A stretch of 64,000 bases of DNA from an uncultured Gammaproteobacteria bacterium (GCA_964641255.1 CAZXMM010000001.1:601984-665983); one strand, 5' to 3'. Positions 1 to 64,000 are shown, numbered from the stretch's first letter. Notes: generated by a model from the sequence alone, not told the origin. Made by a program: numbers and translations.

Positions 1-438
1 TTTTCCTTCCTTTAATAAAAAGTAAACATCCACATAATCTCGCCATTTACCCCGGAAACCAATGGTTGTAGCCTTGTTGCTGGCCAGATCACGTAAGTCT
101 AGTAAATCGATTGCTTCCATAGACACAACCGGAAACCGAGGTTTGGCTGTGTCGTAGAAAAAGGTTACTAACACTTTCTCCGGAGTGATTAGGTTGATTT
201 GCTCTGGGGTATTTAGCGTTTGGACCGACTTTTGACCAAAAACACTCCTAGCTCTTTGAAGAAGGGTGTATTGGAGGGGGTCGTTTAGAAATATATCAAA
301 GTCGTAGGACCTACGGTGATTGATTTGCAGGGCAATAGCAGTTCCACCACCGAGGCTACCAATATCTCGAAAAGCTCTCAGTTTCTGAAAAACCGCCTGA
401 CGGTTATTGTCCAATATATCTTCGAAGGGTGCGAACAT
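1..438 (-). CDS. Partial CDS running off the window edge: AbiEii/AbiGii-family nucleotidyltransferase (DUF1814-like), N-terminal ~146 aa
   Basis: Minus-strand translation from ATG at 438: MFAPFEDILDNNRQAVFQKLRAFRDIGSLGGGTAIALQINHRRSYDFDIF... The GGGTA-x-L...HRxSxDxDxF pattern matches the nucleotidyltransferase core of AbiEii toxins. Absent from the ORF track because it has no stop inside the window. Confidence 0.45.
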   Translation of the reverse strand, partial: MFAPFEDILDNNRQAVFQKLRAFRDIGSLGGGTAIALQINHRRSYDFDIFLNDPLQYTLLQRARSVFGQKSVQTLNTPEQINLITPEKVLVTFFYDTAKPRFPVVSMEAIDLLDLRDLASNKATTIGFRGKWRDYVDVYFLLKEGK

Positions 439-703
439 AGTTTGTGGGATTAATGTTGACGTCTGCCAACTTTAAAAAATAATTCTTAATAAAGTTAAAC
501 GAGGCGGGAACGTAGTCTTTGGCCGGGGAGTTTATAAAAACTTTTTGGAGCTCTGCTAGCGAGTAGGTTTTTCTTAGCCAATGTAAGTGTTCGCGGGTAC
601 CATATGCCAGCACTTGATGAATGATGTAGGGCTTGTCCTTGTGCAGATCAAGCTTGTCAACATTAACGCTCCAAAGAATAGGTTGGAGACTGTCCGGAAT
701 CAT
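404..703 (-). CDS. Hypothetical protein, 99 aa, overlapping the start of the AbiEii-like gene by 35 nt. It may be its upstream partner (antitoxin-like position).
   Basis: ORF track. Position immediately upstream of and overlapping the NTase gene. No recognisable motif. Confidence 0.3.
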   Translation of the reverse strand: MIPDSLQPILWSVNVDKLDLHKDKPYIIHQVLAYGTREHLHWLRKTYSLAELQKVFINSPAKDYVPASFNFIKNYFLKLADVNINPTNYVRTLRRYIGQ

Positions 704-738
704 GGGTAAATTATAACATTTCGTGTATCATAACATCT

Positions 739-2319
739 ATGGTTTGGCATAAGACCCTGCGCACACTAATTTTGGTAGTGCTGGTTGTTCTTTTTTTCGC
801 TCTACAGCTCTTTTTTGTGCTCAAAAAGAGCCAGACGCTGAGTTTTAGTGATGAAAGCGAACATTTGACCCAAGGAGCAGCCGTGCTTAATAGTCAGCGG
901 CGGCTGTACGTTGATCTCTCTACCAATCATCAACCACTACCTATTTTGGCTGCCATTCCAATTATTAGCCTGTCTCCGCCAGCCAATCTGTTCATGACGA
1001 TTGAGCGCACGAGACAACTAATGTGGCTTTTTTCCTTGATTGGCGCAGTAGCCCTTACCCTGCGATTTAAGTGGACGGGACTACTAGCAACAATTCTTTT
1101 GGAAACGAGTAAGTTTTATCTTTTGGGTTTTTACATTTTGGCCGAGTCTCTAGTTCTTTATCCCTTAATGTACCTGATGGGGATCTTACTGGAGTTGAGC
1201 TTGAAAAAAACTAAAACAACCACGTCATTCATTAGCGATTTGGCCTGGGGACTTGCCACCTTTATAGTAGCCTTTAGCTTATTACCGGCCTGGCCGTTTC
1301 TAGTCGCTGCCACCATCTGTTATTGTTACCTTACTAGATCGTGGCGCTCTTTAGTTATTACCGCTCTAAGCTTTTTTATACTAACTGGGCTGCTGTTTTC
1401 CTTGGTGTCTCCACTGGGCTGGTTGCAAGAAACTATTCTAAACAATTTCCACTATTTTTTACCTTACGAGACAACAATGACTGTAAGTTCTCTGACCGCT
1501 CTCGTCCTTTACCCTTTGCTTCATGTTGTTACCCCCGGTTCACTAGTCTCACAACTATATATAGTGCTAGTTGTTGTAAGCGCCGTCAGCCTAGTACTAC
1601 TTTACAAGAACACGACAAACAAACACAGTTTACTAGCCCTGGTTGGCGTGGGTTACGCTTTATTAATCCTTATCAACCCGAGGGTCACTGCGACCAATAT
1701 CGCCTTTTTTACCGCCTTTCATGCCCTACCGCAGCTAGCTGTGTTGTGTCTCCTAACGGTGGGACTCAGTTGGGAAGCTTTAGAAAGAGTTCACCGCACC
1801 CATTACTTTCGGACAGTAGCGGTTTTCTACTTTTTGGCTCTGGCCCTGTTTCTATTTAGCGCCACTCACTGGTGGCGGGAGAGCCTTAAGACTGACAAAC
1901 AAAATGATCATTTTATTGCCTACGGTCAAGAAGCATCAGCGGCCTTAGTGCTTACCACTCTCAAAAATTCTTCGGATACCTTGCTCGCGGGTCCGCAAAG
2001 TTTTTTGAATTTGGCTTCAGGGATTGCCCTGGCCAGTCGGCAAACCGCTTTTTTACCTTGGGCTCACCGCTCTGCCGCCTTACGACAAGAGTTTTTGGAG
2101 GTATTAACTTTAACCCCTCCCAGCTTTATCGCTTTTTCCGACCCCGGAAGTCCCTATTACCCTGACTTATTACCCCATTTGACCCAAAATTATGTGCAGT
2201 TTTATCGCAGTTTTGGGGGTTCGACTGGCCTTTACATTCGAAGGGACAGATTAACAAGTATTACTCCTGAGCAAAAAGCCCGGCTAGATTACTTACTTTA
2301 TACTCTTAGTGGCAATTGA
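739..2319 (+). CDS. Polytopic membrane protein, possible GT-C fold glycosyltransferase (ArnT/PMT-like)
   Basis: 526 aa with more than 10 hydrophobic segments. A DE motif (SFSDESEH) sits in the first loop after TM1, as in GT-C glycosyltransferases. Confidence 0.35.
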   Translation: MVWHKTLRTLILVVLVVLFFALQLFFVLKKSQTLSFSDESEHLTQGAAVLNSQRRLYVDLSTNHQPLPILAAIPIISLSPPANLFMTIERTRQLMWLFSLIGAVALTLRFKWTGLLATILLETSKFYLLGFYILAESLVLYPLMYLMGILLELSLKKTKTTTSFISDLAWGLATFIVAFSLLPAWPFLVAATICYCYLTRSWRSLVITALSFFILTGLLFSLVSPLGWLQETILNNFHYFLPYETTMTVSSLTALVLYPLLHVVTPGSLVSQLYIVLVVVSAVSLVLLYKNTTNKHSLLALVGVGYALLILINPRVTATNIAFFTAFHALPQLAVLCLLTVGLSWEALERVHRTHYFRTVAVFYFLALALFLFSATHWWRESLKTDKQNDHFIAYGQEASAALVLTTLKNSSDTLLAGPQSFLNLASGIALASRQTAFLPWAHRSAALRQEFLEVLTLTPPSFIAFSDPGSPYYPDLLPHLTQNYVQFYRSFGGSTGLYIRRDRLTSITPEQKARLDYLLYTLSGN

Positions 2320-2346
2320 GGCGTCTTGGGAAGTATAATGGGCTAG

Positions 2347-2787
2347 ATGGAGACCTCATTAGTACTTATTGGCGCAGGAATCAGCCTAGCAGTTTTGGAG
2401 CTGGCTTTAGGAGGGGCTAGTGGTTTTGATTTACTGCTGGTAGGACTTGCTCTGGCTCTTGGGGGGTTGGTAGGTCAAATTACCGGTAACGAGCAATTGG
2501 GCCTTCTCATCGCTACTCTTCTTACCCTCCTGTACTTTTTTCTACTGCGAAAAATTGTTCGAGAGCGACTAAATGTAACTAAAGAGGTCAGCAATATTGA
2601 CTTAGTTCTGGATAAGCGGGGAATAGTGACAAAAGAAATTGGCCCAGACACTGCTGGGCAGGTAAAAGTGGGGGCTGAAGTTTGGCGCGCCGAGAGTAAA
2701 AGTAGAATTGACACCTTAAAAAAAGGTGAGACAATCAAAGTGGTCAGCGTTTCCGGGGTAACTTTAATTGTCGAGAAAACCAAATAG
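2347..2787 (+). CDS. NfeD-like membrane protein (C-terminal OB-fold), partner of the SPFH protein
   Basis: N-terminal TM helices plus a C-terminal GQVKVGAEVWRAESK...GETIKVVSVSGVTLIVEK beta-barrel motif. It abuts the SPFH gene, the classic nfeD-stomatin operon. Confidence 0.7.
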   Translation: METSLVLIGAGISLAVLELALGGASGFDLLLVGLALALGGLVGQITGNEQLGLLIATLLTLLYFFLLRKIVRERLNVTKEVSNIDLVLDKRGIVTKEIGPDTAGQVKVGAEVWRAESKSRIDTLKKGETIKVVSVSGVTLIVEKTK

Positions 2788-2789
2788 CT

Positions 2790-3638
2790 ATGACACTGGA
2801 TACTTTAATTCTCATCGTTACCGTTATTATTGGTTCCATTGTCCTACTGCGCTCGGTACGGATTGTCAATCAGTACGAAAAAGGGGTAATTTTGCGACTG
2901 GGGCGCTACCGTTCCACTGTCGACTCTGGCGTCTCCCTAGTCCTTCCATTTATTGAGAGCATCATCATGGTCGATATGCGGGAAAAGGTTATTATGGTCG
3001 AGCCGCAGCAGGTAATTACTAAAGATAACGTGACTGTGATGGTCGATGCGGTAATCTATGTTAAGGTGGTCGATCCCGTTAAGGCCGAGTTTGAAGTTCA
3101 GGATTTTGGTCTAGCGGCCACCACTCTAGCTCAAACTAATTTGCGCAATTTAATTGGGGATAAGACACTGGATGAGACTTTAATTGCTAGAGACTCAATT
3201 AACGCTAATCTGCGTGACGTTTTGGACGAGGCTACTCACGGTTGGGGTGTCAAGGTGACCAGAGTCGAGGTCCAGCGCATTGATCCGCCAGCTGATATTA
3301 CTGAGGCAATGAGTGGCCAAATGAAAGCCGAGCGGGAAAAACGGGCTTTAATTTTGGAAGCCGAAGGTATTCGTCAAAGTGAAATCAATAAAGCCGAGGG
3401 TGAGGCCCAAGCAAGGATTTTGCGGGCCGACTCTGAAGCTAAAGCGATTCAAAAAGTGGCTGAAGCCGCCGAGAAATATTTCACTGAGCGCCCCCAAATC
3501 CTCAAAAAACTTGAAGTGGCCTCCACAGTGTTAGCGGACAACACTAAGTGGGTCCTTCCCGCCGATTCTGACCTCGTTAATATTCTCAATTTAAGTGAGG
3601 AAAAAATTGTCCCCATCGAGAGGAACAAGAAAACTTAA
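2790..3638 (+). CDS. SPFH/band-7 (stomatin/prohibitin-like) protein
   Basis: N-terminal TM, VRIVNQYEKGVILRLGRY... SPFH core, and a coiled-coil E/A/K-rich C-terminus. Confidence 0.85.
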   Translation: MTLDTLILIVTVIIGSIVLLRSVRIVNQYEKGVILRLGRYRSTVDSGVSLVLPFIESIIMVDMREKVIMVEPQQVITKDNVTVMVDAVIYVKVVDPVKAEFEVQDFGLAATTLAQTNLRNLIGDKTLDETLIARDSINANLRDVLDEATHGWGVKVTRVEVQRIDPPADITEAMSGQMKAEREKRALILEAEGIRQSEINKAEGEAQARILRADSEAKAIQKVAEAAEKYFTERPQILKKLEVASTVLADNTKWVLPADSDLVNILNLSEEKIVPIERNKKT

Positions 3639-4282
3639 AGTCGGCTGCCACCAAAGATCAGGTTTGACTCCTTACCGTTTACTCCAATTCCCACATGAGA
3701 CCAATCAGAGGAGAGCTGGTTATCATCGTGTGGTTTATCGCCCGCAAACACCCATTCAATCAAATGAACTCCCGTCATCCGGTAGCCATAGGCGGAGTTT
3801 TCTCCCAACTTGGTAAATCCCAGCTTGGTAAAATTATCTTCGTTTTGTAAAAAGGTGTTAAAGCCGGCGTGACCGTCCAAACTACCCAGGATAGTAAAGT
3901 ATTTGGCACGCTCAAGAGCATAAGCAGCCAAATTATCACTCCAGGCTAAGGGCAGTCTCCCCTTGGCTGCCCGGTAACTATTTAGGGCACTAAAAATCTC
4001 CTGGGGAGTAGCCATGTGCTCATCCGGCTCCAATTTTATTGTCCAGGTGTGTTCGTCGAGTTGTTTCGCCACCCCCCAAGGGCCAGGGTCAGTGGCTAAC
4101 AGCCTTGGCATAGCCGCCTTGGTGGCTACTGGGGCCTCGTTAACTACCATAAAACTAGCGGTATTTAGGGTGGGGGCTGGGGTCGGGGGTAAAAAATTCT
4201 GGTGCCAAAAATTACTGAGGAGTAAAAAGGCGCTAAGTAAGAGGGCCGCGATACTATTTAGTAGCTCATTAACTAAGGACAT
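3635..4282 (-). CDS. Secreted CAP/SCP/PR1-like domain protein
   Basis: N-terminal TM/signal. GHAGFNTF...GENSAYGY...HLIEWVF...SDWSHVGIGV resemble CAP-domain motifs. Confidence 0.45.
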   Translation of the reverse strand: MSLVNELLNSIAALLLSAFLLLSNFWHQNFLPPTPAPTLNTASFMVVNEAPVATKAAMPRLLATDPGPWGVAKQLDEHTWTIKLEPDEHMATPQEIFSALNSYRAAKGRLPLAWSDNLAAYALERAKYFTILGSLDGHAGFNTFLQNEDNFTKLGFTKLGENSAYGYRMTGVHLIEWVFAGDKPHDDNQLSSDWSHVGIGVNGKESNLIFGGSRL

Positions 4283-4397
4283 AGCTCATTAAATTATAGC
4301 GGATAAAAGGAATAGGCAGTTTTGCAATTAGAAATAGGCTGTAGCGGCAGGTTACAAGAGGGCGGGACAGTACCACAAAAAATAGTTGACTAAAATA

Positions 4398-4982
4398 TTA
4401 AGTGCAGTTTTTACTGTCAAACACAGTAAAATCGTGGAGATCCTTGTCCCTTACGGTATGACCATCCTTATGAAATGCCTTTTTTAGTGCAATAGCTAAT
4501 TCGGGTCGCATGACGTGGACAAGATGTCCCCCCCACTTAACCAAAGTAAATTCTTCATCCCAGGTTTTCTCCCAATTATCTTTCTGTCCGGTTTCGCTAC
4601 TGTACAACGTTTTATCACTATTAACACCAATTGAATAAAAGTCCGCTGAGAAGCAGTCTAGGGGATCCTTGCCATCAAAGGTGGAGTCTGGTGAGTGAGC
4701 AATAAAAGCTTTACTGGGGTCTTTTATCTCCTCATTGGTGCCAAGGATGTAGCCTTTCTTTAGAAACCAGTCTTGCCAAAAGGGAATATCTTCTTGTAAG
4801 GGAGCAATGTCAAGGTCGTCGTGATTTCTGGTCAAAAGCTCGTCTCCCCGCTGGGCAGCTGCTGCTAGTTCTAGGGCCAAGCCGCCAACCACAGCCACTT
4901 TTTTACCGGCCTGTTGGGCGGACAGTAAAATCTCTTCGAGTAAGTCTAAAATCCTTAAGGTCTTTTGGTTGGGAGTAAACAT
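4398..4982 (-). CDS. Nucleotidyltransferase-fold protein, Lnu/ANT(2'')-like
   Basis: VAVVGGLALELAA...RNHDDLDIAP resembles the GG...D.D active-site region of lincosamide/aminoglycoside nucleotidyltransferases. Confidence 0.45.
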   Translation of the reverse strand: MFTPNQKTLRILDLLEEILLSAQQAGKKVAVVGGLALELAAAAQRGDELLTRNHDDLDIAPLQEDIPFWQDWFLKKGYILGTNEEIKDPSKAFIAHSPDSTFDGKDPLDCFSADFYSIGVNSDKTLYSSETGQKDNWEKTWDEEFTLVKWGGHLVHVMRPELAIALKKAFHKDGHTVRDKDLHDFTVFDSKNCT

Positions 4983-5060
4983 GCCTTATCTTATCAAAAG
5001 TCCAAATCAGGGCTGAGGATTATTGTTATAGAAGCTCTGCTTGTGCCTAATTTTTACTAG

Positions 5061-5131
5061 CTGCGGGACATGGATTCGAACCATGATAGAAGGCTCCAAA
5101 AACCTTCGTCCTACCGTTAGACGATCCCGCA
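5061..5131 (-). tRNA. tRNA-Gln (anticodon UUG)
   Basis: Reverse complement folds as TGCGGGA-TC-GTCT-AACGGTA-GGAC-G-AAGGT-TTTTGGA-GCCTT-CTAT-CATGG-TTCGAAT-CCATG-TCCCGCA-G. U1:A72 and G73 are typical of bacterial tRNA-Gln. CCA is not encoded. Confidence 0.8.
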
Positions 5132-5944
5132 TTGTGAACATATTCCCTTGACCCAACCCACCACCTGTCTATTTAGAGTACTACTAGCCGCCACTTTTAT
5201 CCTTAATAAGCCATTATATGTGTTTTCGCGGTTTTTTCTATTAGAATTAATATTTCCGTGCTTATAGTAGACTCTCGAGATTGTTGAAAGTGGCCTATTA
5301 ATAGCCTTTGACCAGTAAGCCCGGACAGCATTTACTCGATATGCGTGGGTGTCGTGTAAATAGATTTCGAATTTTATACGATCGGTTTCTACGTGAACAC
5401 ACTCAACTAGCCAGCGCAGAAAGAGCGCAAGCATTTTGGGATCTGAGTTTGTAAATATCATCCCCCGACCTGGTAGATAAGCCTTGTCCTTTGAACCCTC
5501 AGCCCAATAAAGAATAACTCCAATAAGCCATAGGTCACTATTATTTAGTGGCCGCACCTCTGTTGCGGCTTTGTCGATAATGGATTTTACCAGGTCTATT
5601 CGATGTTGCTTTTTTACCTGTGCCCCCTTTATAGCGGACGCTACTTGTAACTGTGCGAGTCTATGCTTGTGCGCTGGAGATAATTTAACCGAACGTAACC
5701 ATAAAGAGAGAGAAGCCTTAGATGCCTTAACCTCCCTGCTAATTTCTGAGTAAGATAAGCCCAGTGATCGCAGTCCGATGGCTTTCTGTTTTTCTTTTAC
5801 CTTAGAATTCATGTGAACATTGGTAAGTATTCCTACGATATAAGGTAGCGGTTCGAGTGTCAATGAACTAATAACATACTTTGATTTTGACTTTTTTATA
5901 TTTGTTCTGGGCAACAAAAAGTGTGGGCCAAGTCCATTTTTCAA
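5117..5944 (-). CDS. HTH domain protein with LAGLIDADG-like (homing-endonuclease-like) region. Its 3' end overlaps tRNA-Gln.
   Basis: N-terminal HTH (GLRSLGLSYSEISREVKASKASLSLWL). LWLIGVILYWAEGSK...MIFTNSDPKMLALFLRWL resembles a LAGLIDADG block plus its following helix. Confidence 0.35.
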   Translation of the reverse strand: MKNGLGPHFLLPRTNIKKSKSKYVISSLTLEPLPYIVGILTNVHMNSKVKEKQKAIGLRSLGLSYSEISREVKASKASLSLWLRSVKLSPAHKHRLAQLQVASAIKGAQVKKQHRIDLVKSIIDKAATEVRPLNNSDLWLIGVILYWAEGSKDKAYLPGRGMIFTNSDPKMLALFLRWLVECVHVETDRIKFEIYLHDTHAYRVNAVRAYWSKAINRPLSTISRVYYKHGNINSNRKNRENTYNGLLRIKVAASSTLNRQVVGWVKGICSQCGIV

Positions 5945-5991
5945 TATTCAGTCTTTGCGAAAACTGCAAATAGGTCTAGAATAATATCAGT

Positions 5992-6879
5992 ATGAAAAAA
6001 ATTACTAAAGCCGTGATTCCCGCCGCCGGCTTTGGCACCCGGTTTCTCCCTCAAACCAAGGCAATTCCCAAGGAAATGATGCCCATTATTGATAAGCCCG
6101 TCATTCAATATATTGTTGAGGAGCTAGTAGAGCAGGGGATTGAGACAATCATAATTGTTACTGGTTTTTACAAACGCGCTATTGAGGATCACTTTGATAA
6201 CGTTTTTGAATTAGAGCAAAAACTGCATGAGGCCGGCAAGCACGCTGAGCTGGAAAAGGTGCGCAAAATTGCTGATTTAGCCGAGTTCATTTACATTCGT
6301 CAAAAAGGGCTTACAGGTAACGCCACTCCGATCCTTAATGCCAAATCAGTAATTGGGGACGATCCCTTTATCTGGGCCTGGGGAGACGAACTTTTGGAGG
6401 CCAATCCTCCGCGAATTAAGCAGCTCCTCGACGCCTACGAAACTTTTGGTGCAACTATTGTGGGTGGCATTATGACTAGCGATGACGCGGCTTTTAAAAA
6501 ATATGGTTACGCCTCAGGCAAGCAGATTGACCCCAATTCCTACCGCTTGGATAAAATCATCGAAAAGCCCGGCAAGGAACTCGCTCCTTCTAACTTAGCC
6601 ATGATGGGTGGGGGAATTTACACCTCTGATATTTTCGCCGCCCTGGAAGAAAGCGCCCATTTAGTTCCACCAGGCGAGGAGTTTGTCTACACCTACGGAG
6701 TACAAAAACTGCTTGAGAAGGGCATTCCGGTTTATGCCCGGGTTATTAGTGACGCCACCCACTACGACTGTGGTAACAAACTGGAGTACTTAAAAACTGT
6801 AGTTGAGTTTGCCCTTAAAAGAGAGGATTTAGGCCAGGATTTTAAGAGTTACCTTAAAAGATACTTAAACACTCTTTAG
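5992..6879 (+). CDS. galU: UTP--glucose-1-phosphate uridylyltransferase
   Basis: KAVIPAAGFGTRFLPQTKAIPKEMMPIIDKPVIQYIVEE is the canonical GalU N-terminal signature. 295 aa. Confidence 0.85.
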   Translation: MKKITKAVIPAAGFGTRFLPQTKAIPKEMMPIIDKPVIQYIVEELVEQGIETIIIVTGFYKRAIEDHFDNVFELEQKLHEAGKHAELEKVRKIADLAEFIYIRQKGLTGNATPILNAKSVIGDDPFIWAWGDELLEANPPRIKQLLDAYETFGATIVGGIMTSDDAAFKKYGYASGKQIDPNSYRLDKIIEKPGKELAPSNLAMMGGGIYTSDIFAALEESAHLVPPGEEFVYTYGVQKLLEKGIPVYARVISDATHYDCGNKLEYLKTVVEFALKREDLGQDFKSYLKRYLNTL

Positions 6880-6888
6880 TAGAAATCC

Positions 6889-9354
6889 ATGAATAAGCGC
6901 GTTGGGTTTGGACTCTTAGCCATAATTTTATTAATAGGTTCAATCTTTGTTTTAGGACTGACGCTATTTGTTTTAGGTAAAGACGTCCGACTGTTTAATA
7001 AAGCGGCCAGCAACCAGACTAGCTCTACTGTTAATAAAAGAGTCCAACTCCTCATTATTAATCCCTATTGGCCCGACCAGGGAAAAAAACTTATTGATTA
7101 TTACCGTAGCATTGGTTGGAAGTTCTATGATCCAGTGGATTTAACAAATGGCATTATCTCACGACTTCGGACAGTCAGCGGTGATTATGTAAATTATTCT
7201 ATAGCCGAAGTTAAGGAAATTGATATACCCAGAGCCCGAGACGGACACACTTATCATCCCTCTGAAGTAGCAAATTGTCTCCGAGATAGTGCATACTGCT
7301 ATACTGGAGCAGATAATCGCACCGATTATGCTCAGATATTAATTGACAATCAGTCTTGCGAGAAAAGAAACTTAGGAGAGATAGATGAAGTTTGGATCTG
7401 GGACGATGGAGCTGGGGCACCGCACGGGTTAGAATGGCTAATAGTCGGACGTGGCGCTTGGAGTGAAAACAATCCTGGTATTCATTTTAATGACAGGATT
7501 TCCTGTACTCGACCTTTACCCATCATGAATTTTAATTATCGAGTACCGATTGCTAGCGCTTTCCACTCGTTTGGCCACAGAGTAGAACTAGCTCTTTCAA
7601 GTGTATTCGGTTATGAGTTACTTGACGGCTATTGGGGGCCATATTTTGGAATATTTTCAACTCAGGAGGGGCTAAACCTATTTTCTGACTTTGGGATAAT
7701 TGATAAGTCTCTTTCCACTAGGGCCCGTTGTGGAAATGTGCATTTCCCACCGAACGCCAATTTCGACTCTGACTACGGTAATTACACTACTGTACAATCA
7801 GCCTGTAATAGTTTTTGTAATTTCCAAAATTTAGCTAATCCTTTATTTGAATCTGTTAACCAAAGTACATGGCTCGGTGAATTTAATTCCAATCTTTTAT
7901 CTACCTCTGAACTGGGTTATCAGACCTGGTGGCTACAGCATCTCCCAAAAGCCGCGGGAAAAACCAATGGTATCTTGAATAATTGGTGGAAATATGTTGT
8001 TGACTACGAAAATGCTCTTAATGATCCTGGTTTGGAAGGAGCTCCTAACGCCTACAATAGCTGTGTTGCCCCAATTACCCACGCTTGCGGCGATTTTGTC
8101 TGTTCTAGCGATGAATCCTGTTCTAGTTGTCCAAATGATTGTGGAGCTTGCTCGAATTCACCCTCCGGCCAGGAATCTACTAGCTCATTTAGCTCGCTAT
8201 CAGAATGCAAAATTGACATTTGGAGTCCCAACCGAGAAGCGAGAGTGGGCGATTATGTCCGCTATAAAATTAACTCTTACAAAGAGGGTGGTACCTTGGT
8301 AAATTATTCCACCAATGGCTCGTGTAATACAGCCACAGCCGGACCAGGTGACGATGTTGATGGTATTCCCCTCTGTTTTCGGACGATGGATCGGCAGGCT
8401 AGTTGCGGGGGCCACGCCCAGGTCACCAGCTCCGGCACGTGTTATATTCAAGCCTATTTTTCCAATGGTGAGCGCTGCCAGGCAGATATTGCCGTTCGAC
8501 CTGACAAGCTGCAAGTTAAAGTAGTCAAAAGTTCCGGGGGCAAATATACCCGTCCTTTTACTATTAGAGAGTTTTACTCTGCCGATTGCCCCAGTGGTTG
8601 TAATCAGAGCTGCTCTAATCCGGTGTGCCAAAATCGCAACGTGTTGTACGATCCTAATGGTTGCGGAGGAGTAGGTTGTGCCCAGTTTCCCGACTACACC
8701 CCGCAAGTTGGTTACCAGATCGGACCGTGTCGCAATTGTTCTGATTCTAGCAGTGTTAACTTACCGGCTAATCAAGTAGTAGCTAGTACAACTTGCGGCG
8801 AGTCGGATCGGCTGTGGACGCCCACTAGAGGAGGTGACAGTTGTACGATTACGATCGACGATGGGACAGGAACGTCGGTGCGGGGGTTTGTCTTCAAAGA
8901 CACTAACGGTAACGCGGTCTTCAATAACGAAGGCTTGTTAGGTAATATCAATATTGTTCTTTTTAAAGTGACCAGAGCTGGTTCAGACCGTGTCAGCCAA
9001 ACCGAATCGAGTAAAACTGGCAGCAGTAGTAATTTTCAATTTGGGGTGTCAGCTGAAGGCAATTATCAACTTAATCGGCCCAAATTACCGAGCGGTCGAA
9101 CTTTTATAAATTGTGGGGCCGTAATTCCTCCCAATCGGGGAAAAATTCCCAAAGACAACCACTATTTTTACTGCCAGGGTTTAAATGACAAGGGCAATAA
9201 ATACAAGCTGTTTATTAAAAAATGGACCCCAAGCGGAGAGCAGGCCTTTGTAGACGCGGGCAATAGTTTTAAGGTCCAGCGTGGTAAAACTGCCTACATT
9301 GACATTCCCACAGTTGAACTTAGTTCAGAATTAGGCCAACTAGAGTACGAGTAG
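6889..9354 (+). CDS. Large secreted/anchored Cys-rich protein (821 aa), function unknown
   Basis: N-terminal TM (LLAIILLIGSIFVLGLTLFVL). Dense Cys clusters (CGDFVCSSDESCSSCPNDCGAC; CPSGCNQSCSNPVCQNRNV). No catalytic motif recognised. Confidence 0.4.
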   Translation: MNKRVGFGLLAIILLIGSIFVLGLTLFVLGKDVRLFNKAASNQTSSTVNKRVQLLIINPYWPDQGKKLIDYYRSIGWKFYDPVDLTNGIISRLRTVSGDYVNYSIAEVKEIDIPRARDGHTYHPSEVANCLRDSAYCYTGADNRTDYAQILIDNQSCEKRNLGEIDEVWIWDDGAGAPHGLEWLIVGRGAWSENNPGIHFNDRISCTRPLPIMNFNYRVPIASAFHSFGHRVELALSSVFGYELLDGYWGPYFGIFSTQEGLNLFSDFGIIDKSLSTRARCGNVHFPPNANFDSDYGNYTTVQSACNSFCNFQNLANPLFESVNQSTWLGEFNSNLLSTSELGYQTWWLQHLPKAAGKTNGILNNWWKYVVDYENALNDPGLEGAPNAYNSCVAPITHACGDFVCSSDESCSSCPNDCGACSNSPSGQESTSSFSSLSECKIDIWSPNREARVGDYVRYKINSYKEGGTLVNYSTNGSCNTATAGPGDDVDGIPLCFRTMDRQASCGGHAQVTSSGTCYIQAYFSNGERCQADIAVRPDKLQVKVVKSSGGKYTRPFTIREFYSADCPSGCNQSCSNPVCQNRNVLYDPNGCGGVGCAQFPDYTPQVGYQIGPCRNCSDSSSVNLPANQVVASTTCGESDRLWTPTRGGDSCTITIDDGTGTSVRGFVFKDTNGNAVFNNEGLLGNINIVLFKVTRAGSDRVSQTESSKTGSSSNFQFGVSAEGNYQLNRPKLPSGRTFINCGAVIPPNRGKIPKDNHYFYCQGLNDKGNKYKLFIKKWTPSGEQAFVDAGNSFKVQRGKTAYIDIPTVELSSELGQLEYE

Positions 9355-9364
9355 TGTTTGAGTC

Positions 9365-9438
9365 TGGTGGGCGATAAGGGAATCGAACCCCTGTGGCTGC
9401 GATGTAAACGCAGTGCTCTACCATTGAGCTAATCGCCC
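9365..9438 (-). tRNA. tRNA-Val (anticodon UAC), CCA encoded
   Basis: Reverse complement GGGCGAT-TA-GCTC-AATGGTA-GAGC-A-CTGCG-TTTACAT-CGCAG-CCAC-AGGGG-TTCGATT-CCCTT-ATCGCCC-A-CCA. Confidence 0.85.
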
Positions 9439-9455
9439 CAAGGTTTTTAATTCAG

Positions 9456-9815
9456 CTAGACAACCTGTTCACAGGTGCCATCAAGATGAAGATAGTACCC
9501 CGTAACGATTAGGTCGGGGTATTTAGCCAAGATGGTATCCTTAGCAACTCCCAGGTCGGCGGCGTGTTTCTCGGGGGTACTTTCAACTCCATAGGCGCCA
9601 CACTCTTCGTGATGAATTAACACTATTTGCTTGACATCGTGAAGCCGGACGGAAATATCCACTTGCTTTAGGACAATCTCCAGGTCTTTACTGGCGCCAG
9701 CAAAACCTACCAAATCAAAGGTTTTATCCGGCAAGTTTTTATCGGTCCAAGCGCGGATAAACTTCTGAAAACGGAAGTCAATACAACAAACTACCAAAGC
9801 GTCACAAGTGTGCAT
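9456..9815 (-). CDS. Short beta-carbonic-anhydrase-like protein (probable start at internal Met)
   Basis: C-x-D-x-R (VCCIDFRF) and H-x-x-C (HHEECGA) motifs. Probable start at MHTCD; the longer upstream extension would overlap the next gene. Confidence 0.4.
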   Translation of the reverse strand: MHTCDALVVCCIDFRFQKFIRAWTDKNLPDKTFDLVGFAGASKDLEIVLKQVDISVRLHDVKQIVLIHHEECGAYGVESTPEKHAADLGVAKDTILAKYPDLIVTGYYLHLDGTCEQVV

Positions 9816-9900
9816 GAAATAAATTATAGCACGAAAGCCTTGACAACATCCCCATTTCCGCCTAAACTCTCTTCTTGTCCCAATATTATGGGACGTTTTT

Positions 9901-10767
9901 ATGGCTAATCTAGCTGAACAACCATCACAAAGAGAATGGGGAGTCGACCCCATGAAGGGAGTAAGGATTGCTGCTCATGCAGCGGCCGGTTTGATCCTGG
10001 GGGCAGCGGTACCCGCCGCTCTCTACGGGCTCTATAGGCTAGCTGGGGGAGAAGACGGTGACATCGCTCCCATACTTCACCATGCGGCAGAAACCATTAC
10101 CAATCCGGATACGCCGTTTATTCTTGGGGTTGGAGTAGGTGTAGCTAAAAACGCTGCTCTCATGGGATTAGTTCTTCACCACCTTTCTGCACCTGGCAAA
10201 GTAGCAGAAGGGAGCCTAAAACCCAATGAAGAAAAGCCTGACGGTACCAGGGTTTTTTACCTGCAGTGTGGGGACAGAAGAAGAAAAAGTAAAGATGGGG
10301 GGGTGGTCTTTGGCGGTTACGGACCCCTAGGGGCAGGCTTTAATGGGGTCTTACTAGGTCTAGCGGCTGACCATTTGGGTCAAGATACGCCAATTGGAAG
10401 ATTTTTGACTGGTTATTTCATGGCAGGAAATGCTTTATCTTTTTTACTGGGGCAGACTACCATGATTCAACAAATACTCGCTATTGACCGGGCTAATCCT
10501 GGGGAAAAATTACAATTTGTTATGAAAATTCATCGGGACGGTTGTGGCGCTGAAACTTGGACAGGACTTCTCAACTACGCACTTAAATGGTTGGGACATC
10601 ACGATACAGCCGCTGACGCTCTTGCCCTGCCCAATGAAGCGACAGGGTATGGGTATGTTAATGCAGTGCTGGGGCCACTAGTTTCTCAGCTAGGGACAAT
10701 GCTCGGGCGAAACTGGGAGCTGTCCGCAAGTATAGAACCCTCCCAAGTAGGACCGCCGAGAAAATAG
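9901..10767 (+). CDS. Hypothetical protein (GC-rich gene, Gly/Ala-rich)
   Basis: ORF track. Local GC about 55-60 percent versus about 45 percent upstream. Confidence 0.4.
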   Translation: MANLAEQPSQREWGVDPMKGVRIAAHAAAGLILGAAVPAALYGLYRLAGGEDGDIAPILHHAAETITNPDTPFILGVGVGVAKNAALMGLVLHHLSAPGKVAEGSLKPNEEKPDGTRVFYLQCGDRRRKSKDGGVVFGGYGPLGAGFNGVLLGLAADHLGQDTPIGRFLTGYFMAGNALSFLLGQTTMIQQILAIDRANPGEKLQFVMKIHRDGCGAETWTGLLNYALKWLGHHDTAADALALPNEATGYGYVNAVLGPLVSQLGTMLGRNWELSASIEPSQVGPPRK

Positions 10768-10813
10768 ATTGCCACAAGTTTGACTATTAAACTTAGTGAG
10801 CCTATAATAAAGC

Positions 10814-11425
10814 ATGGCAAGTGAACTCCCGTATGCAAGGTATACTAACAATCTAGAACTCAGAGAGGTTGGGAACATTTACTTTGGAAAAGAATTTATT
10901 ACTTCTGACGATCTTCGACAAGATAGGGAGGCGTGGGGCGGTCTCAATGCTTTGTGCCATCTCTGGGATAAGCCCAGTTACACGCCTTTGCCTGGATATA
11001 ATTTGAGACCAGTCAAGCCGCCACTTGAGAGGCTGAGAGGACTTCTTTTGCGAAGAAGGGCGCCAGAGCACGCAACCCTTTCAGACGCAGCTGTTTTACG
11101 AATGCTTCTTTTTGGATACGTTCCAGTTACCCTTATTGGAGAAGGCGAAGATTGCTCTCTAATTGCGAGCTTGACAAAATATTCTCTCCCTAATGAGGCC
11201 AGAGAGGTTTACGGACTACACTTAAGACCCAAAAAGGGGAAGCTAACAATTGTCCCACCCCAAGTGCGAACGCAACGAACAGTAGCGGTAGATAGGTACA
11301 TAGAAGGTTCTAGTGGCATTGATATGGTAACGGGTAAAGGTACATTACGAATGCGAATAGATTTTACTCCAGGCGGACCAAGGCGAATTTTCAAGGCACC
11401 TGAGGCATACTTTCGAAGAAATTAA
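10814..11425 (+). CDS. Hypothetical protein
   Basis: ORF track. Same strand as the array and GC-rich. Confidence 0.35.
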   Translation: MASELPYARYTNNLELREVGNIYFGKEFITSDDLRQDREAWGGLNALCHLWDKPSYTPLPGYNLRPVKPPLERLRGLLLRRRAPEHATLSDAAVLRMLLFGYVPVTLIGEGEDCSLIASLTKYSLPNEAREVYGLHLRPKKGKLTIVPPQVRTQRTVAVDRYIEGSSGIDMVTGKGTLRMRIDFTPGGPRRIFKAPEAYFRRN

Positions 11426-11663
11426 CTCCACCCTTAATTTTCGGTATAAACTTTGGCTTAAAAGAAGCCCAAGCACATAAGGTAACTTAAAGTGGGTCAC
11501 ACCATAAAGATTTATGGGACTTACGGAAAGGGATATTCGAGAATTTCAGAGACGAGAGGATTCTGCATGGTGACCAAAGAGACTGGAAGCTAAATTATAT
11601 ACTGAACTACTGCATGTTTGCGACCTCGCACGTGTAGACCCACAGGGTAAAACGGCACTAGAT

Positions 11664-12137
11664 GTGGGGTGTTCAGAAGCAAACTTTTACCCCTATTGGC
11701 AAGCCATTGGTGGCGATCGCTACATTGGCATTGATGTTAGCAAGCCAGATATCAGAGTAGCGGCTACCAGGTATCCTGAGGGGCAATTTGTTAATGGTGA
11801 ATTTTTAACTTCCACTATTGGGGATTCCGTTGACTTTGTATTTCTAAGTGGCGTAGCCTGGTCAAGAGTTGAAAACTATAGTCCTAACGAATATCTTCTG
11901 CTTCTATTAGGAAAGGCCGCGTCAATTGCTAATGCAGGAATAGCGTTTAACTATTCCGTTGGAGCAGATAGTAAACGGATTCCTAGCTACAAGTCAGCGG
12001 ATGTATCTAAAATTTGTCGATTAGCTGCACCGCAGTGGAAATCAACCAAAAGAAGCCTAGGCTTTAGGACGAATATTGAAACAGCTTATCTTTTTAAGCC
12101 CACTAGGTCTCGGATTTTTACCCTGCCAGCTTTTTAA
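11664..12137 (+). CDS. Class I SAM-dependent methyltransferase. The N-terminus probably lies upstream (non-ATG start or frameshift).
   Basis: In-frame upstream translation gives ...GKTALDVGCSEANF...YIGIDVS (motif I, LDVGCG-like), which lies before the tracked GTG start. An in-frame TGA sits at 11571. Confidence 0.45.
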   Translation: MGCSEANFYPYWQAIGGDRYIGIDVSKPDIRVAATRYPEGQFVNGEFLTSTIGDSVDFVFLSGVAWSRVENYSPNEYLLLLLGKAASIANAGIAFNYSVGADSKRIPSYKSADVSKICRLAAPQWKSTKRSLGFRTNIETAYLFKPTRSRIFTLPAF

Positions 12138-12217
12138 AAAGGTCAGCCGCTGCACTTCAAAGTAGTCTGTACCAACCCCAGTTTTACTTCAACATATATC
12201 TTATAGTAGAATAACTA
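12138..12217 (+). repeat. Intergenic module copy U1 (degenerate 5' box, intact 3' box)
   Basis: 3' end TACTTCAACATATATCTTATAGTAGAATAACTAATG matches the 3' box consensus. Confidence 0.5.
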
Positions 12218-12586
12218 ATGGGCAAATTGGAGAATCCTGTCTGCCAGCCATGTCAGATCTTCGAAAGATGTAAAATCCGCAATCCAAAAGTTGCCAAGTG
12301 GGGATATGAACCTGCTATCTGGGACGACTGCGCTTATTTTACTTGTCTGCCTGCTTTGAGACACGCAGGGAAAGAATTAAATTCCGGGCGGCCCTTTAGA
12401 AGGTACAGCCTTTCCAACGGCAACACAATATTAGCCCTTAGTTTCGATACTCCCGATAAAGAAACTCGTCTCTTTTTCCAAGAAAAGTTGTTTCTCGCGA
12501 TGGAACAATTTATGGAGAAACAGGGAGGGGTTTTGAAAAAACAGGGCAGAAAACTTTTCCTCAATAAAGTGCACCCGGATCGATGA
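12218..12586 (+). CDS. Hypothetical cassette protein (122 aa)
   Basis: ORF starts directly after the 3' box. Confidence 0.4.
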   Translation: MGKLENPVCQPCQIFERCKIRNPKVAKWGYEPAIWDDCAYFTCLPALRHAGKELNSGRPFRRYSLSNGNTILALSFDTPDKETRLFFQEKLFLAMEQFMEKQGGVLKKQGRKLFLNKVHPDR

Positions 12587-12599
12587 ATCAGAGCTAGAA

Positions 12600-12896
12600 T
12601 TATTGCCTCACAGATAGAGAAAAAATTATCCTAGGATTGGGAAGTTTGCCGTGGAACTCCAAATCAGCAACCTCTCTACCTTCTCCATCTCGCACAGCAT
12701 ATAGTGGATGGCCGCCGTAGGGTTTGCCATCAGCTGTGACTTGGATTGCTGTATCTAAATGATGCTTGGCAACATTTACCACATGTTGGCTACTGGCATC
12801 GGTTACTATCTGACGAAGAGTACTAGGAACTGCTTCAAAATACGTGTTAAAAACACAGTCTCTATGGCTTTCGCATGTAATGCTGTATCTCGACAT
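12600..12896 (-). CDS. Hypothetical protein (98 aa), the only opposite-strand ORF in the array
   Basis: ORF track only. Confidence 0.25.
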   Translation of the reverse strand: MSRYSITCESHRDCVFNTYFEAVPSTLRQIVTDASSQHVVNVAKHHLDTAIQVTADGKPYGGHPLYAVRDGEGREVADLEFHGKLPNPRIIFSLSVRQ

Positions 12897-13233
12897 ATAT
12901 CCAAATTATATCTTTTTTATGAAGGAAATAAAGTATTATAGGTTGAGTTCTTTAGTTATTAGGAATTTTAGTTTTAGTAGCTTCAACGAAGAGTCAGATA
13001 AGGCTAATTTTGCGACGGAATGTACCTGTCCGGTTAAACAGAAGTTAATGAATTAAGTCTATCTCCACGTCTTGGGATCACGCTGGTTTCGTGGTCTCGT
13101 ATCTCTCCAGTCCGGATACACGCGACCGGATATAGCGCCTAACAGAAAAGTAATGACCATTCGTACAATTCTTGCCCTGACGCTTTCTTCACCCCACACC
13201 GGTAATTTGCCTTTTCTTGCCATACTCATTCAT

Positions 13234-13438
13234 TTTGCACATCTGGAGCGAGGAATCTTGAACATCTGGAACCGCTTAGTGAATCGATAATTTCACCATA
13301 GAATTTAACTAAATTCGACCAAAAGCCTTTCTGCCAAACATACGTATTATATTTTCTAGTAATTCAATTTTCCTCATTGGTCGTTCTCTGTACTTCATTA
13401 TCTTGTTATTGAACTTAACTTTCTGTTAAGCTGCTAAT
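13234..13438 (+). repeat. Intergenic module copy U2 (5' box variant with ATCTGG insertion; 3' box absent)
   Basis: TTTGCACATCTGGAGCGAGGAATCTTGAACATCTGG. Confidence 0.55.
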
Positions 13439-14227
13439 ATGGTGGATCAAGGCGACTCTTCAAAAAAAATCAATCTGGAGGGGGGAAAAGATGATGAAAC
13501 GTGGGATCAAAACATGTTTCGTGAATACCAGATTGCTTTAGCCGGCGGACGTAAGTTTCTTCTTCCTCTACGTGAATATCCAGGTTTTATTGCCCCAAGT
13601 GAAGAAGGTTATCATTCCTTTATGGATCAAATGCGAGTAGAAAGCGAAAGGGGGGAGCAACTAAATATGACTGGTGTAGATTCTCAGCAACGAAAAGCGC
13701 TTATGAGATCGATTGCCATCCCTGGGGATGTGGACCATGTCTCAGTGGATATCATTCGCAAGGCAATTCAGGAGGCTCGTGATACGGGGAATGTTGATCA
13801 AATCGTGGCAATATACCACTCCCACCCGAGACAACTTCCTTTTCTATGGAGTACTTTGCCGGAGCTTTCAGAATCACGCTCGGCTTATTCGCCGGGGGAT
13901 TTATACTCACTAGTTAATCGAGTTGATTCTTTAGCAATGGCTGGACTAGTAGAGGGAGCTGATAACCTATTGGTATTCAAATCTAGAGAAACAGTCGCAA
14001 CAGAGGTTGACCCATTAATTACGGACTTCGACGCCTTTGAGAGGCACTGGTTTGAAACATATGGCTACGAATATTTAGGATCAGCCTCCAAACTCCATTC
14101 GAAACGAGCTCGGGCCTGGTCTAAAAACGCTGATTTATGGCAAATGAACCTTGGAATCGCAGCTAGACATCGATTAGTCGTGTATAGGGGTTTCAGTAGA
14201 CAAAACCTAGAAAGAGTTTTTCCCTAA
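13439..14227 (+). CDS. Hypothetical protein with divergent JAB/MPN-like HxH...SxxD motif
   Basis: IVAIYHSHPRQLPFLWSTLPELSESRSAYSPGDL. The HSH and SPGD spacing is non-canonical. Confidence 0.4.
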   Translation: MVDQGDSSKKINLEGGKDDETWDQNMFREYQIALAGGRKFLLPLREYPGFIAPSEEGYHSFMDQMRVESERGEQLNMTGVDSQQRKALMRSIAIPGDVDHVSVDIIRKAIQEARDTGNVDQIVAIYHSHPRQLPFLWSTLPELSESRSAYSPGDLYSLVNRVDSLAMAGLVEGADNLLVFKSRETVATEVDPLITDFDAFERHWFETYGYEYLGSASKLHSKRARAWSKNADLWQMNLGIAARHRLVVYRGFSRQNLERVFP

Positions 14228-14246
14228 AGCTAACTAGAAAAAATAT

Positions 14247-14385
14247 GCAACCGGAGCAGGGAACCTTGAACTTCTGGCAGAACTCATTGTTTTAAGCACA
14301 ACTTCTTTCAAATTAGCTTCAATTAGTGAACTGGGGTTTGCTTCGAGGTGTGTCTTATAGTATTATAGCGATACTAATACATCCT
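14247..14385 (+). repeat. Intergenic module copy U3 (partial 5' box, variant 3' box)
   Basis: TGCAACCGGAGCAGGGAACCTTGAACTTCTGG ... GTGTGTCTTATAGTATTATAGCGATACTAATACATCCTATG. Confidence 0.55.
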
Positions 14386-14532
14386 ATGAAACTTTTAGAG
14401 CAATTATTGGGAAGAGCCCCAGAACAAATCGAGATAGCGGGACATATTGCTGACTCTATATCAGCCCAGCAACAATTACAAAGAATTGCGAGAGAGGATG
14501 GTGATGTCGAATTACTACTTCAATCTACTTAG
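14386..14532 (+). CDS. Small hypothetical protein (48 aa from the ATG after the 3' box; the tracked ORF begins at GTG 14326 inside the box)
   Basis: MKLLEQLLGRAPEQIEIAGHIADSISAQQQLQRIAREDGDVELLLQST. Confidence 0.3.
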   Translation: MKLLEQLLGRAPEQIEIAGHIADSISAQQQLQRIAREDGDVELLLQST

Positions 14533-14620
14533 CGTATTCAAGATTTAAAACGGCAAGCTCGGGAGGAGGGATTGGATCCAGAAGATTTTCCCGGCATTTA
14601 TAAAACATAAGCTGCCTAAT

Positions 14621-14653
14621 TGTGCACCTGGAGCGAAGAGTCTTGAACTTCTA
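14621..14653 (+). repeat. Intergenic module copy U4 (5' box only; the downstream slot has no clear ORF)
   Basis: TGTGCACCTGGAGCGAAGAGTCTTGAACTTCT. Confidence 0.6.
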
Positions 14654-15633
14654 AAACCACTACTTGAAACAATAATTCCAAGCATGGATTCGCCAAGATT
14701 CCATCTAGAAACTTTTCCAACACCAAGAATCGAGGCTATTGATTACATTTCTTGAAGACTTGTCGAGTAATCTCCCAGCAAGAGTTGTCTCCGGTTTTTA
14801 ACTTAGTAATGCTCTTACTTCTTCAATACTTTAACTCTTCTTCCCCTAATTGCGCAGGCTTGACCCAGGTTGCATCCATTCGTTCTACAAAATTCGTCGA
14901 CCGCCTCGTCCACAACACGCGCTAATTTTTGGGTAGTTTCTGGATATGCATTTAATTCAAGTACGGCGGGCTTGAGGTCGATACTAGTAGCTGCAAAAAT
15001 AAGTTTTGGCTCCGAAGAGTCCGGCTCATTGTCATTTACAAGCTCAAAATTTATTGGCGTTATTGTTAAATACTCGGTACCCGTGAGACAAAAGGCTGAA
15101 AAGGGTTCATCCGCAATTTGAATATGCTCAGTATGATAAGAACCTTCATCTTACTGTTGCAATGCTTGAGTGTCCAATTCCTTTGCCATTCCTAGTTATA
15201 CCATGGGGGCTACTCTTGGTAGTATTACGGGCGGGTTCCATACACTCGATGTTGACTTACGCAACCAAGAGATTGATTTTTTAAGTAAGGCCCAAATTGC
15301 TATAATTGCGTATGACTTGGAAAGACGGGTTGCAAATAATCGGAGAGGTGAAAGAAGTTTGCAATTATGGAGGACCACTACTTTCGCCACTAGATGAGGA
15401 GGGCAGAAAAGCCCCAAGGGACGATGCTTCTAGTACTATCTTTTGTATGCCTAAGCTATTCGCAGCGGTACAGTCACGTGACACGCGTTGCTTTCTGCTA
15501 GCTGGCGGTGTGTGCCCTCGTGGATACCTAGAAAAAAATTTTCCATTAGAACTTCGAAGCCGCCTCACGAAGGAGCGTTAATTTATGGACCCGCAGAAAA
15601 AACAAGAAGCCTGCTTTATAAAGCTAAAAACAC

Positions 15634-15758
15634 TGTGCACCTGGAGCGATGAGTCTTGAACTTCTAGTTGAGAGCATAGTGCTAAACACAATTATCTTCG
15701 ATTTACCTTCAAACAAGCAGAATTTTACTTCAAGATATATCTTATAGTATAATGAGGG
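15634..15758 (+). repeat. Intergenic module copy U5 (complete)
   Basis: TGTGCACCTGGAGCGATGAGTCTTGAACTTCT ... TTTTACTTCAAGATATATCTTATAGTATAATGAGGG followed by ATG. Confidence 0.7.
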
Positions 15759-16262
15759 ATGGGGTATTCGGACGCAGAAAGATGCAGAATTCAATTGGAG
15801 AAAAGTAGTGCCCGCTCTCGGCTCACCATATGCTCTCCATATGCTACGGATTGTATTTTGCCCTTCTCACTTACAGATGAGGCTACAAATGACTGGTACT
15901 TTGCTGCATATATGGGTTATGGCACTTTGACCCATCACATCCTGAGTGATTTAGCTCATAAAAGTCTAATTGACTATATAAGGCATAAACATCCATCAGG
16001 AGATCTTAAAAAAGTAGTAGAAACAGTCCACAGTCGAATAAATCAAGCAGAAATTGGAGTGATCTTTACAGAACAACATAGTGCTCAATATGACCATGCA
16101 TTTTCTGTGAAGAAATCGTTAAAAGGAGGCTTACTACTTTTCGATTTACATCAACCGGTACCTCAAAACGTTACTTTGAGCGATATTGTTGCCAGAGTTG
16201 TTAATAGAGGCAGCCCAAATCGGGACATGTTTGTAGTTAATAAAGGGAAAAGGCTACGCTAA
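15759..16262 (+). CDS. Hypothetical cassette protein (167 aa)
   Basis: ORF track. Start is 5 nt after the 3' box. Confidence 0.4.
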   Translation: MGYSDAERCRIQLEKSSARSRLTICSPYATDCILPFSLTDEATNDWYFAAYMGYGTLTHHILSDLAHKSLIDYIRHKHPSGDLKKVVETVHSRINQAEIGVIFTEQHSAQYDHAFSVKKSLKGGLLLFDLHQPVPQNVTLSDIVARVVNRGSPNRDMFVVNKGKRLR

Positions 16263-16284
16263 AATAAAGTAACAACTTTTTAAT

Positions 16285-16419
16285 TGTGCACCCGGAGCGA
16301 TTAGTCTTGAACTACTGAAATCGCTTGCGGAATCAGTACTTTTAAAGTGGAAAGTTCCTACGTTTAGCTTAGAATGCAGTGAGTTTGCTTCAAGATATGT
16401 CTTATAGTATAATGGGGTT
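16285..16419 (+). repeat. Intergenic module copy U6 (complete)
   Basis: TGTGCACCCGGAGCGATTAGTCTTGAACTACT ... GAGTTTGCTTCAAGATATGTCTTATAGTATAATGGGGTT followed by ATG. Contains a GTCTTGAA / TTCAAGAT inverted repeat. Confidence 0.7.
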
Positions 16420-16779
16420 ATGGATGAAACTTATAAACCATGGGTAGTCTCATTTAGCGCAGACGGAATCTGTACACGAAAGGGCATATGCAAGTTGGCT
16501 GATATAGGAAGATGTAAATTTGGTACTAGGAGAGGAGCGCCTGTTCGAGGTAGTGCAGCAGCTGAAACTGCCGAAGTAGCCAGGGTATTTGCAGACGCCG
16601 ACTTACTAATAGACATTAAAACCGCTGAAGCTGAGCAACAAGAAATGTTTCCACGCTCAATTAAAAACGGGGAAGCCATTAGATGTGATATTCGGCCTCA
16701 CAATGTTGGATCATTGATGCAAAATACTGCAACGGGTGATAGGTACGCGTTGATTAAAGGGCGCTACACTAGAATATAG
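16420..16779 (+). CDS. Hypothetical cassette protein (119 aa)
   Basis: ORF track. Confidence 0.4.
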   Translation: MDETYKPWVVSFSADGICTRKGICKLADIGRCKFGTRRGAPVRGSAAAETAEVARVFADADLLIDIKTAEAEQQEMFPRSIKNGEAIRCDIRPHNVGSLMQNTATGDRYALIKGRYTRI

Positions 16780-16797
16780 GTAGCAAAAAAGTTTGTT

Positions 16798-16924
16798 TGT
16801 GCACCTGGAGCGAGGAATCTTGAACTGCTTGCGGAGAATATAATACTAAGCACGATTTTTTTAAATTAGCTTCACCAATGAATCAGAATTTAGCCTTGCA
16901 TTATATCTTATAGTATAATGCGGC
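16798..16924 (+). repeat. Intergenic module copy U7 (complete)
   Basis: TGTGCACCTGGAGCGAGGAATCTTGAACTGCTTGCGGAG ... CCTTGCATTATATCTTATAGTATAATGCGGC followed by ATG. Confidence 0.7.
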
Positions 16925-17635
16925 ATGATAAACAGATCGCTGGAAATTGGTGTAGGAGGTTCCAATCATCTAGATATTTATGCTCAAGGAAAGGGACGTA
17001 AAGTCTTTGGAATTGATATACGTCAAGATGTAGCTGAAAGAAGAAAAAAAGATACTCCCAATGGGGTCTTCATTGTAGCTGATGCTCATAATTTACCTTT
17101 TGCTAGTGGCATATTTGATGAAGCTTTCGCAACAAACTCACTGGAGCATGTAGATAATCCTGGTCAAGTATTAAGGGAAGCACATCGAACTTTAAAGCAC
17201 AAAGGAAGAATCACTATAGACGTACCACATCCTCGCTATGATCGTGTAATGGGCTGGCTAGCAAACAAGGATGGTGCTTACCATAGAGAAACTCACAAAC
17301 AAGTTTTTAAACCACAAGAAATTTTCAATATCACACAAGAGGCTGGATTTAAAGTTACTGAGTTTTCTACCAGAATGTGGAAATCTGCTGTTAAGCTAAC
17401 TACACGGTGGCTCGTAGCACGTGCTCTTGGAAAACTTGATTATGATCCAGACACAGGAGAGCTGCTTTCCTTGCCTCCTGAAAGAAAAGGGATTGTTAGA
17501 CGAGAAGTAGACCGACTATTATGGTTATCCGAAAACAAGTCGGCTTCGCCTAAGAGGTACTATTTACTCTCACTCCTGCGATTACCAAATCTCATTTACC
17601 CTTGGGCAACTTATATTGAAGCTATTAAAGAATAG
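16925..17635 (+). CDS. Class I SAM-dependent methyltransferase (Methyltransf_11-like)
   Basis: LEIGVGGSNH (motif I-like), GIDIRQD, LPFASGIFDEAFATNSLEHVDNP, KHKGRITIDVP. Confidence 0.6.
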   Translation: MINRSLEIGVGGSNHLDIYAQGKGRKVFGIDIRQDVAERRKKDTPNGVFIVADAHNLPFASGIFDEAFATNSLEHVDNPGQVLREAHRTLKHKGRITIDVPHPRYDRVMGWLANKDGAYHRETHKQVFKPQEIFNITQEAGFKVTEFSTRMWKSAVKLTTRWLVARALGKLDYDPDTGELLSLPPERKGIVRREVDRLLWLSENKSASPKRYYLLSLLRLPNLIYPWATYIEAIKE

Positions 17636-17638
17636 TTT

Positions 17639-18118
17639 ATGAGGGCAAAAGATAAACCTACATTACTGGACCGAGAACTTGGTTTAGCAAAAAGAAGTTT
17701 AAAACGTATAAGCGCTACACCCATAGAAAAAAATGGCATTCCCTCGCTTATGTATAAAGCAGGCATTTTAATAGCGCAAAGACAAATTGAACAAGGGGGA
17801 CTGACGGCTGCCCGCATAGCTATTTCACGAAGAATTGTGAGAGAAAGAAGTTTATTAGATAATATGGCAATACAAAACCTTACTGAAGCATTAATACGAC
17901 CCATTAACAAACAGCATGCTGCCTTTTATTACGGAGTAGATGTGCTTTTATACCTAGAAGAGCTAGAACGAAAGTGGGAGAAATATGCTGACCGTCGTGA
18001 CTGGGATGAAAGGATGGAAGTAAGACGGGAGGTTGAGTTTTATTTAACAGGTGATCAAAACGCAGTGGGAAATAAAGATCCACGAGGTAGATTAGTTGAG
18101 ATGCTTGAAGAAGCCTAA
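17639..18118 (+). CDS. Hypothetical protein, co-cassette with the methyltransferase (no module between them)
   Basis: ORF track. 4-nt gap to the upstream gene. Confidence 0.45.
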   Translation: MRAKDKPTLLDRELGLAKRSLKRISATPIEKNGIPSLMYKAGILIAQRQIEQGGLTAARIAISRRIVRERSLLDNMAIQNLTEALIRPINKQHAAFYYGVDVLLYLEELERKWEKYADRRDWDERMEVRREVEFYLTGDQNAVGNKDPRGRLVEMLEEA

Positions 18119-18191
18119 GGAGAACTGTGGCCGTTTGAAAGTGGGCACAGGAAAAGTTTACTCGCTATATAAACCATCCGGAAGCTAATAT

Positions 18192-18329
18192 TGTGCACCT
18201 GGAGCGAACAGTCTTGAACTTCTCAAATCATCGGCTGAAGCAATAACTTCGAGCGCAACTTCATTTGAATTAGCTTCGGATTTTTCGAAAAGTTTTGATT
18301 TGGAGTATATCTTATAGTATAATGACCTT
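18192..18329 (+). repeat. Intergenic module copy U8 (complete)
   Basis: TGTGCACCTGGAGCGAACAGTCTTGAACTTCT ... TTGGAGTATATCTTATAGTATAATGACCTTGTG. Confidence 0.7.
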
Positions 18330-18707
18330 GTGTCTGAGCTCTCAAAATATGCCGATTTGATGCTAAGAAAGGTTCTTGTTACCTCTGAGGTTACAAAACA
18401 GACTTTTCCAGGTACTGACATGGCTCTTATCGGTTCTCTCGCTCGTTATCTCGCCGGTATAGTAATTCCAAATAAAAATGAATTTAGCTTAAGCTCTGAC
18501 GCTGACTTGGCGGTATGCTTTCCTTTCGACATATATCCTTTCACCGAATTTACGTTGGAAGACTTACTACGAGCTAAAATGAAAAACCGGAGAGTTACTA
18601 TGGGGGGCGAGAAAGGTCAAGTACAATTTGCCGCTGTGTCTGCATTAAATAAGCCAATGCCAAGATGGGCCCTAAAGGAAATAAAAATGTATGGTAAGAA
18701 AATTTAA
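18330..18707 (+). CDS. Hypothetical cassette protein (125 aa)
   Basis: ORF track. Confidence 0.4.
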   Translation: MSELSKYADLMLRKVLVTSEVTKQTFPGTDMALIGSLARYLAGIVIPNKNEFSLSSDADLAVCFPFDIYPFTEFTLEDLLRAKMKNRRVTMGGEKGQVQFAAVSALNKPMPRWALKEIKMYGKKI

Positions 18708-18741
18708 ACCTTAATAAAAGAGATTAAAACAGTATTTACGT

Positions 18742-18927
18742 TGTGCACCTGGAGCAGAAGTCTTGAACCGCTGAGAACTCTGACAGAATCGATCATTTCA
18801 AACGGGAACAAAGCTGGTTTAGACATAGGAGCTCCTCCACTCATCCCAAATACCGTACAACCCACCTACATTTACTAATACTAGCTTTGGCTTGATTTAA
18901 CAATTACTTCGCCTTATACTCACCGAA
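18742..18927 (+). repeat. Intergenic module copy U9 (5' box intact, 3' box degenerate)
   Basis: TGTGCACCTGGAGCAGAAGTCTTGAACCGCT ... CCTTATACTCACCGAAATG. Confidence 0.6.
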
Positions 18928-19992
18928 ATGCAGACAGGAGAGCTATTACAAGCAGAAGTAGCTGGCCTAATGATCTACGACGTCAAAGCTCTAGGGGGAC
19001 GTGCAGTAGAGCGGGCCAATATCACTGAGCGAGGACTCATGGATCAATCCGGCAGGCGAGATCACCAGTTTTTGGTGGTTGAAGCAGTTCCAATCGATGC
19101 TAATGGCGTTCATAAGTTTCTTCGACAAAATGACCACATAACCAGAGATACTCCGGAGGGAATGGCAGCAATGGCTAGAGTAATTCCCCAGTTGGACGGA
19201 CAGCAAATGCTTCTAACGTGGGATGGCAACAAAAAGGATGCCATTGAAATTGACAATCCTAGACAACAAGGTGGCCGAATGAAGGTCAACATATGGAAGC
19301 ATGACGTTAATGCAATTAATCAAGGAGATGGCGCCAACAAATGGCTAAGTGACCACTTAGGACATGAGGTTGTTGTCGTTAAGATGGATTCAGCAGACGC
19401 ACGCCCAGTCAGCGAAAAATACACGCCTAATGACAGTCGGGTCCTTGCTCAAGACGCCTATCCTATAAATACCGCTTTAATTGAATCCGCTAAAAGAGTT
19501 TCTGAACTAGCAGGAATGGATATTCCTTGGACTCACTATCGTCCTCAAATAGCAATTAAAGATATACCCGATAAATCGGAACATAAGATCTCTACTGTGG
19601 ATATCAGGAACAGAGCAAGTGATGAACTTATTGCAACAGCCATTCACGGTAAGCCTGGTGTCCGGTGCCGAGTGACCGGTGTTATTCCCAACTTGGGAAC
19701 TAGGCTCCCGGGTAATCAACCGTTAACGGCTTTGGGCAAAGAAAGAGCTTGGATCGATGGTGACGGAGATCTACAACTTATTTTTGCAGAAAACCTCATT
19801 GTCAAAGGCCAAGGAGAAATTGTAGTAGGGGATAAGTATATTGGGACATCGTCTCGCTATCCTCGTCTGGTTTATGGACCAATTGAAAAAATGAAAGCTG
19901 TTCAAAAAGAGGTCAAAAAAGAAATGGCCAAACGAGGCGGGAGCATATCTGCACGGGAAATGGCTTTTATAGTCCAATCTTTGGCAGCATAA
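18928..19992 (+). CDS. MOSC-domain protein (MOSC_N beta-barrel plus MOSC domain)
   Basis: N-terminus LLQAEVAGLMIYDVKALGGRAVERANITERGLMDQSGRRDHQFLVV resembles MOSC_N. A conserved Cys context (GKPGVRCRVTGV) follows. Confidence 0.45.
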   Translation: MQTGELLQAEVAGLMIYDVKALGGRAVERANITERGLMDQSGRRDHQFLVVEAVPIDANGVHKFLRQNDHITRDTPEGMAAMARVIPQLDGQQMLLTWDGNKKDAIEIDNPRQQGGRMKVNIWKHDVNAINQGDGANKWLSDHLGHEVVVVKMDSADARPVSEKYTPNDSRVLAQDAYPINTALIESAKRVSELAGMDIPWTHYRPQIAIKDIPDKSEHKISTVDIRNRASDELIATAIHGKPGVRCRVTGVIPNLGTRLPGNQPLTALGKERAWIDGDGDLQLIFAENLIVKGQGEIVVGDKYIGTSSRYPRLVYGPIEKMKAVQKEVKKEMAKRGGSISAREMAFIVQSLAA

Positions 19993-20288
19993 TCGTACTC
20001 CTCTAAAATATCCTCCTATGTCCAAATTTTTGATGTTATAAGCTAGACTTGAATAATTATTAGCTACTTTTGACTCCGTAGCTTCAGTTCAAAGGCGGAT
20101 AATGGCTAATATACGACATGGCAAAACTTCAGAGAATGTTAAAATATAGCTAACCGTTCGGAAGAACTTTATTTTATAAATTCAAAAGTTAATTCACCAA
20201 TATAGCTATTAATAAGAAATTACTAAAATTCGGGTTACTGGCGGCAACGACGACATATCTACCCACGCTTGATGCCATTCTTTCCCCT

Positions 20289-21056
20289 TTGATTTCTTCA
20301 CAACCTTTTTGGACTGTTGTTTGGGTTTCCGCCATTGGACTATACAATCTTTATCTTTATGCGGAACAAGACAAATTAAATGAAGTTACGGAGTTTATAT
20401 ACGAAAACCCAGATAAATTTACTAAATCAATTGTAAGTTCAACCTATTTCAGGAGTAACTTTTTAAAGTTTTTAGGAGAATATTTGAAACAGAGTAACAA
20501 GCGAAAAAGAGAAGCATTAAAGAAAATCCTGCTGCAATCATTATCTAAAGAGGAGGACGAAAAGTTTGAGATTGACCGGCTAAATAACGTATTAAGCCAA
20601 ATTTCGCTAGGAGCAATAAGAAATTTGCTTTTTATCAAATCTCATTTCATCCCTCAAATTGAAAAGGAAATAGAATATGAGGTACAAAGTTATGACCATA
20701 AGAACAATCCCAAAGAGATAACAAGGCTTAAAGACATTACAAAAGCTCGAAAAAATATCTCCGACTACATACAACGTTGGATTCATGATAATTTTGATCC
20801 CGATAGTCATATAGTTAAACAGAAGTATCATTATGATGATTCTTGGGATCAGGCACAAAAAATGAAATTTAATACTGACCATTCGATTAAGAAACATACG
20901 ATTGAAAAAGAAATACATTCTTACTGGCCTGAGTACGTAAGTTTAGGAATTATGAGTTCCGTAACCGATGGAGTAGGACAAATGGGAGGGGCTGGCGGTA
21001 CTGTTTATAAGCTGACGCAATTTGGAGAAAGCTTTATTGAATTCATAGAACCTTAG
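20289..21056 (+). CDS. Hypothetical protein (AT-rich, Lys/Glu-rich)
   Basis: ORF track. Confidence 0.4.
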   Translation: MISSQPFWTVVWVSAIGLYNLYLYAEQDKLNEVTEFIYENPDKFTKSIVSSTYFRSNFLKFLGEYLKQSNKRKREALKKILLQSLSKEEDEKFEIDRLNNVLSQISLGAIRNLLFIKSHFIPQIEKEIEYEVQSYDHKNNPKEITRLKDITKARKNISDYIQRWIHDNFDPDSHIVKQKYHYDDSWDQAQKMKFNTDHSIKKHTIEKEIHSYWPEYVSLGIMSSVTDGVGQMGGAGGTVYKLTQFGESFIEFIEP

Positions 21057-21063
21057 TAATGGT

Positions 21064-21175
21064 TGTGCACCATCTGGGACGATGTTCGTACCTACATAAC
21101 CTCCCAGATCGATCCTCTCGAAAAATCAACACTCATCACCGCAATTGCCTACTTCAAACAGAAGGAGGCTAAACT
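21064..21175 (+). repeat. Intergenic module copy U10 (variant 5' box with SD; GTG start)
   Basis: TGTGCACCATCTGGGACGATG ... CCTACTTCAAACAGAAGGAGGCTAAACTGTG. It starts 7 nt after the upstream stop codon. Confidence 0.5.
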
Positions 21176-21676
21176 GTGAACCCACTTAACTTCCTCAAAC
21201 TAGGCCGAAAACAGAACCTACGAGACTCTCAGGGTGCACTAGAGAGTATTTTATACGATGAAACGACCTTTTACCACCGTTTCACTAAAGACTTAGCAAC
21301 AGCCAAAAGTGAAGTTATTATCGAGAGTCCATTCATTACTGTACCGAGACTTAGAGTGCTTAAGCCTTTCTTTGAAAAATTAATAAATAGGCGGGTCAAA
21401 GTCTTCATAATTACCAAAGACCCAAGTGAGCTTGACGAGAACATGAGTATCCAAGCTGAATCTGGCATACAATTTTTTGAGGAGTTAGGTGTGCAAGTGG
21501 TACTTTGTAAAGGTCATCATAGAAAATTAGCCATCATAGATAGAAATGTACTTTGGGAAGGCAGCCTCAACATTTTGTCGCAATCTTGCAGTCGTGAATT
21601 TATGAGAAGGATAAACAGCAAACAATTGGCGGAAGAAACCTTTAAGTTTTTGAAACTCGAAAAGTGCGTCAGTTAG
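21176..21676 (+). CDS. PLD-family nuclease (Nuc-like, single HKD motif)
   Basis: VVLCKGHHRKLAIIDRNVLWEGSLNILS contains an H-x-K-x4-D motif. The size (166 aa) is similar to plasmid Nuc endonucleases. Confidence 0.6.
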   Translation: MNPLNFLKLGRKQNLRDSQGALESILYDETTFYHRFTKDLATAKSEVIIESPFITVPRLRVLKPFFEKLINRRVKVFIITKDPSELDENMSIQAESGIQFFEELGVQVVLCKGHHRKLAIIDRNVLWEGSLNILSQSCSREFMRRINSKQLAEETFKFLKLEKCVS

Positions 21677-21708
21677 TAATGTTATAATTCTGAAAGGAGG
21701 TGTGAATT

Positions 21709-21942
21709 ATGGACTCAAATAACCCAGTCACAGAAAAATCTAGATTGGTCATTCAGGCAATGATATATGCCAACGAGAACAGTCTGAATGTTAACGATCT
21801 TAAAGACGTAAACAAGATTCTTGAAGCGCTTAACGTTCAAGACGAAGATCCTCAGGAATTCATGAATCTTTTACAGCATGCCGAAGATTTTATGGATATG
21901 TCAGCACCAGACGATGGGCACAAAAAGGGCTTAGTTAATTAA
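21709..21942 (+). CDS. Small acidic hypothetical protein
   Basis: ORF with a strong SD (GAAAGGAGGTG) upstream. Confidence 0.35.
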   Translation: MDSNNPVTEKSRLVIQAMIYANENSLNVNDLKDVNKILEALNVQDEDPQEFMNLLQHAEDFMDMSAPDDGHKKGLVN

Positions 21943-23630
21943 AGTTCAATTTTATTGCCAAGAAGATCAGTAATAAAATGCTTAGGCAGCGGTTTTTTAG
22001 GGTATTTTTTAAGAAATTCTTCGTTTTCGCTAACGAGATAAACAGTTTCATAAATTGTTCCGTTTTCTCTATTTAAATCGTGACCTACCAACAAACCTTC
22101 TCGCCTGAGTTTTTTAATCTTTCCAGGATTAATGTCAAAATAATTGTCAGAAGTTAATTGCCAATCTTTTATCCATAAATCATCGTTTTTATCTATTTCA
22201 GCCGGAATAACGCCCTTTTTTATATTCCTCTGGCAGTCTGCACACCGTACACCATCTAAATTCCACCAAGTCTTACTGCTTGGAGTATTTTCTCTGCAGA
22301 TACCACATTGATACACACCATCACTTTCTTCTAAAAAGAATCCGCCAGGTTCCTTTTCTAACCTTCGTTTCCGTGCATTTTGAATTCCGGCAAATTCGCC
22401 GGAGAAATGGGCAAATTGGACAACATTATGTCCTTCATATTTCATTCTCGTGTCATAATCTATTTTTGGCTGTTCCGGTTCTTTTTTCTTGCCTACCAAC
22501 TCAAAGAAGTCTTCCTCATTTTCATAGCCTTTCAGTCGTCCTGAAATATAACCAAGTCGATAGGATAGCCCGTCACTCATCAAGCGCCAATTGGTGCCTT
22601 CCAAGGCTTCTTTTATGATTATTTCAAGTGAAGAAACACTAGCTTCTTGTTTACGCATAGAGTCGTTATCCTGAATACTAAACGGAACAATGAAGTACTT
22701 GCCAATTTCTGGATTATTTAGGGAAAGCTTGACGAAGTGTTTTTCTTTCAATAAAGGATTAAGGAGTTTTTCTAACTCCACTACGGTTAATTTTTTAAGT
22801 TGGATAATTTGTTGGTAAGCTTGGCTATCATATTTTTTGAATTCTTCGTTGTACACCACTTTAGCAACCTTTGAAGCTTCTACATAGTCAAAAGCCTCTT
22901 TCCCGTTTTCCTCCGAACAGAACTGTTCACGGTACGTGAGCAACAACTTTTTATCCTGTTCCTCTTGTTCCTTCCACTTACTCCGTCGTTTTCCTAAATC
23001 ATCAGTAGTGATTTCAGAAAAGTCACAAAACGGACAAGTCGTTTTATAAATAATTTTGTCCTTAGATTCTTTAATAACGCTCAATTTAATCTTGTGATTG
23101 CATTTGGGACACAACTGAGGCTTTGACTCGCGTTCCGATCCATCTTCGTAGATCCATTTCTTTTGCCTGCACAGAGTACATTCAAAAAGAAACATCATCC
23201 GCATAGGATCGTCGAGTGTTTCGAGATGCTTAAGTGTGCTTTGCATGGATTTATTACAATTAGTGCAAAGAATATTTTTAGGTAGAGAGGTAGTTTCATA
23301 TTTTTCCTGTTTTACACTATCATCGCTAGTCCATTTGTTGATTGTTTCCTCCTTTTGCTCATACCTGCAAGCTTTGGCAAGAAAGAGATATTGATTTGTC
23401 ATCCAATTAGTTCCCTTAGCTTTATCTGTCAACGAAAATTTCTTAGCTTCCTCCTTATTACCCATCTCAACGTAAACTTTAGTACAAAAATCAATAACCT
23501 CAAGACATTCCTTGATTGTCAAAAGATCGTAGCGATCAATATAGTGCTGTTTATCTTTTAAATAGTTCATGCTAGTTATTAATTTTATTTTCATATTCAA
23601 TTTCATTTCCTCCGTAATTAATTTCCTCAA
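21939..23630 (-). CDS. Zinc-ribbon-rich protein (six CxxC pairs), function unknown. The likely true start is 23570 (MNYLKD).
   Basis: CTNCNKS, CTLCRQKK, CPKCNHK, CPFCDFS, CGICREN, CADCQRN. AT-rich. Immediately downstream of the XRE regulator. Confidence 0.5.
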   Translation of the reverse strand: MRKLITEEMKLNMKIKLITSMNYLKDKQHYIDRYDLLTIKECLEVIDFCTKVYVEMGNKEEAKKFSLTDKAKGTNWMTNQYLFLAKACRYEQKEETINKWTSDDSVKQEKYETTSLPKNILCTNCNKSMQSTLKHLETLDDPMRMMFLFECTLCRQKKWIYEDGSERESKPQLCPKCNHKIKLSVIKESKDKIIYKTTCPFCDFSEITTDDLGKRRSKWKEQEEQDKKLLLTYREQFCSEENGKEAFDYVEASKVAKVVYNEEFKKYDSQAYQQIIQLKKLTVVELEKLLNPLLKEKHFVKLSLNNPEIGKYFIVPFSIQDNDSMRKQEASVSSLEIIIKEALEGTNWRLMSDGLSYRLGYISGRLKGYENEEDFFELVGKKKEPEQPKIDYDTRMKYEGHNVVQFAHFSGEFAGIQNARKRRLEKEPGGFFLEESDGVYQCGICRENTPSSKTWWNLDGVRCADCQRNIKKGVIPAEIDKNDDLWIKDWQLTSDNYFDINPGKIKKLRREGLLVGHDLNRENGTIYETVYLVSENEEFLKKYPKKPLPKHFITDLLGNKIEL

Positions 23631-23898
23631 GAAATGCAGCCAATTCGAGGTCTGTGTTAAATATTTCCTTCCAAGGCACCCTCAACGAGTGCCTAATCCC
23701 ACAAAGGGTGTCCATATGCATGTTTCCAGTTTTTCCGCTCTCAAGTCTGCCATAATAGTTAGGATTTAAATCAGCCCCAATTGCTACATCCAATCTTGAC
23801 CGTTCTTGCGCCATCCGAATTTCTCGGATTCTTCGACAAAGGCGATTATGCAATTTGATATCTTTAAAGTTTCTTCTATGTTGATATTTTACTGTCAT
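23572..23898 (-). CDS. XRE-family HTH transcriptional regulator
   Basis: LCRRIREIRMAQERSRLDVAIGADLNPNYYGRLESGK resembles HTH_XRE. Confidence 0.45.
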   Translation of the reverse strand: MTVKYQHRRNFKDIKLHNRLCRRIREIRMAQERSRLDVAIGADLNPNYYGRLESGKTGNMHMDTLCGIRHSLRVPWKEIFNTDLELAAFLEEINYGGNEIEYENKINN

Positions 23899-24048
23899 TT
23901 CGGGATATTACAGAAGTTTAATAAAAAATGTCGTACTTTTATGGATAGTTTATTTATCACTTTCCCTTACAGGGTTGTCCATTATTCTTAATAAATAAAA
24001 CTACTACTTTATGTAGTAGGTCTTAACTGATAAGCTAGTCTTTAGTTT

Positions 24049-24975
24049 ATGATTAGGCACCTATTTATTCCTCACAAGGCTAAAAACAAACACAAAAAAG
24101 CCCATCTTCTTTCTTTTAATGCACTGGCCTTTTACGTTGTTTTTTTCGTTTTTATGCAAATTGGTTTTTCGGCCATAAGAGTTGTGCAGCCAGGAGTTCT
24201 TGGAACCACCTCGGCAATCACTAAGCAAGAGATTATTAATTTAACAAATTCAGATAGGCAAAAAAATAATGCTCAACCATTAAAAGAAAACGAAAAATTA
24301 GATCAAGCGGCGGAATTAAAGGCAAAAAATATGTTTGAGGAAAACTATTGGGCACATGTTTCCCCATCTGGCAAAGATCCATGGTTGTGGATTCAGAAGG
24401 CTGGATATAATTACCTCTTTGCAGGTGAAAATTTGGCAAGGAGTTTTTCTTCCTCTTCGCAAGTAGAGAGTGCTTGGATGGCCTCCACAATGGGCCACCG
24501 GGAAAACATTTTAAATAATAGATACCAGGAAATTGGTGTTGCCGTTGAAGATGGTGTCATTAACGGCGAAAAAACTACACTGGTCGTTCAGTTATTTGGC
24601 ACAATGACGGGGGCAAATGTTAAACCACAAATTAGTGACGAGGGAGCAAACACTACAGTTGATAATAAGATCGCTACAAATATCCCAAGTGACCAGTCAC
24701 TTGCCATGATTCCGCAAGTAAAAAGTGCCAAAACTGTTGCATCCCCAGCACCATCTTTTCTTAGTCAATACATAAGAATCAACCCTTATTCCATTACACG
24801 AGCATTAACCTTTTCTCTTATAGCTATTCTGACAATAATAGGACTTACTGACATAATTGTTCTTTGGAAAAGAAAGGTTGCAGTAAACCTGGCGCTTAGA
24901 CACTTACCCCACTTTGGGTTAATACTAGCATCGGCATTAATTCTTTTAATTATGCGCATTGGAGTCATGATTTAA
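24049..24975 (+). CDS. CAP/SCP-domain protein with N- and C-terminal TM segments
   Basis: NYWAHVSPSGKDPWLWIQKAGYNYLFAGENLARSF...MGHRENILNNRYQEIGVAV. Confidence 0.55.
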   Translation: MIRHLFIPHKAKNKHKKAHLLSFNALAFYVVFFVFMQIGFSAIRVVQPGVLGTTSAITKQEIINLTNSDRQKNNAQPLKENEKLDQAAELKAKNMFEENYWAHVSPSGKDPWLWIQKAGYNYLFAGENLARSFSSSSQVESAWMASTMGHRENILNNRYQEIGVAVEDGVINGEKTTLVVQLFGTMTGANVKPQISDEGANTTVDNKIATNIPSDQSLAMIPQVKSAKTVASPAPSFLSQYIRINPYSITRALTFSLIAILTIIGLTDIIVLWKRKVAVNLALRHLPHFGLILASALILLIMRIGVMI

Positions 24976-24996
24976 AAATGAAAGAAGGTGAGAAAT

Positions 24997-25146
24997 ATGA
25001 AAGCTAAAGATCCAGTTTGCGGCATGGAGGTGGACTCAAGCCAGGCTAAATTTAAAAGCGTTTACAAAGACAAGGAATATTATTTCTGCTCAGAGGACTG
25101 CAAGAAAAAGTTTGACGAAAATCCACAGCAATTTGCCAAGGATTAG
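24997..25146 (+). CDS. YHS-domain small metal-binding protein (49 aa), not in the ORF track
   Basis: MKAKDPVCGMEVDSSQAKFKSVYKDKEYYFCSEDCKKKFDENPQQFAKD. DPVCGM...YYFCS...C is the YHS signature. SD AAGGTG lies 7 nt upstream. Confidence 0.5.
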   Translation: MKAKDPVCGMEVDSSQAKFKSVYKDKEYYFCSEDCKKKFDENPQQFAKD

Positions 25147-25194
25147 TGTTAAACAAGGAAAGTTAAATTTGTAGTTAGTAAACTAACGAGTGAA

Positions 25195-26358
25195 TTGATG
25201 TGGAAAAAATTGTTTTTAACCATTATTCTTTCTTTGGTTGCCGCCCTCACGCTGGCACCCTCTATTAACGCTGCCTCTTCTGAAGACTTGCAAAAACAAA
25301 TTAATGAGCTTCAGGGAAAGATTGCTGGGGCTCAAAGTCAGGAGAAAACCCTTTCTTCACAGCTATCATTGATCACGAATGAAATCACTCTAACCGAATT
25401 AAAAATAACGCAAACCGAAGATAAATTGAAGCGATTGACTGGAGACATTGATTCCGTCTCGGGGAAAATTGACGTCATAGAAAATTCCCTAAGTCGTGTT
25501 TCTTCTGTTCTTGTTAATCGCATTGCTCAAACCTACATTGCTGGCCGAACTGACCCAACTTTATATTTATTATCTTCGAACAACTTTGACGACCTTCTTC
25601 AACGTTTCGAATACCTGCGCATTGTTCAAAAACATGACAAGACTTTGATGTTCCAAATGGCGGCAACAAAGAAAAACTACAACGATCAGAAAAGTCTGCT
25701 TGAAGATAGAAAAAAACAAGTGGAAACCTTAACCGTCCAACTTAAAACCTATCAAGCACAGCTGGATAGCCAGAGCGAAGAGAAACAAACGCTTCTAGAA
25801 GTTACTAGAAATGATGAAAAGCGTTATCAACAACTTCTAGCACAGGCGCAGGCAGAACTTAATGCTATTGGTGCCTCGCAATTTTCAGGTAAACGAGAAG
25901 TCAAAAAGGGTGACGTCATCGGCCTTATGGGAAGTAGTGGTTATTCAACTGGGCCTCATCTACATTTTGGAGTTTATGATTTGAAAGAAAGTGACGCCGC
26001 AAATTTTTCCTATGCCAACGGGACGAGTGATCCGCTTAATTATTTAAGGGGGAGGGGTTTGACTGTTGATTCTGGAGCTTGCAACGACAAATCCGGAAAC
26101 TTAAATGTTGGCAATGGGGGGTGGGATTGGCCTATGGAAAATCCTAATATCTCTCAGTGTTTTGGCTCCACTCCTTATTCATTTGTTTACACTAATGGTC
26201 GCCATGATGGCCTAGACATGTATGATTCAAACAACGTTGCCGTTCGCTCTATTGATGATGGAATAGCTTATTTTTACCGTGGCAATAGCAGTTTAGGAAA
26301 CAATGTTCGGGTATTTCATTCAAACGGAAGGATGACTCTTTATTTACATCTTCAATAA
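25195..26358 (+). CDS. Secreted coiled-coil M23-family peptidase with the two catalytic motifs in reversed order
   Basis: Signal peptide and long coiled coil. The GSSGYSTGPHLHFGV motif precedes the GRHDGLDM...TLYLHLQ motif. The ORF stops after the YxHL motif. Confidence 0.5.
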   Translation: MMWKKLFLTIILSLVAALTLAPSINAASSEDLQKQINELQGKIAGAQSQEKTLSSQLSLITNEITLTELKITQTEDKLKRLTGDIDSVSGKIDVIENSLSRVSSVLVNRIAQTYIAGRTDPTLYLLSSNNFDDLLQRFEYLRIVQKHDKTLMFQMAATKKNYNDQKSLLEDRKKQVETLTVQLKTYQAQLDSQSEEKQTLLEVTRNDEKRYQQLLAQAQAELNAIGASQFSGKREVKKGDVIGLMGSSGYSTGPHLHFGVYDLKESDAANFSYANGTSDPLNYLRGRGLTVDSGACNDKSGNLNVGNGGWDWPMENPNISQCFGSTPYSFVYTNGRHDGLDMYDSNNVAVRSIDDGIAYFYRGNSSLGNNVRVFHSNGRMTLYLHLQ

Positions 26359-26392
26359 TTATCATTATTGATTTCTTTATAGGCTTTATAGT

Positions 26393-26677
26393 ATGTTATC
26401 AAAAGAGAGGGGGTGGAATTTAATGAATAGTTTAGTAAAAAAGACCGTAATAAGTATCACATCTGGGGCTCTTTTTTTAGGGGTTTTTGTGTCACCGGCT
26501 TTTGCAAATTCTACAGTGACCATCACTAGTAATGGAAACACAACAATCACTACTGGTGACTCAAAGTCAAGTGTGTCAATAAGTAATTCTGGAGGCACAA
26601 ATATTTTCAACTCAGGGAAATGCACTGGTCGCTCAGTGTCATTTAGTATTGTAAATGGAGTAGTTAGCTCACACTAA
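26393..26677 (+). CDS. Small secreted Ser/Thr-rich protein
   Basis: Signal peptide, then TVTITSNGNTTITTGDSKSSVSISNSGGTNIF. Confidence 0.3.
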   Translation: MLSKERGWNLMNSLVKKTVISITSGALFLGVFVSPAFANSTVTITSNGNTTITTGDSKSSVSISNSGGTNIFNSGKCTGRSVSFSIVNGVVSSH

Positions 26678-26684
26678 TTGTGAG

Positions 26685-28892
26685 TTAGATTTTTAACAAG
26701 CTTTTTTCGGTGCGCTTGAGGAGTACTGCGTTCACTGCGACAATAATTGATGAAGCAGACATTAAAAGTGCTGCAAACTCAGGCCGCAGGGTGATTCCAA
26801 ACTTTGGATACAAAACTCCAGCAGCAATTGGAATGGCCAGAAGATTATAAACACTAGCCCAGGCTAGATTTTCTTTCATTTTTCGCACCGTGGCTTTTGA
26901 CAAACGGATTGCACGTAAGACATCTGCCGGGTCTGATCGCATCAGAACTACTTTAGCTGTTTCAATAGCCACATCGGTCCCGGCACCAATGGCAATGCCA
27001 ATATCTGCTTGGGCGAGTGCTGGAGCATCGTTGACGCCGTCACCAACCATGTCGACAAATTTGCCTTCATCTTGGAGCTTTTTAACATATTTTTCCTTAT
27101 CCTCTGGCAGAACCTCCGCAAAAACTCTTTCGATGCCGAGGCTTTTTGCCACACCATCTGCTGTCATTTTATTATCTCCCGTGATCATTGCCACTTCCAG
27201 GCCTAACTCTTTCATTTTGGTTACTGCGTCTTTAGCGTTTTCTTTTATGGGATCTTGGGCAGCGGCTACACCCGCCACTTTTCCATCGACTGATAAAACC
27301 ATAATGGTTTTTCCTTCAGACAAAAGCCGGTCAATATCCTTACTTAGGGCTGTAGTGTCTACATTCCTATCAGCCATGAGCTTTAAAGTGCCGACCAAAA
27401 TCTTTTTACTATCAACAATGGCCTCGACCCCATGACCAGATATTGAGTTGAACTTTTCGACCTTTTCAGAAATCATTAGTTTTCTTCTTTGTGCTTCTTC
27501 CAGAACAGCTTTACTTAAAGGATGCCCTGATTTTGCTTCCACAGCAGCATCAAGTTTTATAATGTCATTTTCAGTAAATCCTGTAGCTGCCACCACGTCG
27601 GTAATTTTTGGTTTCCCCTCTGTTAGGGTCCCAGTTTTGTCCATGACAACTGCTTGAATCTTTGAAACAGCTTCAAGTGTCGGTGCGTCCTTAATAAGAA
27701 TGTTGTGTTTTGCTCCTAGGCCTGTTCCCACAGCCACGGCAGTGGGAGTTGCTAGTCCCAAAGCATCGGGACAAGCAATAACTACAGTCGAAATTGCAAA
27801 ACTTAGGGCGAGAAGGAGCGGCTGACCCAGGATAAAAAACCAGACGACAAAGGTAATTAGACCTCCGCCGACAGCGACAATTACCAGATATTTAGCAAAT
27901 CGATCGGCAATTTTTTGCCCGGGAGCCTTGGAGCTTTGAGCCAGCTCAACCATTTTGACGATTTGAGCTAGAGCGGTATCCTCTCCCACTTTTGTGGCCT
28001 TAAATTGAACTGAACCAGAAGTGTTGATTGAGCCGCCGATAACCATATCACCAACTTTTTTGGAAACCGGGAGAGACTCTCCTGTCACCAAGGATTCGTC
28101 AATTGCTGTTTCTCCTTGTACAATTTCACCATCCACGGGAACTTTGTCACCAGGTTTAAGGATTAAAATATCGCCCAGCTTTACTTCTGAAGTCGGGATT
28201 AGTTCTTCTTTCCCATTTCGTAATATTCTGGCTTGCGGTGGAACTAAATTAAAGAGCGCTTGTAAGGCATCAGTTGTTCCACGCCTGGACTTCATCTCCA
28301 TCCAATGGCCAAAGAGAACAAAGGTAATAAGAAGTGCCGCGGCTTCGTAATAGGAGTCCCCACTGCCAAGAAAGGTAAGAAGAACACTAAAGCTATAGGC
28401 AGCAGTTATTCCAACAGCAATTAAAACTGCCATGTTAAGGGTTTTTGCTTGCAGGGCTTTATAGGTAGAATAAAGGAAAATCCAGCCGGAATAAAAAAAT
28501 ACTGGCGTAGTTAAGAAAAAGAGCAGCCAAGGCACGGGGATCGGTGAGGGCAAAGAAATCTTTAAAAATTGAGTTGCCAGGGGGGAATAAAGAATTATTG
28601 GGATTGAAAAGAAGAGAGAAAAGAAGAATTTATTGCGAATATCCTCTTCCATAAGTGCGGCCATCTCTCGACCAGCCAGGCCAGTGTGCTCCATCCCCAT
28701 ACTCATTGTCATGCTCATTTTGAATTTGTCCCACCTAGACATTTCGGAAACCGCCTTCATTGTGTGTTCTTTGTGCCCATCGTGATCCATTTTCATTTCT
28801 TTGAGAATTAATTTCATGCCACACTTTGGGCAGGTTCCAGGATCACTTTGTTGGACTTCCGGATGCATCGGGCAGGTGTAGATTTGCTTCAT
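26685..28892 (-). CDS. P1B-type copper ATPase (CopB/CopA-like) with N-terminal YTCPMHPEV...CPKCGM metal-binding domain, His/Met-rich stretch, and a CPD motif in place of CPC
   Basis: DKTGTLT, TGDN, GDGVNDAP, YN and MSASS TM motifs. VIACPDALGLATP in TM6. Confidence 0.8.
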   Translation of the reverse strand: MKQIYTCPMHPEVQQSDPGTCPKCGMKLILKEMKMDHDGHKEHTMKAVSEMSRWDKFKMSMTMSMGMEHTGLAGREMAALMEEDIRNKFFFSLFFSIPIILYSPLATQFLKISLPSPIPVPWLLFFLTTPVFFYSGWIFLYSTYKALQAKTLNMAVLIAVGITAAYSFSVLLTFLGSGDSYYEAAALLITFVLFGHWMEMKSRRGTTDALQALFNLVPPQARILRNGKEELIPTSEVKLGDILILKPGDKVPVDGEIVQGETAIDESLVTGESLPVSKKVGDMVIGGSINTSGSVQFKATKVGEDTALAQIVKMVELAQSSKAPGQKIADRFAKYLVIVAVGGGLITFVVWFFILGQPLLLALSFAISTVVIACPDALGLATPTAVAVGTGLGAKHNILIKDAPTLEAVSKIQAVVMDKTGTLTEGKPKITDVVAATGFTENDIIKLDAAVEAKSGHPLSKAVLEEAQRRKLMISEKVEKFNSISGHGVEAIVDSKKILVGTLKLMADRNVDTTALSKDIDRLLSEGKTIMVLSVDGKVAGVAAAQDPIKENAKDAVTKMKELGLEVAMITGDNKMTADGVAKSLGIERVFAEVLPEDKEKYVKKLQDEGKFVDMVGDGVNDAPALAQADIGIAIGAGTDVAIETAKVVLMRSDPADVLRAIRLSKATVRKMKENLAWASVYNLLAIPIAAGVLYPKFGITLRPEFAALLMSASSIIVAVNAVLLKRTEKSLLKI

Positions 28893-28941
28893 ATTACTAA
28901 TAATATCTCACTTTTGTTAAAAGAGGGTTTTTAAAATAGCT

Positions 28942-29583
28942 TTATAGGGTAAGTCTTTCTAATTTTGGAATAAACGCCGGTGTTTTTTGGGCATATGATC
29001 TATATCGCTCACCAAATTCTTTCTCACTGTCCTTTTCTTCTCGCTTGGCCAGTTTTAAATACATAAATACGAGAATTGGAAACATGGCTAAGGTTATAAG
29101 GGTCGGCCATTGCAGTAGTAGCCCAAACATAATAGCGATGAATCCTACATATTGGGGATGGCGAACACGAGCGTATAATCCTGTTGTTGCCAGATGGTGC
29201 TGTTTTTGAGCCCGATATAATTTATCCCAGGCCTTTGAAAGGATAATAAAACCACCGCCGATGAAAATATAGCTCAAGATATGTAAAGGACTAAAGTGTG
29301 GATCTCCACTCCAGCCCAGAATCGTTTCCGGAAGGTGGCCAGCATTGTGAGAAAAAAGATTTAATCCGGGAAAACGGGAACTGAGCCATCCAGAAAGCAA
29401 ATAAATAGTGAGAGGAAAACCATACATCTCAGTAAATAGAGCCACGATGAAGCCTGAGAACATTCCTAGTGACCGCCAATCCCGTGGAGATTTGGGTTTA
29501 GTGAAGCTGAAAGCAAAGATAATGAAAATGGCTGAATTGATAGCCACAAGGGGCCATAAGCCATAGGCTGGTGCGCTATCCAT
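28942..29583 (-). CDS. ICMT/PEMT-family membrane methyltransferase (start trimmed to internal Met MDSAPAYG)
   Basis: RVRHPQYVGFIAIMFGLLLQW...EEKDSEKEFGERYRSYAQKTPAFIP. Confidence 0.45.
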   Translation of the reverse strand: MDSAPAYGLWPLVAINSAIFIIFAFSFTKPKSPRDWRSLGMFSGFIVALFTEMYGFPLTIYLLSGWLSSRFPGLNLFSHNAGHLPETILGWSGDPHFSPLHILSYIFIGGGFIILSKAWDKLYRAQKQHHLATTGLYARVRHPQYVGFIAIMFGLLLQWPTLITLAMFPILVFMYLKLAKREEKDSEKEFGERYRSYAQKTPAFIPKLERLTL

Positions 29584-29770
29584 GATGCTCCCCCTTTCCT
29601 TTTGTGTTGTCCTTGCCGTGTTCCCCATGACCTGCATGCATAAAAAGATGAGCGAGGATAAAAGCCCCCAGCAAAATATATTGCACATTACCAAAAAGAT
29701 GTGCTTGGTGTTCGGTTAGAAGATAAAAAGAGAGTGCCACTCCTGAGATAATAAGTACGGTAGTTTTCAT
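29576..29770 (-). CDS. DUF2933-like small His-rich membrane protein
   Basis: One TM region, then HLFMHAGHGEHGKDNTKGKGEHHG. Confidence 0.4.
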   Translation of the reverse strand: MKTTVLIISGVALSFYLLTEHQAHLFGNVQYILLGAFILAHLFMHAGHGEHGKDNTKGKGEHHG

Positions 29771-29863
29771 AAATTAATGATACTACATAGTGTAGTAATA
29801 TCTCTGATTATAACTTTTTGTTTATTAAGGATTTATGAAGAGGTCAAAGAAGAGCACCTAGTG

Positions 29864-30178
29864 TTAAAGAACACCTGGAGGCCCCCGGGGAGAAATTGCT
29901 GATAATAGGCCGGAGTCTTTCCAAAAGGTAGTAATTTCTGGTCGATTTCGTTTATCTTCTCGGGCACTATTATCTAAAACTAACATCACTTGGTGGGTTT
30001 TGCCGCGATCCCGCCCCAAGCTAAATTCAGAATATTTGGGAGATTGTTTCTGGCTAATGATCAGTTGCGTGTGGGCAGAACTGTCTTTTGCTCCAGTCAT
30101 GTGCATTCCAACAAAAATACTTGTCAGGACAAAGATTGCCGCTATAGTGATGTAACTCAGGCGTTTTTTGCTTTTCAT
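29864..30178 (-). CDS. Small secreted hypothetical protein
   Basis: Signal/TM at the N-terminus. Confidence 0.3.
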   Translation of the reverse strand: MKSKKRLSYITIAAIFVLTSIFVGMHMTGAKDSSAHTQLIISQKQSPKYSEFSLGRDRGKTHQVMLVLDNSAREDKRNRPEITTFWKDSGLLSAISPRGPPGVL

Positions 30179-30335
30179 CCTGTCACCTCCTTTCTTAAAG
30201 TCATCTTACAATTACGGTCATTAAGAGATAATGAAGTTGGTATGAAGAAGTTTTATGGTGGGTCAGTTTTAGAAAACAAAATATCCCCTGGGCATTTGGG
30301 ATACTTTGTTTCAGGCAGTATTTTCAGGCCGCTAT

Positions 30336-30584
30336 TTATGTTTTGTCGTCTAAATTTTCCATCATTTTGGTGCAGCCTTCTTTCCAATTTTCTCCATGAT
30401 GACTTTTCATCATATCAATCATTGAATCTTTCTGTTGTGATGTCAGACCTGTCATCATGCTTTGGTGGTAGTCTTTTACAGCTTCTTCTTGTGCAAATAC
30501 CTGCCCGCTTCCAAAAGTGTGCCAACCAACAAAAGCTGCTAACCCTATAAAAACAACTGTCACTGCTAAATAAACTTTATTCAT
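30336..30584 (-). CDS. Small secreted Met/His-rich protein (possible periplasmic metal binder)
   Basis: Signal peptide. HQSMMTGL...MIDMMKSHHGENW. Confidence 0.35.
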   Translation of the reverse strand: MNKVYLAVTVVFIGLAAFVGWHTFGSGQVFAQEEAVKDYHQSMMTGLTSQQKDSMIDMMKSHHGENWKEGCTKMMENLDDKT

Positions 30585-30601
30585 ATATTTTCACCTCCAA
30601 T

Positions 30602-30790
30602 TCAATGGTTATGCTTGCCGCCGCCCATCATCCAAAGATGCATTAGCGGGCAAAGCAGAACCGCACCAAATATAAATACGGAACTAATCGGAACTTTAAA
30701 GATAAAGATTGCTCCTAGAGCAAGTACTATTAATGCAAAACACACGCCTAGTGTTTTTGTCGAAAGGAATGATTTTTTATCCATATTCAT
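30602..30790 (-). CDS. DUF2933-like small membrane protein
   Basis: LLCPLMHLWMMGGGKHNH C-terminus. Paralogous to 29576..29770. Confidence 0.4.
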   Translation of the reverse strand: MNMDKKSFLSTKTLGVCFALIVLALGAIFIFKVPISSVFIFGAVLLCPLMHLWMMGGGKHNH

Positions 30791-30836
30791 GTCTGAAGAA
30801 TAACAAACTGCCCATTAAGAAATTGTGAAGCTAAAG

Positions 30837-32237
30837 TTAGGAATTCTTTAAAGGGAGAGTAATTTGCACTTTTGTGCCTTTTCCTAGTTCACTTGAAAGG
30901 CTAACTGTGCCTCCGTGAGCTGTTACAATTGCTTGAGTAATTGCCAGACCAAGTCCTGAGCCAAGAGTCTTGTCTGTTTTTGCACCTCGGTAGAATCGTT
31001 CAAACACATGAGATTGTTCCTCTTTGGCAATTCCCAGACCAGTGTCTGAAATTTCAAATATTGCTTCTTGCCCCACGGCTTTTAGATTAATTTGAACTTT
31101 TCTTTTTTGGGGAGTGTACTTGATGGCGTTATCCACAACATTTAAAAGCGCTCGCATTACTTTGTCTCTTCTTCCAGACACTACAATTTCTTTCTCAATG
31201 TGGCCGGAAACATTGATTTGTTTTTTTGCTGCCAATTTTTGAGCAAGGTCAAAAACTTCATTTGCCAACTCCGAAAAATTAAATGAGTCTTTCGACACTT
31301 TCGACTGATCAGCTTCGGACCAGGCCAAATCTAAAACATTTGTCAGTGTGGAAGATAGTTTATCAACGTCAATCAAAGTCTCTGCCAAGGTCTCTTTATA
31401 TTCCTCTAGGTTTCGCTGCTTTGATAAAGCAATCTCAACACTGCTTCTCATGGTGGCAAGAGGGGTTTTCATCTCATGAGCCACATCGCCAATAAATTGT
31501 CGTTCTCGCCCAAATGCCTGTGATAATCTCGCTAGTAACCCATTAAACGTTGTTGCTAGTTCTTCCACTTCATCGTGAGTTTTGGGAATTGGCACCTGGT
31601 CCTCAAGGTTCTTGCTAGAAATATTTTTAAGTTTCCCGGAAATATCAGTAATTGGTCGCATGGCAACCTTTGCTAGCAGATGAACGCCTATGATTGTTGG
31701 AATAAAAAGCAAAACATACACCGTGACTAAAATTAGCAAAAGGGAATTGAGCGAGCGGTAGATAGCCTCAACTGGGTCACCCATAAAGACATGACCAATG
31801 GTGGTGCCATTTTTGACTATTGGGAAAATGCCTATGCGCAAAATTGTTGATCCAACCGACCTTTCAACAAAAGTGGGTTTGATAAGTGCTGTTGATTTTT
31901 CAACTAGGTCTTTAATTACTTTATTTTCTTCTGCCCCTGTTTGTGAGTCAGCTACTATTTTGCCAGCGGGATTAGTTATTAAAACAAGCATTCCCGGCAT
32001 TTCTGAGAATTGCTGGGCAATAACTCCTTGGTTAAAAGCTCCAGTCATCATGGTTGATTGTTCGCTCTGGGCAATTTTTGCAATTGCTTCTCCGTGAGAA
32101 ATAATTCTACTGTCAGTGTGAGAAAGAAGCGTTTGTTTGGTAATCAGGTAGAAAGCGGCAAAAATAATGGCAGTACTGATAAAGAAAGCCAGTGAATACC
32201 AAAGTGTCAATCTGAACCGAATTCCTCGAAAGTTCAT
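30837..32237 (-). CDS. Sensor histidine kinase (CusS/CopS-like)
   Basis: Two TM segments, HAMP, H-box DVAHEMKTPLATMRSS, and HATPase_c GLGLAI. Confidence 0.8.
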   Translation of the reverse strand: MNFRGIRFRLTLWYSLAFFISTAIIFAAFYLITKQTLLSHTDSRIISHGEAIAKIAQSEQSTMMTGAFNQGVIAQQFSEMPGMLVLITNPAGKIVADSQTGAEENKVIKDLVEKSTALIKPTFVERSVGSTILRIGIFPIVKNGTTIGHVFMGDPVEAIYRSLNSLLLILVTVYVLLFIPTIIGVHLLAKVAMRPITDISGKLKNISSKNLEDQVPIPKTHDEVEELATTFNGLLARLSQAFGRERQFIGDVAHEMKTPLATMRSSVEIALSKQRNLEEYKETLAETLIDVDKLSSTLTNVLDLAWSEADQSKVSKDSFNFSELANEVFDLAQKLAAKKQINVSGHIEKEIVVSGRRDKVMRALLNVVDNAIKYTPQKRKVQINLKAVGQEAIFEISDTGLGIAKEEQSHVFERFYRGAKTDKTLGSGLGLAITQAIVTAHGGTVSLSSELGKGTKVQITLPLKNS

Positions 32238-32241
32238 AGTT

Positions 32242-32913
32242 TTATTCTACTGCCATTTTGTAGCCAACTCCATGAAGTGTGTGAAGAAGCTTAGTTTTGG
32301 AGTTTTTATCCAGTTTAGCTCGGAGAGTCGCTATGAAAACGTCAACAATATTACTCATACCGTCAAAGTTGTAGTCCCACACATGCTCAATAATCATGGT
32401 TCTTGTGACCACCTCGCCTTTATGCCGGAGAAGTAGTTCTAAAACTGCAAATTCTTTCGGCGTTAGCTTCAACTCCTTGTCAGCCCGCACCGCGGTATGC
32501 TTAATGGGATCTAGTTCCAAATCAGCAAGTTTCAAAGTTCCACTCGGATTATTGTGACTTCTTCTAATTAAAGCTTGCACTCTTGATCTAAGCTCAATAA
32601 ACGAAAACGGTTTAGCCAAGTAATCATCAGCACCAGAATCTAGACCTACCGCGATGTCTTCAACTGTGTCTTTTGCCGTCAACATCATAATTGGAGTTTT
32701 AATATCTTTTTTCCGAAGATTCTTACAGACTGTTACCCCGTCAATTTTGGGTAGCATGAGATCAAGAACAATGAGGTCGTATTGCTCGTTTTCTGCCAAG
32801 TATTGACCTTCCTCGCCGTCAAACGCTTGATCTACGGCAAAGCCTTGTTCAGTAAAACCCTTTTTAATAACGTCAGAAAGACGTTTTTCATCTTCTATTA
32901 ATAATATGCGCAT
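32242..32913 (-). CDS. OmpR-family response regulator (CusR/CopR-like)
   Basis: MRILLIEDE...DLMLPKIDG receiver domain and a winged-helix C-terminus. Confidence 0.85.
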   Translation of the reverse strand: MRILLIEDEKRLSDVIKKGFTEQGFAVDQAFDGEEGQYLAENEQYDLIVLDLMLPKIDGVTVCKNLRKKDIKTPIMMLTAKDTVEDIAVGLDSGADDYLAKPFSFIELRSRVQALIRRSHNNPSGTLKLADLELDPIKHTAVRADKELKLTPKEFAVLELLLRHKGEVVTRTMIIEHVWDYNFDGMSNIVDVFIATLRAKLDKNSKTKLLHTLHGVGYKMAVE

Positions 32914-32927
32914 GGCTGTATTCTACC

Positions 32928-33908
32928 TCAAACCCCACAACCACCGCCTGATTTTGGCGGTTCTTGAACAATTCCTGCCTCGACAAGCCATGTTTTGGCC
33001 GCTTGCCAACCAGAGGCAGAAGAGTAGTCCTTACTAAGTAATAAGCGGGGATCAATGTCTTTGAACGCCTTATTTTCTTTATTTTTGAAATAACTGGCAA
33101 GATCGTAATAATTTGTCGGAAACCAAAAAGCATTAACATATTTGGCGGCCTGGAACATTTCATCTTGACTGGCTCCGTTTGCGGTCATCAGTTCAAGAAC
33201 TCCAAGCAAAGCCATCCCGTGATTGCAATCAGGAAAAGCGGTGGAATTATTACAACAAGGTCGATAAATTTGGGACGCCACAGTTTGGATAAGGTCTTCT
33301 TGCGCTGGCGTCAAATTAATCAGGTTCTCTTTTGAGTAGTAATTCATTGCACTCCCTCGCCCAAGCGTCCATCCGCCGGTAGAGGCAAAATTACCTAAAT
33401 CTTTTTCTCCACCATATTTCACAATCTCTCCGGAGGTCAATATTTTTGAATTGTTAGCAAGTCCCACCGCCCAAAAGAAATTTAGAATGAAATATGAATT
33501 CTCGCGCGTAATTTTTATTTTTTGATTTGATCCCTTAGTTAAAATCCTTTCCTGATCAGCAGTAAGTGGCTGGCCTGACGACTGGTATACGGCTTTAAAT
33601 TTCTCCAGATCAATTACTCCTGATTGAATCATTTTTGGCCCAAGCTCTCCGTAGGAAAGATTAAGCTGATAACCTGCCGGCGGGTTTATTTCGCTATAAA
33701 TTTCGTTGCTAACAGCATTTGTAATGGTAGTGACTTTTTCAGGCGGTTTAACAGTAGATACTTGCTCAACTTTTTGAAAAGGGAAAGTAAATCCAGTTTT
33801 TGGCAAAAGTGCAACTATTAAGAAAAGATTGACTCCCAAGCTTACAATTAAAATAATGGACAAGCGTCTAATCATGTTTTGTCGATCGAAGTAATTTGTA
33901 GAAGACAA
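32928..33908 (-). CDS. Secreted hypothetical protein with CC/C-x-H motifs
   Basis: N-terminal TM. QIYRPCCNNSTAFPDCNHGMALLG. Confidence 0.4.
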   Translation of the reverse strand: MSSTNYFDRQNMIRRLSIILIVSLGVNLFLIVALLPKTGFTFPFQKVEQVSTVKPPEKVTTITNAVSNEIYSEINPPAGYQLNLSYGELGPKMIQSGVIDLEKFKAVYQSSGQPLTADQERILTKGSNQKIKITRENSYFILNFFWAVGLANNSKILTSGEIVKYGGEKDLGNFASTGGWTLGRGSAMNYYSKENLINLTPAQEDLIQTVASQIYRPCCNNSTAFPDCNHGMALLGVLELMTANGASQDEMFQAAKYVNAFWFPTNYYDLASYFKNKENKAFKDIDPRLLLSKDYSSASGWQAAKTWLVEAGIVQEPPKSGGGCGV

Positions 33909-34704
33909 AGAGAATCAATAAAAATACTCCTAAATCGGCAATCGGATTCTGGAAATATTTAGCAATATTAAAAACCACCATCCGAATTGTTTGGCTATAT
34001 GGTTCCATTTGATTCATTTGAATTTTCCCCAGATAGTTAAATATCGCAATTAAAACTCCAGTAACCAAGAAGATTCCAGCGCCGATCCACTTGAAGGTGT
34101 TATAGATTTTTTGGCGATTTGGGCCGCCAATTTTGGAAGCGGCTTTTTCGTAAAACATCGACATCAGAAAAAGTGGAAAAACAATTCCTAAGACGTAGGC
34201 AAACGACACGATGAGGGCTTGAAACAGCGTCGGTGATAATGATGTAAGTGTAATTGCAGCGAAAAGCACTGGGGCACAGCAAGCAGAAGTAAGTCCCGAC
34301 ATAAGCCCCAGTCCAAAGACAGAAACAGCGTTTATATCTTTTGTAGGACCACCAGAAACGTGGAAAAACTGCGGAATGTGGAGAATAGGCTTAATTGTCA
34401 TGATTCCCATCAAAATCATTATTGCTGCGCCCAGATAATAGATGGGAGTGTGATATGAATCCAAAAAGAAAATTGCAAATCTGAAGCCAAGAGCAATAGG
34501 AATGAGAATGAAAGCCAGTCCGATGGCAAAAAGAAGAGTATAGAACATCACCTTAGGTCGATTGCCTTTTCCATCTGATGACTTAAAGATTGTTCCCAGA
34601 TAAGAAGGAAACAGAAATGTAATGCAACATGGGGCAAATAGAGCCAATACTCCAGCTAGAAATGAGGCTGTGAGAGAAATCCCAAATAAAAAATTTGCAT
34701 CCAT
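33868..34704 (-). CDS. Polytopic membrane protein with two vicinal Cys pairs (DsbD/CcdA- or MerT-like)
   Basis: LALFAPCCITFLFP and LTSACCAPVLFAAIT lie in TM segments. Confidence 0.35.
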   Translation of the reverse strand: MDANFLFGISLTASFLAGVLALFAPCCITFLFPSYLGTIFKSSDGKGNRPKVMFYTLLFAIGLAFILIPIALGFRFAIFFLDSYHTPIYYLGAAIMILMGIMTIKPILHIPQFFHVSGGPTKDINAVSVFGLGLMSGLTSACCAPVLFAAITLTSLSPTLFQALIVSFAYVLGIVFPLFLMSMFYEKAASKIGGPNRQKIYNTFKWIGAGIFLVTGVLIAIFNYLGKIQMNQMEPYSQTIRMVVFNIAKYFQNPIADLGVFLLILFVFYKLLRSTKHD

Positions 34705-34725
34705 AACTTATTAACTTGGGCAGTC

Positions 34726-35223
34726 TTACTTAACATTTGCTTTGACAGCAAAGACTAATTTTTGGTGCTCAGGATCGTTGGTTGTTAGGTAAACTTCTCT
34801 TTCAACTGGGCCATAAACTGGCATAGTTGCAGGTCGATAAATCACTCGGACTGTTGCCGTGGTATTTGGGGCGATTTCTGTAACAAACCCACTTTGTGAA
34901 TGCATGCCAAATTCCTTACTAGTTTCTCCTTTGTAAATGATCTGGCCATTTGTGCATCCGCAGCTTGAATTAATATTCAGAATTTGTAATGGTTTATTAC
35001 CAGTGTTAGTCAAGGCGAAATCTTTTTGCTTAACGTCAGAAACCTTGATTTCTCCGAAATCAAATAATGCGTCTTTCATTTCAGCAATGGGTCGTTCTTT
35101 AGTTGTTGTTGCATATGAGGCCACCTGTGGTTCGGGTTTTTGTCCTGTGGTGAGAAGAAAGGAAACTCCAATAATTAAAACCAGGAAAACTGCAAGACTG
35201 ATGATGATTGTTTTGGTGTTCAC
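34726..35223 (-). CDS. DUF1573-like secreted protein
   Basis: FDFGEIKVSD...FALTNTGNKPLQILNINSSCGCT. Confidence 0.45.
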   Translation of the reverse strand: MNTKTIIISLAVFLVLIIGVSFLLTTGQKPEPQVASYATTTKERPIAEMKDALFDFGEIKVSDVKQKDFALTNTGNKPLQILNINSSCGCTNGQIIYKGETSKEFGMHSQSGFVTEIAPNTTATVRVIYRPATMPVYGPVEREVYLTTNDPEHQKLVFAVKANVK

Positions 35224-35480
35224 CGTTGGCTATATTTAAAAGTTTTAACTAACTCGTCTGTCATTTGTTCGGGTTTCATTTTAGGCAAACACTCTTTGAA
35301 ATGTTTTTGCACGAGGGCCTTGTCAACCATTCGGAGATTCTCAATGGCTTTATTAATTGTTAATATAATTGTAGGTACAGCAACTCCCTGCTCAAAATCT
35401 CTCATTGCCTGTTCGAGCTGAATTTTCGCCAAATTGATTTGTTTTAGAGCTTTAGCTTTTGGAGATAATCTGGTTGTCAT
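35220..35480 (-). CDS. Hypothetical small protein
   Basis: ORF track only. Confidence 0.3.
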   Translation of the reverse strand: MTTRLSPKAKALKQINLAKIQLEQAMRDFEQGVAVPTIILTINKAIENLRMVDKALVQKHFKECLPKMKPEQMTDELVKTFKYSQR

Positions 35481-35776
35481 GAAGCAATATTACTCCCTGG
35501 AAGATTAAGGAATTATGAAGAAAACAAGTTTCTGTTAAGGCCTGTTGGTAACTCTCCAAGAGAGTATAACGACTGGACAACACAACAAATAATAACAACC
35601 AGATCTAGAAGTATATGAAGCCTCGTAAAACAGTCGGCACTACTTTTTATTTAGTCCTTTCCAAAAATAAGCAATTCCCAGAATTAGAAACACAATTAAT
35701 AATAGCCAGGTTAGGCCTCCAAAAACCCCCCAACCTGACATCATGCTGCCGTAATATCCCATCATGTTTTGTCACC

Positions 35777-36034
35777 TCATTTCTTAGAAAATCTTTCCAG
35801 ATTCCAACCAAAGATATATCCACCCACCCAGGAAATTCCTGTAAATAAAAGTCCACCCATTACAGCCGAGGTCAAGTTTAAATTGAAATGCCCAATGCCA
35901 CTTCCGAAAGACAAAAGATCTGCCGCAACTTTATAAAGATCTGGGAGTAACATTGCTGTTAGAGCGCAAGCGATCCAGAGTATACCACCTGTTGTCGCTG
36001 CAGCATTTGCAAATGATAGAGCAGAAAATTTCAT
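35777..36034 (-). CDS. Small membrane protein
   Basis: Two hydrophobic segments. Confidence 0.3.
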   Translation of the reverse strand: MKFSALSFANAAATTGGILWIACALTAMLLPDLYKVAADLLSFGSGIGHFNLNLTSAVMGGLLFTGISWVGGYIFGWNLERFSKK

Positions 36035-36088
36035 TTTCTCACCTCCTCTCCATCAAGCATACTGCCTTTATACTTTAGGAATCAATAT

Positions 36089-38863
36089 CTATTTGGCCAT
36101 ACCAGAACTAACCCGAGCAAATTCAATAAACAGAAGGGTAAAGGCAACTATCATTCCAATTGGTGCATAGGTAGACAAGTAATTCTTTTTGCCTGGACTA
36201 TATTTGCGAAGCAGGAGAGAATTACCAACTACAGAAATGGAACTTAGGGCCATAGCTAGACCCGCCAGTTCCGGCTTAAGAATTAAGCCTAGTCCAATAA
36301 ACACTCGGGCTGCAACAGGAATGCCGATAACATTATAGAAAAGGGCAAAGAACATATTTTGTTTAATTTTGCCCATCGTATCTTTAGAAAGATCAATTGC
36401 ATTTACCACATCTCTTAGATCATTTTTTATAATCACAATTCCGCCAGTTTCCATTGCCACATCAGTCCCAGATCCCATCGCAATTCCCAGTTCCGCTTGC
36501 GCAAGCGCCGGGGCGTCGTTGATTCCATCTCCCACCATGGCCACCTTCTTGCCCGATTCTTGAAGTTTTTTAACCTCATTTGCCTTGTCCTGGGGAAGAA
36601 CCTCAGCCAAAATATTAGTTATCCCCACTTGCGAAGCGATGGCTTTGGCAGTTCGAGTATTGTCTCCAGTAATCATCCAGACATCAATTCCACGCTTCTT
36701 AAGCGCTTCTACAGCCTCCCGGGATGTGTCTTTAACTGTGTCTGCAACTGCCACGGCTCCTAGAATTTCTTTACTGGTAGCCAAAATCATGGCTGTTTTT
36801 CCTTGTTCCTCAAGGCGTTCAATTTTTCGTTCAATGCGATCAAGCGGAAGTTTGACTACATCAGAAATGAGTTTACGATTGCCAAAAAAGTAGGTCGTCT
36901 TGCCAATTTTCGCTTGTACTCCGTGGCCAGGAATGGCTTTAAAGTCGTCAACCTCATCAAGTTTTATGCCTTCCTCTTCGGCATATTTGCAGATGGCCTC
37001 GGCCAGGGGATGTTCAGATTTCTTATCAATACTGGCAGCAATTTTTAACACCTCGTCTTCATCAATTGGTCCAAAGTCCTCCACATCAGTTACTTCCGGC
37101 TTGCCTTTGGTCAGAGTTCCAGTTTTATCAAAAACAATTGCATTAACTTTGCAAGCAGCCTCCAGTGGCTCGCCACCCTTAACTAAAATTCCATGCTCAG
37201 CTCCTTTTCCGGTTCCCACCATAATAGCAGTGGGAGTGGCCAGTCCCAGGGCGCAAGGGCAAGCAATCACAATAACGGCAGTGAAGGCCATTAAGGCAAA
37301 GGAGAGTGGAGCACTCAACACAAAGAACCAAACAATAAAGGTCAAGGCAGCTACCCCAATTACAGCCGGAACGAAATAAGCGGAAATGCGGTCAGCAAAA
37401 GCTTGGATTGGAGCCTTAGACCCTTGGGCGTCTTCAACCAGTCTGATTATCTGTGAAAGTGTTGTTTCTGCTCCAAGTCTAGTGGGACGAAATTCAAAGC
37501 TGCCGGTTTTATTAATGGTGCCACCAATAACTGAGTCCTCTTCATGTTTTTCCACCGGCAAACTTTCGCCAGTAATCATTGATTCGTCAATTGCTGATGA
37601 GCCTTTGAGAATTATGCCGTCAACCGGAACTTTCTCACCCGGTCTAACGACCACTACATCGTCTTTTGTCACTTGATCAACCGGGATGTCAAGAGTTTGG
37701 CCATCTCTAATAACTCTGGCTGTTTTAGCCTGGAGTCCCATTAGCTTTTTAATCGCGTCTGAGGTTCTTCCTTTGGCTTTGGCTTCAAGCAGTTTTCCCA
37801 AGATGACAAAAGTAATTAGAAAGGCAGCGGTTTCGAAATATAACTCAGGAATCTTCATCCCATTTAGTCCAATAAACGAGCTGTTAATTGCAACATAACG
37901 AAGATAGCTAATCAGGCTATAGAAAAATGCCACAGAGGTGCCAATAGCAATCAATGAATCCATGTTAAACGTTCTCATTCGCAGTGCTGACCACATGCCT
38001 TTATAGAACCTGGAGCCCAGAACAAATTGAATCGGGGTGGCCAAAAGTAGAGAGACGATGCCAATGTAGGGAAGCAACAGTTTCGCTCCCGGTAGGAAGC
38101 CAAAAAAATCCAGAAGCATAAAGTAAAGCATCGGAGCTGAGAGGACAAGACCAGCTATAAAGTTGGTAAATTGTGTTTTGATTTCGGCTTGTTGTCTTTG
38201 AGTGTCAGACGCGGTATTTTTGGCGTCAACCAATTGGGCTTTGTATCCAGCCTTTACAACAGCTTGGGTTAAGTCGTCTACTTTTGCTGGACCTTCAAAA
38301 ACGACACTAGCTTTTTCCGCGGCAAAATTAACTCTCGCTTCCTTAACTCCAGCAACTTTTTTTAAGGATCTTTCGATAAGTGCCGCGCAGGAAGAACAAT
38401 GCATTCCATAAAGTGAGAGATTAACTTTTTGCACTCCTTGTGGAACAAGCATATTTTCCGGTTGTAGTGTTTCTTCTGTCGCTATTTCTTTTTCACTGCT
38501 CTGATCAGCCACTTTCAGTCTTCCTTTGAAAACAAGTTGTCCGTTATCATCTTTACCAAGCTTCCCTTCAAACTCCAGTTCTTTAGGCAGAATTAGTTGT
38601 ACTTGCTGCGGGAACGTCGCAATTTCTTCGACTCTTTTGTGGCCGCCAGTATTTAATATTTCCCCTTTGTAGCCAGCTCTTTCGATGGCAGCCAAAACTC
38701 CGGCGGTGTCCGCATTACCATTTACAAACTTCACCGTTCCTAGCCCTGATTTGTGATCGACCTGAATGTCAGAAATCCCTTGAAGTGCCAGAATTTCTTC
38801 TTTGACCAGCATTTCGCATGATTCACAGTGCATTCCAGAAACTTGAAAATCGAGTTTAGTCAT
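36089..38863 (-). CDS. copA: Cu(I)-translocating P1B-1 ATPase with two N-terminal HMA domains
   Basis: GMHCESCEM and [13 protein letters not shown] motifs. [27 protein letters not shown] and MALSS. Confidence 0.9.
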
Positions 38864-38868
38864 AGATT

Positions 38869-39093
38869 TTAGTTGATAATATTTACCACTTGGTAATTAG
38901 TCATTTCGAGCGCCTTTTTTAATTCCTCTAAGGAAATCTCTCTATCAGCAGTAACTTGTGCTTCACTTTTATCCAGATCCACTTCGACCGAAGTTACCCC
39001 ACTTATTTTTTCAATCATCATCTTGGTTAATTTCTGACACGCCTGGCAGTGCAGCCCGGAAAGTTTAACTTTGAAATTGGTTTGTTGGTTCAT
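38869..39093 (-). CDS. copZ: HMA-domain copper chaperone
   Basis: 74 aa. [10 protein letters not shown] is the MxCxxC metal-binding motif. Confidence 0.75.
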
Positions 39094-39107
39094 AAAACTA
39101 GAATTAT

Positions 39108-40934
39108 TTAATTAACTTGAATTGTTCCTCTGGGAACACCCATTGCACAGGTTATTTGATAGCTGCCAGCCTTTGGAGTGAATTCAAAAACTGTAGTTTT
39201 TCCCGCTTTTAAAATGTCAACTTTGTCGGTTAGACCGGGAATTGTAATGCTTCCCATGCACCCTTGGCCATTATCTTTGGCGAGGACTTCGAAACGGACT
39301 GGCTTACCTGCCTTAAGGGTAAAACTATTCGGACGAATGTCAGCACTTTGAGTATAGGTTGTTTTTATAACTTGGACATCTGCTTGTTGGACCTGGGTTG
39401 AAGGATCAGCGACAACTACTGGTTGTGCCTTTTTAGCTCCTCCTCCGCAACCACACCCGCCACTTTTTCCACAAGATCCACCGGCGGTTGGAGCAGTGGG
39501 GACTGAGGGTTGATTTTGAGCTAGTTCTGCTTGTGGTTGGGGAGCAGTTGCCCCAGTATCGTCAACCACATTAAATGATCCAGTGTACATTCCCATGCTG
39601 CAGGAAAATCGGATTGCCCCTGTTTGCGTCGGAGTAAATTCAATTATATTTTCACCGGCGTTGAGAGATTTTCGAATATTCAATTGCGAAGAAACAATGC
39701 TTGCTGAGCAAGTGTTAGGGTCAGTGGAGTTGATAAGCCACCTAACGGGAACATTTCTTTTAATTGTGAAGGCATTTGGTGAATAGCCGTCTCCTGATTG
39801 TGTCATTTTGATGACTTGGACTCCATTTTCTAGTTTAACATTAGGGTCGTTAACATTGGTGGCGGCAACCGAGGCGGGGCTAAATACCGTTGAAATTATT
39901 TCACCTGGATTAAAAGTGATACCAGTTAAGTTGTAGCCATTTTGAATGTTAAATATGGCCAACAAGATAACTACAATGCCCGCTGTTTTAAAAAATAATC
40001 GCGATGCGGCTCCTTTAACAACTGAGGTGAGTCCGCCCACTCCAAGAAGTCCCGGTGCAGTTCCCAGTGCAAATGTTCCCAAAGTTAAAGCTCCCGTAAC
40101 AGCATTGCCTGAGCCCATAGCAAATAGCACCATTGCTTGGGTAAAAGCACAGGGGAGGAAAAAGGTGGTTGCGCCTAAAATTGCTGCGTTCTTGTGACTA
40201 TATTCTTTCTCACTCTTTTCTTTAATACCAAAAAGCCGACTGATACTTTTAGGCAAAGTGAAATTTATCCCTTTGAGAAATGGAAAGATGTCTACCAATT
40301 GGGCTCCCAAAAGTAACATTACTGAACCTACAATTATGATTAATATTCCCAAAAGTGAGTTAGAAAGCTGGAAAAAAGATCCCAAAAAGCCAACTATCGC
40401 TCCGAAGATTGTATAAGAAACTATTCGGCCGGCGTTAAAAAACAGGTGCGGTTTGAATTTGTCTTTTGCGGATGCATTTGGGTGTTTCTCGGCAAACTTT
40501 GCTGAGGCTCCAAGAATTAAGCCGCCAATTAAAGCCATGCAAGTCGAAACTCCGGCGGTTAGGCCGATTAGGAAAACAATCGGCAGACTGTTGTAATTAC
40601 TTGAAGACACTAAATTTAAGTGGAAGAAACCCAATCCTTTGGCAACCAGAATTAGATCCAATGCCAGAAATATGGCAATGGCGAGGTCTTTGTAGTCGCG
40701 GGGATTTTTTGATAAATACGACCTGTCATCCTGCCCCAGTGAATATCCGGCATTAGTAACTGCCATTTCTACTTTTTGTGGGTCGATATTGGTTTCTGAG
40801 TATATTTCGGCAGTTCCCGCAGTCTGGCTGACAACAGCTTTTTTGACCCCGGGGATGCGTAAAAGTTCGTCTTCTACTAGAAGTTCACAACTCCTGCAGT
40901 GCATTCCTTTAATACAAATTGTGTCTTTTTTCAT
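39108..40934 (-). CDS. HMA-domain / polytopic permease / two C-terminal cupredoxin-like beta-domain repeats
   Basis: N-terminal GMHCRSCEL, central multi-TM region, Gly/Cys linker, then an internal repeat: IEFTPTQTGAIRFSCSMGMYTGSFNVV and FEFTPKAGSYQITCAMGVPRGTIQV. Confidence 0.5.
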   Translation of the reverse strand: MKKDTICIKGMHCRSCELLVEDELLRIPGVKKAVVSQTAGTAEIYSETNIDPQKVEMAVTNAGYSLGQDDRSYLSKNPRDYKDLAIAIFLALDLILVAKGLGFFHLNLVSSSNYNSLPIVFLIGLTAGVSTCMALIGGLILGASAKFAEKHPNASAKDKFKPHLFFNAGRIVSYTIFGAIVGFLGSFFQLSNSLLGILIIIVGSVMLLLGAQLVDIFPFLKGINFTLPKSISRLFGIKEKSEKEYSHKNAAILGATTFFLPCAFTQAMVLFAMGSGNAVTGALTLGTFALGTAPGLLGVGGLTSVVKGAASRLFFKTAGIVVILLAIFNIQNGYNLTGITFNPGEIISTVFSPASVAATNVNDPNVKLENGVQVIKMTQSGDGYSPNAFTIKRNVPVRWLINSTDPNTCSASIVSSQLNIRKSLNAGENIIEFTPTQTGAIRFSCSMGMYTGSFNVVDDTGATAPQPQAELAQNQPSVPTAPTAGGSCGKSGGCGCGGGAKKAQPVVVADPSTQVQQADVQVIKTTYTQSADIRPNSFTLKAGKPVRFEVLAKDNGQGCMGSITIPGLTDKVDILKAGKTTVFEFTPKAGSYQITCAMGVPRGTIQVN

Positions 40935-41018
40935 TTTTTTCTAATTAAAAACCAACTCTTGTTGAAGCGTTGGTTCTTGCTTACAAATGATTATGTTTGA
41001 AGGATACTAAAGTGAAGA

Positions 41019-41516
41019 TTAAGAAATTGTTAAGAAATGATGTGCAACTCCACCTGTCATTTGGGAAACGCACCATTTGGCGTAAAATCCTCCAAATAAT
41101 AGTCCCAGCCAGGCATTTTGTGCCGGAAGAGCATAATCAATTGACACATTTAGTAGTGACTTTTCTTCCTGGGGCGTGATTTGAACGACCATCTTATAAG
41201 GACCAACTACAAGTAATTTAGGATTATCCGCCGTTTCCCAAACCTTAATATTGGGCGGTTGATATTGGGTAACGACTTCATCCAGCCATAAGGAAAATCC
41301 CAAAGCCGTGCCCGTCATTGTAATATGAGAACCAACCTTTTTACCCTTCCCATCATCAACAGATGTAGTCATCTTTCCTCCGCCCATCATCCAGGACGAT
41401 TTTGCCATATGGGACGAAAAGAGAATAGGATCGTCAATAAAATTGAAAACTTCAGAAGGAGTAGCAGAGACTAAAACTCTTTGTTCATAGTGATATGGCA
41501 GCATTAAATTGAGCAT
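41019..41516 (-). CDS. SRPBCC (START/polyketide-cyclase-like) domain protein
   Basis: Size and general pattern only. Weak call. Confidence 0.3.
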   Translation of the reverse strand: MLNLMLPYHYEQRVLVSATPSEVFNFIDDPILFSSHMAKSSWMMGGGKMTTSVDDGKGKKVGSHITMTGTALGFSLWLDEVVTQYQPPNIKVWETADNPKLLVVGPYKMVVQITPQEEKSLLNVSIDYALPAQNAWLGLLFGGFYAKWCVSQMTGGVAHHFLTIS

Positions 41517-41521
41517 CCGAA

Positions 41522-41935
41522 CTAGTAAACATTAATCGTAAATTCCTTATTAAGGATCTCACCACCTGGCATGACCACTTTAGTTCTCACTGCCCATGGT
41601 CCGCCCATTGAAAGGCCACCAGTTGCTGCATATTGACCATTTCCTTGGGGAGTGGCTTCCCCCTGCTGTGTTCCCATATTCATGGTCGTCATATTAAGAT
41701 CAAAAGAAACTTTGGCATTGTCGACTGCTTTGCCATCTTTATCTTTGACTGAAATTACAAAAGTTGTCTTGCCAAGTTTTGGCGGGTTTGGATTTGTGGA
41801 AAGACTAATTTGTCCGTTTCCAGTTGCTGCCAAATTCCCATCCTGGGGCGAAGCAAAAATAAATTTAAAGCCCAGGATACCAACAATGACCACAATAACT
41901 AAGAGAATGATGGGTAACAAATTTTTGTTATTCAT
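41522..41935 (-). CDS. Secreted YtkA/FixH-like protein (possible Cu-binding)
   Basis: Signal anchor. VISVKDKDGKAVDNAKVSFDLNMTTMNMG. Confidence 0.3.
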   Translation of the reverse strand: MNNKNLLPIILLVIVVIVGILGFKFIFASPQDGNLAATGNGQISLSTNPNPPKLGKTTFVISVKDKDGKAVDNAKVSFDLNMTTMNMGTQQGEATPQGNGQYAATGGLSMGGPWAVRTKVVMPGGEILNKEFTINVY

Positions 41936-41951
41936 AATTTTCCTTTCTATT

Positions 41952-43022
41952 TTAAGTTACATTAATTAACATCATTAGTCCACCAGGTTCTTTGTGTTCA
42001 TTGGTCGTGTGGTGCGGGATGTGACAATGCAGCATCCACTTTCCCGGCCTGTCTGGAGTAAATTCGATATCATATCTTTCCCCAGGAGCTACCGATATAA
42101 CATCCTTTGTCCATTGTGCAGACTCTGGCACATCATTTCCATCGGTAGCAACAACTTTAAATGGAAAGCCGTGAAGATGCATTGGATGAATCATTTGTCC
42201 ACTGCCAATGAACCGCAAGCGGATCTTTTGTCCCACTTTCGCTTCAATGGTTTCTGTTTCCGGGTATGACTTGCCATTAATTGTGAAGAAGTTTCCGTCC
42301 ATTCCTGTTGCTGGCATTGCTGCATAAGTTTGGCCATCAATCACACGCCATTCGTTAAGCATTAAAACTTTATCAATATCTGGCTTTGACACAAGTCCGC
42401 CAGGAGGATCGATAATGAAGGCTCCAGAAAGACCAACTGAAATTTGTTTATCGCTGTCAAAATGGGAATGATACCAATATGTCCCAGCTGGCTTGGCAAT
42501 AAATTCATAAGTAAACGTCTCTCCCGGTTGAATTGGTTTTTGTGTCTCATCAGGAATGCCGTCCATATTGTTCGGAACTTGAATTCCATGCCAGTGGATT
42601 GTGGTTGGTTCTGGCAAATTGTTTTTAACTAGAATTCTTACTTTGTCTCCTTCTGCGACATGGATTAATGGTCCAGGGACTGTTCCGTTATATGTCCAGG
42701 CAGTTACCGTAACATCCTTGAGAATTGGCCAACGAACTGGTTCGGCAGTAAGGTTAAAAACCTTCACTCCATTTTCAAAAGTATACTTTAGCTCCTGTAG
42801 TCGCTGTTTTTCGGTTGCTTGGGCAGCTCCTTGTTGGGGAATAGCCTCCATTGCTTCTATTGCAGATTGGTTGGTTCCTGATGTTGAAAGTTGTGCTGGC
42901 GGATTTTTAAAGCTGGTCTGCCTATTATTGGATCCCAAAAAATATAACAAGGCGGCACCAATGACAACAAACACAATAATAAAAATATTTTTTCCGACAA
43001 GATAGTTTTGGAATTTATTCAT
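41952..43022 (-). CDS. Two-domain multicopper oxidase
   Basis: HWHG Cu-site motif (TIHWHGIQVP) and C-terminal HCHIPHHTTNEHKEPGGLM (HCHxxxH...M). Confidence 0.8.
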   Translation of the reverse strand: MNKFQNYLVGKNIFIIVFVVIGAALLYFLGSNNRQTSFKNPPAQLSTSGTNQSAIEAMEAIPQQGAAQATEKQRLQELKYTFENGVKVFNLTAEPVRWPILKDVTVTAWTYNGTVPGPLIHVAEGDKVRILVKNNLPEPTTIHWHGIQVPNNMDGIPDETQKPIQPGETFTYEFIAKPAGTYWYHSHFDSDKQISVGLSGAFIIDPPGGLVSKPDIDKVLMLNEWRVIDGQTYAAMPATGMDGNFFTINGKSYPETETIEAKVGQKIRLRFIGSGQMIHPMHLHGFPFKVVATDGNDVPESAQWTKDVISVAPGERYDIEFTPDRPGKWMLHCHIPHHTTNEHKEPGGLMMLINVT

Positions 43023-43488
43023 ATCGAATTTCTATATTATCACTATCCTTCATTAAGAAATTATTAAAATCCGTGTTTGGTTTCCCATTTACTGTCATTT
43101 TAACTTTTCCCCCCGCACCGTTACACTTATCAAAAACGCAAGTCTTGCTAAATTCCTTTCCCCAAACTTGAAAAAATCTCCCGAGTTTCGTTTGGTCTTT
43201 AGAAACTGTTCCGTTCATTTCCATGTGGATAACCCCATCTTTAAAGTCTGCAATATGCGTATGCATCGGCATCTCAACTCCTCCAAGACCAATATCTCGA
43301 GCCAGTTGTTGCTTTTCACCTTTAATGTAAATAGTTAGTTTTGGGTGCCAATGTAAACCATTCTCTGACACAATTAGTTCTTTGGGAATATTACTTTTTC
43401 TGGAGAACATAAATACCCCGCCAATGATAATTGCTACGGTTGTAAGCATTACTGCTCCTATTATTTTTGTCTCAGTAGTTAATTTCAT
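43015..43488 (-). CDS. Secreted His/Met-containing hypothetical protein
   Basis: Signal anchor. HWHP, MPMHTH, IHMEM. Confidence 0.35.
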   Translation of the reverse strand: MKLTTETKIIGAVMLTTVAIIIGGVFMFSRKSNIPKELIVSENGLHWHPKLTIYIKGEKQQLARDIGLGGVEMPMHTHIADFKDGVIHMEMNGTVSKDQTKLGRFFQVWGKEFSKTCVFDKCNGAGGKVKMTVNGKPNTDFNNFLMKDSDNIEIRYE

Positions 43489-43898
43489 AAAACTTCAACG
43501 TCCAACTTTTCTTTATGTTGATCATTTGCACAACCAGCAGTTATTGATCCGTTTTTTGTTGCCACAAATTGGATTGTCTTTCGTGATAGAGGAGGGATGC
43601 TCTCTGCAATATTAAACTGAACCAAATGCAGTCCGTGAAGGATATTGTCTTTATTTTCAACATTTAAAGTGACCGTGTCGTTTAGATTAACTTGAATCTT
43701 GGCTGGTTGGTATTGCTCTTTGCTGAGAGTGAGATTGAAGGCCTTAGTTTGAGCGGACACTTGTTTTGAAGGTGCAATTACTTTGAAAAATAAAACAGCC
43801 ATGACAACAATTGTGCCAAGTAATATCCCTGGCAAAAGAATATTATTGATTTTCGCAACCGGTTCCTCTTTTTCAATAATTTTAGGCTCTTTGGACAT
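43485..43898 (-). CDS. Membrane-anchored cupredoxin-like domain protein (start trimmed to MSKEPK)
   Basis: TLNVENKDNILHGLHLVQF...SITAGCANDQHKEKL gives an H...C...H pattern. Confidence 0.35.
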   Translation of the reverse strand: MSKEPKIIEKEEPVAKINNILLPGILLGTIVVMAVLFFKVIAPSKQVSAQTKAFNLTLSKEQYQPAKIQVNLNDTVTLNVENKDNILHGLHLVQFNIAESIPPLSRKTIQFVATKNGSITAGCANDQHKEKLDVEVL

Positions 43899-44388
43899 TT
43901 GAGTTAACTTTGCACTCTGCTGCTGTTTTGTTTTTAGCCAGTAGAATGAGTGAAATAATAAGCAACACAATAGACAAATATGATAGCTCCAACCCTCGAA
44001 GAGGCAGATAAAATAAACTTCCTGAGATCCCCAATAATGAAAGAATTGGCAATCCACAGGCTGCACAGCCACTAGTGGCCAGCCCAAGAAGACTGCTGCC
44101 GCCGACTACAAGATGGACATTACCCGTTTTTGAAAGTTCTCCAATTCGTTGAACCAAAATAGACAAATTAAGTCCGGTAAGTCCGGCTGTTAATAACAGA
44201 ATTGTTAAACCAAAACCACCCATTACTGACCACATCCCCAAAATCAGAGCTACGAAAAGATTCAATTTATAACTCACTGTATAATTCCCGATTAATGTAT
44301 CAAGGGCTAGGCGTGAATTCATAAAATATGTCGTTGCTAAGAAGTAGAGGACCGTAATTATCAGCGCTGGGAATAAAACCTTTCTCAT
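43882..44388 (-). CDS. Membrane protein with intramembrane CAAC motif, possible DsbB/VKOR-like partner of DsbA (start trimmed to MRKVLFP)
   Basis: LGLATSGCAACGLPILSLLG. Adjacent to the DsbA-like gene. Confidence 0.3.
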   Translation of the reverse strand: MRKVLFPALIITVLYFLATTYFMNSRLALDTLIGNYTVSYKLNLFVALILGMWSVMGGFGLTILLLTAGLTGLNLSILVQRIGELSKTGNVHLVVGGSSLLGLATSGCAACGLPILSLLGISGSLFYLPLRGLELSYLSIVLLIISLILLAKNKTAAECKVNSNVQRA

Positions 44389-44398
44389 AGTCGGATAA

Positions 44399-45139
44399 CT
44401 AAAGCGCTGAGAGTTTTTGATCGATAATTGTTTTAATTGTATTGTAAGGTTGAGCACCAATTACCGGAGTGTCACCAACAGCAGTGCTAGGGGTGCTATT
44501 AAATCCGTTTTTATTTGCTTCAGCAGTATCAGCTGTCACTTGAGCATTGTATTTTTGAGAATCTAAACACTGGTCAAACTGCGAACTATTAAGTCCAAGA
44601 TCAGCGGCTATCTTTTTCAGATTTGGGATAGAAAATGTTCCCTGATTTTCTCCACTTTGACTAGTGTAAATTTTGTCATGAAACTCCCAATATTTGTTTT
44701 GTTCCTTAGCACACATTGCCGCATTGGCAGTGTCTGTGGATTCTTTTCCAAGAAAAGCTAAGTTTTTAAAAACGAATTTGATTTTGCCCTTGTCAATATA
44801 GTCTTTCTTAAGCTGTGGCAGGACTTCCGAATGAAATTTTCCACAGAATGGACATTGGAAGTCACCAAACTCAACCACAGTTAGCTTTGCATTGGCATTC
44901 CCCAAATATGGATCGTCGCTTGTTACCTTGATATCAACTTTTGTTGGCGCTGGTGGTGCTGCATTGGGAGTGGGTTGTTGGTTAATTCCTGCAAGAGGGG
45001 CAGCAGCAAGGGCTGCGGTTCCTGCTACTCCCTTCCCCTCGAGGTATTGAATTTTAGTATACATTCCACCAACTCCGGCACCAAGAACAAAAATTACCAC
45101 GGCTACCAAAATTGAGATGATAGGATTATCGAACTTCAT
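44399..45139 (-). CDS. DsbA-family thiol:disulfide oxidoreductase (membrane-anchored)
   Basis: FGDFQCPFCGKFH thioredoxin-fold CPFC active site. Confidence 0.7.
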   Translation of the reverse strand: MKFDNPIISILVAVVIFVLGAGVGGMYTKIQYLEGKGVAGTAALAAAPLAGINQQPTPNAAPPAPTKVDIKVTSDDPYLGNANAKLTVVEFGDFQCPFCGKFHSEVLPQLKKDYIDKGKIKFVFKNLAFLGKESTDTANAAMCAKEQNKYWEFHDKIYTSQSGENQGTFSIPNLKKIAADLGLNSSQFDQCLDSQKYNAQVTADTAEANKNGFNSTPSTAVGDTPVIGAQPYNTIKTIIDQKLSAL

Positions 45140-45190
45140 TACTACACAGTGTAGTAGGTGTATTTTCTCTTGTCAAGAGGAGTTTGACAG

Positions 45191-46168
45191 TTATTTGGTG
45201 CTAAAAGGATGGGAAGAATTTTCAACTGACTGGTTTGGAGCAGACTTTTGGTTTCGTTCACACCATGACGCACAAGAATCATCATTTGGACAGACCATCA
45301 TGATATCCTTGCCGTCCTCGTGGTTTTCTATTGCGTGAACGGGCGTAATTGCAGCAAAACTAACAATCAAAATTGATATTACGGTAATAAGGATATTAAG
45401 TAGATGAAACTTTTTATAAATCACTCTTTTCTCAAGCAGTGTGTTAATCCGGACCTCAAACGTATCTGGTTCCCCAATTCCTAGTGAAAATTCAAATCTA
45501 TTTGAGTCTTCTATTAAAAGAAGTTTTCTCATTGCGGACAGCAGTGGCTGTCTTTCCCCTTGATGGTAGACGACAGATTGATCAGCGCGGACTTCTCGCT
45601 CAATGCGAAAATTTTGCACAAAATCTGCAAGCACCGGAAAATAGGGAAATAAAGCACGAGCAATCGATAATAGTGTTAAAACGAGCGGATCGTGATTGTC
45701 CAAATGACTTTTTTCGTGGAGGAGAATTGCTTCAAGCTCTTTGGTATTTACTTCTGAGACCAGGGTTGACGAAATGTATATTTTTGGACTTTTCATTCCC
45801 ATGCAGTAGGCAAAGAGTTTAGCACTTTTAACCTGTATTACCCTTTCTTTAATTTCCAGTTTTTTTGCAGTTTGCGAAAGTTTCGGATTCATATTCAGGC
45901 ATGGGATAAGACTTTTTTTATGGCGAGAAATCGTATAAAGGCTTAAAAGAAGCCTAACGATTGGAAAAATAATTGTTAGGAAGAAGAGTAAAATAAGAGC
46001 GATACCAAAAGTTTGAGGAAGTTGGAAAGATAAAGACTTGATTACGTTTTGACAGTAATAAATTGTGTGACTAATCGAAAGATGGAGGAACTTTTGAAAA
46101 ATAAAGAAAGCGGCTAAGCAGAAAATGCCAAGCAAGCCGGTAGCTACTAATAGACTTTTATTTGCCAT
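45191..46168 (-). CDS. BlaR1/MecR1-like M56 membrane metalloprotease with Cys/His-rich extracytoplasmic tail in place of a beta-lactam sensor domain
   Basis: AILLHEKSHLDNHDP (HExxH). C-terminal tail HAIENHEDGKDIMMVCPNDDSCASWCERNQ. Confidence 0.6.
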   Translation of the reverse strand: MANKSLLVATGLLGIFCLAAFFIFQKFLHLSISHTIYYCQNVIKSLSFQLPQTFGIALILLFFLTIIFPIVRLLLSLYTISRHKKSLIPCLNMNPKLSQTAKKLEIKERVIQVKSAKLFAYCMGMKSPKIYISSTLVSEVNTKELEAILLHEKSHLDNHDPLVLTLLSIARALFPYFPVLADFVQNFRIEREVRADQSVVYHQGERQPLLSAMRKLLLIEDSNRFEFSLGIGEPDTFEVRINTLLEKRVIYKKFHLLNILITVISILIVSFAAITPVHAIENHEDGKDIMMVCPNDDSCASWCERNQKSAPNQSVENSSHPFSTK

Positions 46169-46568
46169 TATCGGACAGCAATTTTAGTAACTGTTTCTTT
46201 TTCTCAGTAGGTAGCTTGTCAAGTGTTTCAGCAAACGAAGCTATTGCTGTATCACCATAAGACTTAAAAAATTTTTGGACGAATGATTGGGCAATATTTT
46301 TGCTGTAAACCTTTTTAGAAAGTTTAGGCGAGTAGTAAAAAGTTTGCCCAGACCCTTTACGGACAACCACCCCCTTATCGTTAAGTCTTTGAAGTATTGT
46401 TGCCACAGTCGTATAGGCCAATTTCTTAGATTTAGTTAATTCTTGCAGGACATCTCGTACCGAACAATTTTTCAGTTGCCAAACGATGTTCATTGCTTCT
46501 TGCTCCAGCTCACTCAGTTGCTTCGCGTTCATACTACAGATTGTAGGAAAGCATGATAGGAATTGCAA
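46158..46568 (-). CDS. BlaI/MecI/CopY-family winged-helix repressor (no C-terminal Cys motif)
   Basis: LSELEQEAMNIVWQL...VRDVLQEL...YTTVATILQRLNDKGVVVRK. Overlaps the M56 gene start. Confidence 0.7.
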   Translation of the reverse strand: MQFLSCFPTICSMNAKQLSELEQEAMNIVWQLKNCSVRDVLQELTKSKKLAYTTVATILQRLNDKGVVVRKGSGQTFYYSPKLSKKVYSKNIAQSFVQKFFKSYGDTAIASFAETLDKLPTEKKKQLLKLLSDNGK

Positions 46569-46574
46569 GATCGC

Positions 46575-47195
46575 TTAGTTAAGCAGAAATATTCTTGGAT
46601 TTACTGGAATTCCAAATACTCTTACTTCAAAATGCAAATGTGGTCCTGTGGCCCAACCTGTTTGACCTTCTAGGCCAATTACATCATTAGTAGTTACTTG
46701 TTGACCTGTAAACACATAAACCTTGTCTAAGTGACCATAAACTGACGTAATATTGTCTCCGTGGTCAATAATTATATGTTTACCGTAACCAATTGCTGTT
46801 TCTCCTGCGTAAATGACTTTGCCATTCATAAATGGGACTATCGGGTCGCCAATTTTGCCGCTGGGATTAGCAATATCAATTCCTGTATGAAGAAGTTGAT
46901 ATGGTAGATCGGATTCTCCAAACCCAAGAGTAATAACTCCTTTAACTGGCCAGACTATTTGGGCATGAATTTCTTTAACTACTGAATTGTCAGCTGGATT
47001 ACGAATTTGGATAGATTGAGTTTGAACATTAACCGTAGCTAACTTATCAGAAACAATATTAATTCCTGTGTTTGTCAAAATTATGACTGCCACAATTGGC
47101 ATGGCCAGAACAATGAGGAAAGCAGTAGCTACGTAGATAAGTTCTTTTCTAAATGACCAAGCGGCCAAAATTGTGCTTGGAGTCAAGATGGCCAT
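46575..47195 (-). CDS. M23-family peptidase (cell-wall hydrolase of the T4SS module)
   Basis: HTGIDIANPSG...GPHLHFEV. Confidence 0.7.
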   Translation of the reverse strand: MAILTPSTILAAWSFRKELIYVATAFLIVLAMPIVAVIILTNTGINIVSDKLATVNVQTQSIQIRNPADNSVVKEIHAQIVWPVKGVITLGFGESDLPYQLLHTGIDIANPSGKIGDPIVPFMNGKVIYAGETAIGYGKHIIIDHGDNITSVYGHLDKVYVFTGQQVTTNDVIGLEGQTGWATGPHLHFEVRVFGIPVNPRIFLLN

Positions 47196-49003
47196 TAAAG
47201 ATAAATCTCCTTTGGATCAGTCGTTAGAAGTGGGTGTTCTTTTTCTGAAGCCACAACTTTAAGGGCAACATGGTTTTGGTCAGCAATAATGAGAGCTTCT
47301 CCTCGGTCACATGTTAGGAGGAAATGTTCCTCATATTCACTTAAATGAAATTCCTGAGCTACTTTTTGAATGGTGGTAGTGTCTTGCTTCATCAGCACTC
47401 TAAGTGCTGATTGCGAAGCAATGGCCCGACCATATTCTTGATTTAAGAAATCATTGGCTTGTTGGGAAATGATAGTTACTCCCAAATAATATTTTCTCGC
47501 TCGTCTAACAAGTCCAGAAATGAATCTAGCACTTTCCTCATATTGGAGAAGCAACCAACCCTCATCAATAACGAGAATGCGTTTTTGAGGGTTCGTCTTC
47601 ACTTCCGAGTTCACAAAGTTAGCAATTGTTAGCATCATGATTTGTCTCAAAGACTCACCAAGATCCTTAATGTCAAAAACTACTAAGCGATTGGTTAAAT
47701 CGATGTTTGTTTGGGAATCAAATACTGAGGAGAGTGATCCTTCCACAAAACGTTCTAATCGGTTGCACAGATCAGTTTGTTTCACTGTTTTGAGGGTTTT
47801 ATAAAAATCCTTCAAAATCGGGAAGTTTTTATTCTTTGCTTTTGTACTTTTTCCATTCATTGAAAAGCCAAACTGTTTGTAAGTTTGAATCAGCGCCTTA
47901 TCTACCATCGCTCGCTCTTCAGTTGATAGTGAGCCCGCCATCAGTGAAATTATCTCTGTTAAATCTTGAATATGTTCTGAAAGACTGTTTTCTCCGTGAT
48001 AACTCGTGTTGGAAAAGTCAAAAGGGTTAATTTTCTCCTTGGAGTTGGCAGACAGTTTGATGTAACTGCCATTGACTGATTTTGCTAACTGTTCATACTC
48101 TCGTTCTGGATCGATGACAATCACTCTTGTTCCCTGCATTAGCTGCCTGAGTATTTCAACTTTAGCAGTGTAGCTCTTGCCTGAACCTGACTGAGCGAAA
48201 ATTATGCTGTTGGCATTGTTTAAACTGAATCTGTCGATGATAACGAGTGAATTGTTTGATTTGTTGATGCCATACAAAATGCCCGATTCTTGAACCAGTT
48301 CTGAAGATACAAAAGGGAAGGTTAATGCGGCTGAAGAACTATCCAAGTTGCGCTTTTGATTGAGAAGATTCTCGCCTCGAGGCAGAATTGATTGCAACCC
48401 TTCAATTTGTTGAAAATTAGCAGTTTTAATATAGAAAAGTCTGGTTGACATGACTGTTTCTAGTATTGTGGTTAATTTGTTTAGGTCACTTAAGCTATCT
48501 GCAATAAGCGTAATGTAGATTGAAAGTTGAAACAGTTTTTCTTGACCACGTTGAATCTTGTCTTTCAACTCAATTGCTGATTCAAGAGGATCAGTAATTT
48601 CCGATCCAATCACTTTACCGTCTTTAAGCATTGTTCTTTTAGTTGATTCCAGTTCTGTAATCTTTCTGGTTAATTTAGGCAAGGCCAGTTGTGGGTCAAC
48701 TTGCTCAATGTGATAGGAAATATCAACATTGTGATTAAAGTTGATCAGCATATTCAACCAACCAGTTGAAGCAACGTAAGGATAGCCAGAAATAAACAAG
48801 GTACGAACAAATTTATCTCCGACTTGGAGGTATGAGGCTTCTTCCATCATCCCGGAATAAGACAGTAGATCGACTTGATCTTGTTCCCCATGATGAAACT
48901 CCATGGAACGTTTAAATGTCTCTTTTTGAGCTTTTCTTTGTAGCCTCAGCTGGTTAATTTTATTGTCTTTGAATTTATCGATTAGATTAAGCATGGTTGT
49001 CAT
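47195..49003 (-). CDS. VirB4/TrbE-like conjugation ATPase
   Basis: Walker A AQSGSGKSYT, Walker B VIVIDEGW. 602 aa. Confidence 0.7.
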   Translation of the reverse strand: MTTMLNLIDKFKDNKINQLRLQRKAQKETFKRSMEFHHGEQDQVDLLSYSGMMEEASYLQVGDKFVRTLFISGYPYVASTGWLNMLINFNHNVDISYHIEQVDPQLALPKLTRKITELESTKRTMLKDGKVIGSEITDPLESAIELKDKIQRGQEKLFQLSIYITLIADSLSDLNKLTTILETVMSTRLFYIKTANFQQIEGLQSILPRGENLLNQKRNLDSSSAALTFPFVSSELVQESGILYGINKSNNSLVIIDRFSLNNANSIIFAQSGSGKSYTAKVEILRQLMQGTRVIVIDPEREYEQLAKSVNGSYIKLSANSKEKINPFDFSNTSYHGENSLSEHIQDLTEIISLMAGSLSTEERAMVDKALIQTYKQFGFSMNGKSTKAKNKNFPILKDFYKTLKTVKQTDLCNRLERFVEGSLSSVFDSQTNIDLTNRLVVFDIKDLGESLRQIMMLTIANFVNSEVKTNPQKRILVIDEGWLLLQYEESARFISGLVRRARKYYLGVTIISQQANDFLNQEYGRAIASQSALRVLMKQDTTTIQKVAQEFHLSEYEEHFLLTCDRGEALIIADQNHVALKVVASEKEHPLLTTDPKEIYL

Positions 49004-49607
49004 TTAGTAATGTTTGAATAGTTTGGCCTTTTAATTGCTGAGTTTTCGTTTGGTCCTTGTTATAAAAGGAATAAAATAAATCCAATAGCTCTAAACTGTC
49101 GAGTTGTCTGGCTTTCATTCCTAACTTTTCAATACCTTTCGTAACCAGATCGGCATTCAACTTAATTTGTTCTTTAATAACTTGGAAATCCTTAATCTTG
49201 GTTGTGTTGTGATAGGGAATTACAATGTAAAACCTCCGAGAAAGGATTTTGTTGCCGGAAACTACGCTTTTAATGAAGTCAGAGTAATTGGCAATTTGTT
49301 CTTTATACTGAGCTTCTTTTTCTTCCGTTTTTGATTTTGCAATTCCCTCCAAGTAGCTGTCGATGTCAACTTCTCTAACTCGAACAAGAATTTGAATTTG
49401 ACTAGGAAGTGAATTAAGGAAGTTTTGAAAACTATCAATTAGAACATCTTGTTCCTGCTCACTTTTGAGTTCAAAGTTAATTGAGGAAGTCTCAATGGCC
49501 ATGCGGTATTGTTCGCTGGGAAGAATAAGAATACCGTCTTTAACTTCTTTGATATTAATTTGTCTTCGGGAGCTAACTTTGTTGCTAGACTTGTTCAAAA
49601 GCCACAT
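48987..49607 (-). CDS. T4SS-associated hypothetical protein
   Basis: Operon position only. Confidence 0.35.
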   Translation of the reverse strand: MWLLNKSSNKVSSRRQINIKEVKDGILILPSEQYRMAIETSSINFELKSEQEQDVLIDSFQNFLNSLPSQIQILVRVREVDIDSYLEGIAKSKTEEKEAQYKEQIANYSDFIKSVVSGNKILSRRFYIVIPYHNTTKIKDFQVIKEQIKLNADLVTKGIEKLGMKARQLDSLELLDLFYSFYNKDQTKTQQLKGQTIQTLLNDNHA

Positions 49608-50094
49608 GGAGTCCTCCTTTCTTGTTTGTCTTAAAACTAAAGCTCAAATTTTTGTTTAAGACCAATTTATCCAGTTCCACTAAATCCTTGATGCCAATAT
49701 TCTTTGTTGGATTGATTACTGGTTGGAGATGTGCTTTTCTAGCAAGGTTTTTTGCCTTCATTGGAACTTCTGGTAAATAGAGAGTGCGTAAACAGTTATC
49801 GTTTTTGTTAAAGACGTAATATTTTGGCCTTAGGTTGTAGTTAGACAAAACAAGCAACCAATCAAGAATAATTTTTCCTTTGATGCGCATGGCCAAAATA
49901 GTAAAAGTGCTAATTGCAAGCAAACTAGCTGCTATCTTGATTGGGTTGAGTTTGTAAGTGGGAGGTAAAACTACATAAAGAATAGTGGCACTAAATATTG
50001 CACCTAAGAAGAGAAGGATTTGCGTCAGATTTAGGTTTCCGGCAATCTTATCCTCCACTGTAGTAATTTGTGCTGGCACAACTGTTGTTCTCAT
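49585..50094 (-). CDS. T4SS-associated membrane protein
   Basis: Two TM segments. Operon position. Confidence 0.35.
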   Translation of the reverse strand: MRTTVVPAQITTVEDKIAGNLNLTQILLFLGAIFSATILYVVLPPTYKLNPIKIAASLLAISTFTILAMRIKGKIILDWLLVLSNYNLRPKYYVFNKNDNCLRTLYLPEVPMKAKNLARKAHLQPVINPTKNIGIKDLVELDKLVLNKNLSFSFKTNKKGGLHVAFEQV

Positions 50095-51386
50095 ATTGCA
50101 ACCGCCTTTCTGGGTACTTTGATTACTGCTTCTTTAGCCGCTACTGCTGTAGCTGAACTCGATCTTTCAGTGGTCATTACATTGACAATTTGACTCCCCA
50201 TTTTTTTGAAAGTGCCATTTCTCGAAGTGTAGAAGACCATTTGCATCATCGTGCCAGGAACTTTAAGAAGGGTGAGAAAAAGTCCAATTGCAATCGCGAT
50301 TGCTAACAGTGAATTATTAGAGTTGCCAGGAATAGTTAAGAATGCAGCCGCTAGTTGAATAACTACTACATGGATAAACACAGTAAAGACAGTAGCGACG
50401 TAAGATTTAATCGCAATTTCAGCAAAGTCAGAGAATTTTGGTAAGGTCCATAGCAGAAAGATAAATGGTGACAAAACTGCACCTAAAGAAATAGTAATTA
50501 GTCGAGCAATGTACATAAGGAGGAGAACCACTGCCAAAATGAGGAATAGCACGAGGAAAATAAGTGTAATAAGTGGAGTAGTGCCAGTGGCAAAGCTCAC
50601 GGGATTAATTGCATCCATAATCCAGGCATGGCTCAGTCCTCCAGTGGAATCAAGAATAGTTTTGACTAAAGTGTTAGCTGTGGTAATCACATAGTCAGCC
50701 AGGAATAAAGAAATATTAGCTCCCAGAAATGCGGTCCCAATTCTTGGCAGCAGTTGTTTTAATTCCACTTCTTCAAACCCAAGAGTGCTGGCACTCATGA
50801 AATGAAGACCAAGCAGCGCCACCACCAAAACAAATAGTGTATCCACGATTCCCAAACTAACTAACCAAAAGTTCGTAATCACTGAATTACCCAAAAGATT
50901 GGGAGTTGTGGTTAAAAAGCCAATGATGCCGTCAACTATTGGTTTAGTGGAACTTTCCACGATGTTTTGAATGAAAGCAGATACTGCGTCAATTAAGACT
51001 TGTGATAAACCATCACTTGGCTTAATGGTCGTAATTGGTGCAATAGTTACAGCAGCAGAATTTGCAGTAGTTGAGGAAGCAGGCAGCGCACCTTTAAAGA
51101 TGGAAATGATCAGTCCCGCAGACAGAACCACAACGAGACCCATTAAACTGTTTCTAATTGTTTTCTTGGCCTCATCTAGTGCTTGTGGTTGACCCGCTGA
51201 GGTGAAATAGAGATAACCACCTTTAATTAAGAAAAGCGTTGCTGCCGCCGTTGCAATGATGGTAATGAGATTTAAAGTATCAGTGGTATAAGTTGCCAAA
51301 TCCGTTCCCGCAGCAAATGCGGGCAAAGGAAATATGAAGAAAGCTAGGATTACTCCTAAAATGGTTACAACTTTTCTCATAGGCAC
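50091..51386 (-). CDS. VirB6/TrbL-like polytopic membrane protein with N-terminal pilin-like domain
   Basis: Signal peptide. The N-terminal domain GGYLYFTSAGQPQALDEAKKTIRNSLMGLVVVLSA is homologous to the adjacent small pilin-like protein. Six or more TM helices follow. Confidence 0.4.
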   Translation of the reverse strand: MPMRKVVTILGVILAFFIFPLPAFAAGTDLATYTTDTLNLITIIATAAATLFLIKGGYLYFTSAGQPQALDEAKKTIRNSLMGLVVVLSAGLIISIFKGALPASSTTANSAAVTIAPITTIKPSDGLSQVLIDAVSAFIQNIVESSTKPIVDGIIGFLTTTPNLLGNSVITNFWLVSLGIVDTLFVLVVALLGLHFMSASTLGFEEVELKQLLPRIGTAFLGANISLFLADYVITTANTLVKTILDSTGGLSHAWIMDAINPVSFATGTTPLITLIFLVLFLILAVVLLLMYIARLITISLGAVLSPFIFLLWTLPKFSDFAEIAIKSYVATVFTVFIHVVVIQLAAAFLTIPGNSNNSLLAIAIAIGLFLTLLKVPGTMMQMVFYTSRNGTFKKMGSQIVNVMTTERSSSATAVAAKEAVIKVPRKAVAI

Positions 51387-51388
51387 TT

Positions 51389-51736
51389 TTAATTACCTGT
51401 TCCTGATCCAAAAGCACCAGTCGCCAGTTGTGTGACCATGTTAGACAGCACAAATGCTCCCAGAACGACCACTAAGCCAATGGCTGAATAGACAATGGTC
51501 TTTTTGGATTTATCCAGTGCTTCAGGATTGCCGGAACTTGTGATGTAACCAAATCCACCAACGACAAAGAACCCAGAAGCAACAAGACCAGCGAGAGTTA
51601 CCAGAATAGTAATGATGCTTTGGATAAATGTTTGAATTTTTGATACATCAGCGGAAGCGGCAAAAACTGGAGTGGTAATTGTAAGTGCTGTTAAAGCAAG
51701 AGCTTGTAAAAAAACAATTTTCTTCATATCTTCCAC
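51389..51736 (-). CDS. VirB2/TrbC-like pilin candidate
   Basis: Signal peptide plus two hydrophobic helices. GGFGYITSSGNPEALDKSKKTIVYSAIGLVVVLGA. Confidence 0.45.
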   Translation of the reverse strand: MEDMKKIVFLQALALTALTITTPVFAASADVSKIQTFIQSIITILVTLAGLVASGFFVVGGFGYITSSGNPEALDKSKKTIVYSAIGLVVVLGAFVLSNMVTQLATGAFGSGTGN

Positions 51737-51964
51737 CCCCTTTCGGAAGTTCTTTTTATGATGGGCAGAAGAAAAAAGAAACTTACTGTGTAAAACTATT
51801 TCAAATTATATCAACGAGTTGAAGAAAGTCAATTGGGACAATCTAAAATATGCTTTTTGAAGCAACTTATTACACAAGGAGATTTAATTTTTCTCCGAAA
51901 AATTCGCTTTTTTCAAAAACATTAACTCAAATTTAGTTTCTCTTGTCTTTTGTGTCATCTATGT

Positions 51965-53233
51965 TCATAGCTCTATTTCAAACCGTGGGGCAAAAGAATA
52001 ATTTGTTGGAGATACTGAACGAATTTTGTCATAAATAAACATTTTTATCCCAATTCTTCCTGATTTCCCGCCGCTTGTGTCCCAACCCCAAAAATATTCC
52101 ATTGGTCTTCCATCAGCTTTTCTCACCCTGTACTCAAAGGCATAAGGCTCTACTAATCGCTCGGCTCCGTCATACTCCATACTGACCATCTTTTGCGACC
52201 TGCCAGCAGAGATTATTGTATTGCGCTCAGCAGAGGGAAAATAACTGGCCGAAGGTGTTGCTCTAAAATACGAACTGGATCTACCGTAACCACCCATGTT
52301 CGGCGTCGAATATGCAAAAGCTGGTGCCGGTGTTGGCGGGGGAAGAAGTGAAAACAAAACATTAACCATATCCTGAAATCCAGAAACTGCTCTATCAAAA
52401 TCAAAGACACTGAAAATTGGAGCGATAATTTGTTGCCAAAACGGCCGATATTCCTCTGTCGGGACATTTAAAAGTAAATTCTTTGCAACATCTGGAGAAG
52501 ATTCATAAATGGTTTTCTTCAAGAAAGTGGTAATAACTTCCTGTCTACTTACACTGTAGTCGTTGTTCACCATAATGGAGAACACTAAATCAAATAAATC
52601 AGTTACTTTTCCTCTTTGGATTGAGGAATTTAACTTTGACGCAAGAATTTCTTCTAATTTCTGGCATTTTAAATTTGCGACACAGGATTCTGCATCCGAA
52701 TAGGGATGTATCAAAGATTTATCTTGAACAGGAAGGAGTATTTGATCAAAAGTTGTGACATCTAGCTGAACTTTTAATACAATTTCTTCTTCACCGTAAA
52801 AACTTTTAAAATAAATTCGTGCTTCATACACCTGCTTATTTTCTTTGTCAAAACCACGTTTTTCATCTACTTGAGTCTTATCCACTTCAAAATTCACACC
52901 AGTTCGATCATGAGCATATTGGCAGACTTCATTGATGGCAGCGCCGATCGTGGTGGGATCAACTTCATTGACAACGGAGAAGTCAAGATCTTTAGAGAAA
53001 CGGGTATTTTTAAGATAGGCCTTCCGCAGTGCATTCCCTCCTTTAAGGATGAATTTTTCTCCCAACTGAGATTCGTTGTAAATTCCAGCAAGTAACCACC
53101 CAAAAACATAATCCCTTTGCACATTCGCGGGATTAATTTGGAATTCCTTTGCTTTCTCTTCTATTTCACCATCCTGGATCATAAAAAAGACTTTAGGGGC
53201 TGCGCTCCTCTTTTGCAAGGGTTTCCGTTTCAC
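51965..53233 (-). CDS. AbiEii/DUF1814-family nucleotidyltransferase with ~150-aa C-terminal extension
   Basis: ILKGGNALRKAYLKNTRFSKDLDFSV matches GGTAL...RfSeDLDf. No AbiEi-like gene upstream. Confidence 0.5.
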   Translation of the reverse strand: MKRKPLQKRSAAPKVFFMIQDGEIEEKAKEFQINPANVQRDYVFGWLLAGIYNESQLGEKFILKGGNALRKAYLKNTRFSKDLDFSVVNEVDPTTIGAAINEVCQYAHDRTGVNFEVDKTQVDEKRGFDKENKQVYEARIYFKSFYGEEEIVLKVQLDVTTFDQILLPVQDKSLIHPYSDAESCVANLKCQKLEEILASKLNSSIQRGKVTDLFDLVFSIMVNNDYSVSRQEVITTFLKKTIYESSPDVAKNLLLNVPTEEYRPFWQQIIAPIFSVFDFDRAVSGFQDMVNVLFSLLPPPTPAPAFAYSTPNMGGYGRSSSYFRATPSASYFPSAERNTIISAGRSQKMVSMEYDGAERLVEPYAFEYRVRKADGRPMEYFWGWDTSGGKSGRIGIKMFIYDKIRSVSPTNYSFAPRFEIEL

Positions 53234-53359
53234 TTCAATGAACTACGCATAGCTTCGCCCTTGCAAAATTCACCTTGCTTTCTTAATAGCTCCTATCGGA
53301 AGCATGCGCATGCTTCCGATCTTTAATTTTTCGGGAGCACGAAAGGAGGTGAACAATTT

Positions 53360-53659
53360 ATGCAATTACTACCTAAATATGTTGTTTCTACAATTCCTAA
53401 GCTCTATGAAGTAGAAAATGAAGCTGATCCACTAGTCAGATGCAAGTTTTTCTTGCCAGATTCAAGTTGGACTTGGTATGTTTTGGAATTTGATGGTGAA
53501 GATAATTTTTTTGGCTATGTGGTGGGAGCGGAGCCAAAATTAGGCTATTTTTCTTTCAAAGAGTTGAAAAATGCTAGGGGAGCACTAGGTTTGCCAATTA
53601 AAAGAGACTTTCACTTCAAACCAAAACGTTTGCCTGAAGTGAGAAAACTTCACGAATAA
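53360..53659 (+). CDS. DUF2958-like protein
   Basis: KFFLPDSSWTWYVLEFDGEDNFFGYVVGAEPKLGYFSFKEL. Confidence 0.4.
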   Translation: MQLLPKYVVSTIPKLYEVENEADPLVRCKFFLPDSSWTWYVLEFDGEDNFFGYVVGAEPKLGYFSFKELKNARGALGLPIKRDFHFKPKRLPEVRKLHE

Positions 53660-53664
53660 ATTAA

Positions 53665-53689
53665 TTTGCCGCCACTGCCCGGCGGCAAA
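53665..53689. terminator. Bidirectional hairpin between convergent genes
   Basis: TTTGCCGCC-ACTGCCC-GGCGGCAAA: 9-bp perfect stem, 7-nt loop. Confidence 0.45.
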
Positions 53690-53691
53690 CT

Positions 53692-54456
53692 CTACTTTAC
53701 TGGTTCCCAAATTATTAGGTCTAATTTGTCAGTTTCCAAAATTTCCTTTGTGGAAAGAAAAAGCTTAACTTCATTGTTAAAAGATTTTTGAAGCAAAGAC
53801 TTACTATACATAAAAATGTGCTTTTTAAGTCGTTCATTGGGACAAACGAACAAGATTGAAGGAAATGGGCTATTATCTGTACTTTCTTGCCATTGTCCAT
53901 CCTGAAAATATTTCAAATAATATTTGATTCTATTTCTCAACACAAATGGTGGGATATTATAATCAAACAAATCCAAGAAATATCTCTTTGTTTGTTTTTC
54001 ATTTTTAACAGAAATATATGCATCGGGAAGAGGATCAGGAAAATATTTATAACCTTTCAGATTTTGTTTAGTAAAAAATTTAAGAACCGACCCCTTTTCC
54101 TCCTTAGATAAAAGGAGCAAATAGACCGTAGCTATAAAAAGATGATGGTTAATAAATGGTTTTTCTTTGGTTTTTTCCTTATACAACCTACTTAGAAACG
54201 TTTTTTCAAATTTATCATGATCTTTTAAGAGCTGCCCCGATTTAGTATCTAAGCAATAAATGAATGGTTGTGTTCGATCTTTGTCTTTAATTACTGCAAT
54301 ATATTTTTTATATTCTAGATCTTGTAGCCAGGTATTAATTCGATATTGAGCTTTGTGGTTGAGTAGCTTTTGGAGATGATTAGTTGTTAAGTAGCGGAAT
54401 TTATATAGTAAATGTATTATTTTTTCTTGGCCTTTGGTTGTAGGTGGAGTAGTCAT
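53692..54456 (-). CDS. Replication-relaxation (Replic_Relax) family protein
   Basis: IIHLLYKFRYLTTNHLQKL...RINTWLQDLEYKKYIAV...CLDTKSGQLL. Confidence 0.5.
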   Translation of the reverse strand: MTTPPTTKGQEKIIHLLYKFRYLTTNHLQKLLNHKAQYRINTWLQDLEYKKYIAVIKDKDRTQPFIYCLDTKSGQLLKDHDKFEKTFLSRLYKEKTKEKPFINHHLFIATVYLLLLSKEEKGSVLKFFTKQNLKGYKYFPDPLPDAYISVKNEKQTKRYFLDLFDYNIPPFVLRNRIKYYLKYFQDGQWQESTDNSPFPSILFVCPNERLKKHIFMYSKSLLQKSFNNEVKLFLSTKEILETDKLDLIIWEPVK

Positions 54457-54581
54457 GGTTAGGTTAGTCTTTAGGATTATAAATAAAGCCTCTTATATTT
54501 ATATAAGATATAAAAAGGATGTAAACAAAAGTAAATTAGGTTCAAAATTACTCAAAATCAGTGTTAACGCGCTAACACAAT

Positions 54582-57260
54582 TTATTCGTCAATATCATCT
54601 TCAGGTAGTGCCGTGTTTTTAAACTTATTGGGACTCTTTTCTTGGCCGTTTGAAACTTTCTCTTTACTCTCTACTTTTAATTTATGAATGTACTTAATTG
54701 CCCAATTCTTCCTAGAAGCTTCAACTAGTGCTTCCATCTTTCCTTTGTCTTTAATAACTGGAATAAAGAGGGTTTCACCGGAGAATGGAGCTTCGGACTC
54801 AATAGCAGAAATTTTAATATAGAAGTGATAGCGAGACAGGTTTTGAATTTCTCCTTCTTCAACATATGGCGTAAACTGAGATAGCATCAATTGTTCATCA
54901 ATTGGGTTGCCAGATTTGAAACAAATTACGGTTGTGACGTTAGATAAAATCACGTTGACAATACTTCTGTCTTGCTGCTGTGACGTTGATTGTTCGGCGA
55001 TACAAACTTCTAGTCCATACTTTCTGCCTTCGGATAACATTTTAGAGAAGGACAATGTGGCAAAGTTTTGAAACTCGTCGACATAAAGATGAAACTGTTT
55101 TCTTTCACTTTGTGGCCGGTCTGCACGTTTAAGAGCAGCTTGCTGCAGCTTGGTTAAGATAGTTGTTCCCAGAAGCTTTGCTGTGTCCTCACCTAGCTTT
55201 CCTTGGGGAAGATTACAAATTAATATCTTTCCATCTAACACTTCGTCAAAATTGATTGTGGATTTCTTTTGTTCAAGTATTCGCTTTGCAGTTGGTGAGA
55301 AAAGGAATCGGCCGATCTTAGCAGTAACTCCACTGGTCATTTTAACTACTTGATAGTCACCAGCTCGACCAAACTCGAATTTCCAAAAGTTCTTCAGATT
55401 TTCGTCTTGTAGTTTGGCTACCACTTTTTGTTGGAATGGTGGATTGTTAAGTAAATCGTAAACTGTAAAAATCGTGGGTTCTTCTGTGGTAAACGCAGTG
55501 TGAATAGTATTTCTTAAGATATATTCGATTCTGTGAGCGTTGGCATTCTCCTCCTTGGAGAACACTTTTCTAAAAAGCGAAATTACCCCTTCAGCTACGA
55601 GTTCTTTTTCTAACTCCGCTTCATCTTCGTCTAGTCCAGGAGTTAACTCTAATAGATTAATTCCAATTGGATATTTAAGATCAACTGGATTGAAATATAT
55701 AAGGTCGTCTTTTCTATCTTCTGGAACTGAGGCTAGTAAGTCTTCGGAAACATCGCCATGAGGATCGACAAAAGCCATTCCTTCACCGCTTGCAATATCG
55801 TGCCTGGCCATGCTGAACATTAGCGTTGTTTTTCCACTCCCAGTTCGTCCAATAATATACATATGAGTTTTCCGCTCATCCGCGGTTAATCCAATTGGAG
55901 TTTCCGTTCCTGCATACGTGTTTTTTCCAAACACCACGCTTAGCTCTTTTCCTTGCTTTAAGGTGAGGGGTGCTGGAAGCTCTTTTGACATGATCTTAAC
56001 TATATTTTCAGTTTGCGTTACTTTGGCAAACGGAAAATGGAAGAGATCGGCTGCTTCTGAAACTGATAGAAGAGAATTACTGCTGTTTAATATTGGCGAT
56101 AAAAGGCGTTTCTCAAAAGCTAATAGTCTAAGTCTATTAGTTAAAACTCCTGGAAAACTATTCTTTGGCTGAATTGCTTGATATTGTGGCACTCCAAAAA
56201 CGGCCAAAGAGGAAGTAAAACCATCACTTCTTTCCTGACTGGCAGTTTTATCTTTCATAACTGTCAGAACCCGAATCGAGCTTTCAAAAAGAGATTGTTT
56301 AATCTTTTCTTGAATTGTTTCAACTGTCTGCTGTTCAAAACTACTTAAAACTCTTGCCGGTTTAACATGCGCCTGCTGTATCTGTTGTTGAGATTGCATT
56401 TGGTAAGCATAGGCAGGAGAAGAGCTTGGTGAGTGAACTAACTCGGTAATTATCCATTGAGTTTCCCTGCCTAATTCACTAATTCCCTTCATAAGGATAT
56501 TTAAAGCAAAATTCAATGGGTTCAGCCATTTAGGGAATTGGAAGCTATTCAAATAATCCAAAACATTTTCATTGTGCAGAATCATGGTCGATAATTTATT
56601 AACCTCACTCACTTTTGTCGGAGTTAACACTAACTGGAAGGCGATAAGTTCTCCAGGATTCAGTTTTGTCATCATGCCAGTGATATAGGCTACGGGATCG
56701 TGCTCATCTAGTACATTCTGTTTTTGCAACGGAAAGGCAAAATGTTTGCTTAACTTATACTCAGTTATTTTCGTGTGTGAAGTATCTGAAATTTTAGATA
56801 AGTATTCTTCAACTTCTTTTACATTCGCTTGTGGAACATATGAGAATAAGTTCCTTTTGACATTATTTACTTCCCTTGGAGAAGTTCTAATTAAAAATCT
56901 TATTCCTTGATCTAAAGTCGAAACTATTTCAAAGGAAAACACAATCTTCCTCCCTAAAACTCTGTCTATAAATTTCCTTTTACTTCCCAGGGTATGGACC
57001 ACGGCAAATAGTTGAGCGGTTGTATAAGCAGTTTTTTGGCTAAAGGCTGGCGGGGTGAGCTCCAAGAGGATGCTTTCTTCCTTGAGTTCTTTCCCCATAG
57101 AAATAAGCCTTCTAAGGAGTTGGATTAACCCTACAAATAAAATCAAACTGGAAATTATATAGAAAGCTGGAGCTAATTTAATTACCACGGACAGCATGTT
57201 AATCTGCAGTAAAGCGGCTTTGAATATCTGTCCAAACCCCAATTGCTTTAAAATGGTCAT
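54582..57260 (-). CDS. Type IV coupling protein-like ATPase (VirD4/TraD/TcpA-like), 892 aa
   Basis: N-terminal TM helices. Walker A IIGRTGSGKTTLM. Walker B LYVDEF. Confidence 0.5.
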   Translation of the reverse strand: MTILKQLGFGQIFKAALLQINMLSVVIKLAPAFYIISSLILFVGLIQLLRRLISMGKELKEESILLELTPPAFSQKTAYTTAQLFAVVHTLGSKRKFIDRVLGRKIVFSFEIVSTLDQGIRFLIRTSPREVNNVKRNLFSYVPQANVKEVEEYLSKISDTSHTKITEYKLSKHFAFPLQKQNVLDEHDPVAYITGMMTKLNPGELIAFQLVLTPTKVSEVNKLSTMILHNENVLDYLNSFQFPKWLNPLNFALNILMKGISELGRETQWIITELVHSPSSSPAYAYQMQSQQQIQQAHVKPARVLSSFEQQTVETIQEKIKQSLFESSIRVLTVMKDKTASQERSDGFTSSLAVFGVPQYQAIQPKNSFPGVLTNRLRLLAFEKRLLSPILNSSNSLLSVSEAADLFHFPFAKVTQTENIVKIMSKELPAPLTLKQGKELSVVFGKNTYAGTETPIGLTADERKTHMYIIGRTGSGKTTLMFSMARHDIASGEGMAFVDPHGDVSEDLLASVPEDRKDDLIYFNPVDLKYPIGINLLELTPGLDEDEAELEKELVAEGVISLFRKVFSKEENANAHRIEYILRNTIHTAFTTEEPTIFTVYDLLNNPPFQQKVVAKLQDENLKNFWKFEFGRAGDYQVVKMTSGVTAKIGRFLFSPTAKRILEQKKSTINFDEVLDGKILICNLPQGKLGEDTAKLLGTTILTKLQQAALKRADRPQSERKQFHLYVDEFQNFATLSFSKMLSEGRKYGLEVCIAEQSTSQQQDRSIVNVILSNVTTVICFKSGNPIDEQLMLSQFTPYVEEGEIQNLSRYHFYIKISAIESEAPFSGETLFIPVIKDKGKMEALVEASRKNWAIKYIHKLKVESKEKVSNGQEKSPNKFKNTALPEDDIDE

Positions 57261-57374
57261 TTCCGTCTCATTTGTGGGCAGACAGACTTTGAAATAATAA
57301 GACTACGTGAGCAGTAAACGGAGTATAGCTTATTGTTAAGCTCCAAGCAAAAAGAAAGTCCAGTAAGTTGTGGG

Positions 57375-57617
57375 TTAAAAAGGCAAAATTTGTGAAGATC
57401 TAACGTTTAAGACTTTACAGATTTTTTCCATTACGGAGAAGGTTAAATTTTGTTCACCTCTCTCAATCCCTGCATAGTAAGTTTCAGAAATTCCCACGTT
57501 TTTAGCAACTTCCTCTTGAGTCCAACGCTTTTTGTCTCTGATCTCCCTGACTTTTCGGCCAAACTCTTCGAGTGACCGTCTATTTATGTCTACTGGCATG
57601 AAATTAGTATAGCGCAT
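57375..57617 (-). CDS. XRE-family HTH regulator
   Basis: WTQEEVAKNVGISETYYAGIERGEQNLTFSVMEKI. Confidence 0.6.
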   Translation of the reverse strand: MRYTNFMPVDINRRSLEEFGRKVREIRDKKRWTQEEVAKNVGISETYYAGIERGEQNLTFSVMEKICKVLNVRSSQILPF

Positions 57618-57674
57618 TTTAAAAAGAGCTTTTCAAGTATTTAATAGCTGGGTCTGTAAAAGCAATTCTCGTGC

Positions 57675-57719
57675 TTGACAGGTGTAACTATAGTTACTAT
57701 ACTATAAATATAGTTACAC
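57675..57719 (+). promoter_or_regulatory. Sigma70-like promoter TTGACA-N17-TATACT overlapped by an 11-bp inverted repeat (operator candidate)
   Basis: TTGACA 57675-80, TATACT 57698-703, IR GTGTAACTATA (57683-93) / TATAGTTACAC (57709-19). Confidence 0.45.
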
Positions 57720-57737
57720 CGCAATATCGAATAAAAC

Positions 57738-57923
57738 ATGTTAACGCCAGAATTATTAGAGGAATTTAAGAGACTATACCAAAAGAAATACAATATTAGT
57801 CTTTCTGATGAAGAAAACACTCGACTGGCAACAGACTTTCTAAATTTAATGAAAGTTTTATTAAGGCCGAAGCCAAAAAAAGCCGAGAGTAATGAAAGTT
57901 ATCAATCGGCAAGCCAAATATGA
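57738..57923 (+). CDS. Small protein upstream of and overlapping (ATGA) the recombinase; possible directionality factor or regulator
   Basis: ORF track. 4-nt overlap with the recombinase start. Confidence 0.25.
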   Translation: MLTPELLEEFKRLYQKKYNISLSDEENTRLATDFLNLMKVLLRPKPKKAESNESYQSASQI

Positions 57924-59662
57924 GATTAAACGAATATACAAACGTGCAATCGTCTGTTCAACAATTACCTACCGTTCCCAGATATATCATGTACTGCCGA
58001 AAAAGCAGTGAGTCTGACGAGCGACAAATCCAGTCTTTACCCGACCAAATCACAAGTTTGACAAATCTTGTCAAAGGGCAAGGAATGAACCTGGTGGGAG
58101 AAGCCTTACAAGAATCCAGAACAGCCAAAATTCCAGGCAGACCAGTATTTGAACAGCTAATCCAAATGATAGAAAACGGCAAAGCAAACAGCATCGTACT
58201 CCTTAACCCCTCACGTCTTTCTCGAAACACAGTAGATACTGGAAGAGTAATTTATATGATGGATCAGGGAAAGCTTCTTGAAGTGATGACGCCTTATCAA
58301 ACATTTAAAAACAATCCTAATGATAAATTCATGCTCAATTTGCTATGTAGTCAAGCTAAGTTAGAAAACGACAATAAAAGCGTTAACATAAAAGAATCGC
58401 TGAAGCTTAAATCAGAACGCGGCATTTTCCCTGGTAAGGCTAGACCCGGTTATAAAAATAATCACGAAAAACCTCAAGGGCTAAGAGACATTTCTGCTCA
58501 TTCAGTTTATTTTCCGTTAATGAGGAAACTCTTCGACTTAGCCTTAACTGGAAACTACAGTGTTGAAAAACTGGTTGTTGAATCTGAAAAGCTGGGAATA
58601 CGAAGTTCCAAAAGTGGAAAGACTATTTGTAAAAGTTGGATGCACCGAATTCTCAGAGACCCCTTCTACACAGGGCGGTTTATTTACAACGGAAAGATAT
58701 TTAAAGGACAGCATCCGGCCATAATTAGCGATGAAGAGTTTAACCTCTTGCAAGATATTTTAGACGGAAGGACAAAACCAAGACAATACCGACACGACTT
58801 TGCTTTAAATGGAATTATTAAATGTGGAAGCTGCGGTTATTGCGTAACAGCTGAAGAACATACCAAGAGATATAAAAATGGCAAATGTCAGGTTTTTGCC
58901 TATTATCACTGCACTAAAAAAGGCAGCGACAAATGTGACCAACCCTATGTACGTACTTCCAAGTTAGAAGTACAGTTTGCTTCTGAGTTAACTCAATTAG
59001 AGTTAGATAAAGATTCTCTTGGATGGGCATATAAAGCTTTAGATCTTGTAAAAGAGAAAGACAGCGTAGTAACCAAAGATAGTTCTGAAGCTATCAAAAT
59101 TACTTTAGACGGAGTCAATAAACGAATTGATAATTTATTAGCTCTTAAAATCTCTCCGGTCAATTCTGACGGCAGCTTACTGTCTGATAGCGAATTCTCT
59201 GATAGGAAAAGAAAACTAATGGAAGAAAAAGACCAAATAATTCAGCAACTTTCACAAGTTAATTCCAATAATAATGAATGGATTGATTTGGCAGATGGCA
59301 GTTTTGAGTTTGGTCGATTAGCTTATGACAGGTTTATAAACGGGGACTCAGAGGATAAGAAAGTCATTTTTAAGACAATCGGCTCGAACCAAATCTTAAT
59401 AGATCAAAAATTGCAATTTCAGCTTCGAAAACTATTTCTCTATTATAAAAGGGGCGCAAATGGGGGAGGAGAGAAGAAAGACCCGCTCGTACCTAAAGAC
59501 GGACTGTTAAATCAATCTAATCTCAATTTTTCTGAAAAAAGTTCTCTATGGTGCGGACGAGAGGAGTTGAACCTCCACACCCTTGCGGGCACCAGCACCT
59601 CAAGCTGGCGTGTATACCATTTCACCACGTCCGCTGATTTTTTACAGAATCTTGTGCCGTGA
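57920..59662 (+). CDS. Large serine recombinase (resolvase catalytic domain + recombinase domain + zinc ribbon)
   Basis: YCRKSSESDERQIQSLPDQ catalytic Ser region. CGSCGYC...C zinc ribbon. The 3' end reads antisense through tRNA-Leu(GAG). Confidence 0.8.
   Translation: MRLNEYTNVQSSVQQLPTVPRYIMYCRKSSESDERQIQSLPDQITSLTNLVKGQGMNLVGEALQESRTAKIPGRPVFEQLIQMIENGKANSIVLLNPSRLSRNTVDTGRVIYMMDQGKLLEVMTPYQTFKNNPNDKFMLNLLCSQAKLENDNKSVNIKESLKLKSERGIFPGKARPGYKNNHEKPQGLRDISAHSVYFPLMRKLFDLALTGNYSVEKLVVESEKLGIRSSKSGKTICKSWMHRILRDPFYTGRFIYNGKIFKGQHPAIISDEEFNLLQDILDGRTKPRQYRHDFALNGIIKCGSCGYCVTAEEHTKRYKNGKCQVFAYYHCTKKGSDKCDQPYVRTSKLEVQFASELTQLELDKDSLGWAYKALDLVKEKDSVVTKDSSEAIKITLDGVNKRIDNLLALKISPVNSDGSLLSDSEFSDRKRKLMEEKDQIIQQLSQVNSNNNEWIDLADGSFEFGRLAYDRFINGDSEDKKVIFKTIGSNQILIDQKLQFQLRKLFLYYKRGANGGGEKKDPLVPKDGLLNQSNLNFSEKSSLWCGREELNLHTLAGTSTSSWRVYHFTTSADFLQNLVP
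59549..59634 (-). tRNA. tRNA-Leu (anticodon GAG), CCA encoded
   Basis: GCGGACG...CCAGC-TTGAGGT-GCTGG, long variable arm, GGAGG-TTCAACT-CCTCT, CGTCCGC-A-CCA. Confidence 0.8.
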
Positions 59663-59741
59663 GGGAGAGTTGAACTCCCACTCCTTGTTTAAGGGAACAG
59701 GCTTCTGAGGCCTGCGTGTCTGCCAGTTCCACCATCACGGC
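59655..59741 (-). tRNA. tRNA-Leu (anticodon CAG)
   Basis: GCCGTGA...CAGGC-CTCAGAA-GCCTG, long variable arm, GGGAG-TTCAACT-CTCCC, TCACGGC-A. Confidence 0.8.
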
Positions 59742-59769
59742 ATTCTGGTTGACCAGCTTACCTATTTTG

Positions 59770-59842
59770 TGCCGAGGTACAGAATCGAACTGTAATCTGA
59801 TGCTCTTCAGGCACCCGCCGTGACCAACTTGGCTACCTCGGC
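59770..59842 (-). tRNA. tRNA-Phe (anticodon GAA)
   Basis: GCCGAGG...GGTGC-CTGAAGA-GCATC-AGAT-TACAG-TTCGATT-CTGTA-CCTCGGC-A. Confidence 0.7.
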
Positions 59843-59863
59843 TTAAATAAAAACTACTTTGGG

Positions 59864-59934
59864 AGCGGGATACCAGAATCGAACTGGTGCTCACACTTTG
59901 GAAAAGTGTTGTTCTACCATTGAACTAATCCCGC
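59864..59934 (-). tRNA. tRNA-Gly (anticodon UCC)
   Basis: GCGGGAT-TA-GTTC-AATGGTA-GAAC-A-ACACT-TTTCCAA-AGTGT-GAGC-ACCAG-TTCGATT-CTGGT-ATCCCGC-T. Confidence 0.8.
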
Positions 59935-59993
59935 TTTCGCTGCGCTTCGGCGGGCAAGCCCGCTTCATCAGCGTTGTTTATTATATATTATTG

Positions 59994-60065
59994 TCGGGGT
60001 GAGAGGAATTGAACCTCCTGCTTCTCGGTCCCAAACCGAGCGTTCTACCGATGAACTACACCCCG
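59994..60065 (-). tRNA. tRNA-Pro (anticodon UGG)
   Basis: CGGGGTG-TA-GTTC-ATCGGTA-GAAC-G-CTCGG-TTTGGGA-CCGAG-AAGCA-GGAGG-TTCAATT-CCTCT-CACCCCG-A. C1:G72 and A73 are typical of tRNA-Pro. Confidence 0.8.
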
Positions 60066-60076
60066 AAACCTCTTAG

Positions 60077-60158
60077 TGCCGAGGATGGGAGTCGAACCCA
60101 TATCCCTTGAGAGGACACGATTTTAAGTCGTGCGTGTATACCATTCCACCACCCCGGC
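60077..60158 (-). tRNA. tRNA-Leu (anticodon UAA)
   Basis: GCCGGGG...CACGA-CTTAAAA-TCGTG, long variable arm, ATGGG-TTCGACT-CCCAT, CCTCGGC-A. Confidence 0.75.
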
Positions 60159-60394
60159 TAGCTATGCTTAGTCCTTACGAATAGTGACGGCTTTTATTTC
60201 CAGTTCGTTGTCCTTATCAACCATCTCCTCGAGCATCTCAAGAAGCTTTTGAATTTTGTCTTCAGGACCAACGAACTCCATGATGAGTCGTTGCAAATCA
60301 TCGGCCATATGTAAAATTCCTTTCTCTGTAATTTTAGCATGCCTAAAGCCAAAGTACGATAAGAACTACCAAAGGGGGGGTCTTTTCTATATAA

Positions 60395-62020
60395 TTACGT
60401 CAGCTGCGGGCGTTGTATACCGGTAATACGTCTCCTTGCCAAGGAGAAGACAGAGGGTTCGATTCCCTTCGCCCGCTCCATATCGGACTGCATTTGCAAA
60501 AATGCCTTTTTAGACCGATCTATAGAGCTATTTTCAGGTTCGAGCCACTCATTTTTCCGAATTACGCTTTTTTCAGTCTCTTTTATGTACACAAATGCGT
60601 TTTTGGCGTTGATTCGGACTATTCTGTCTTTCAACTCCAGGTTCGAGCCGAGAATCCTCAGTACCATTCTTTTGGCTTCCGTGTCGTAAGAATGGAAGAT
60701 TTTAGTGACGTTGGATAGAAATGCTAACACCTCTTCCATCACCTCAGTCCAGTTAGTTAAACCGTCGCTGGCAATGTTATCCTTTGTCTGTTTTTCTTCA
60801 ACCAAAAGACGACTTTTTTCCTTTTTATACTCATCATCGCTAATTAAACCTTCAATCTTCATTCCATAAAGGTTTTTCTTCTCAACTAAAATAGCGTCAA
60901 GGCGTTTGGTCAGTTTACTTTTCTGTCCGCGCTCGAATTCAAATTCCCTCTCGTTTCTTCTTCTGAGGTTTTTCCTGACCCAGGTCACAAACGTAGGTCT
61001 TATTTCCAAACTGTTGATAAACTCAGTTACCTGTTTCTCAACTTCAATTGCATTAAGGTATGGCTGACTACATGGTCCTTTTTTCTTAACACACCTGGCA
61101 TAGATGAAAGTCTGAGAGTTGCCGTTTTTATATTCCTTAGTTTTGCGGTCACAGGTAATTGCAGAGCCGCACTCCCCGCACTTGAGTGTTTTCATGAAGT
61201 AAAAGTCATTTGTAAATTGGTGTATCTTGGCTCTGCCATCAATGGTGTCCTGAACCCGATAATATTCATCAAGTGTTACCATTGGTGTGTGTTTTCCGTT
61301 AAATCGTTCTCCTACGTAGTCAAATAATCCGGCGTAGAAGATATTTCTAAAAAACCGGAAAGCTTCGGTTCTGCTTACCGGTTTGCCTGTTCTCTTGCTT
61401 TTTAGTCCCAAGGCAGTAATTTTCTGCAGAGAACTCTCGACAGTTTCATTGCCTGTCAGCATTAACTCCCACCACGACCGACACAGGTTAAACCGTTCCG
61501 GATCAGGAAGAACTTCCTTTTGCCCCTTCGGCTTTATGGGATCGTTAACATAACCTAATGGTGCTGAACCTGGCCTCCACCCGTTTTGAACTTTTGTATT
61601 CATTCCACGCTTAACATTATCGGAAAGATCTTTGCTAAATTTAGTTGCCATGCCGAACTCAATAAATAGAAAGGTTGAGTTATTTCGGTCGTAGTCCATT
61701 GTCGGTGTAACAATCTGCATTCCGTTATAGTCGACATGATCAATGAGGGTTCCGCCTTCTTTGGCATTCCGGCATAAACGGTCAGCCTTCCAGCAAATTA
61801 TATGGTTGGCTTCACCCTGAGATATCCTGGCAAGCATCTGCTTAAACTCCGGTCTCTTGTCCGGTCGTTTGGCTGATTTGCTCTCTCTATACACGCCAAT
61901 AACAGCGAAGCCTTTGTCCGCCGCTAGTTCGCTACAAATTTTTTCCTGATCATCAAGAGAGAGAATTTGGCGGTCTTTATCCTCGGAAGATTTTCTACAG
62001 TATATAAAACAAGTATTCAT
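60395..62020 (-). CDS. Large serine recombinase, paralogue of 57920..59662. Its 3' end reads antisense through tRNA-Gly(GCC).
   Basis: FIYCRKSSEDKDRQILSLDDQ. Zinc ribbon KCGECGSAITCD. Coiled-coil C-terminus. Confidence 0.8.
   Translation of the reverse strand: MNTCFIYCRKSSEDKDRQILSLDDQEKICSELAADKGFAVIGVYRESKSAKRPDKRPEFKQMLARISQGEANHIICWKADRLCRNAKEGGTLIDHVDYNGMQIVTPTMDYDRNNSTFLFIEFGMATKFSKDLSDNVKRGMNTKVQNGWRPGSAPLGYVNDPIKPKGQKEVLPDPERFNLCRSWWELMLTGNETVESSLQKITALGLKSKRTGKPVSRTEAFRFFRNIFYAGLFDYVGERFNGKHTPMVTLDEYYRVQDTIDGRAKIHQFTNDFYFMKTLKCGECGSAITCDRKTKEYKNGNSQTFIYARCVKKKGPCSQPYLNAIEVEKQVTEFINSLEIRPTFVTWVRKNLRRRNEREFEFERGQKSKLTKRLDAILVEKKNLYGMKIEGLISDDEYKKEKSRLLVEEKQTKDNIASDGLTNWTEVMEEVLAFLSNVTKIFHSYDTEAKRMVLRILGSNLELKDRIVRINAKNAFVYIKETEKSVIRKNEWLEPENSSIDRSKKAFLQMQSDMERAKGIEPSVFSLARRRITGIQRPQLT
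60406..60480 (+). tRNA. tRNA-Gly (anticodon GCC), CCA encoded
   Basis: GCGGGCG-TT-GTAT-ACCGGTA-ATAC-G-TCTCC-TTGCCAA-GGAGA-AGACA-GAGGG-TTCGATT-CCCTT-CGCCCGC-T-CCA. Confidence 0.85.
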
Positions 62021-62049
62021 GTTATTTGGTCTTCCAAGTAAGATTATTC

Positions 62050-62307
62050 TTACTTCTGGATTGTGTTGATGTTAACTCTATTACGTTTGTTTGCAAGTGA
62101 TTTTTCGATTAAGGTATCCACCAACAGCAATAATGCAGTCGCTTGCTCAAAAGCCTGCTCGTCAGTTAACCGTACTCCATACTCTTTAAGGGCTATTTCC
62201 TTAAACTCATCGAGTTCCTCTCTGGTTACGAGAGAGTTTGTAAGTATTAGGGTGTTACCGTTATTAGTTGTTTTCTGGGCAGCAATTTCTGTCATCTTTA
62301 TAACCAA
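62050..62307 (-). CDS. Small hypothetical protein
   Basis: ORF track. Confidence 0.3.
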   Translation of the reverse strand: MVIKMTEIAAQKTTNNGNTLILTNSLVTREELDEFKEIALKEYGVRLTDEQAFEQATALLLLVDTLIEKSLANKRNRVNINTIQK

Positions 62308-62711
62308 AGGTACAGAAACTGTCGATTTACCTCAATAAACTTTATGATTGGATTTGTCCACTTGTGTAAATATTCAGATGATTTGTGTACATTACTGATC
62401 AATTAAGCAGAATTTGCTATGATAAAAATATGCCGACCTTTTTCCATCAGGAGAAAAAACAGCCTTTTATGTACTCAGCGATTGAAACCCGTAGGAGCAA
62501 ACCAAACTATTCAGGTTGGGTTATTGGAGGTGTTTTGTTGACCGGCTTATTACTCGGGGCATATCTAATTCTTACCTAGTGCGATTGACTCTGAAAGGCA
62601 TTTTTGGTATATTTACAGTACCGAATGACCTTTGTGGTGAAGGTACCTTACTTTTAGGGAACTGTTGACATTAGCAATAGTGATTCAACTTAGCCACAGA
62701 GGTCGCTTTTT

Positions 62712-63347
62712 TTAGTAGGGCTTCCACAAATCTTCTTCCCGTTTTCTGATCAGCTTATAAAACGAATCGTCCTTTTTGTTGTATTTTCTGTAAATTGCTC
62801 CGCACACCATATCAGCCAGCTGTAAGAGGTTGTTGCTTTTGGAATCCTTGTGCCGGATCTCCCCAATGAGTTTATTCATATCAGTGTTTAGTTTTCTCTT
62901 CAGGTAATGATTGAATTTCTGAATGAAGGCTTTTGACTGTGCAGTTCTGTCAACAAAAAGTGAAGCGTTTTTCACTCTGCCCTGTGCTCTGAGGAACAAC
63001 TGATCAGTAACCAGCATATATAAACTTTCTTCAGGATTATGAGGCTCGCGTTGCGCGAGTTTTTCTTTATCAATGACTATCGTCCGGTACCGGAAGTCAT
63101 ATTTTGAGAGTTTGCTCAGAAACACAGTCTTATACTTATTCGATGTTCCCGTACTAAACTTAAACTCTTTATTATCGGGAAATTTGAGTTCCTTATGTAA
63201 TTGGTTAATCGCTTCGTTTGCTTCCGCCGCACTTTCAAGATTGTCGAAGATAACGATTGTTAAAACAAAATACCTACTGGAGGCAGTCTTCAGCTTAAAT
63301 CCGGTGTCCCCGGATTCATCCATAAAAATAAGCATCGCTAGCGGCAT
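62712..63347 (-). CDS. DUF3800-family protein
   Basis: N-terminal MLIFMDESGDTG is the DUF3800 hallmark (IDESG). Confidence 0.5.
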   Translation of the reverse strand: MPLAMLIFMDESGDTGFKLKTASSRYFVLTIVIFDNLESAAEANEAINQLHKELKFPDNKEFKFSTGTSNKYKTVFLSKLSKYDFRYRTIVIDKEKLAQREPHNPEESLYMLVTDQLFLRAQGRVKNASLFVDRTAQSKAFIQKFNHYLKRKLNTDMNKLIGEIRHKDSKSNNLLQLADMVCGAIYRKYNKKDDSFYKLIRKREEDLWKPY

Positions 63348-63790
63348 AAGCCCCCCTTTAAAACAACGTTCACCCCATACTGAGTAAAATCCTCTGGTAT
63401 AAAAAAGTAGTCGGCTATTTCTGCAGCCGGAAGATGTTTAACTTTCCCGAGTTCAGACTTTGGCATAAGAAGTTCGGCAGCGAAACACTGTGCTTCATGT
63501 TCCTGCTTAAAGGCAGTGAACTGGTCCCTGCTTTCAAAATAGAAGTGATTTCCCTGATGCAGGAAGTGATGTCCTAAGGCGTGAGCAATTAGTTCGCGCT
63601 GTTTTTTGGGACATTCGTTTTTGTTAATGCCGATACAGTCACCGAGATAGACCTCTTTCACCCTTCCATGAAACGACCAACTATCAAGTATCAGCTCTTC
63701 GCCGTCAATAATTGTCTGTAAATTAATCGGGGCAGTAGTCAGGTTGTACTTGCGCAAAACCTGCCTAGCCTTTTTTTGGGCTTTTATCAT
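63338..63790 (-). CDS. ImmA/IrrE-family zinc metallopeptidase
   Basis: HEXXH in ELIAHALGHHFLH. Upstream partner is the XRE gene. Confidence 0.6.
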   Translation of the reverse strand: MIKAQKKARQVLRKYNLTTAPINLQTIIDGEELILDSWSFHGRVKEVYLGDCIGINKNECPKKQRELIAHALGHHFLHQGNHFYFESRDQFTAFKQEHEAQCFAAELLMPKSELGKVKHLPAAEIADYFFIPEDFTQYGVNVVLKGGLCR

Positions 63791-64000
63791 ATTTTTTATT
63801 CCTTCTGGACTTTACATACTCGATGTAGTCCAGAACGGTTTGTCTTTCCCGTACGGTCATATCCTGAACTTCCTTCAGCATTAACGTAAAGGTTGCATCC
63901 TCTTTAACTCTCTTACTCGTTTTGTCCAAGTAGCCTGCTTTGTTTAGTAGTAATTCATAAGGGATGTTATACGCGACAGATAACCCTTTTAACTTGAACG
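63765..64000 (-). CDS. XRE-family HTH regulator, partial (runs off the window end)
   Basis: Minus-strand translation ...LKGLSVAYNIPYELLLNKAGYLDKTSKRVKED...RQTVLDYIEYVKS. The stop overlaps the ImmA start. Confidence 0.5.
   Translation of the reverse strand, partial: FKLKGLSVAYNIPYELLLNKAGYLDKTSKRVKEDATFTLMLKEVQDMTVRERQTVLDYIEYVKSRRNKKYDKSPKKG

Follow-up and report, generated by a model that had tools for sequence, protein, structure and literature searches.

Two large serine recombinases beside a tRNA cluster: integrated elements that probably target the ends of tRNA genes and split their own integrase genes

Why do the genes of two recombinases, approaching a tRNA cluster from opposite sides, both run antisense into the tRNA genes? 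The stretch of DNA analysed here (64,000 nt in full length, called the window) holds such an arrangement. A sequence-only reading had described two paralogous zinc-ribbon recombinase ORFs, here LSR1 and LSR2, and had suggested that two elements entered the cluster from opposite sides at tRNA 3' ends, a suggestion which is supported by the junctions of the left element and the mobility of LSR2. We consider it very probable that two independently integrated elements, an ICE and a prophage, flank the cluster, and that their serine integrases target tRNA ends, with the integrase gene being split on integration.

The recombinases and their elements

The recombinase genes, their partner ORFs and the tRNA genes are as follows.

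57738..57923, + strand: LSR1 partner ORF, 61 aa, overlapping the LSR1 start (ATGA)
57920..59662, + strand: LSR1 in its integrated (hybrid) form, ORF of 580 aa
59549..60158, - strand: six-tRNA array, Leu-GAG, Leu-CAG, Phe, Gly-TCC, Pro and Leu-TAA (ARAGORN)
60406..60480, + strand: tRNA-Gly(GCC), target of the putative prophage (ARAGORN)
60395..62020, - strand: LSR2 in its integrated (hybrid) form, ORF of 541 aa
62050..62307, - strand: LSR2 partner ORF, 85 aa, upstream of LSR2, in the prophage lysogeny module

Serine integrases consist of an N-terminal resolvase catalytic domain, followed by a recombinase domain and a zinc beta-ribbon domain. Both ORFs carry the Resolvase, Recombinase and Zn_ribbon_recom domains of large serine recombinases (Pfam PF00239, PF07508 and PF13408) and share 31% identity over ~520 aa (E = 3e-80, protein comparison), which bears out their proposed paralogy; the similarity stops at the start of tRNA-Leu(GAG) and tRNA-Gly(GCC). 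They match PHROG 95 'integrase' (E = 1e-64 to 1e-69) as well as the structures of SPbeta SprA, the closest full-length solved relative (E = 1e-8). Judged from their sequences, LSR1 and LSR2 are full-length large serine recombinases with intact catalytic domains. They come from one superfamily, which is common in CPR/Patescibacteria. Between them, ARAGORN finds the seven-tRNA cluster noted earlier (59549..60480), with six genes on the minus strand and Gly-GCC on the plus strand. Leu-GAG, the ICE target, is the final gene of the six-tRNA array.

Excision by serine integrases requires a recombination directionality factor. The 61-aa ORF and the one preceding LSR2 are homologues (38% over 42 aa, E = 3e-7), and counterparts lie upstream of the recombinase in the related loci L015, L016, L026, L028 and L029. 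The 61-aa ORF gave no PHROG match, and its counterparts have no Pfam match in the gene tables. The small conserved ORF before each recombinase appears to be the best candidate for a directionality or accessory factor.

The gene content of the left element, assigned by Pfam, is listed below.

21176..21676, + strand: PLD-like nuclease-family gene, first gene of the ICE (PLDc_2; same left-end module in L029)
26685..46568, - strand: copper and redox cargo
26685..28892 and 36089..38863, - strand: two Cu P-type ATPases
41952..43022, - strand: multicopper oxidase
within 26685..46568, - strand: histidine kinase, DsbD-like proteins, HMA-DsbD-cupredoxin protein and DsbA-like protein
within 26685..46568, - strand: BlaR1/BlaI-type sensor and repressor pair
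46575..57260, - strand: conjugation module (including the gene table of L018, from the same genome)
47195..49003, - strand: VirB4-type ATPase (DUF87/AAA_10/P-loop_TraG)
53692..54456, - strand: Replic_Relax relaxase-like protein
54582..57260, - strand: TraG/VirD4-like coupling protein
within 46575..57260, - strand: M23 hydrolase, TraC-like, PrgI-like, T4SS pilin/TrbC, AbiEii and DUF2958 genes
57375..57617, - strand: XRE-family HTH regulator beside the LSR1 module (HTH_3/HTH_31; same gene order in L028 and L029)

An integrase, a relaxase, a coupling protein, a VirB4 ATPase and mating-pore genes all lie between the mapped attL and attR. By this content the left element is classed as a T4SS-type conjugative copper-resistance ICE of 38.5 kb, for which transfer is predicted. 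Its start had earlier been placed at 46.5 kb; the mapped attL moves it to 21.07 kb.

The right element begins with a lysogeny module.

62050..64000, - strand: start of the putative prophage's lysogeny module
62712..63347, - strand: DUF3800 gene
63338..63790, - strand: ImmA/M78 peptidase
running off the window end at 64000, - strand: HTH_19 repressor

In L026, genes for Dcm and N6 methyltransferases and for a GpA terminase follow the same module, and these genes, together with those for HTH, ImmA and DUF3800, lie within 10 kb of LSR2. IMG/VR viral contigs of 30-60 kb also carry relatives of LSR2, at their ends. The right element is predicted to be a prophage that starts at ~60475 and runs rightward beyond the window. 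The former description of a DUF3800/ImmA/XRE element holds as far as an integrative element is concerned, although this is apparently not merely an island but a prophage with a GpA terminase. The LSR2 module recurs with 99.86% identity over 3.5 kb in L015, beside a different tRNA-Gly and different host genes, and relatives with 94% (L019) and 89% (L020) protein identity adjoin further tRNA-Gly genes.

Could both elements nevertheless be immobile, with domesticated or decaying recombinases, as the fossil of old insertions? We regard this as improbable. It would account for the tandem, partly decayed arrays in L028, L029 and L038 and for the failure to detect an excised form or an empty site: no empty attB or circular attP junction of this ICE was found, an exact-match metagenome scan for its attB returned zero matches, and the ICE is present in all other assemblies of the same population. 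However, both recombinase genes have their full length and encode intact catalytic domains, and the ICE retains a complete conjugation set together with an intact orphan tail and P' arm (described below). The module of the putative prophage, which recurs with 99.9% identity beside another tRNA in a different sample, implies recent movement.

Attachment sites at the last bases of tRNA genes

The ends of the ICE were mapped to the following sites.

21065..21068, + strand: attL core GTGC, sole identity block common to attL and attR
21069..21098, + strand: P' arm of attP (ACCATCTGGGACGATGTTCGTACC...), with T-arm-like TCGTACC at +18..24 from the core
59551..59554, + strand: attR core GTGC, antisense of tRNA-Leu(GAG) G71 C72 A73 C74

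The span from attL to attR is 38.5 kb (~21069..59554). Left of the attL core lies the host B' arm (..TTAGTAATGGTT), made up of the end of an ORF (20289..21056) plus 8 nt. When the halves of attL and attR are joined, they give an attP (..CTCTATGGTGCACCATCTGGG..) identical to attP-like junctions that exist in L028 and L029; the resulting attB (..TAATGGTTGTGCGGACGAG..) resembles unoccupied tRNA-Leu(GAG) sites. The two ends share no repeat longer than GTGC and no long direct repeat; such tiny identity in hybrid attL and attR is characteristic of serine integrases. The tRNA 3' segment that had been expected to recur at the distal end has no duplicate there, because attL and attR have only the 4-nt core in common, as serine integrases do. 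The tRNA stays intact because the core is the antisense of its positions 71-74.

In the proposed mechanism, attB of LSR1- and LSR2-type enzymes would be centred on the final bases of a tRNA gene, tRNA-Leu for the former and tRNA-Gly or tRNA-Thr for the latter. The mapped sites show that the attP of the ICE lies inside the 3' end of the recombinase gene, with crossover within GTGC, and that insertion changes only the 3' trailer of the tRNA, whose body stays host-encoded. Candidate crossover dinucleotides inside GTGC are GT, TG and GC. Near its core, attP has a palindrome with G|C at the centre, which points to GC, itself palindromic. Cleavage by serine integrases is staggered by 2 bp and a non-palindromic central dinucleotide sets orientation; a palindromic one would leave the uniform orientation unexplained.

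For the prophage, identity between the window, L015, L019 and L020 ends after TGGAGCG(G)G, with an N at one G in L020. At the following acceptor-stem position the bases differ, and each has its compensating partner in that tRNA's own 5' strand (checked in the window and L015). Because this base is host-specific and compensated, the crossover would be confined to at most the final 9 nt of the tRNA; it probably falls within 60472..60480 or just 3' of that stretch. By analogy with LSR1, the LSR2 core may be GCTC at 60475..60478 (positions 71-74); this core and the P' arm were deduced only from the 62%-identical relative P0153 (L027), the distal end of the prophage being outside the window.

A T-arm-like motif ends at +24 in 14/14 P' arms (10 loci), while the real T-arm motif ends at +19 in 15/15 tRNA B arms, so the element-side motif sits 5 bp farther from the core. 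It is kept across elements regardless of target. The comparison covered the right-hand half-sites. The P and B' arms do not have the motif, and the B' arm, which is not conserved, appears unconstrained. In serine integrases, the distal motif bound by the zinc-ribbon domain is 5 bp nearer the centre in attB than in attP, as for the LI integrase, where it occupies bp 11-19 and bp 16-24, respectively (PMC3783163). The shift of +5 bp seen in these sequences matches this rule. The zinc-ribbon domain may read the tRNA T arm (TTGAACC or TCGAACC, +13..19) in attB and its mimic at +18..24 in the P' arm of attP. Since a tRNA half-site survives at attR and the B' arm is not conserved, additional elements may enter there, and tandem arrays with internal attP-like junctions could arise in this way.

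The motif in the P' arm is also what a classical tRNA island would show, in which crossover occurs in the anticodon or T loop, the element supplies a replacement for the tRNA 3' part and the displaced fragment lies distally, as is the rule for tyrosine-integrase islands (PMC4383910). This explanation is very unlikely here. The motif is offset by 5 bp and conserved on the element side whatever the target, no fragment of tRNA-Leu or tRNA-Gly is repeated anywhere in the 64,000-nt window, attL and attR have only GTGC in common, and elements that are nearly identical but lie at different tRNA-Gly genes already part inside the acceptor stem, where the differing bases are compensated. For the ICE, the reconstruction of attL and attR has already refuted such an architecture. 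The locus likewise does not qualify as an Islander-type tyrosine-integrase tRNA island, as it has serine recombinases and no repeated tRNA fragment.

The ends of the recombinase genes

Residues 1-545 of LSR1 are native and residues 546-580 are the antisense of tRNA-Leu(GAG); its codons are tRNA antisense from W544 (59549) on, and the ORF stops 9 nt inside tRNA-Leu(CAG). LSR2 has ~513 native residues followed by ~28 codons antisense of tRNA-Gly(GCC), which confirms for both genes the antisense reading reported earlier. The abutment is systematic rather than due to chance, because in 14/14 genome loci of LSR1 relatives a tRNA-Leu 3' end follows 3-6 nt after the equivalent of residue 542. Relatives of LSR2 adjoin tRNA-Gly or tRNA-Thr. 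In 14/14 genome loci and 5/7 viral loci, conservation of both protein and DNA breaks off exactly where the tRNA 3' end lies. Among 120 LSR1 homologues, ~70 carry tails that can be recognised as T-arm antisense, and another 32 end in 'WCG*', with the stop two codons inside the tRNA. Read-through extends for 2 to ~100 codons, its length being set by chance stop codons, and the tRNA-antisense codons on the integrase body are unconserved filler.

The native end of LSR1 was located by tblastn at the other end of the element.

21066..21179, + strand: orphan 3' end of LSR1, CTIWDDVRTYITSQIDPLEKSTLITAIAYFKQKEAKL followed by a stop codon

This segment at attL comprises 37 codons (21066..21176) and encodes the conserved native tail CTIWDDVRTY.... 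The gene that follows starts with a GTG that overlaps the stop of this segment (CTGTGA) and has a Shine-Dalgarno sequence, AAGGAGG, ahead of it. Matches to L029, L028 and metagenome orphan copies have E = 1e-9 to 1e-13 (tblastn); the same tail is attached to the recombinase in P0106 (L028), and a homologous attached tail occurs in L029. The native tail is under protein-level constraint: over codons 10-34, dN values are 0.25-0.40, with dS ~1 or saturated in 5/6 pairs. The P' codons show low synonymous divergence, that is, conservation at the DNA level. Integration cuts the LSR1 gene 36 codons short of its natural stop, leaving the tail orphaned at the far end, and fuses the LSR1 body to tRNA-antisense codons in its place. 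That the overlaps merely reflect chance read-through by recombinases lying near tRNAs without early stop codons deserves next to no credence: it is true of the extent of read-through, which is arbitrary (2 to ~100 codons) and whose residues show no more conservation than the tRNA sequence dictates, but for the abutment it is already refuted by the exact ends at tRNA 3' ends, by tRNA-antisense tails on most of 240 homologues and by the missing tail of LSR1 at the other end of its element.

A further-reaching proposal, which we put forward tentatively and think rather unlikely, is that the split gene acts as a state sensor in a retargetable family of tRNA integrases in CPR bacteria and beyond. 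The excised circle alone would encode the full-length, integration-competent integrase with its conserved 36-aa tail, whose translation is coupled to that of the element's first gene; the integrated enzyme, with arbitrary antisense residues, would be attenuated, or biased to excision with the small partner ORF. If so, integration would be self-limiting, and, the T arm being a conserved part of every tRNA, its recognition through the attP mimic would make these integrases naturally retargetable.

Known systems and implications

The integrases of Listeria A118/LI, Bxb1, phiC31 and SPbeta (SprA/YokA) have the same Resolvase, Recombinase and zinc-ribbon architecture as LSR1 and LSR2. These characterised phage enzymes share with LSR1 short att sites, a tiny identity core, an attP unlike attB and a distal motif 5 bp nearer the centre in attB (PMC3783163). 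They differ in their known targets, which are protein-coding or intergenic sites and not tRNA genes, in attP lying normally beside rather than inside the integrase gene and in having weak sequence similarity to LSR1 and LSR2, and the B' arm of LSR1 is apparently unconstrained.

Archaeal elements of the SSV1 type have the tRNA 3' part as a conserved landing site, an integrase gene beside the tRNA and arrays, as do the elements described here. The SSV1-type integrase gene is partitioned on integration. Such elements give rise to a second copy of a tRNA fragment, a direct repeat, and make the tRNA whole again with their own DNA, whereas in the ICE the whole tRNA is host-encoded and the repeat is 4 nt. 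The attB of myxophage Mx8 is reportedly in a tRNA-Asp locus. Like LSR1, Mx8 IntP has its att site inside the integrase gene, and in the summary given by PMC4701971, integration exchanges 112 C-terminal residues for 13 and lowers activity. IntP is, however, a tyrosine integrase of an unrelated catalytic family, with other strand-exchange chemistry and a longer core. The streptococcal rumA ICEs, which use serine integrases, have attR within the integrase gene and different C-termini in the excised and integrated states (PMC4701971); unlike the LSR1 ICE, they target a protein-coding gene (rumA), and no conserved orphan tail or tRNA mimic was reported for them. Among 937 Prochlorococcus tycheposons, 27 encode a large serine recombinase instead of a tyrosine recombinase; the text consulted holds no att mapping for these 27. 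Tycheposons are tRNA-associated integrative elements like the ICE and the prophage, but their host phylum and cargo differ.

For inserting large payloads into genomes, serine integrases are the principal tools; most descriptions give their natural targets as protein-coding or intergenic sites. CPR/Patescibacteria have few genetic tools. The earlier remark that tRNA targeting is unusual for these enzymes agrees with the Islander paper, in which no serine integrases were known to specify tRNA genes (PMC4383910), and the largest survey consulted makes no mention of tRNA (PMC10083194). This locus and hundreds of relatives point to a large clade, concentrated in CPR/Patescibacteria, whose members insert at the terminal bases of tRNA genes and leave the tRNA undamaged. 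The clade would be a serine-recombinase counterpart to the tRNA-targeting split-integrase systems of Mx8 and SSV1. Its att logic can be read from sequence, as the T-arm motif at +13..19 in attB and the mimic at +18..24 in attP, and the locus delimits, within an ultra-small genome, a conjugative element of 38.5 kb that carries copper resistance.

Two recombinase genes at tRNA 3' ends

Two large serine recombinase ORFs, LSR1 and LSR2, meet at a tRNA cluster with the coordinates and strands proposed by the sequence-only reading, which also placed the ends of both ORFs antisense to tRNA genes and suggested two integrative elements at the cluster.

57738..57923, co-oriented with LSR1: small ORF before LSR1, 61 aa
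57920..59662, + strand: LSR1 ORF, 580 aa
59549..60480: seven tRNA genes (ARAGORN), with Leu-GAG, Leu-CAG, Phe, Gly-TCC, Pro and Leu-TAA on the - strand and Gly-GCC on the + strand
60395..62020, - strand: LSR2 ORF, 541 aa
62050..62307, co-oriented with LSR2: small ORF before LSR2, 85 aa

Both proteins carry Resolvase, Recombinase and Zn_ribbon_recom domains and align over ~520 residues (31% identity, E = 3e-80). Their similarity stops at residue 542 of LSR1 and 512 of LSR2, exactly at the 3' ends of tRNA-Leu(GAG) (59549) and tRNA-Gly(GCC) (60480). Beyond these points, both ORFs are tRNA reverse complement throughout, which confirms the antisense reading, and LSR1 stops 9 nt within the following tRNA, Leu-CAG.

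A protein search with LSR1 gave 816 matches at E <= 1e-20. The best 120 share 57-80% identity with it, and their named sources are CPR lineages, e.g., Woykebacteria, Roizmanbacteria, Microgenomates, and Saccharimonadales. The C-termini of these 120 homologues follow the pattern ..NLxNYLKSSLWCGREDLNLH.., where the codons TGG TGC correspond to GCACCA read in antisense, and REDLNL to the acceptor stem and T arm read in the same way. Counted with a simple motif, ~70 of the best 120 have recognizable T-arm-antisense tails; 32 end in 'WCG*', with the stop two codons into the tRNA, and only a handful have other C-termini. In all 14 loci fetched from GTDB genomes, a tRNA-Leu (GAG, TAG or CAG) lies on the opposite strand, its 3' end 3-6 nt past the equivalent of LSR1 residue 542, and the conserved LSR1-type junction is ..AAAAAGTTCTSTA|TGGTGC... 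LSR2 homologues, down to 35% identity, have C-termini of GIEP, GFEPAT, DSNP or RTRT type, which represent the three reading frames of the antisense T arm. LSR2 relatives are present on seven IMG/VR viral contigs: on five of them a tRNA lies directly at the LSR 3' end, either tRNA-Gly (TCC, GCC or CCC) or tRNA-Thr(TGT), and the other two contigs end at this point; the scan of viral contigs returned no LSR1 relatives. Since read-through into the tRNA varies from 2 to ~100 codons and its length is set only by where a chance stop codon falls, it is a by-product. The real feature is the abutment of the LSR 3' end to the tRNA, for which chance is ruled out.

Seven loci with CPR-type LSR1 relatives and CPR-like tRNA arrays (L002, L003, L004, L006, L008, L013, and L014) come from records titled as 'uncultured Gammaproteobacteria/Pseudomonadales' MAGs. 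These titles probably reflect mis-binning or mislabelling; alternatively, transfer to or from host bacteria may be involved.

The left element and its split integrase gene

The proposal of two integrative elements is supported in substance. The direct repeats of tRNA-Leu(GAG) and tRNA-Gly(GCC) 3' segments envisaged with it did not appear, as the window search gave chance 9-11-mers only. No part of tRNA-Leu recurs elsewhere in the window, and inverted copies of the junction or of the P arm (the left arm of attP) yielded nothing convincing in the window or in the 10 kb upstream in 12 loci. One 11-mer at 17280-17290, considered as an inverted copy, is at chance level and lies within a methyltransferase ORF.

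The far end of the element, an ICE, was traced through the few LSR1 homologues that lack a tRNA-type tail. Two of these, P0106 (locus L028) and P0096 (locus L029), have an LSR 3' end that runs on as TGGTGCACCATATGGGACGAGACTCGTACC.., encoding WCTIWDETRTYSTSRIDSKEKTALLEAIEYFTKEV and then a stop. This native tail occurs in the window as an orphan at 21065..21179 (DNA GTGCACCATCTGGGACGATGTTCGTACC.., product CTIWDDVRTYITSQIDPLEKSTLITAIAYFKQKEAKL, then stop), which matches the L029 copy with a tblastn E = 1e-13. Directly 3' of it begins a PLD-like gene (21176..21676), which has a Shine-Dalgarno sequence before it and shares the stop/start overlap CTGTGA with the orphan, and the left end is organized in the same way in L029. 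A metagenome scan for the sequence of P', the other attP arm, returned ten loci, most of which show the conserved tail followed by AAGGAGG and ATG. An ICE end beside tRNA-Val(TAC) at 9438 had been considered since Leu(GAG) and Val(TAC) adjoin in L010 and L020, and it was rejected once position 21065 proved to carry the orphan tail and P' arm. From this tail and arm at 21065..21179, four att sites were deduced.

Attachment sites of the ICE, with the core GTGC in brackets
attR, core 59551-59554: ..GTTCTCTATG[GTGC]GGACGAGAGG..
attL, core 21065-21068: ..TTAGTAATGGTT[GTGC]ACCATCTGGG..
attP, reconstructed: ..CTCTATGGTGCACCATCTGGGACG.., junction AAAAGTTCTCTATGGTGCACCATCTGGGACGATG
attB, reconstructed: ..TAATGGTTGTGCGGACGAG.., junction CCTTAGTAATGGTTGTGCGGACGAGAGGAG

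The ICE is 38,486 bp long, and its core is the antisense of tRNA G71, C72, A73, and C74. The reconstructed attP agrees in form with a real junction in L028, which is a perfect palindrome of 14 nt, TATGGTGCACCATA. Like the tRNA-Leu(GAG) copies left unoccupied in L029, L010, and L020, the reconstructed attB lacks an encoded CCA. An exact-match metagenome scan gave 0 matches to this attB, and exact-protein look-ups of flanking genes found no empty site, returning only the same, ICE-bearing population.

Occupied tRNA-Leu genes mostly have an encoded CCA (GCACCA|TA), with C75 and A76 supplied by the element P arm; exceptions are L003, L008, and L009, reading TTGTGC. With window 59549..59554 as the reference, three unoccupied tRNA-Leu genes (L029 5590..5597, L010 14449..14457, and L020 12033..12041) read GCACAA or GCACAT. 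Some metagenome attL sites show that CCA is natively encoded in other hosts.

The gene content of the left element is consistent with an ICE. Its transfer genes encode a Replic_Relax protein, a TraG/VirD4-like coupling protein, and a VirB4-type ATPase, accompanied by TrbC pilin, PrgI-like and TraC-like proteins, an M23 hydrolase, and AbiEii. Copper genes comprise two copper P-type ATPases and a multicopper oxidase, and the other cargo includes HMA, DsbD, cupredoxin, and DsbA-like proteins, a BlaR1/BlaI-type pair, and a histidine kinase. Between tRNA-Val(TAC) and the ICE attL lie 12 kb (9456..21056) in which the genes are on the + strand and most are orphans, with GC falling from 0.47 to 0.40. 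Two methyltransferases, a MOSC_N protein, and a putative carbonic anhydrase are encoded there. The stretch is possibly an older island; it showed neither an integrase nor an att signature.

On integration, LSR1 loses its last 36 codons, and 35 tRNA-antisense codons replace them. In a small dN/dS comparison, of four tail sequences, codons 1-9, which form the P' arm, show DNA-level conservation (70-89% nucleotide identity, low dS), and codons 10-34 have a dN of 0.25-0.40 with dS ~1 or saturated in five of six pairs. The high dS and low dN in codons 10-34 point to selection on the tail peptide. Its D-[DEN]-[VI]-R-T motif also occurs at the end of non-tRNA tails in LSRs ~37% identical to LSR2. An att site within an integrase gene, with a C-terminal swap, has earlier examples in the literature (PMC4701971). 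The tyrosine integrase IntP of Mx8 resembles LSR1 in both respects and is less active after the swap, and the streptococcal ICEs in rumA use a serine integrase, as LSR1 is, with an internal att site and a C-terminal swap (PMC4701971).

Reading of the attachment sites and tandem arrays

TTGAACC, the T-arm antisense, lies at +13..19 past the core in 15 of 15 tRNA-Leu B arms, and TCG(A/T/G)ACC lies at +18..24 in 14 of 14 P' arms (10 loci), so that the two motifs are offset by exactly 5 bp. This parallels the LI/A118 integrase, for which the zinc-ribbon motif lies at bp 16-24 of attP half-sites and at bp 11-19 of attB half-sites (PMC3783163). The simplest reading would be that the zinc-ribbon domain of these LSRs recognizes the T-arm sequence in attB and that attP carries a T-arm mimic at attP-type spacing. 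The P arm is under constraint because it encodes ..KSSLWC, and the B' arm shows no conservation among reconstructed or empty sites.

The near-core attP palindrome, perfect over 12-14 nt (ATGGTGCACCAT or TATGGTGCACCATA) and centred on G|C, is formed by window 59546..59554 joined to 21069..21074 and occurs at L028 11629..11642. With a palindromic GC crossover, orientation would not be fixed, yet every insertion is oriented alike. In all LSR1- and LSR2-type members examined, the conserved LEP/LVP of 'RLEPKN' is encoded by another T-arm-like motif, CCGCTYGWACC or GGCTCGAACC (window 59486..59494 and, on the minus strand, 60529..60537). It lies ~50-60 nt upstream of the core, oriented as the P' motif that encodes the tail's VRT. 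This motif may be an accessory site, or a fossil left by the capture of an earlier tail. At L040 (~8520..8641, - strand), a ~35-nt insertion with a hairpin splits the P' arm between TGGGACGA and GTTCGAAC; it would displace the T-arm-like motif and probably inactivate the site.

More than one P' copy per contig was found in L028 (11633 and 12493), L029, L038 (191 and 7960), and L039 (10327 and 13091), and LSR-P|P' junctions are embedded in chromosomal contigs in L028, L029, and L038. A circular element was considered for L038, whose two pattern matches lie 7.8 kb apart; because its ends do not overlap, the arrangement is tandem. These arrays suggest tandem accretion at tRNA-Leu genes. A second element may have integrated into a resident element's attR, which keeps the tRNA half-site, with the other half-site seemingly unconstrained. 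Some of the elements appear decayed, L028 having an IS insertion and a truncated gene for the coupling protein. In L029 (5594..6010), an unoccupied-looking tRNA-Leu(GAG) lies 330 nt left of the element's attL with its 5' end toward the element, and the junction is itself a palindrome, TGCACATGTGCA; this arrangement is at odds with simple integration.

The right element and the small partner ORFs

Proteins identical to the product of the ImmA gene (63338..63790) were looked up, which led to L015, a locus from another sample in which a module of HTH, ImmA, DUF3800, small ORF, and LSR2 is 99.86% identical to the window over 3544 bp. There, the module is joined to tRNA-Gly(TCC), and the neighbouring host genes differ (YdjM, peptidase M3). 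Two further tRNA-Gly genes have LSR2 relatives next to them, in the viral contigs L019 (94% protein identity) and L020 (89%). With the same module at another tRNA-Gly and beside other host genes, the right element appears to be mobile. Junctions of the window, L015, L019, and L020 (with N at one G in L020) share ..GCAGTCCGATATGGAGCG(G)G and diverge right after it. Where they first diverge, the base belongs to the acceptor stem and pairs, as checked in the window and L015, with the 5' strand of its own tRNA. This places the predicted LSR2 crossover among the final 9 nt of the tRNA (CCCGCTCCA, window 60472..60480) or slightly past its end.

L026, a locus of the same organism, reaches 10 kb past the small ORF at 60168..60308 and encodes Dcm and N6 methyltransferases and a GpA-type large terminase, by which the right element is identified as a putative prophage. 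The single LSR2-type P' arm available, in L027, has TCGAACC at +18..24 vs +13..19 in tRNA-Gly; L027, the locus of P0153, might be an unintegrated attP, as its flanks could be of phage or of host origin.

By architecture and att logic, LSR1 and LSR2 appear to be canonical large serine integrases; what sets them apart is the tRNA-3'-end target, the proposed T-arm mimic in attP, and the self-splitting gene. The LSR survey of Durrant et al. has protein-coding targets only, and the word tRNA is absent from it (PMC10083194). Among tycheposons, 27 of 937 elements carry an LSR, and no att mapping of these was found. We found no description of a tRNA-targeting LSR family in the literature covered, which mostly excludes subscription journals, and an earlier description is possible.

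The two small ORFs before the LSR genes are homologous (38% over 42 aa, E = 3e-7), and a counterpart occurs in L015, L016, L026, L028, and L029. They have no PHROG match, and gene tables list no Pfam entries for the counterparts. The small ORF is a candidate directionality factor; a divergent XRE regulator is a companion of the LSR1 type.

A consensus scan found no sigma-70-like promoter in the 247 nt that separate the divergent tRNA units. This spacer contains the 46-aa ORF at 60168..60308 (- strand; MADDLQRLIMEFVGPEDKIQKLLEMLEEMVDKDNELEIKAVTIRKD), which is a gene call in two other assemblies.
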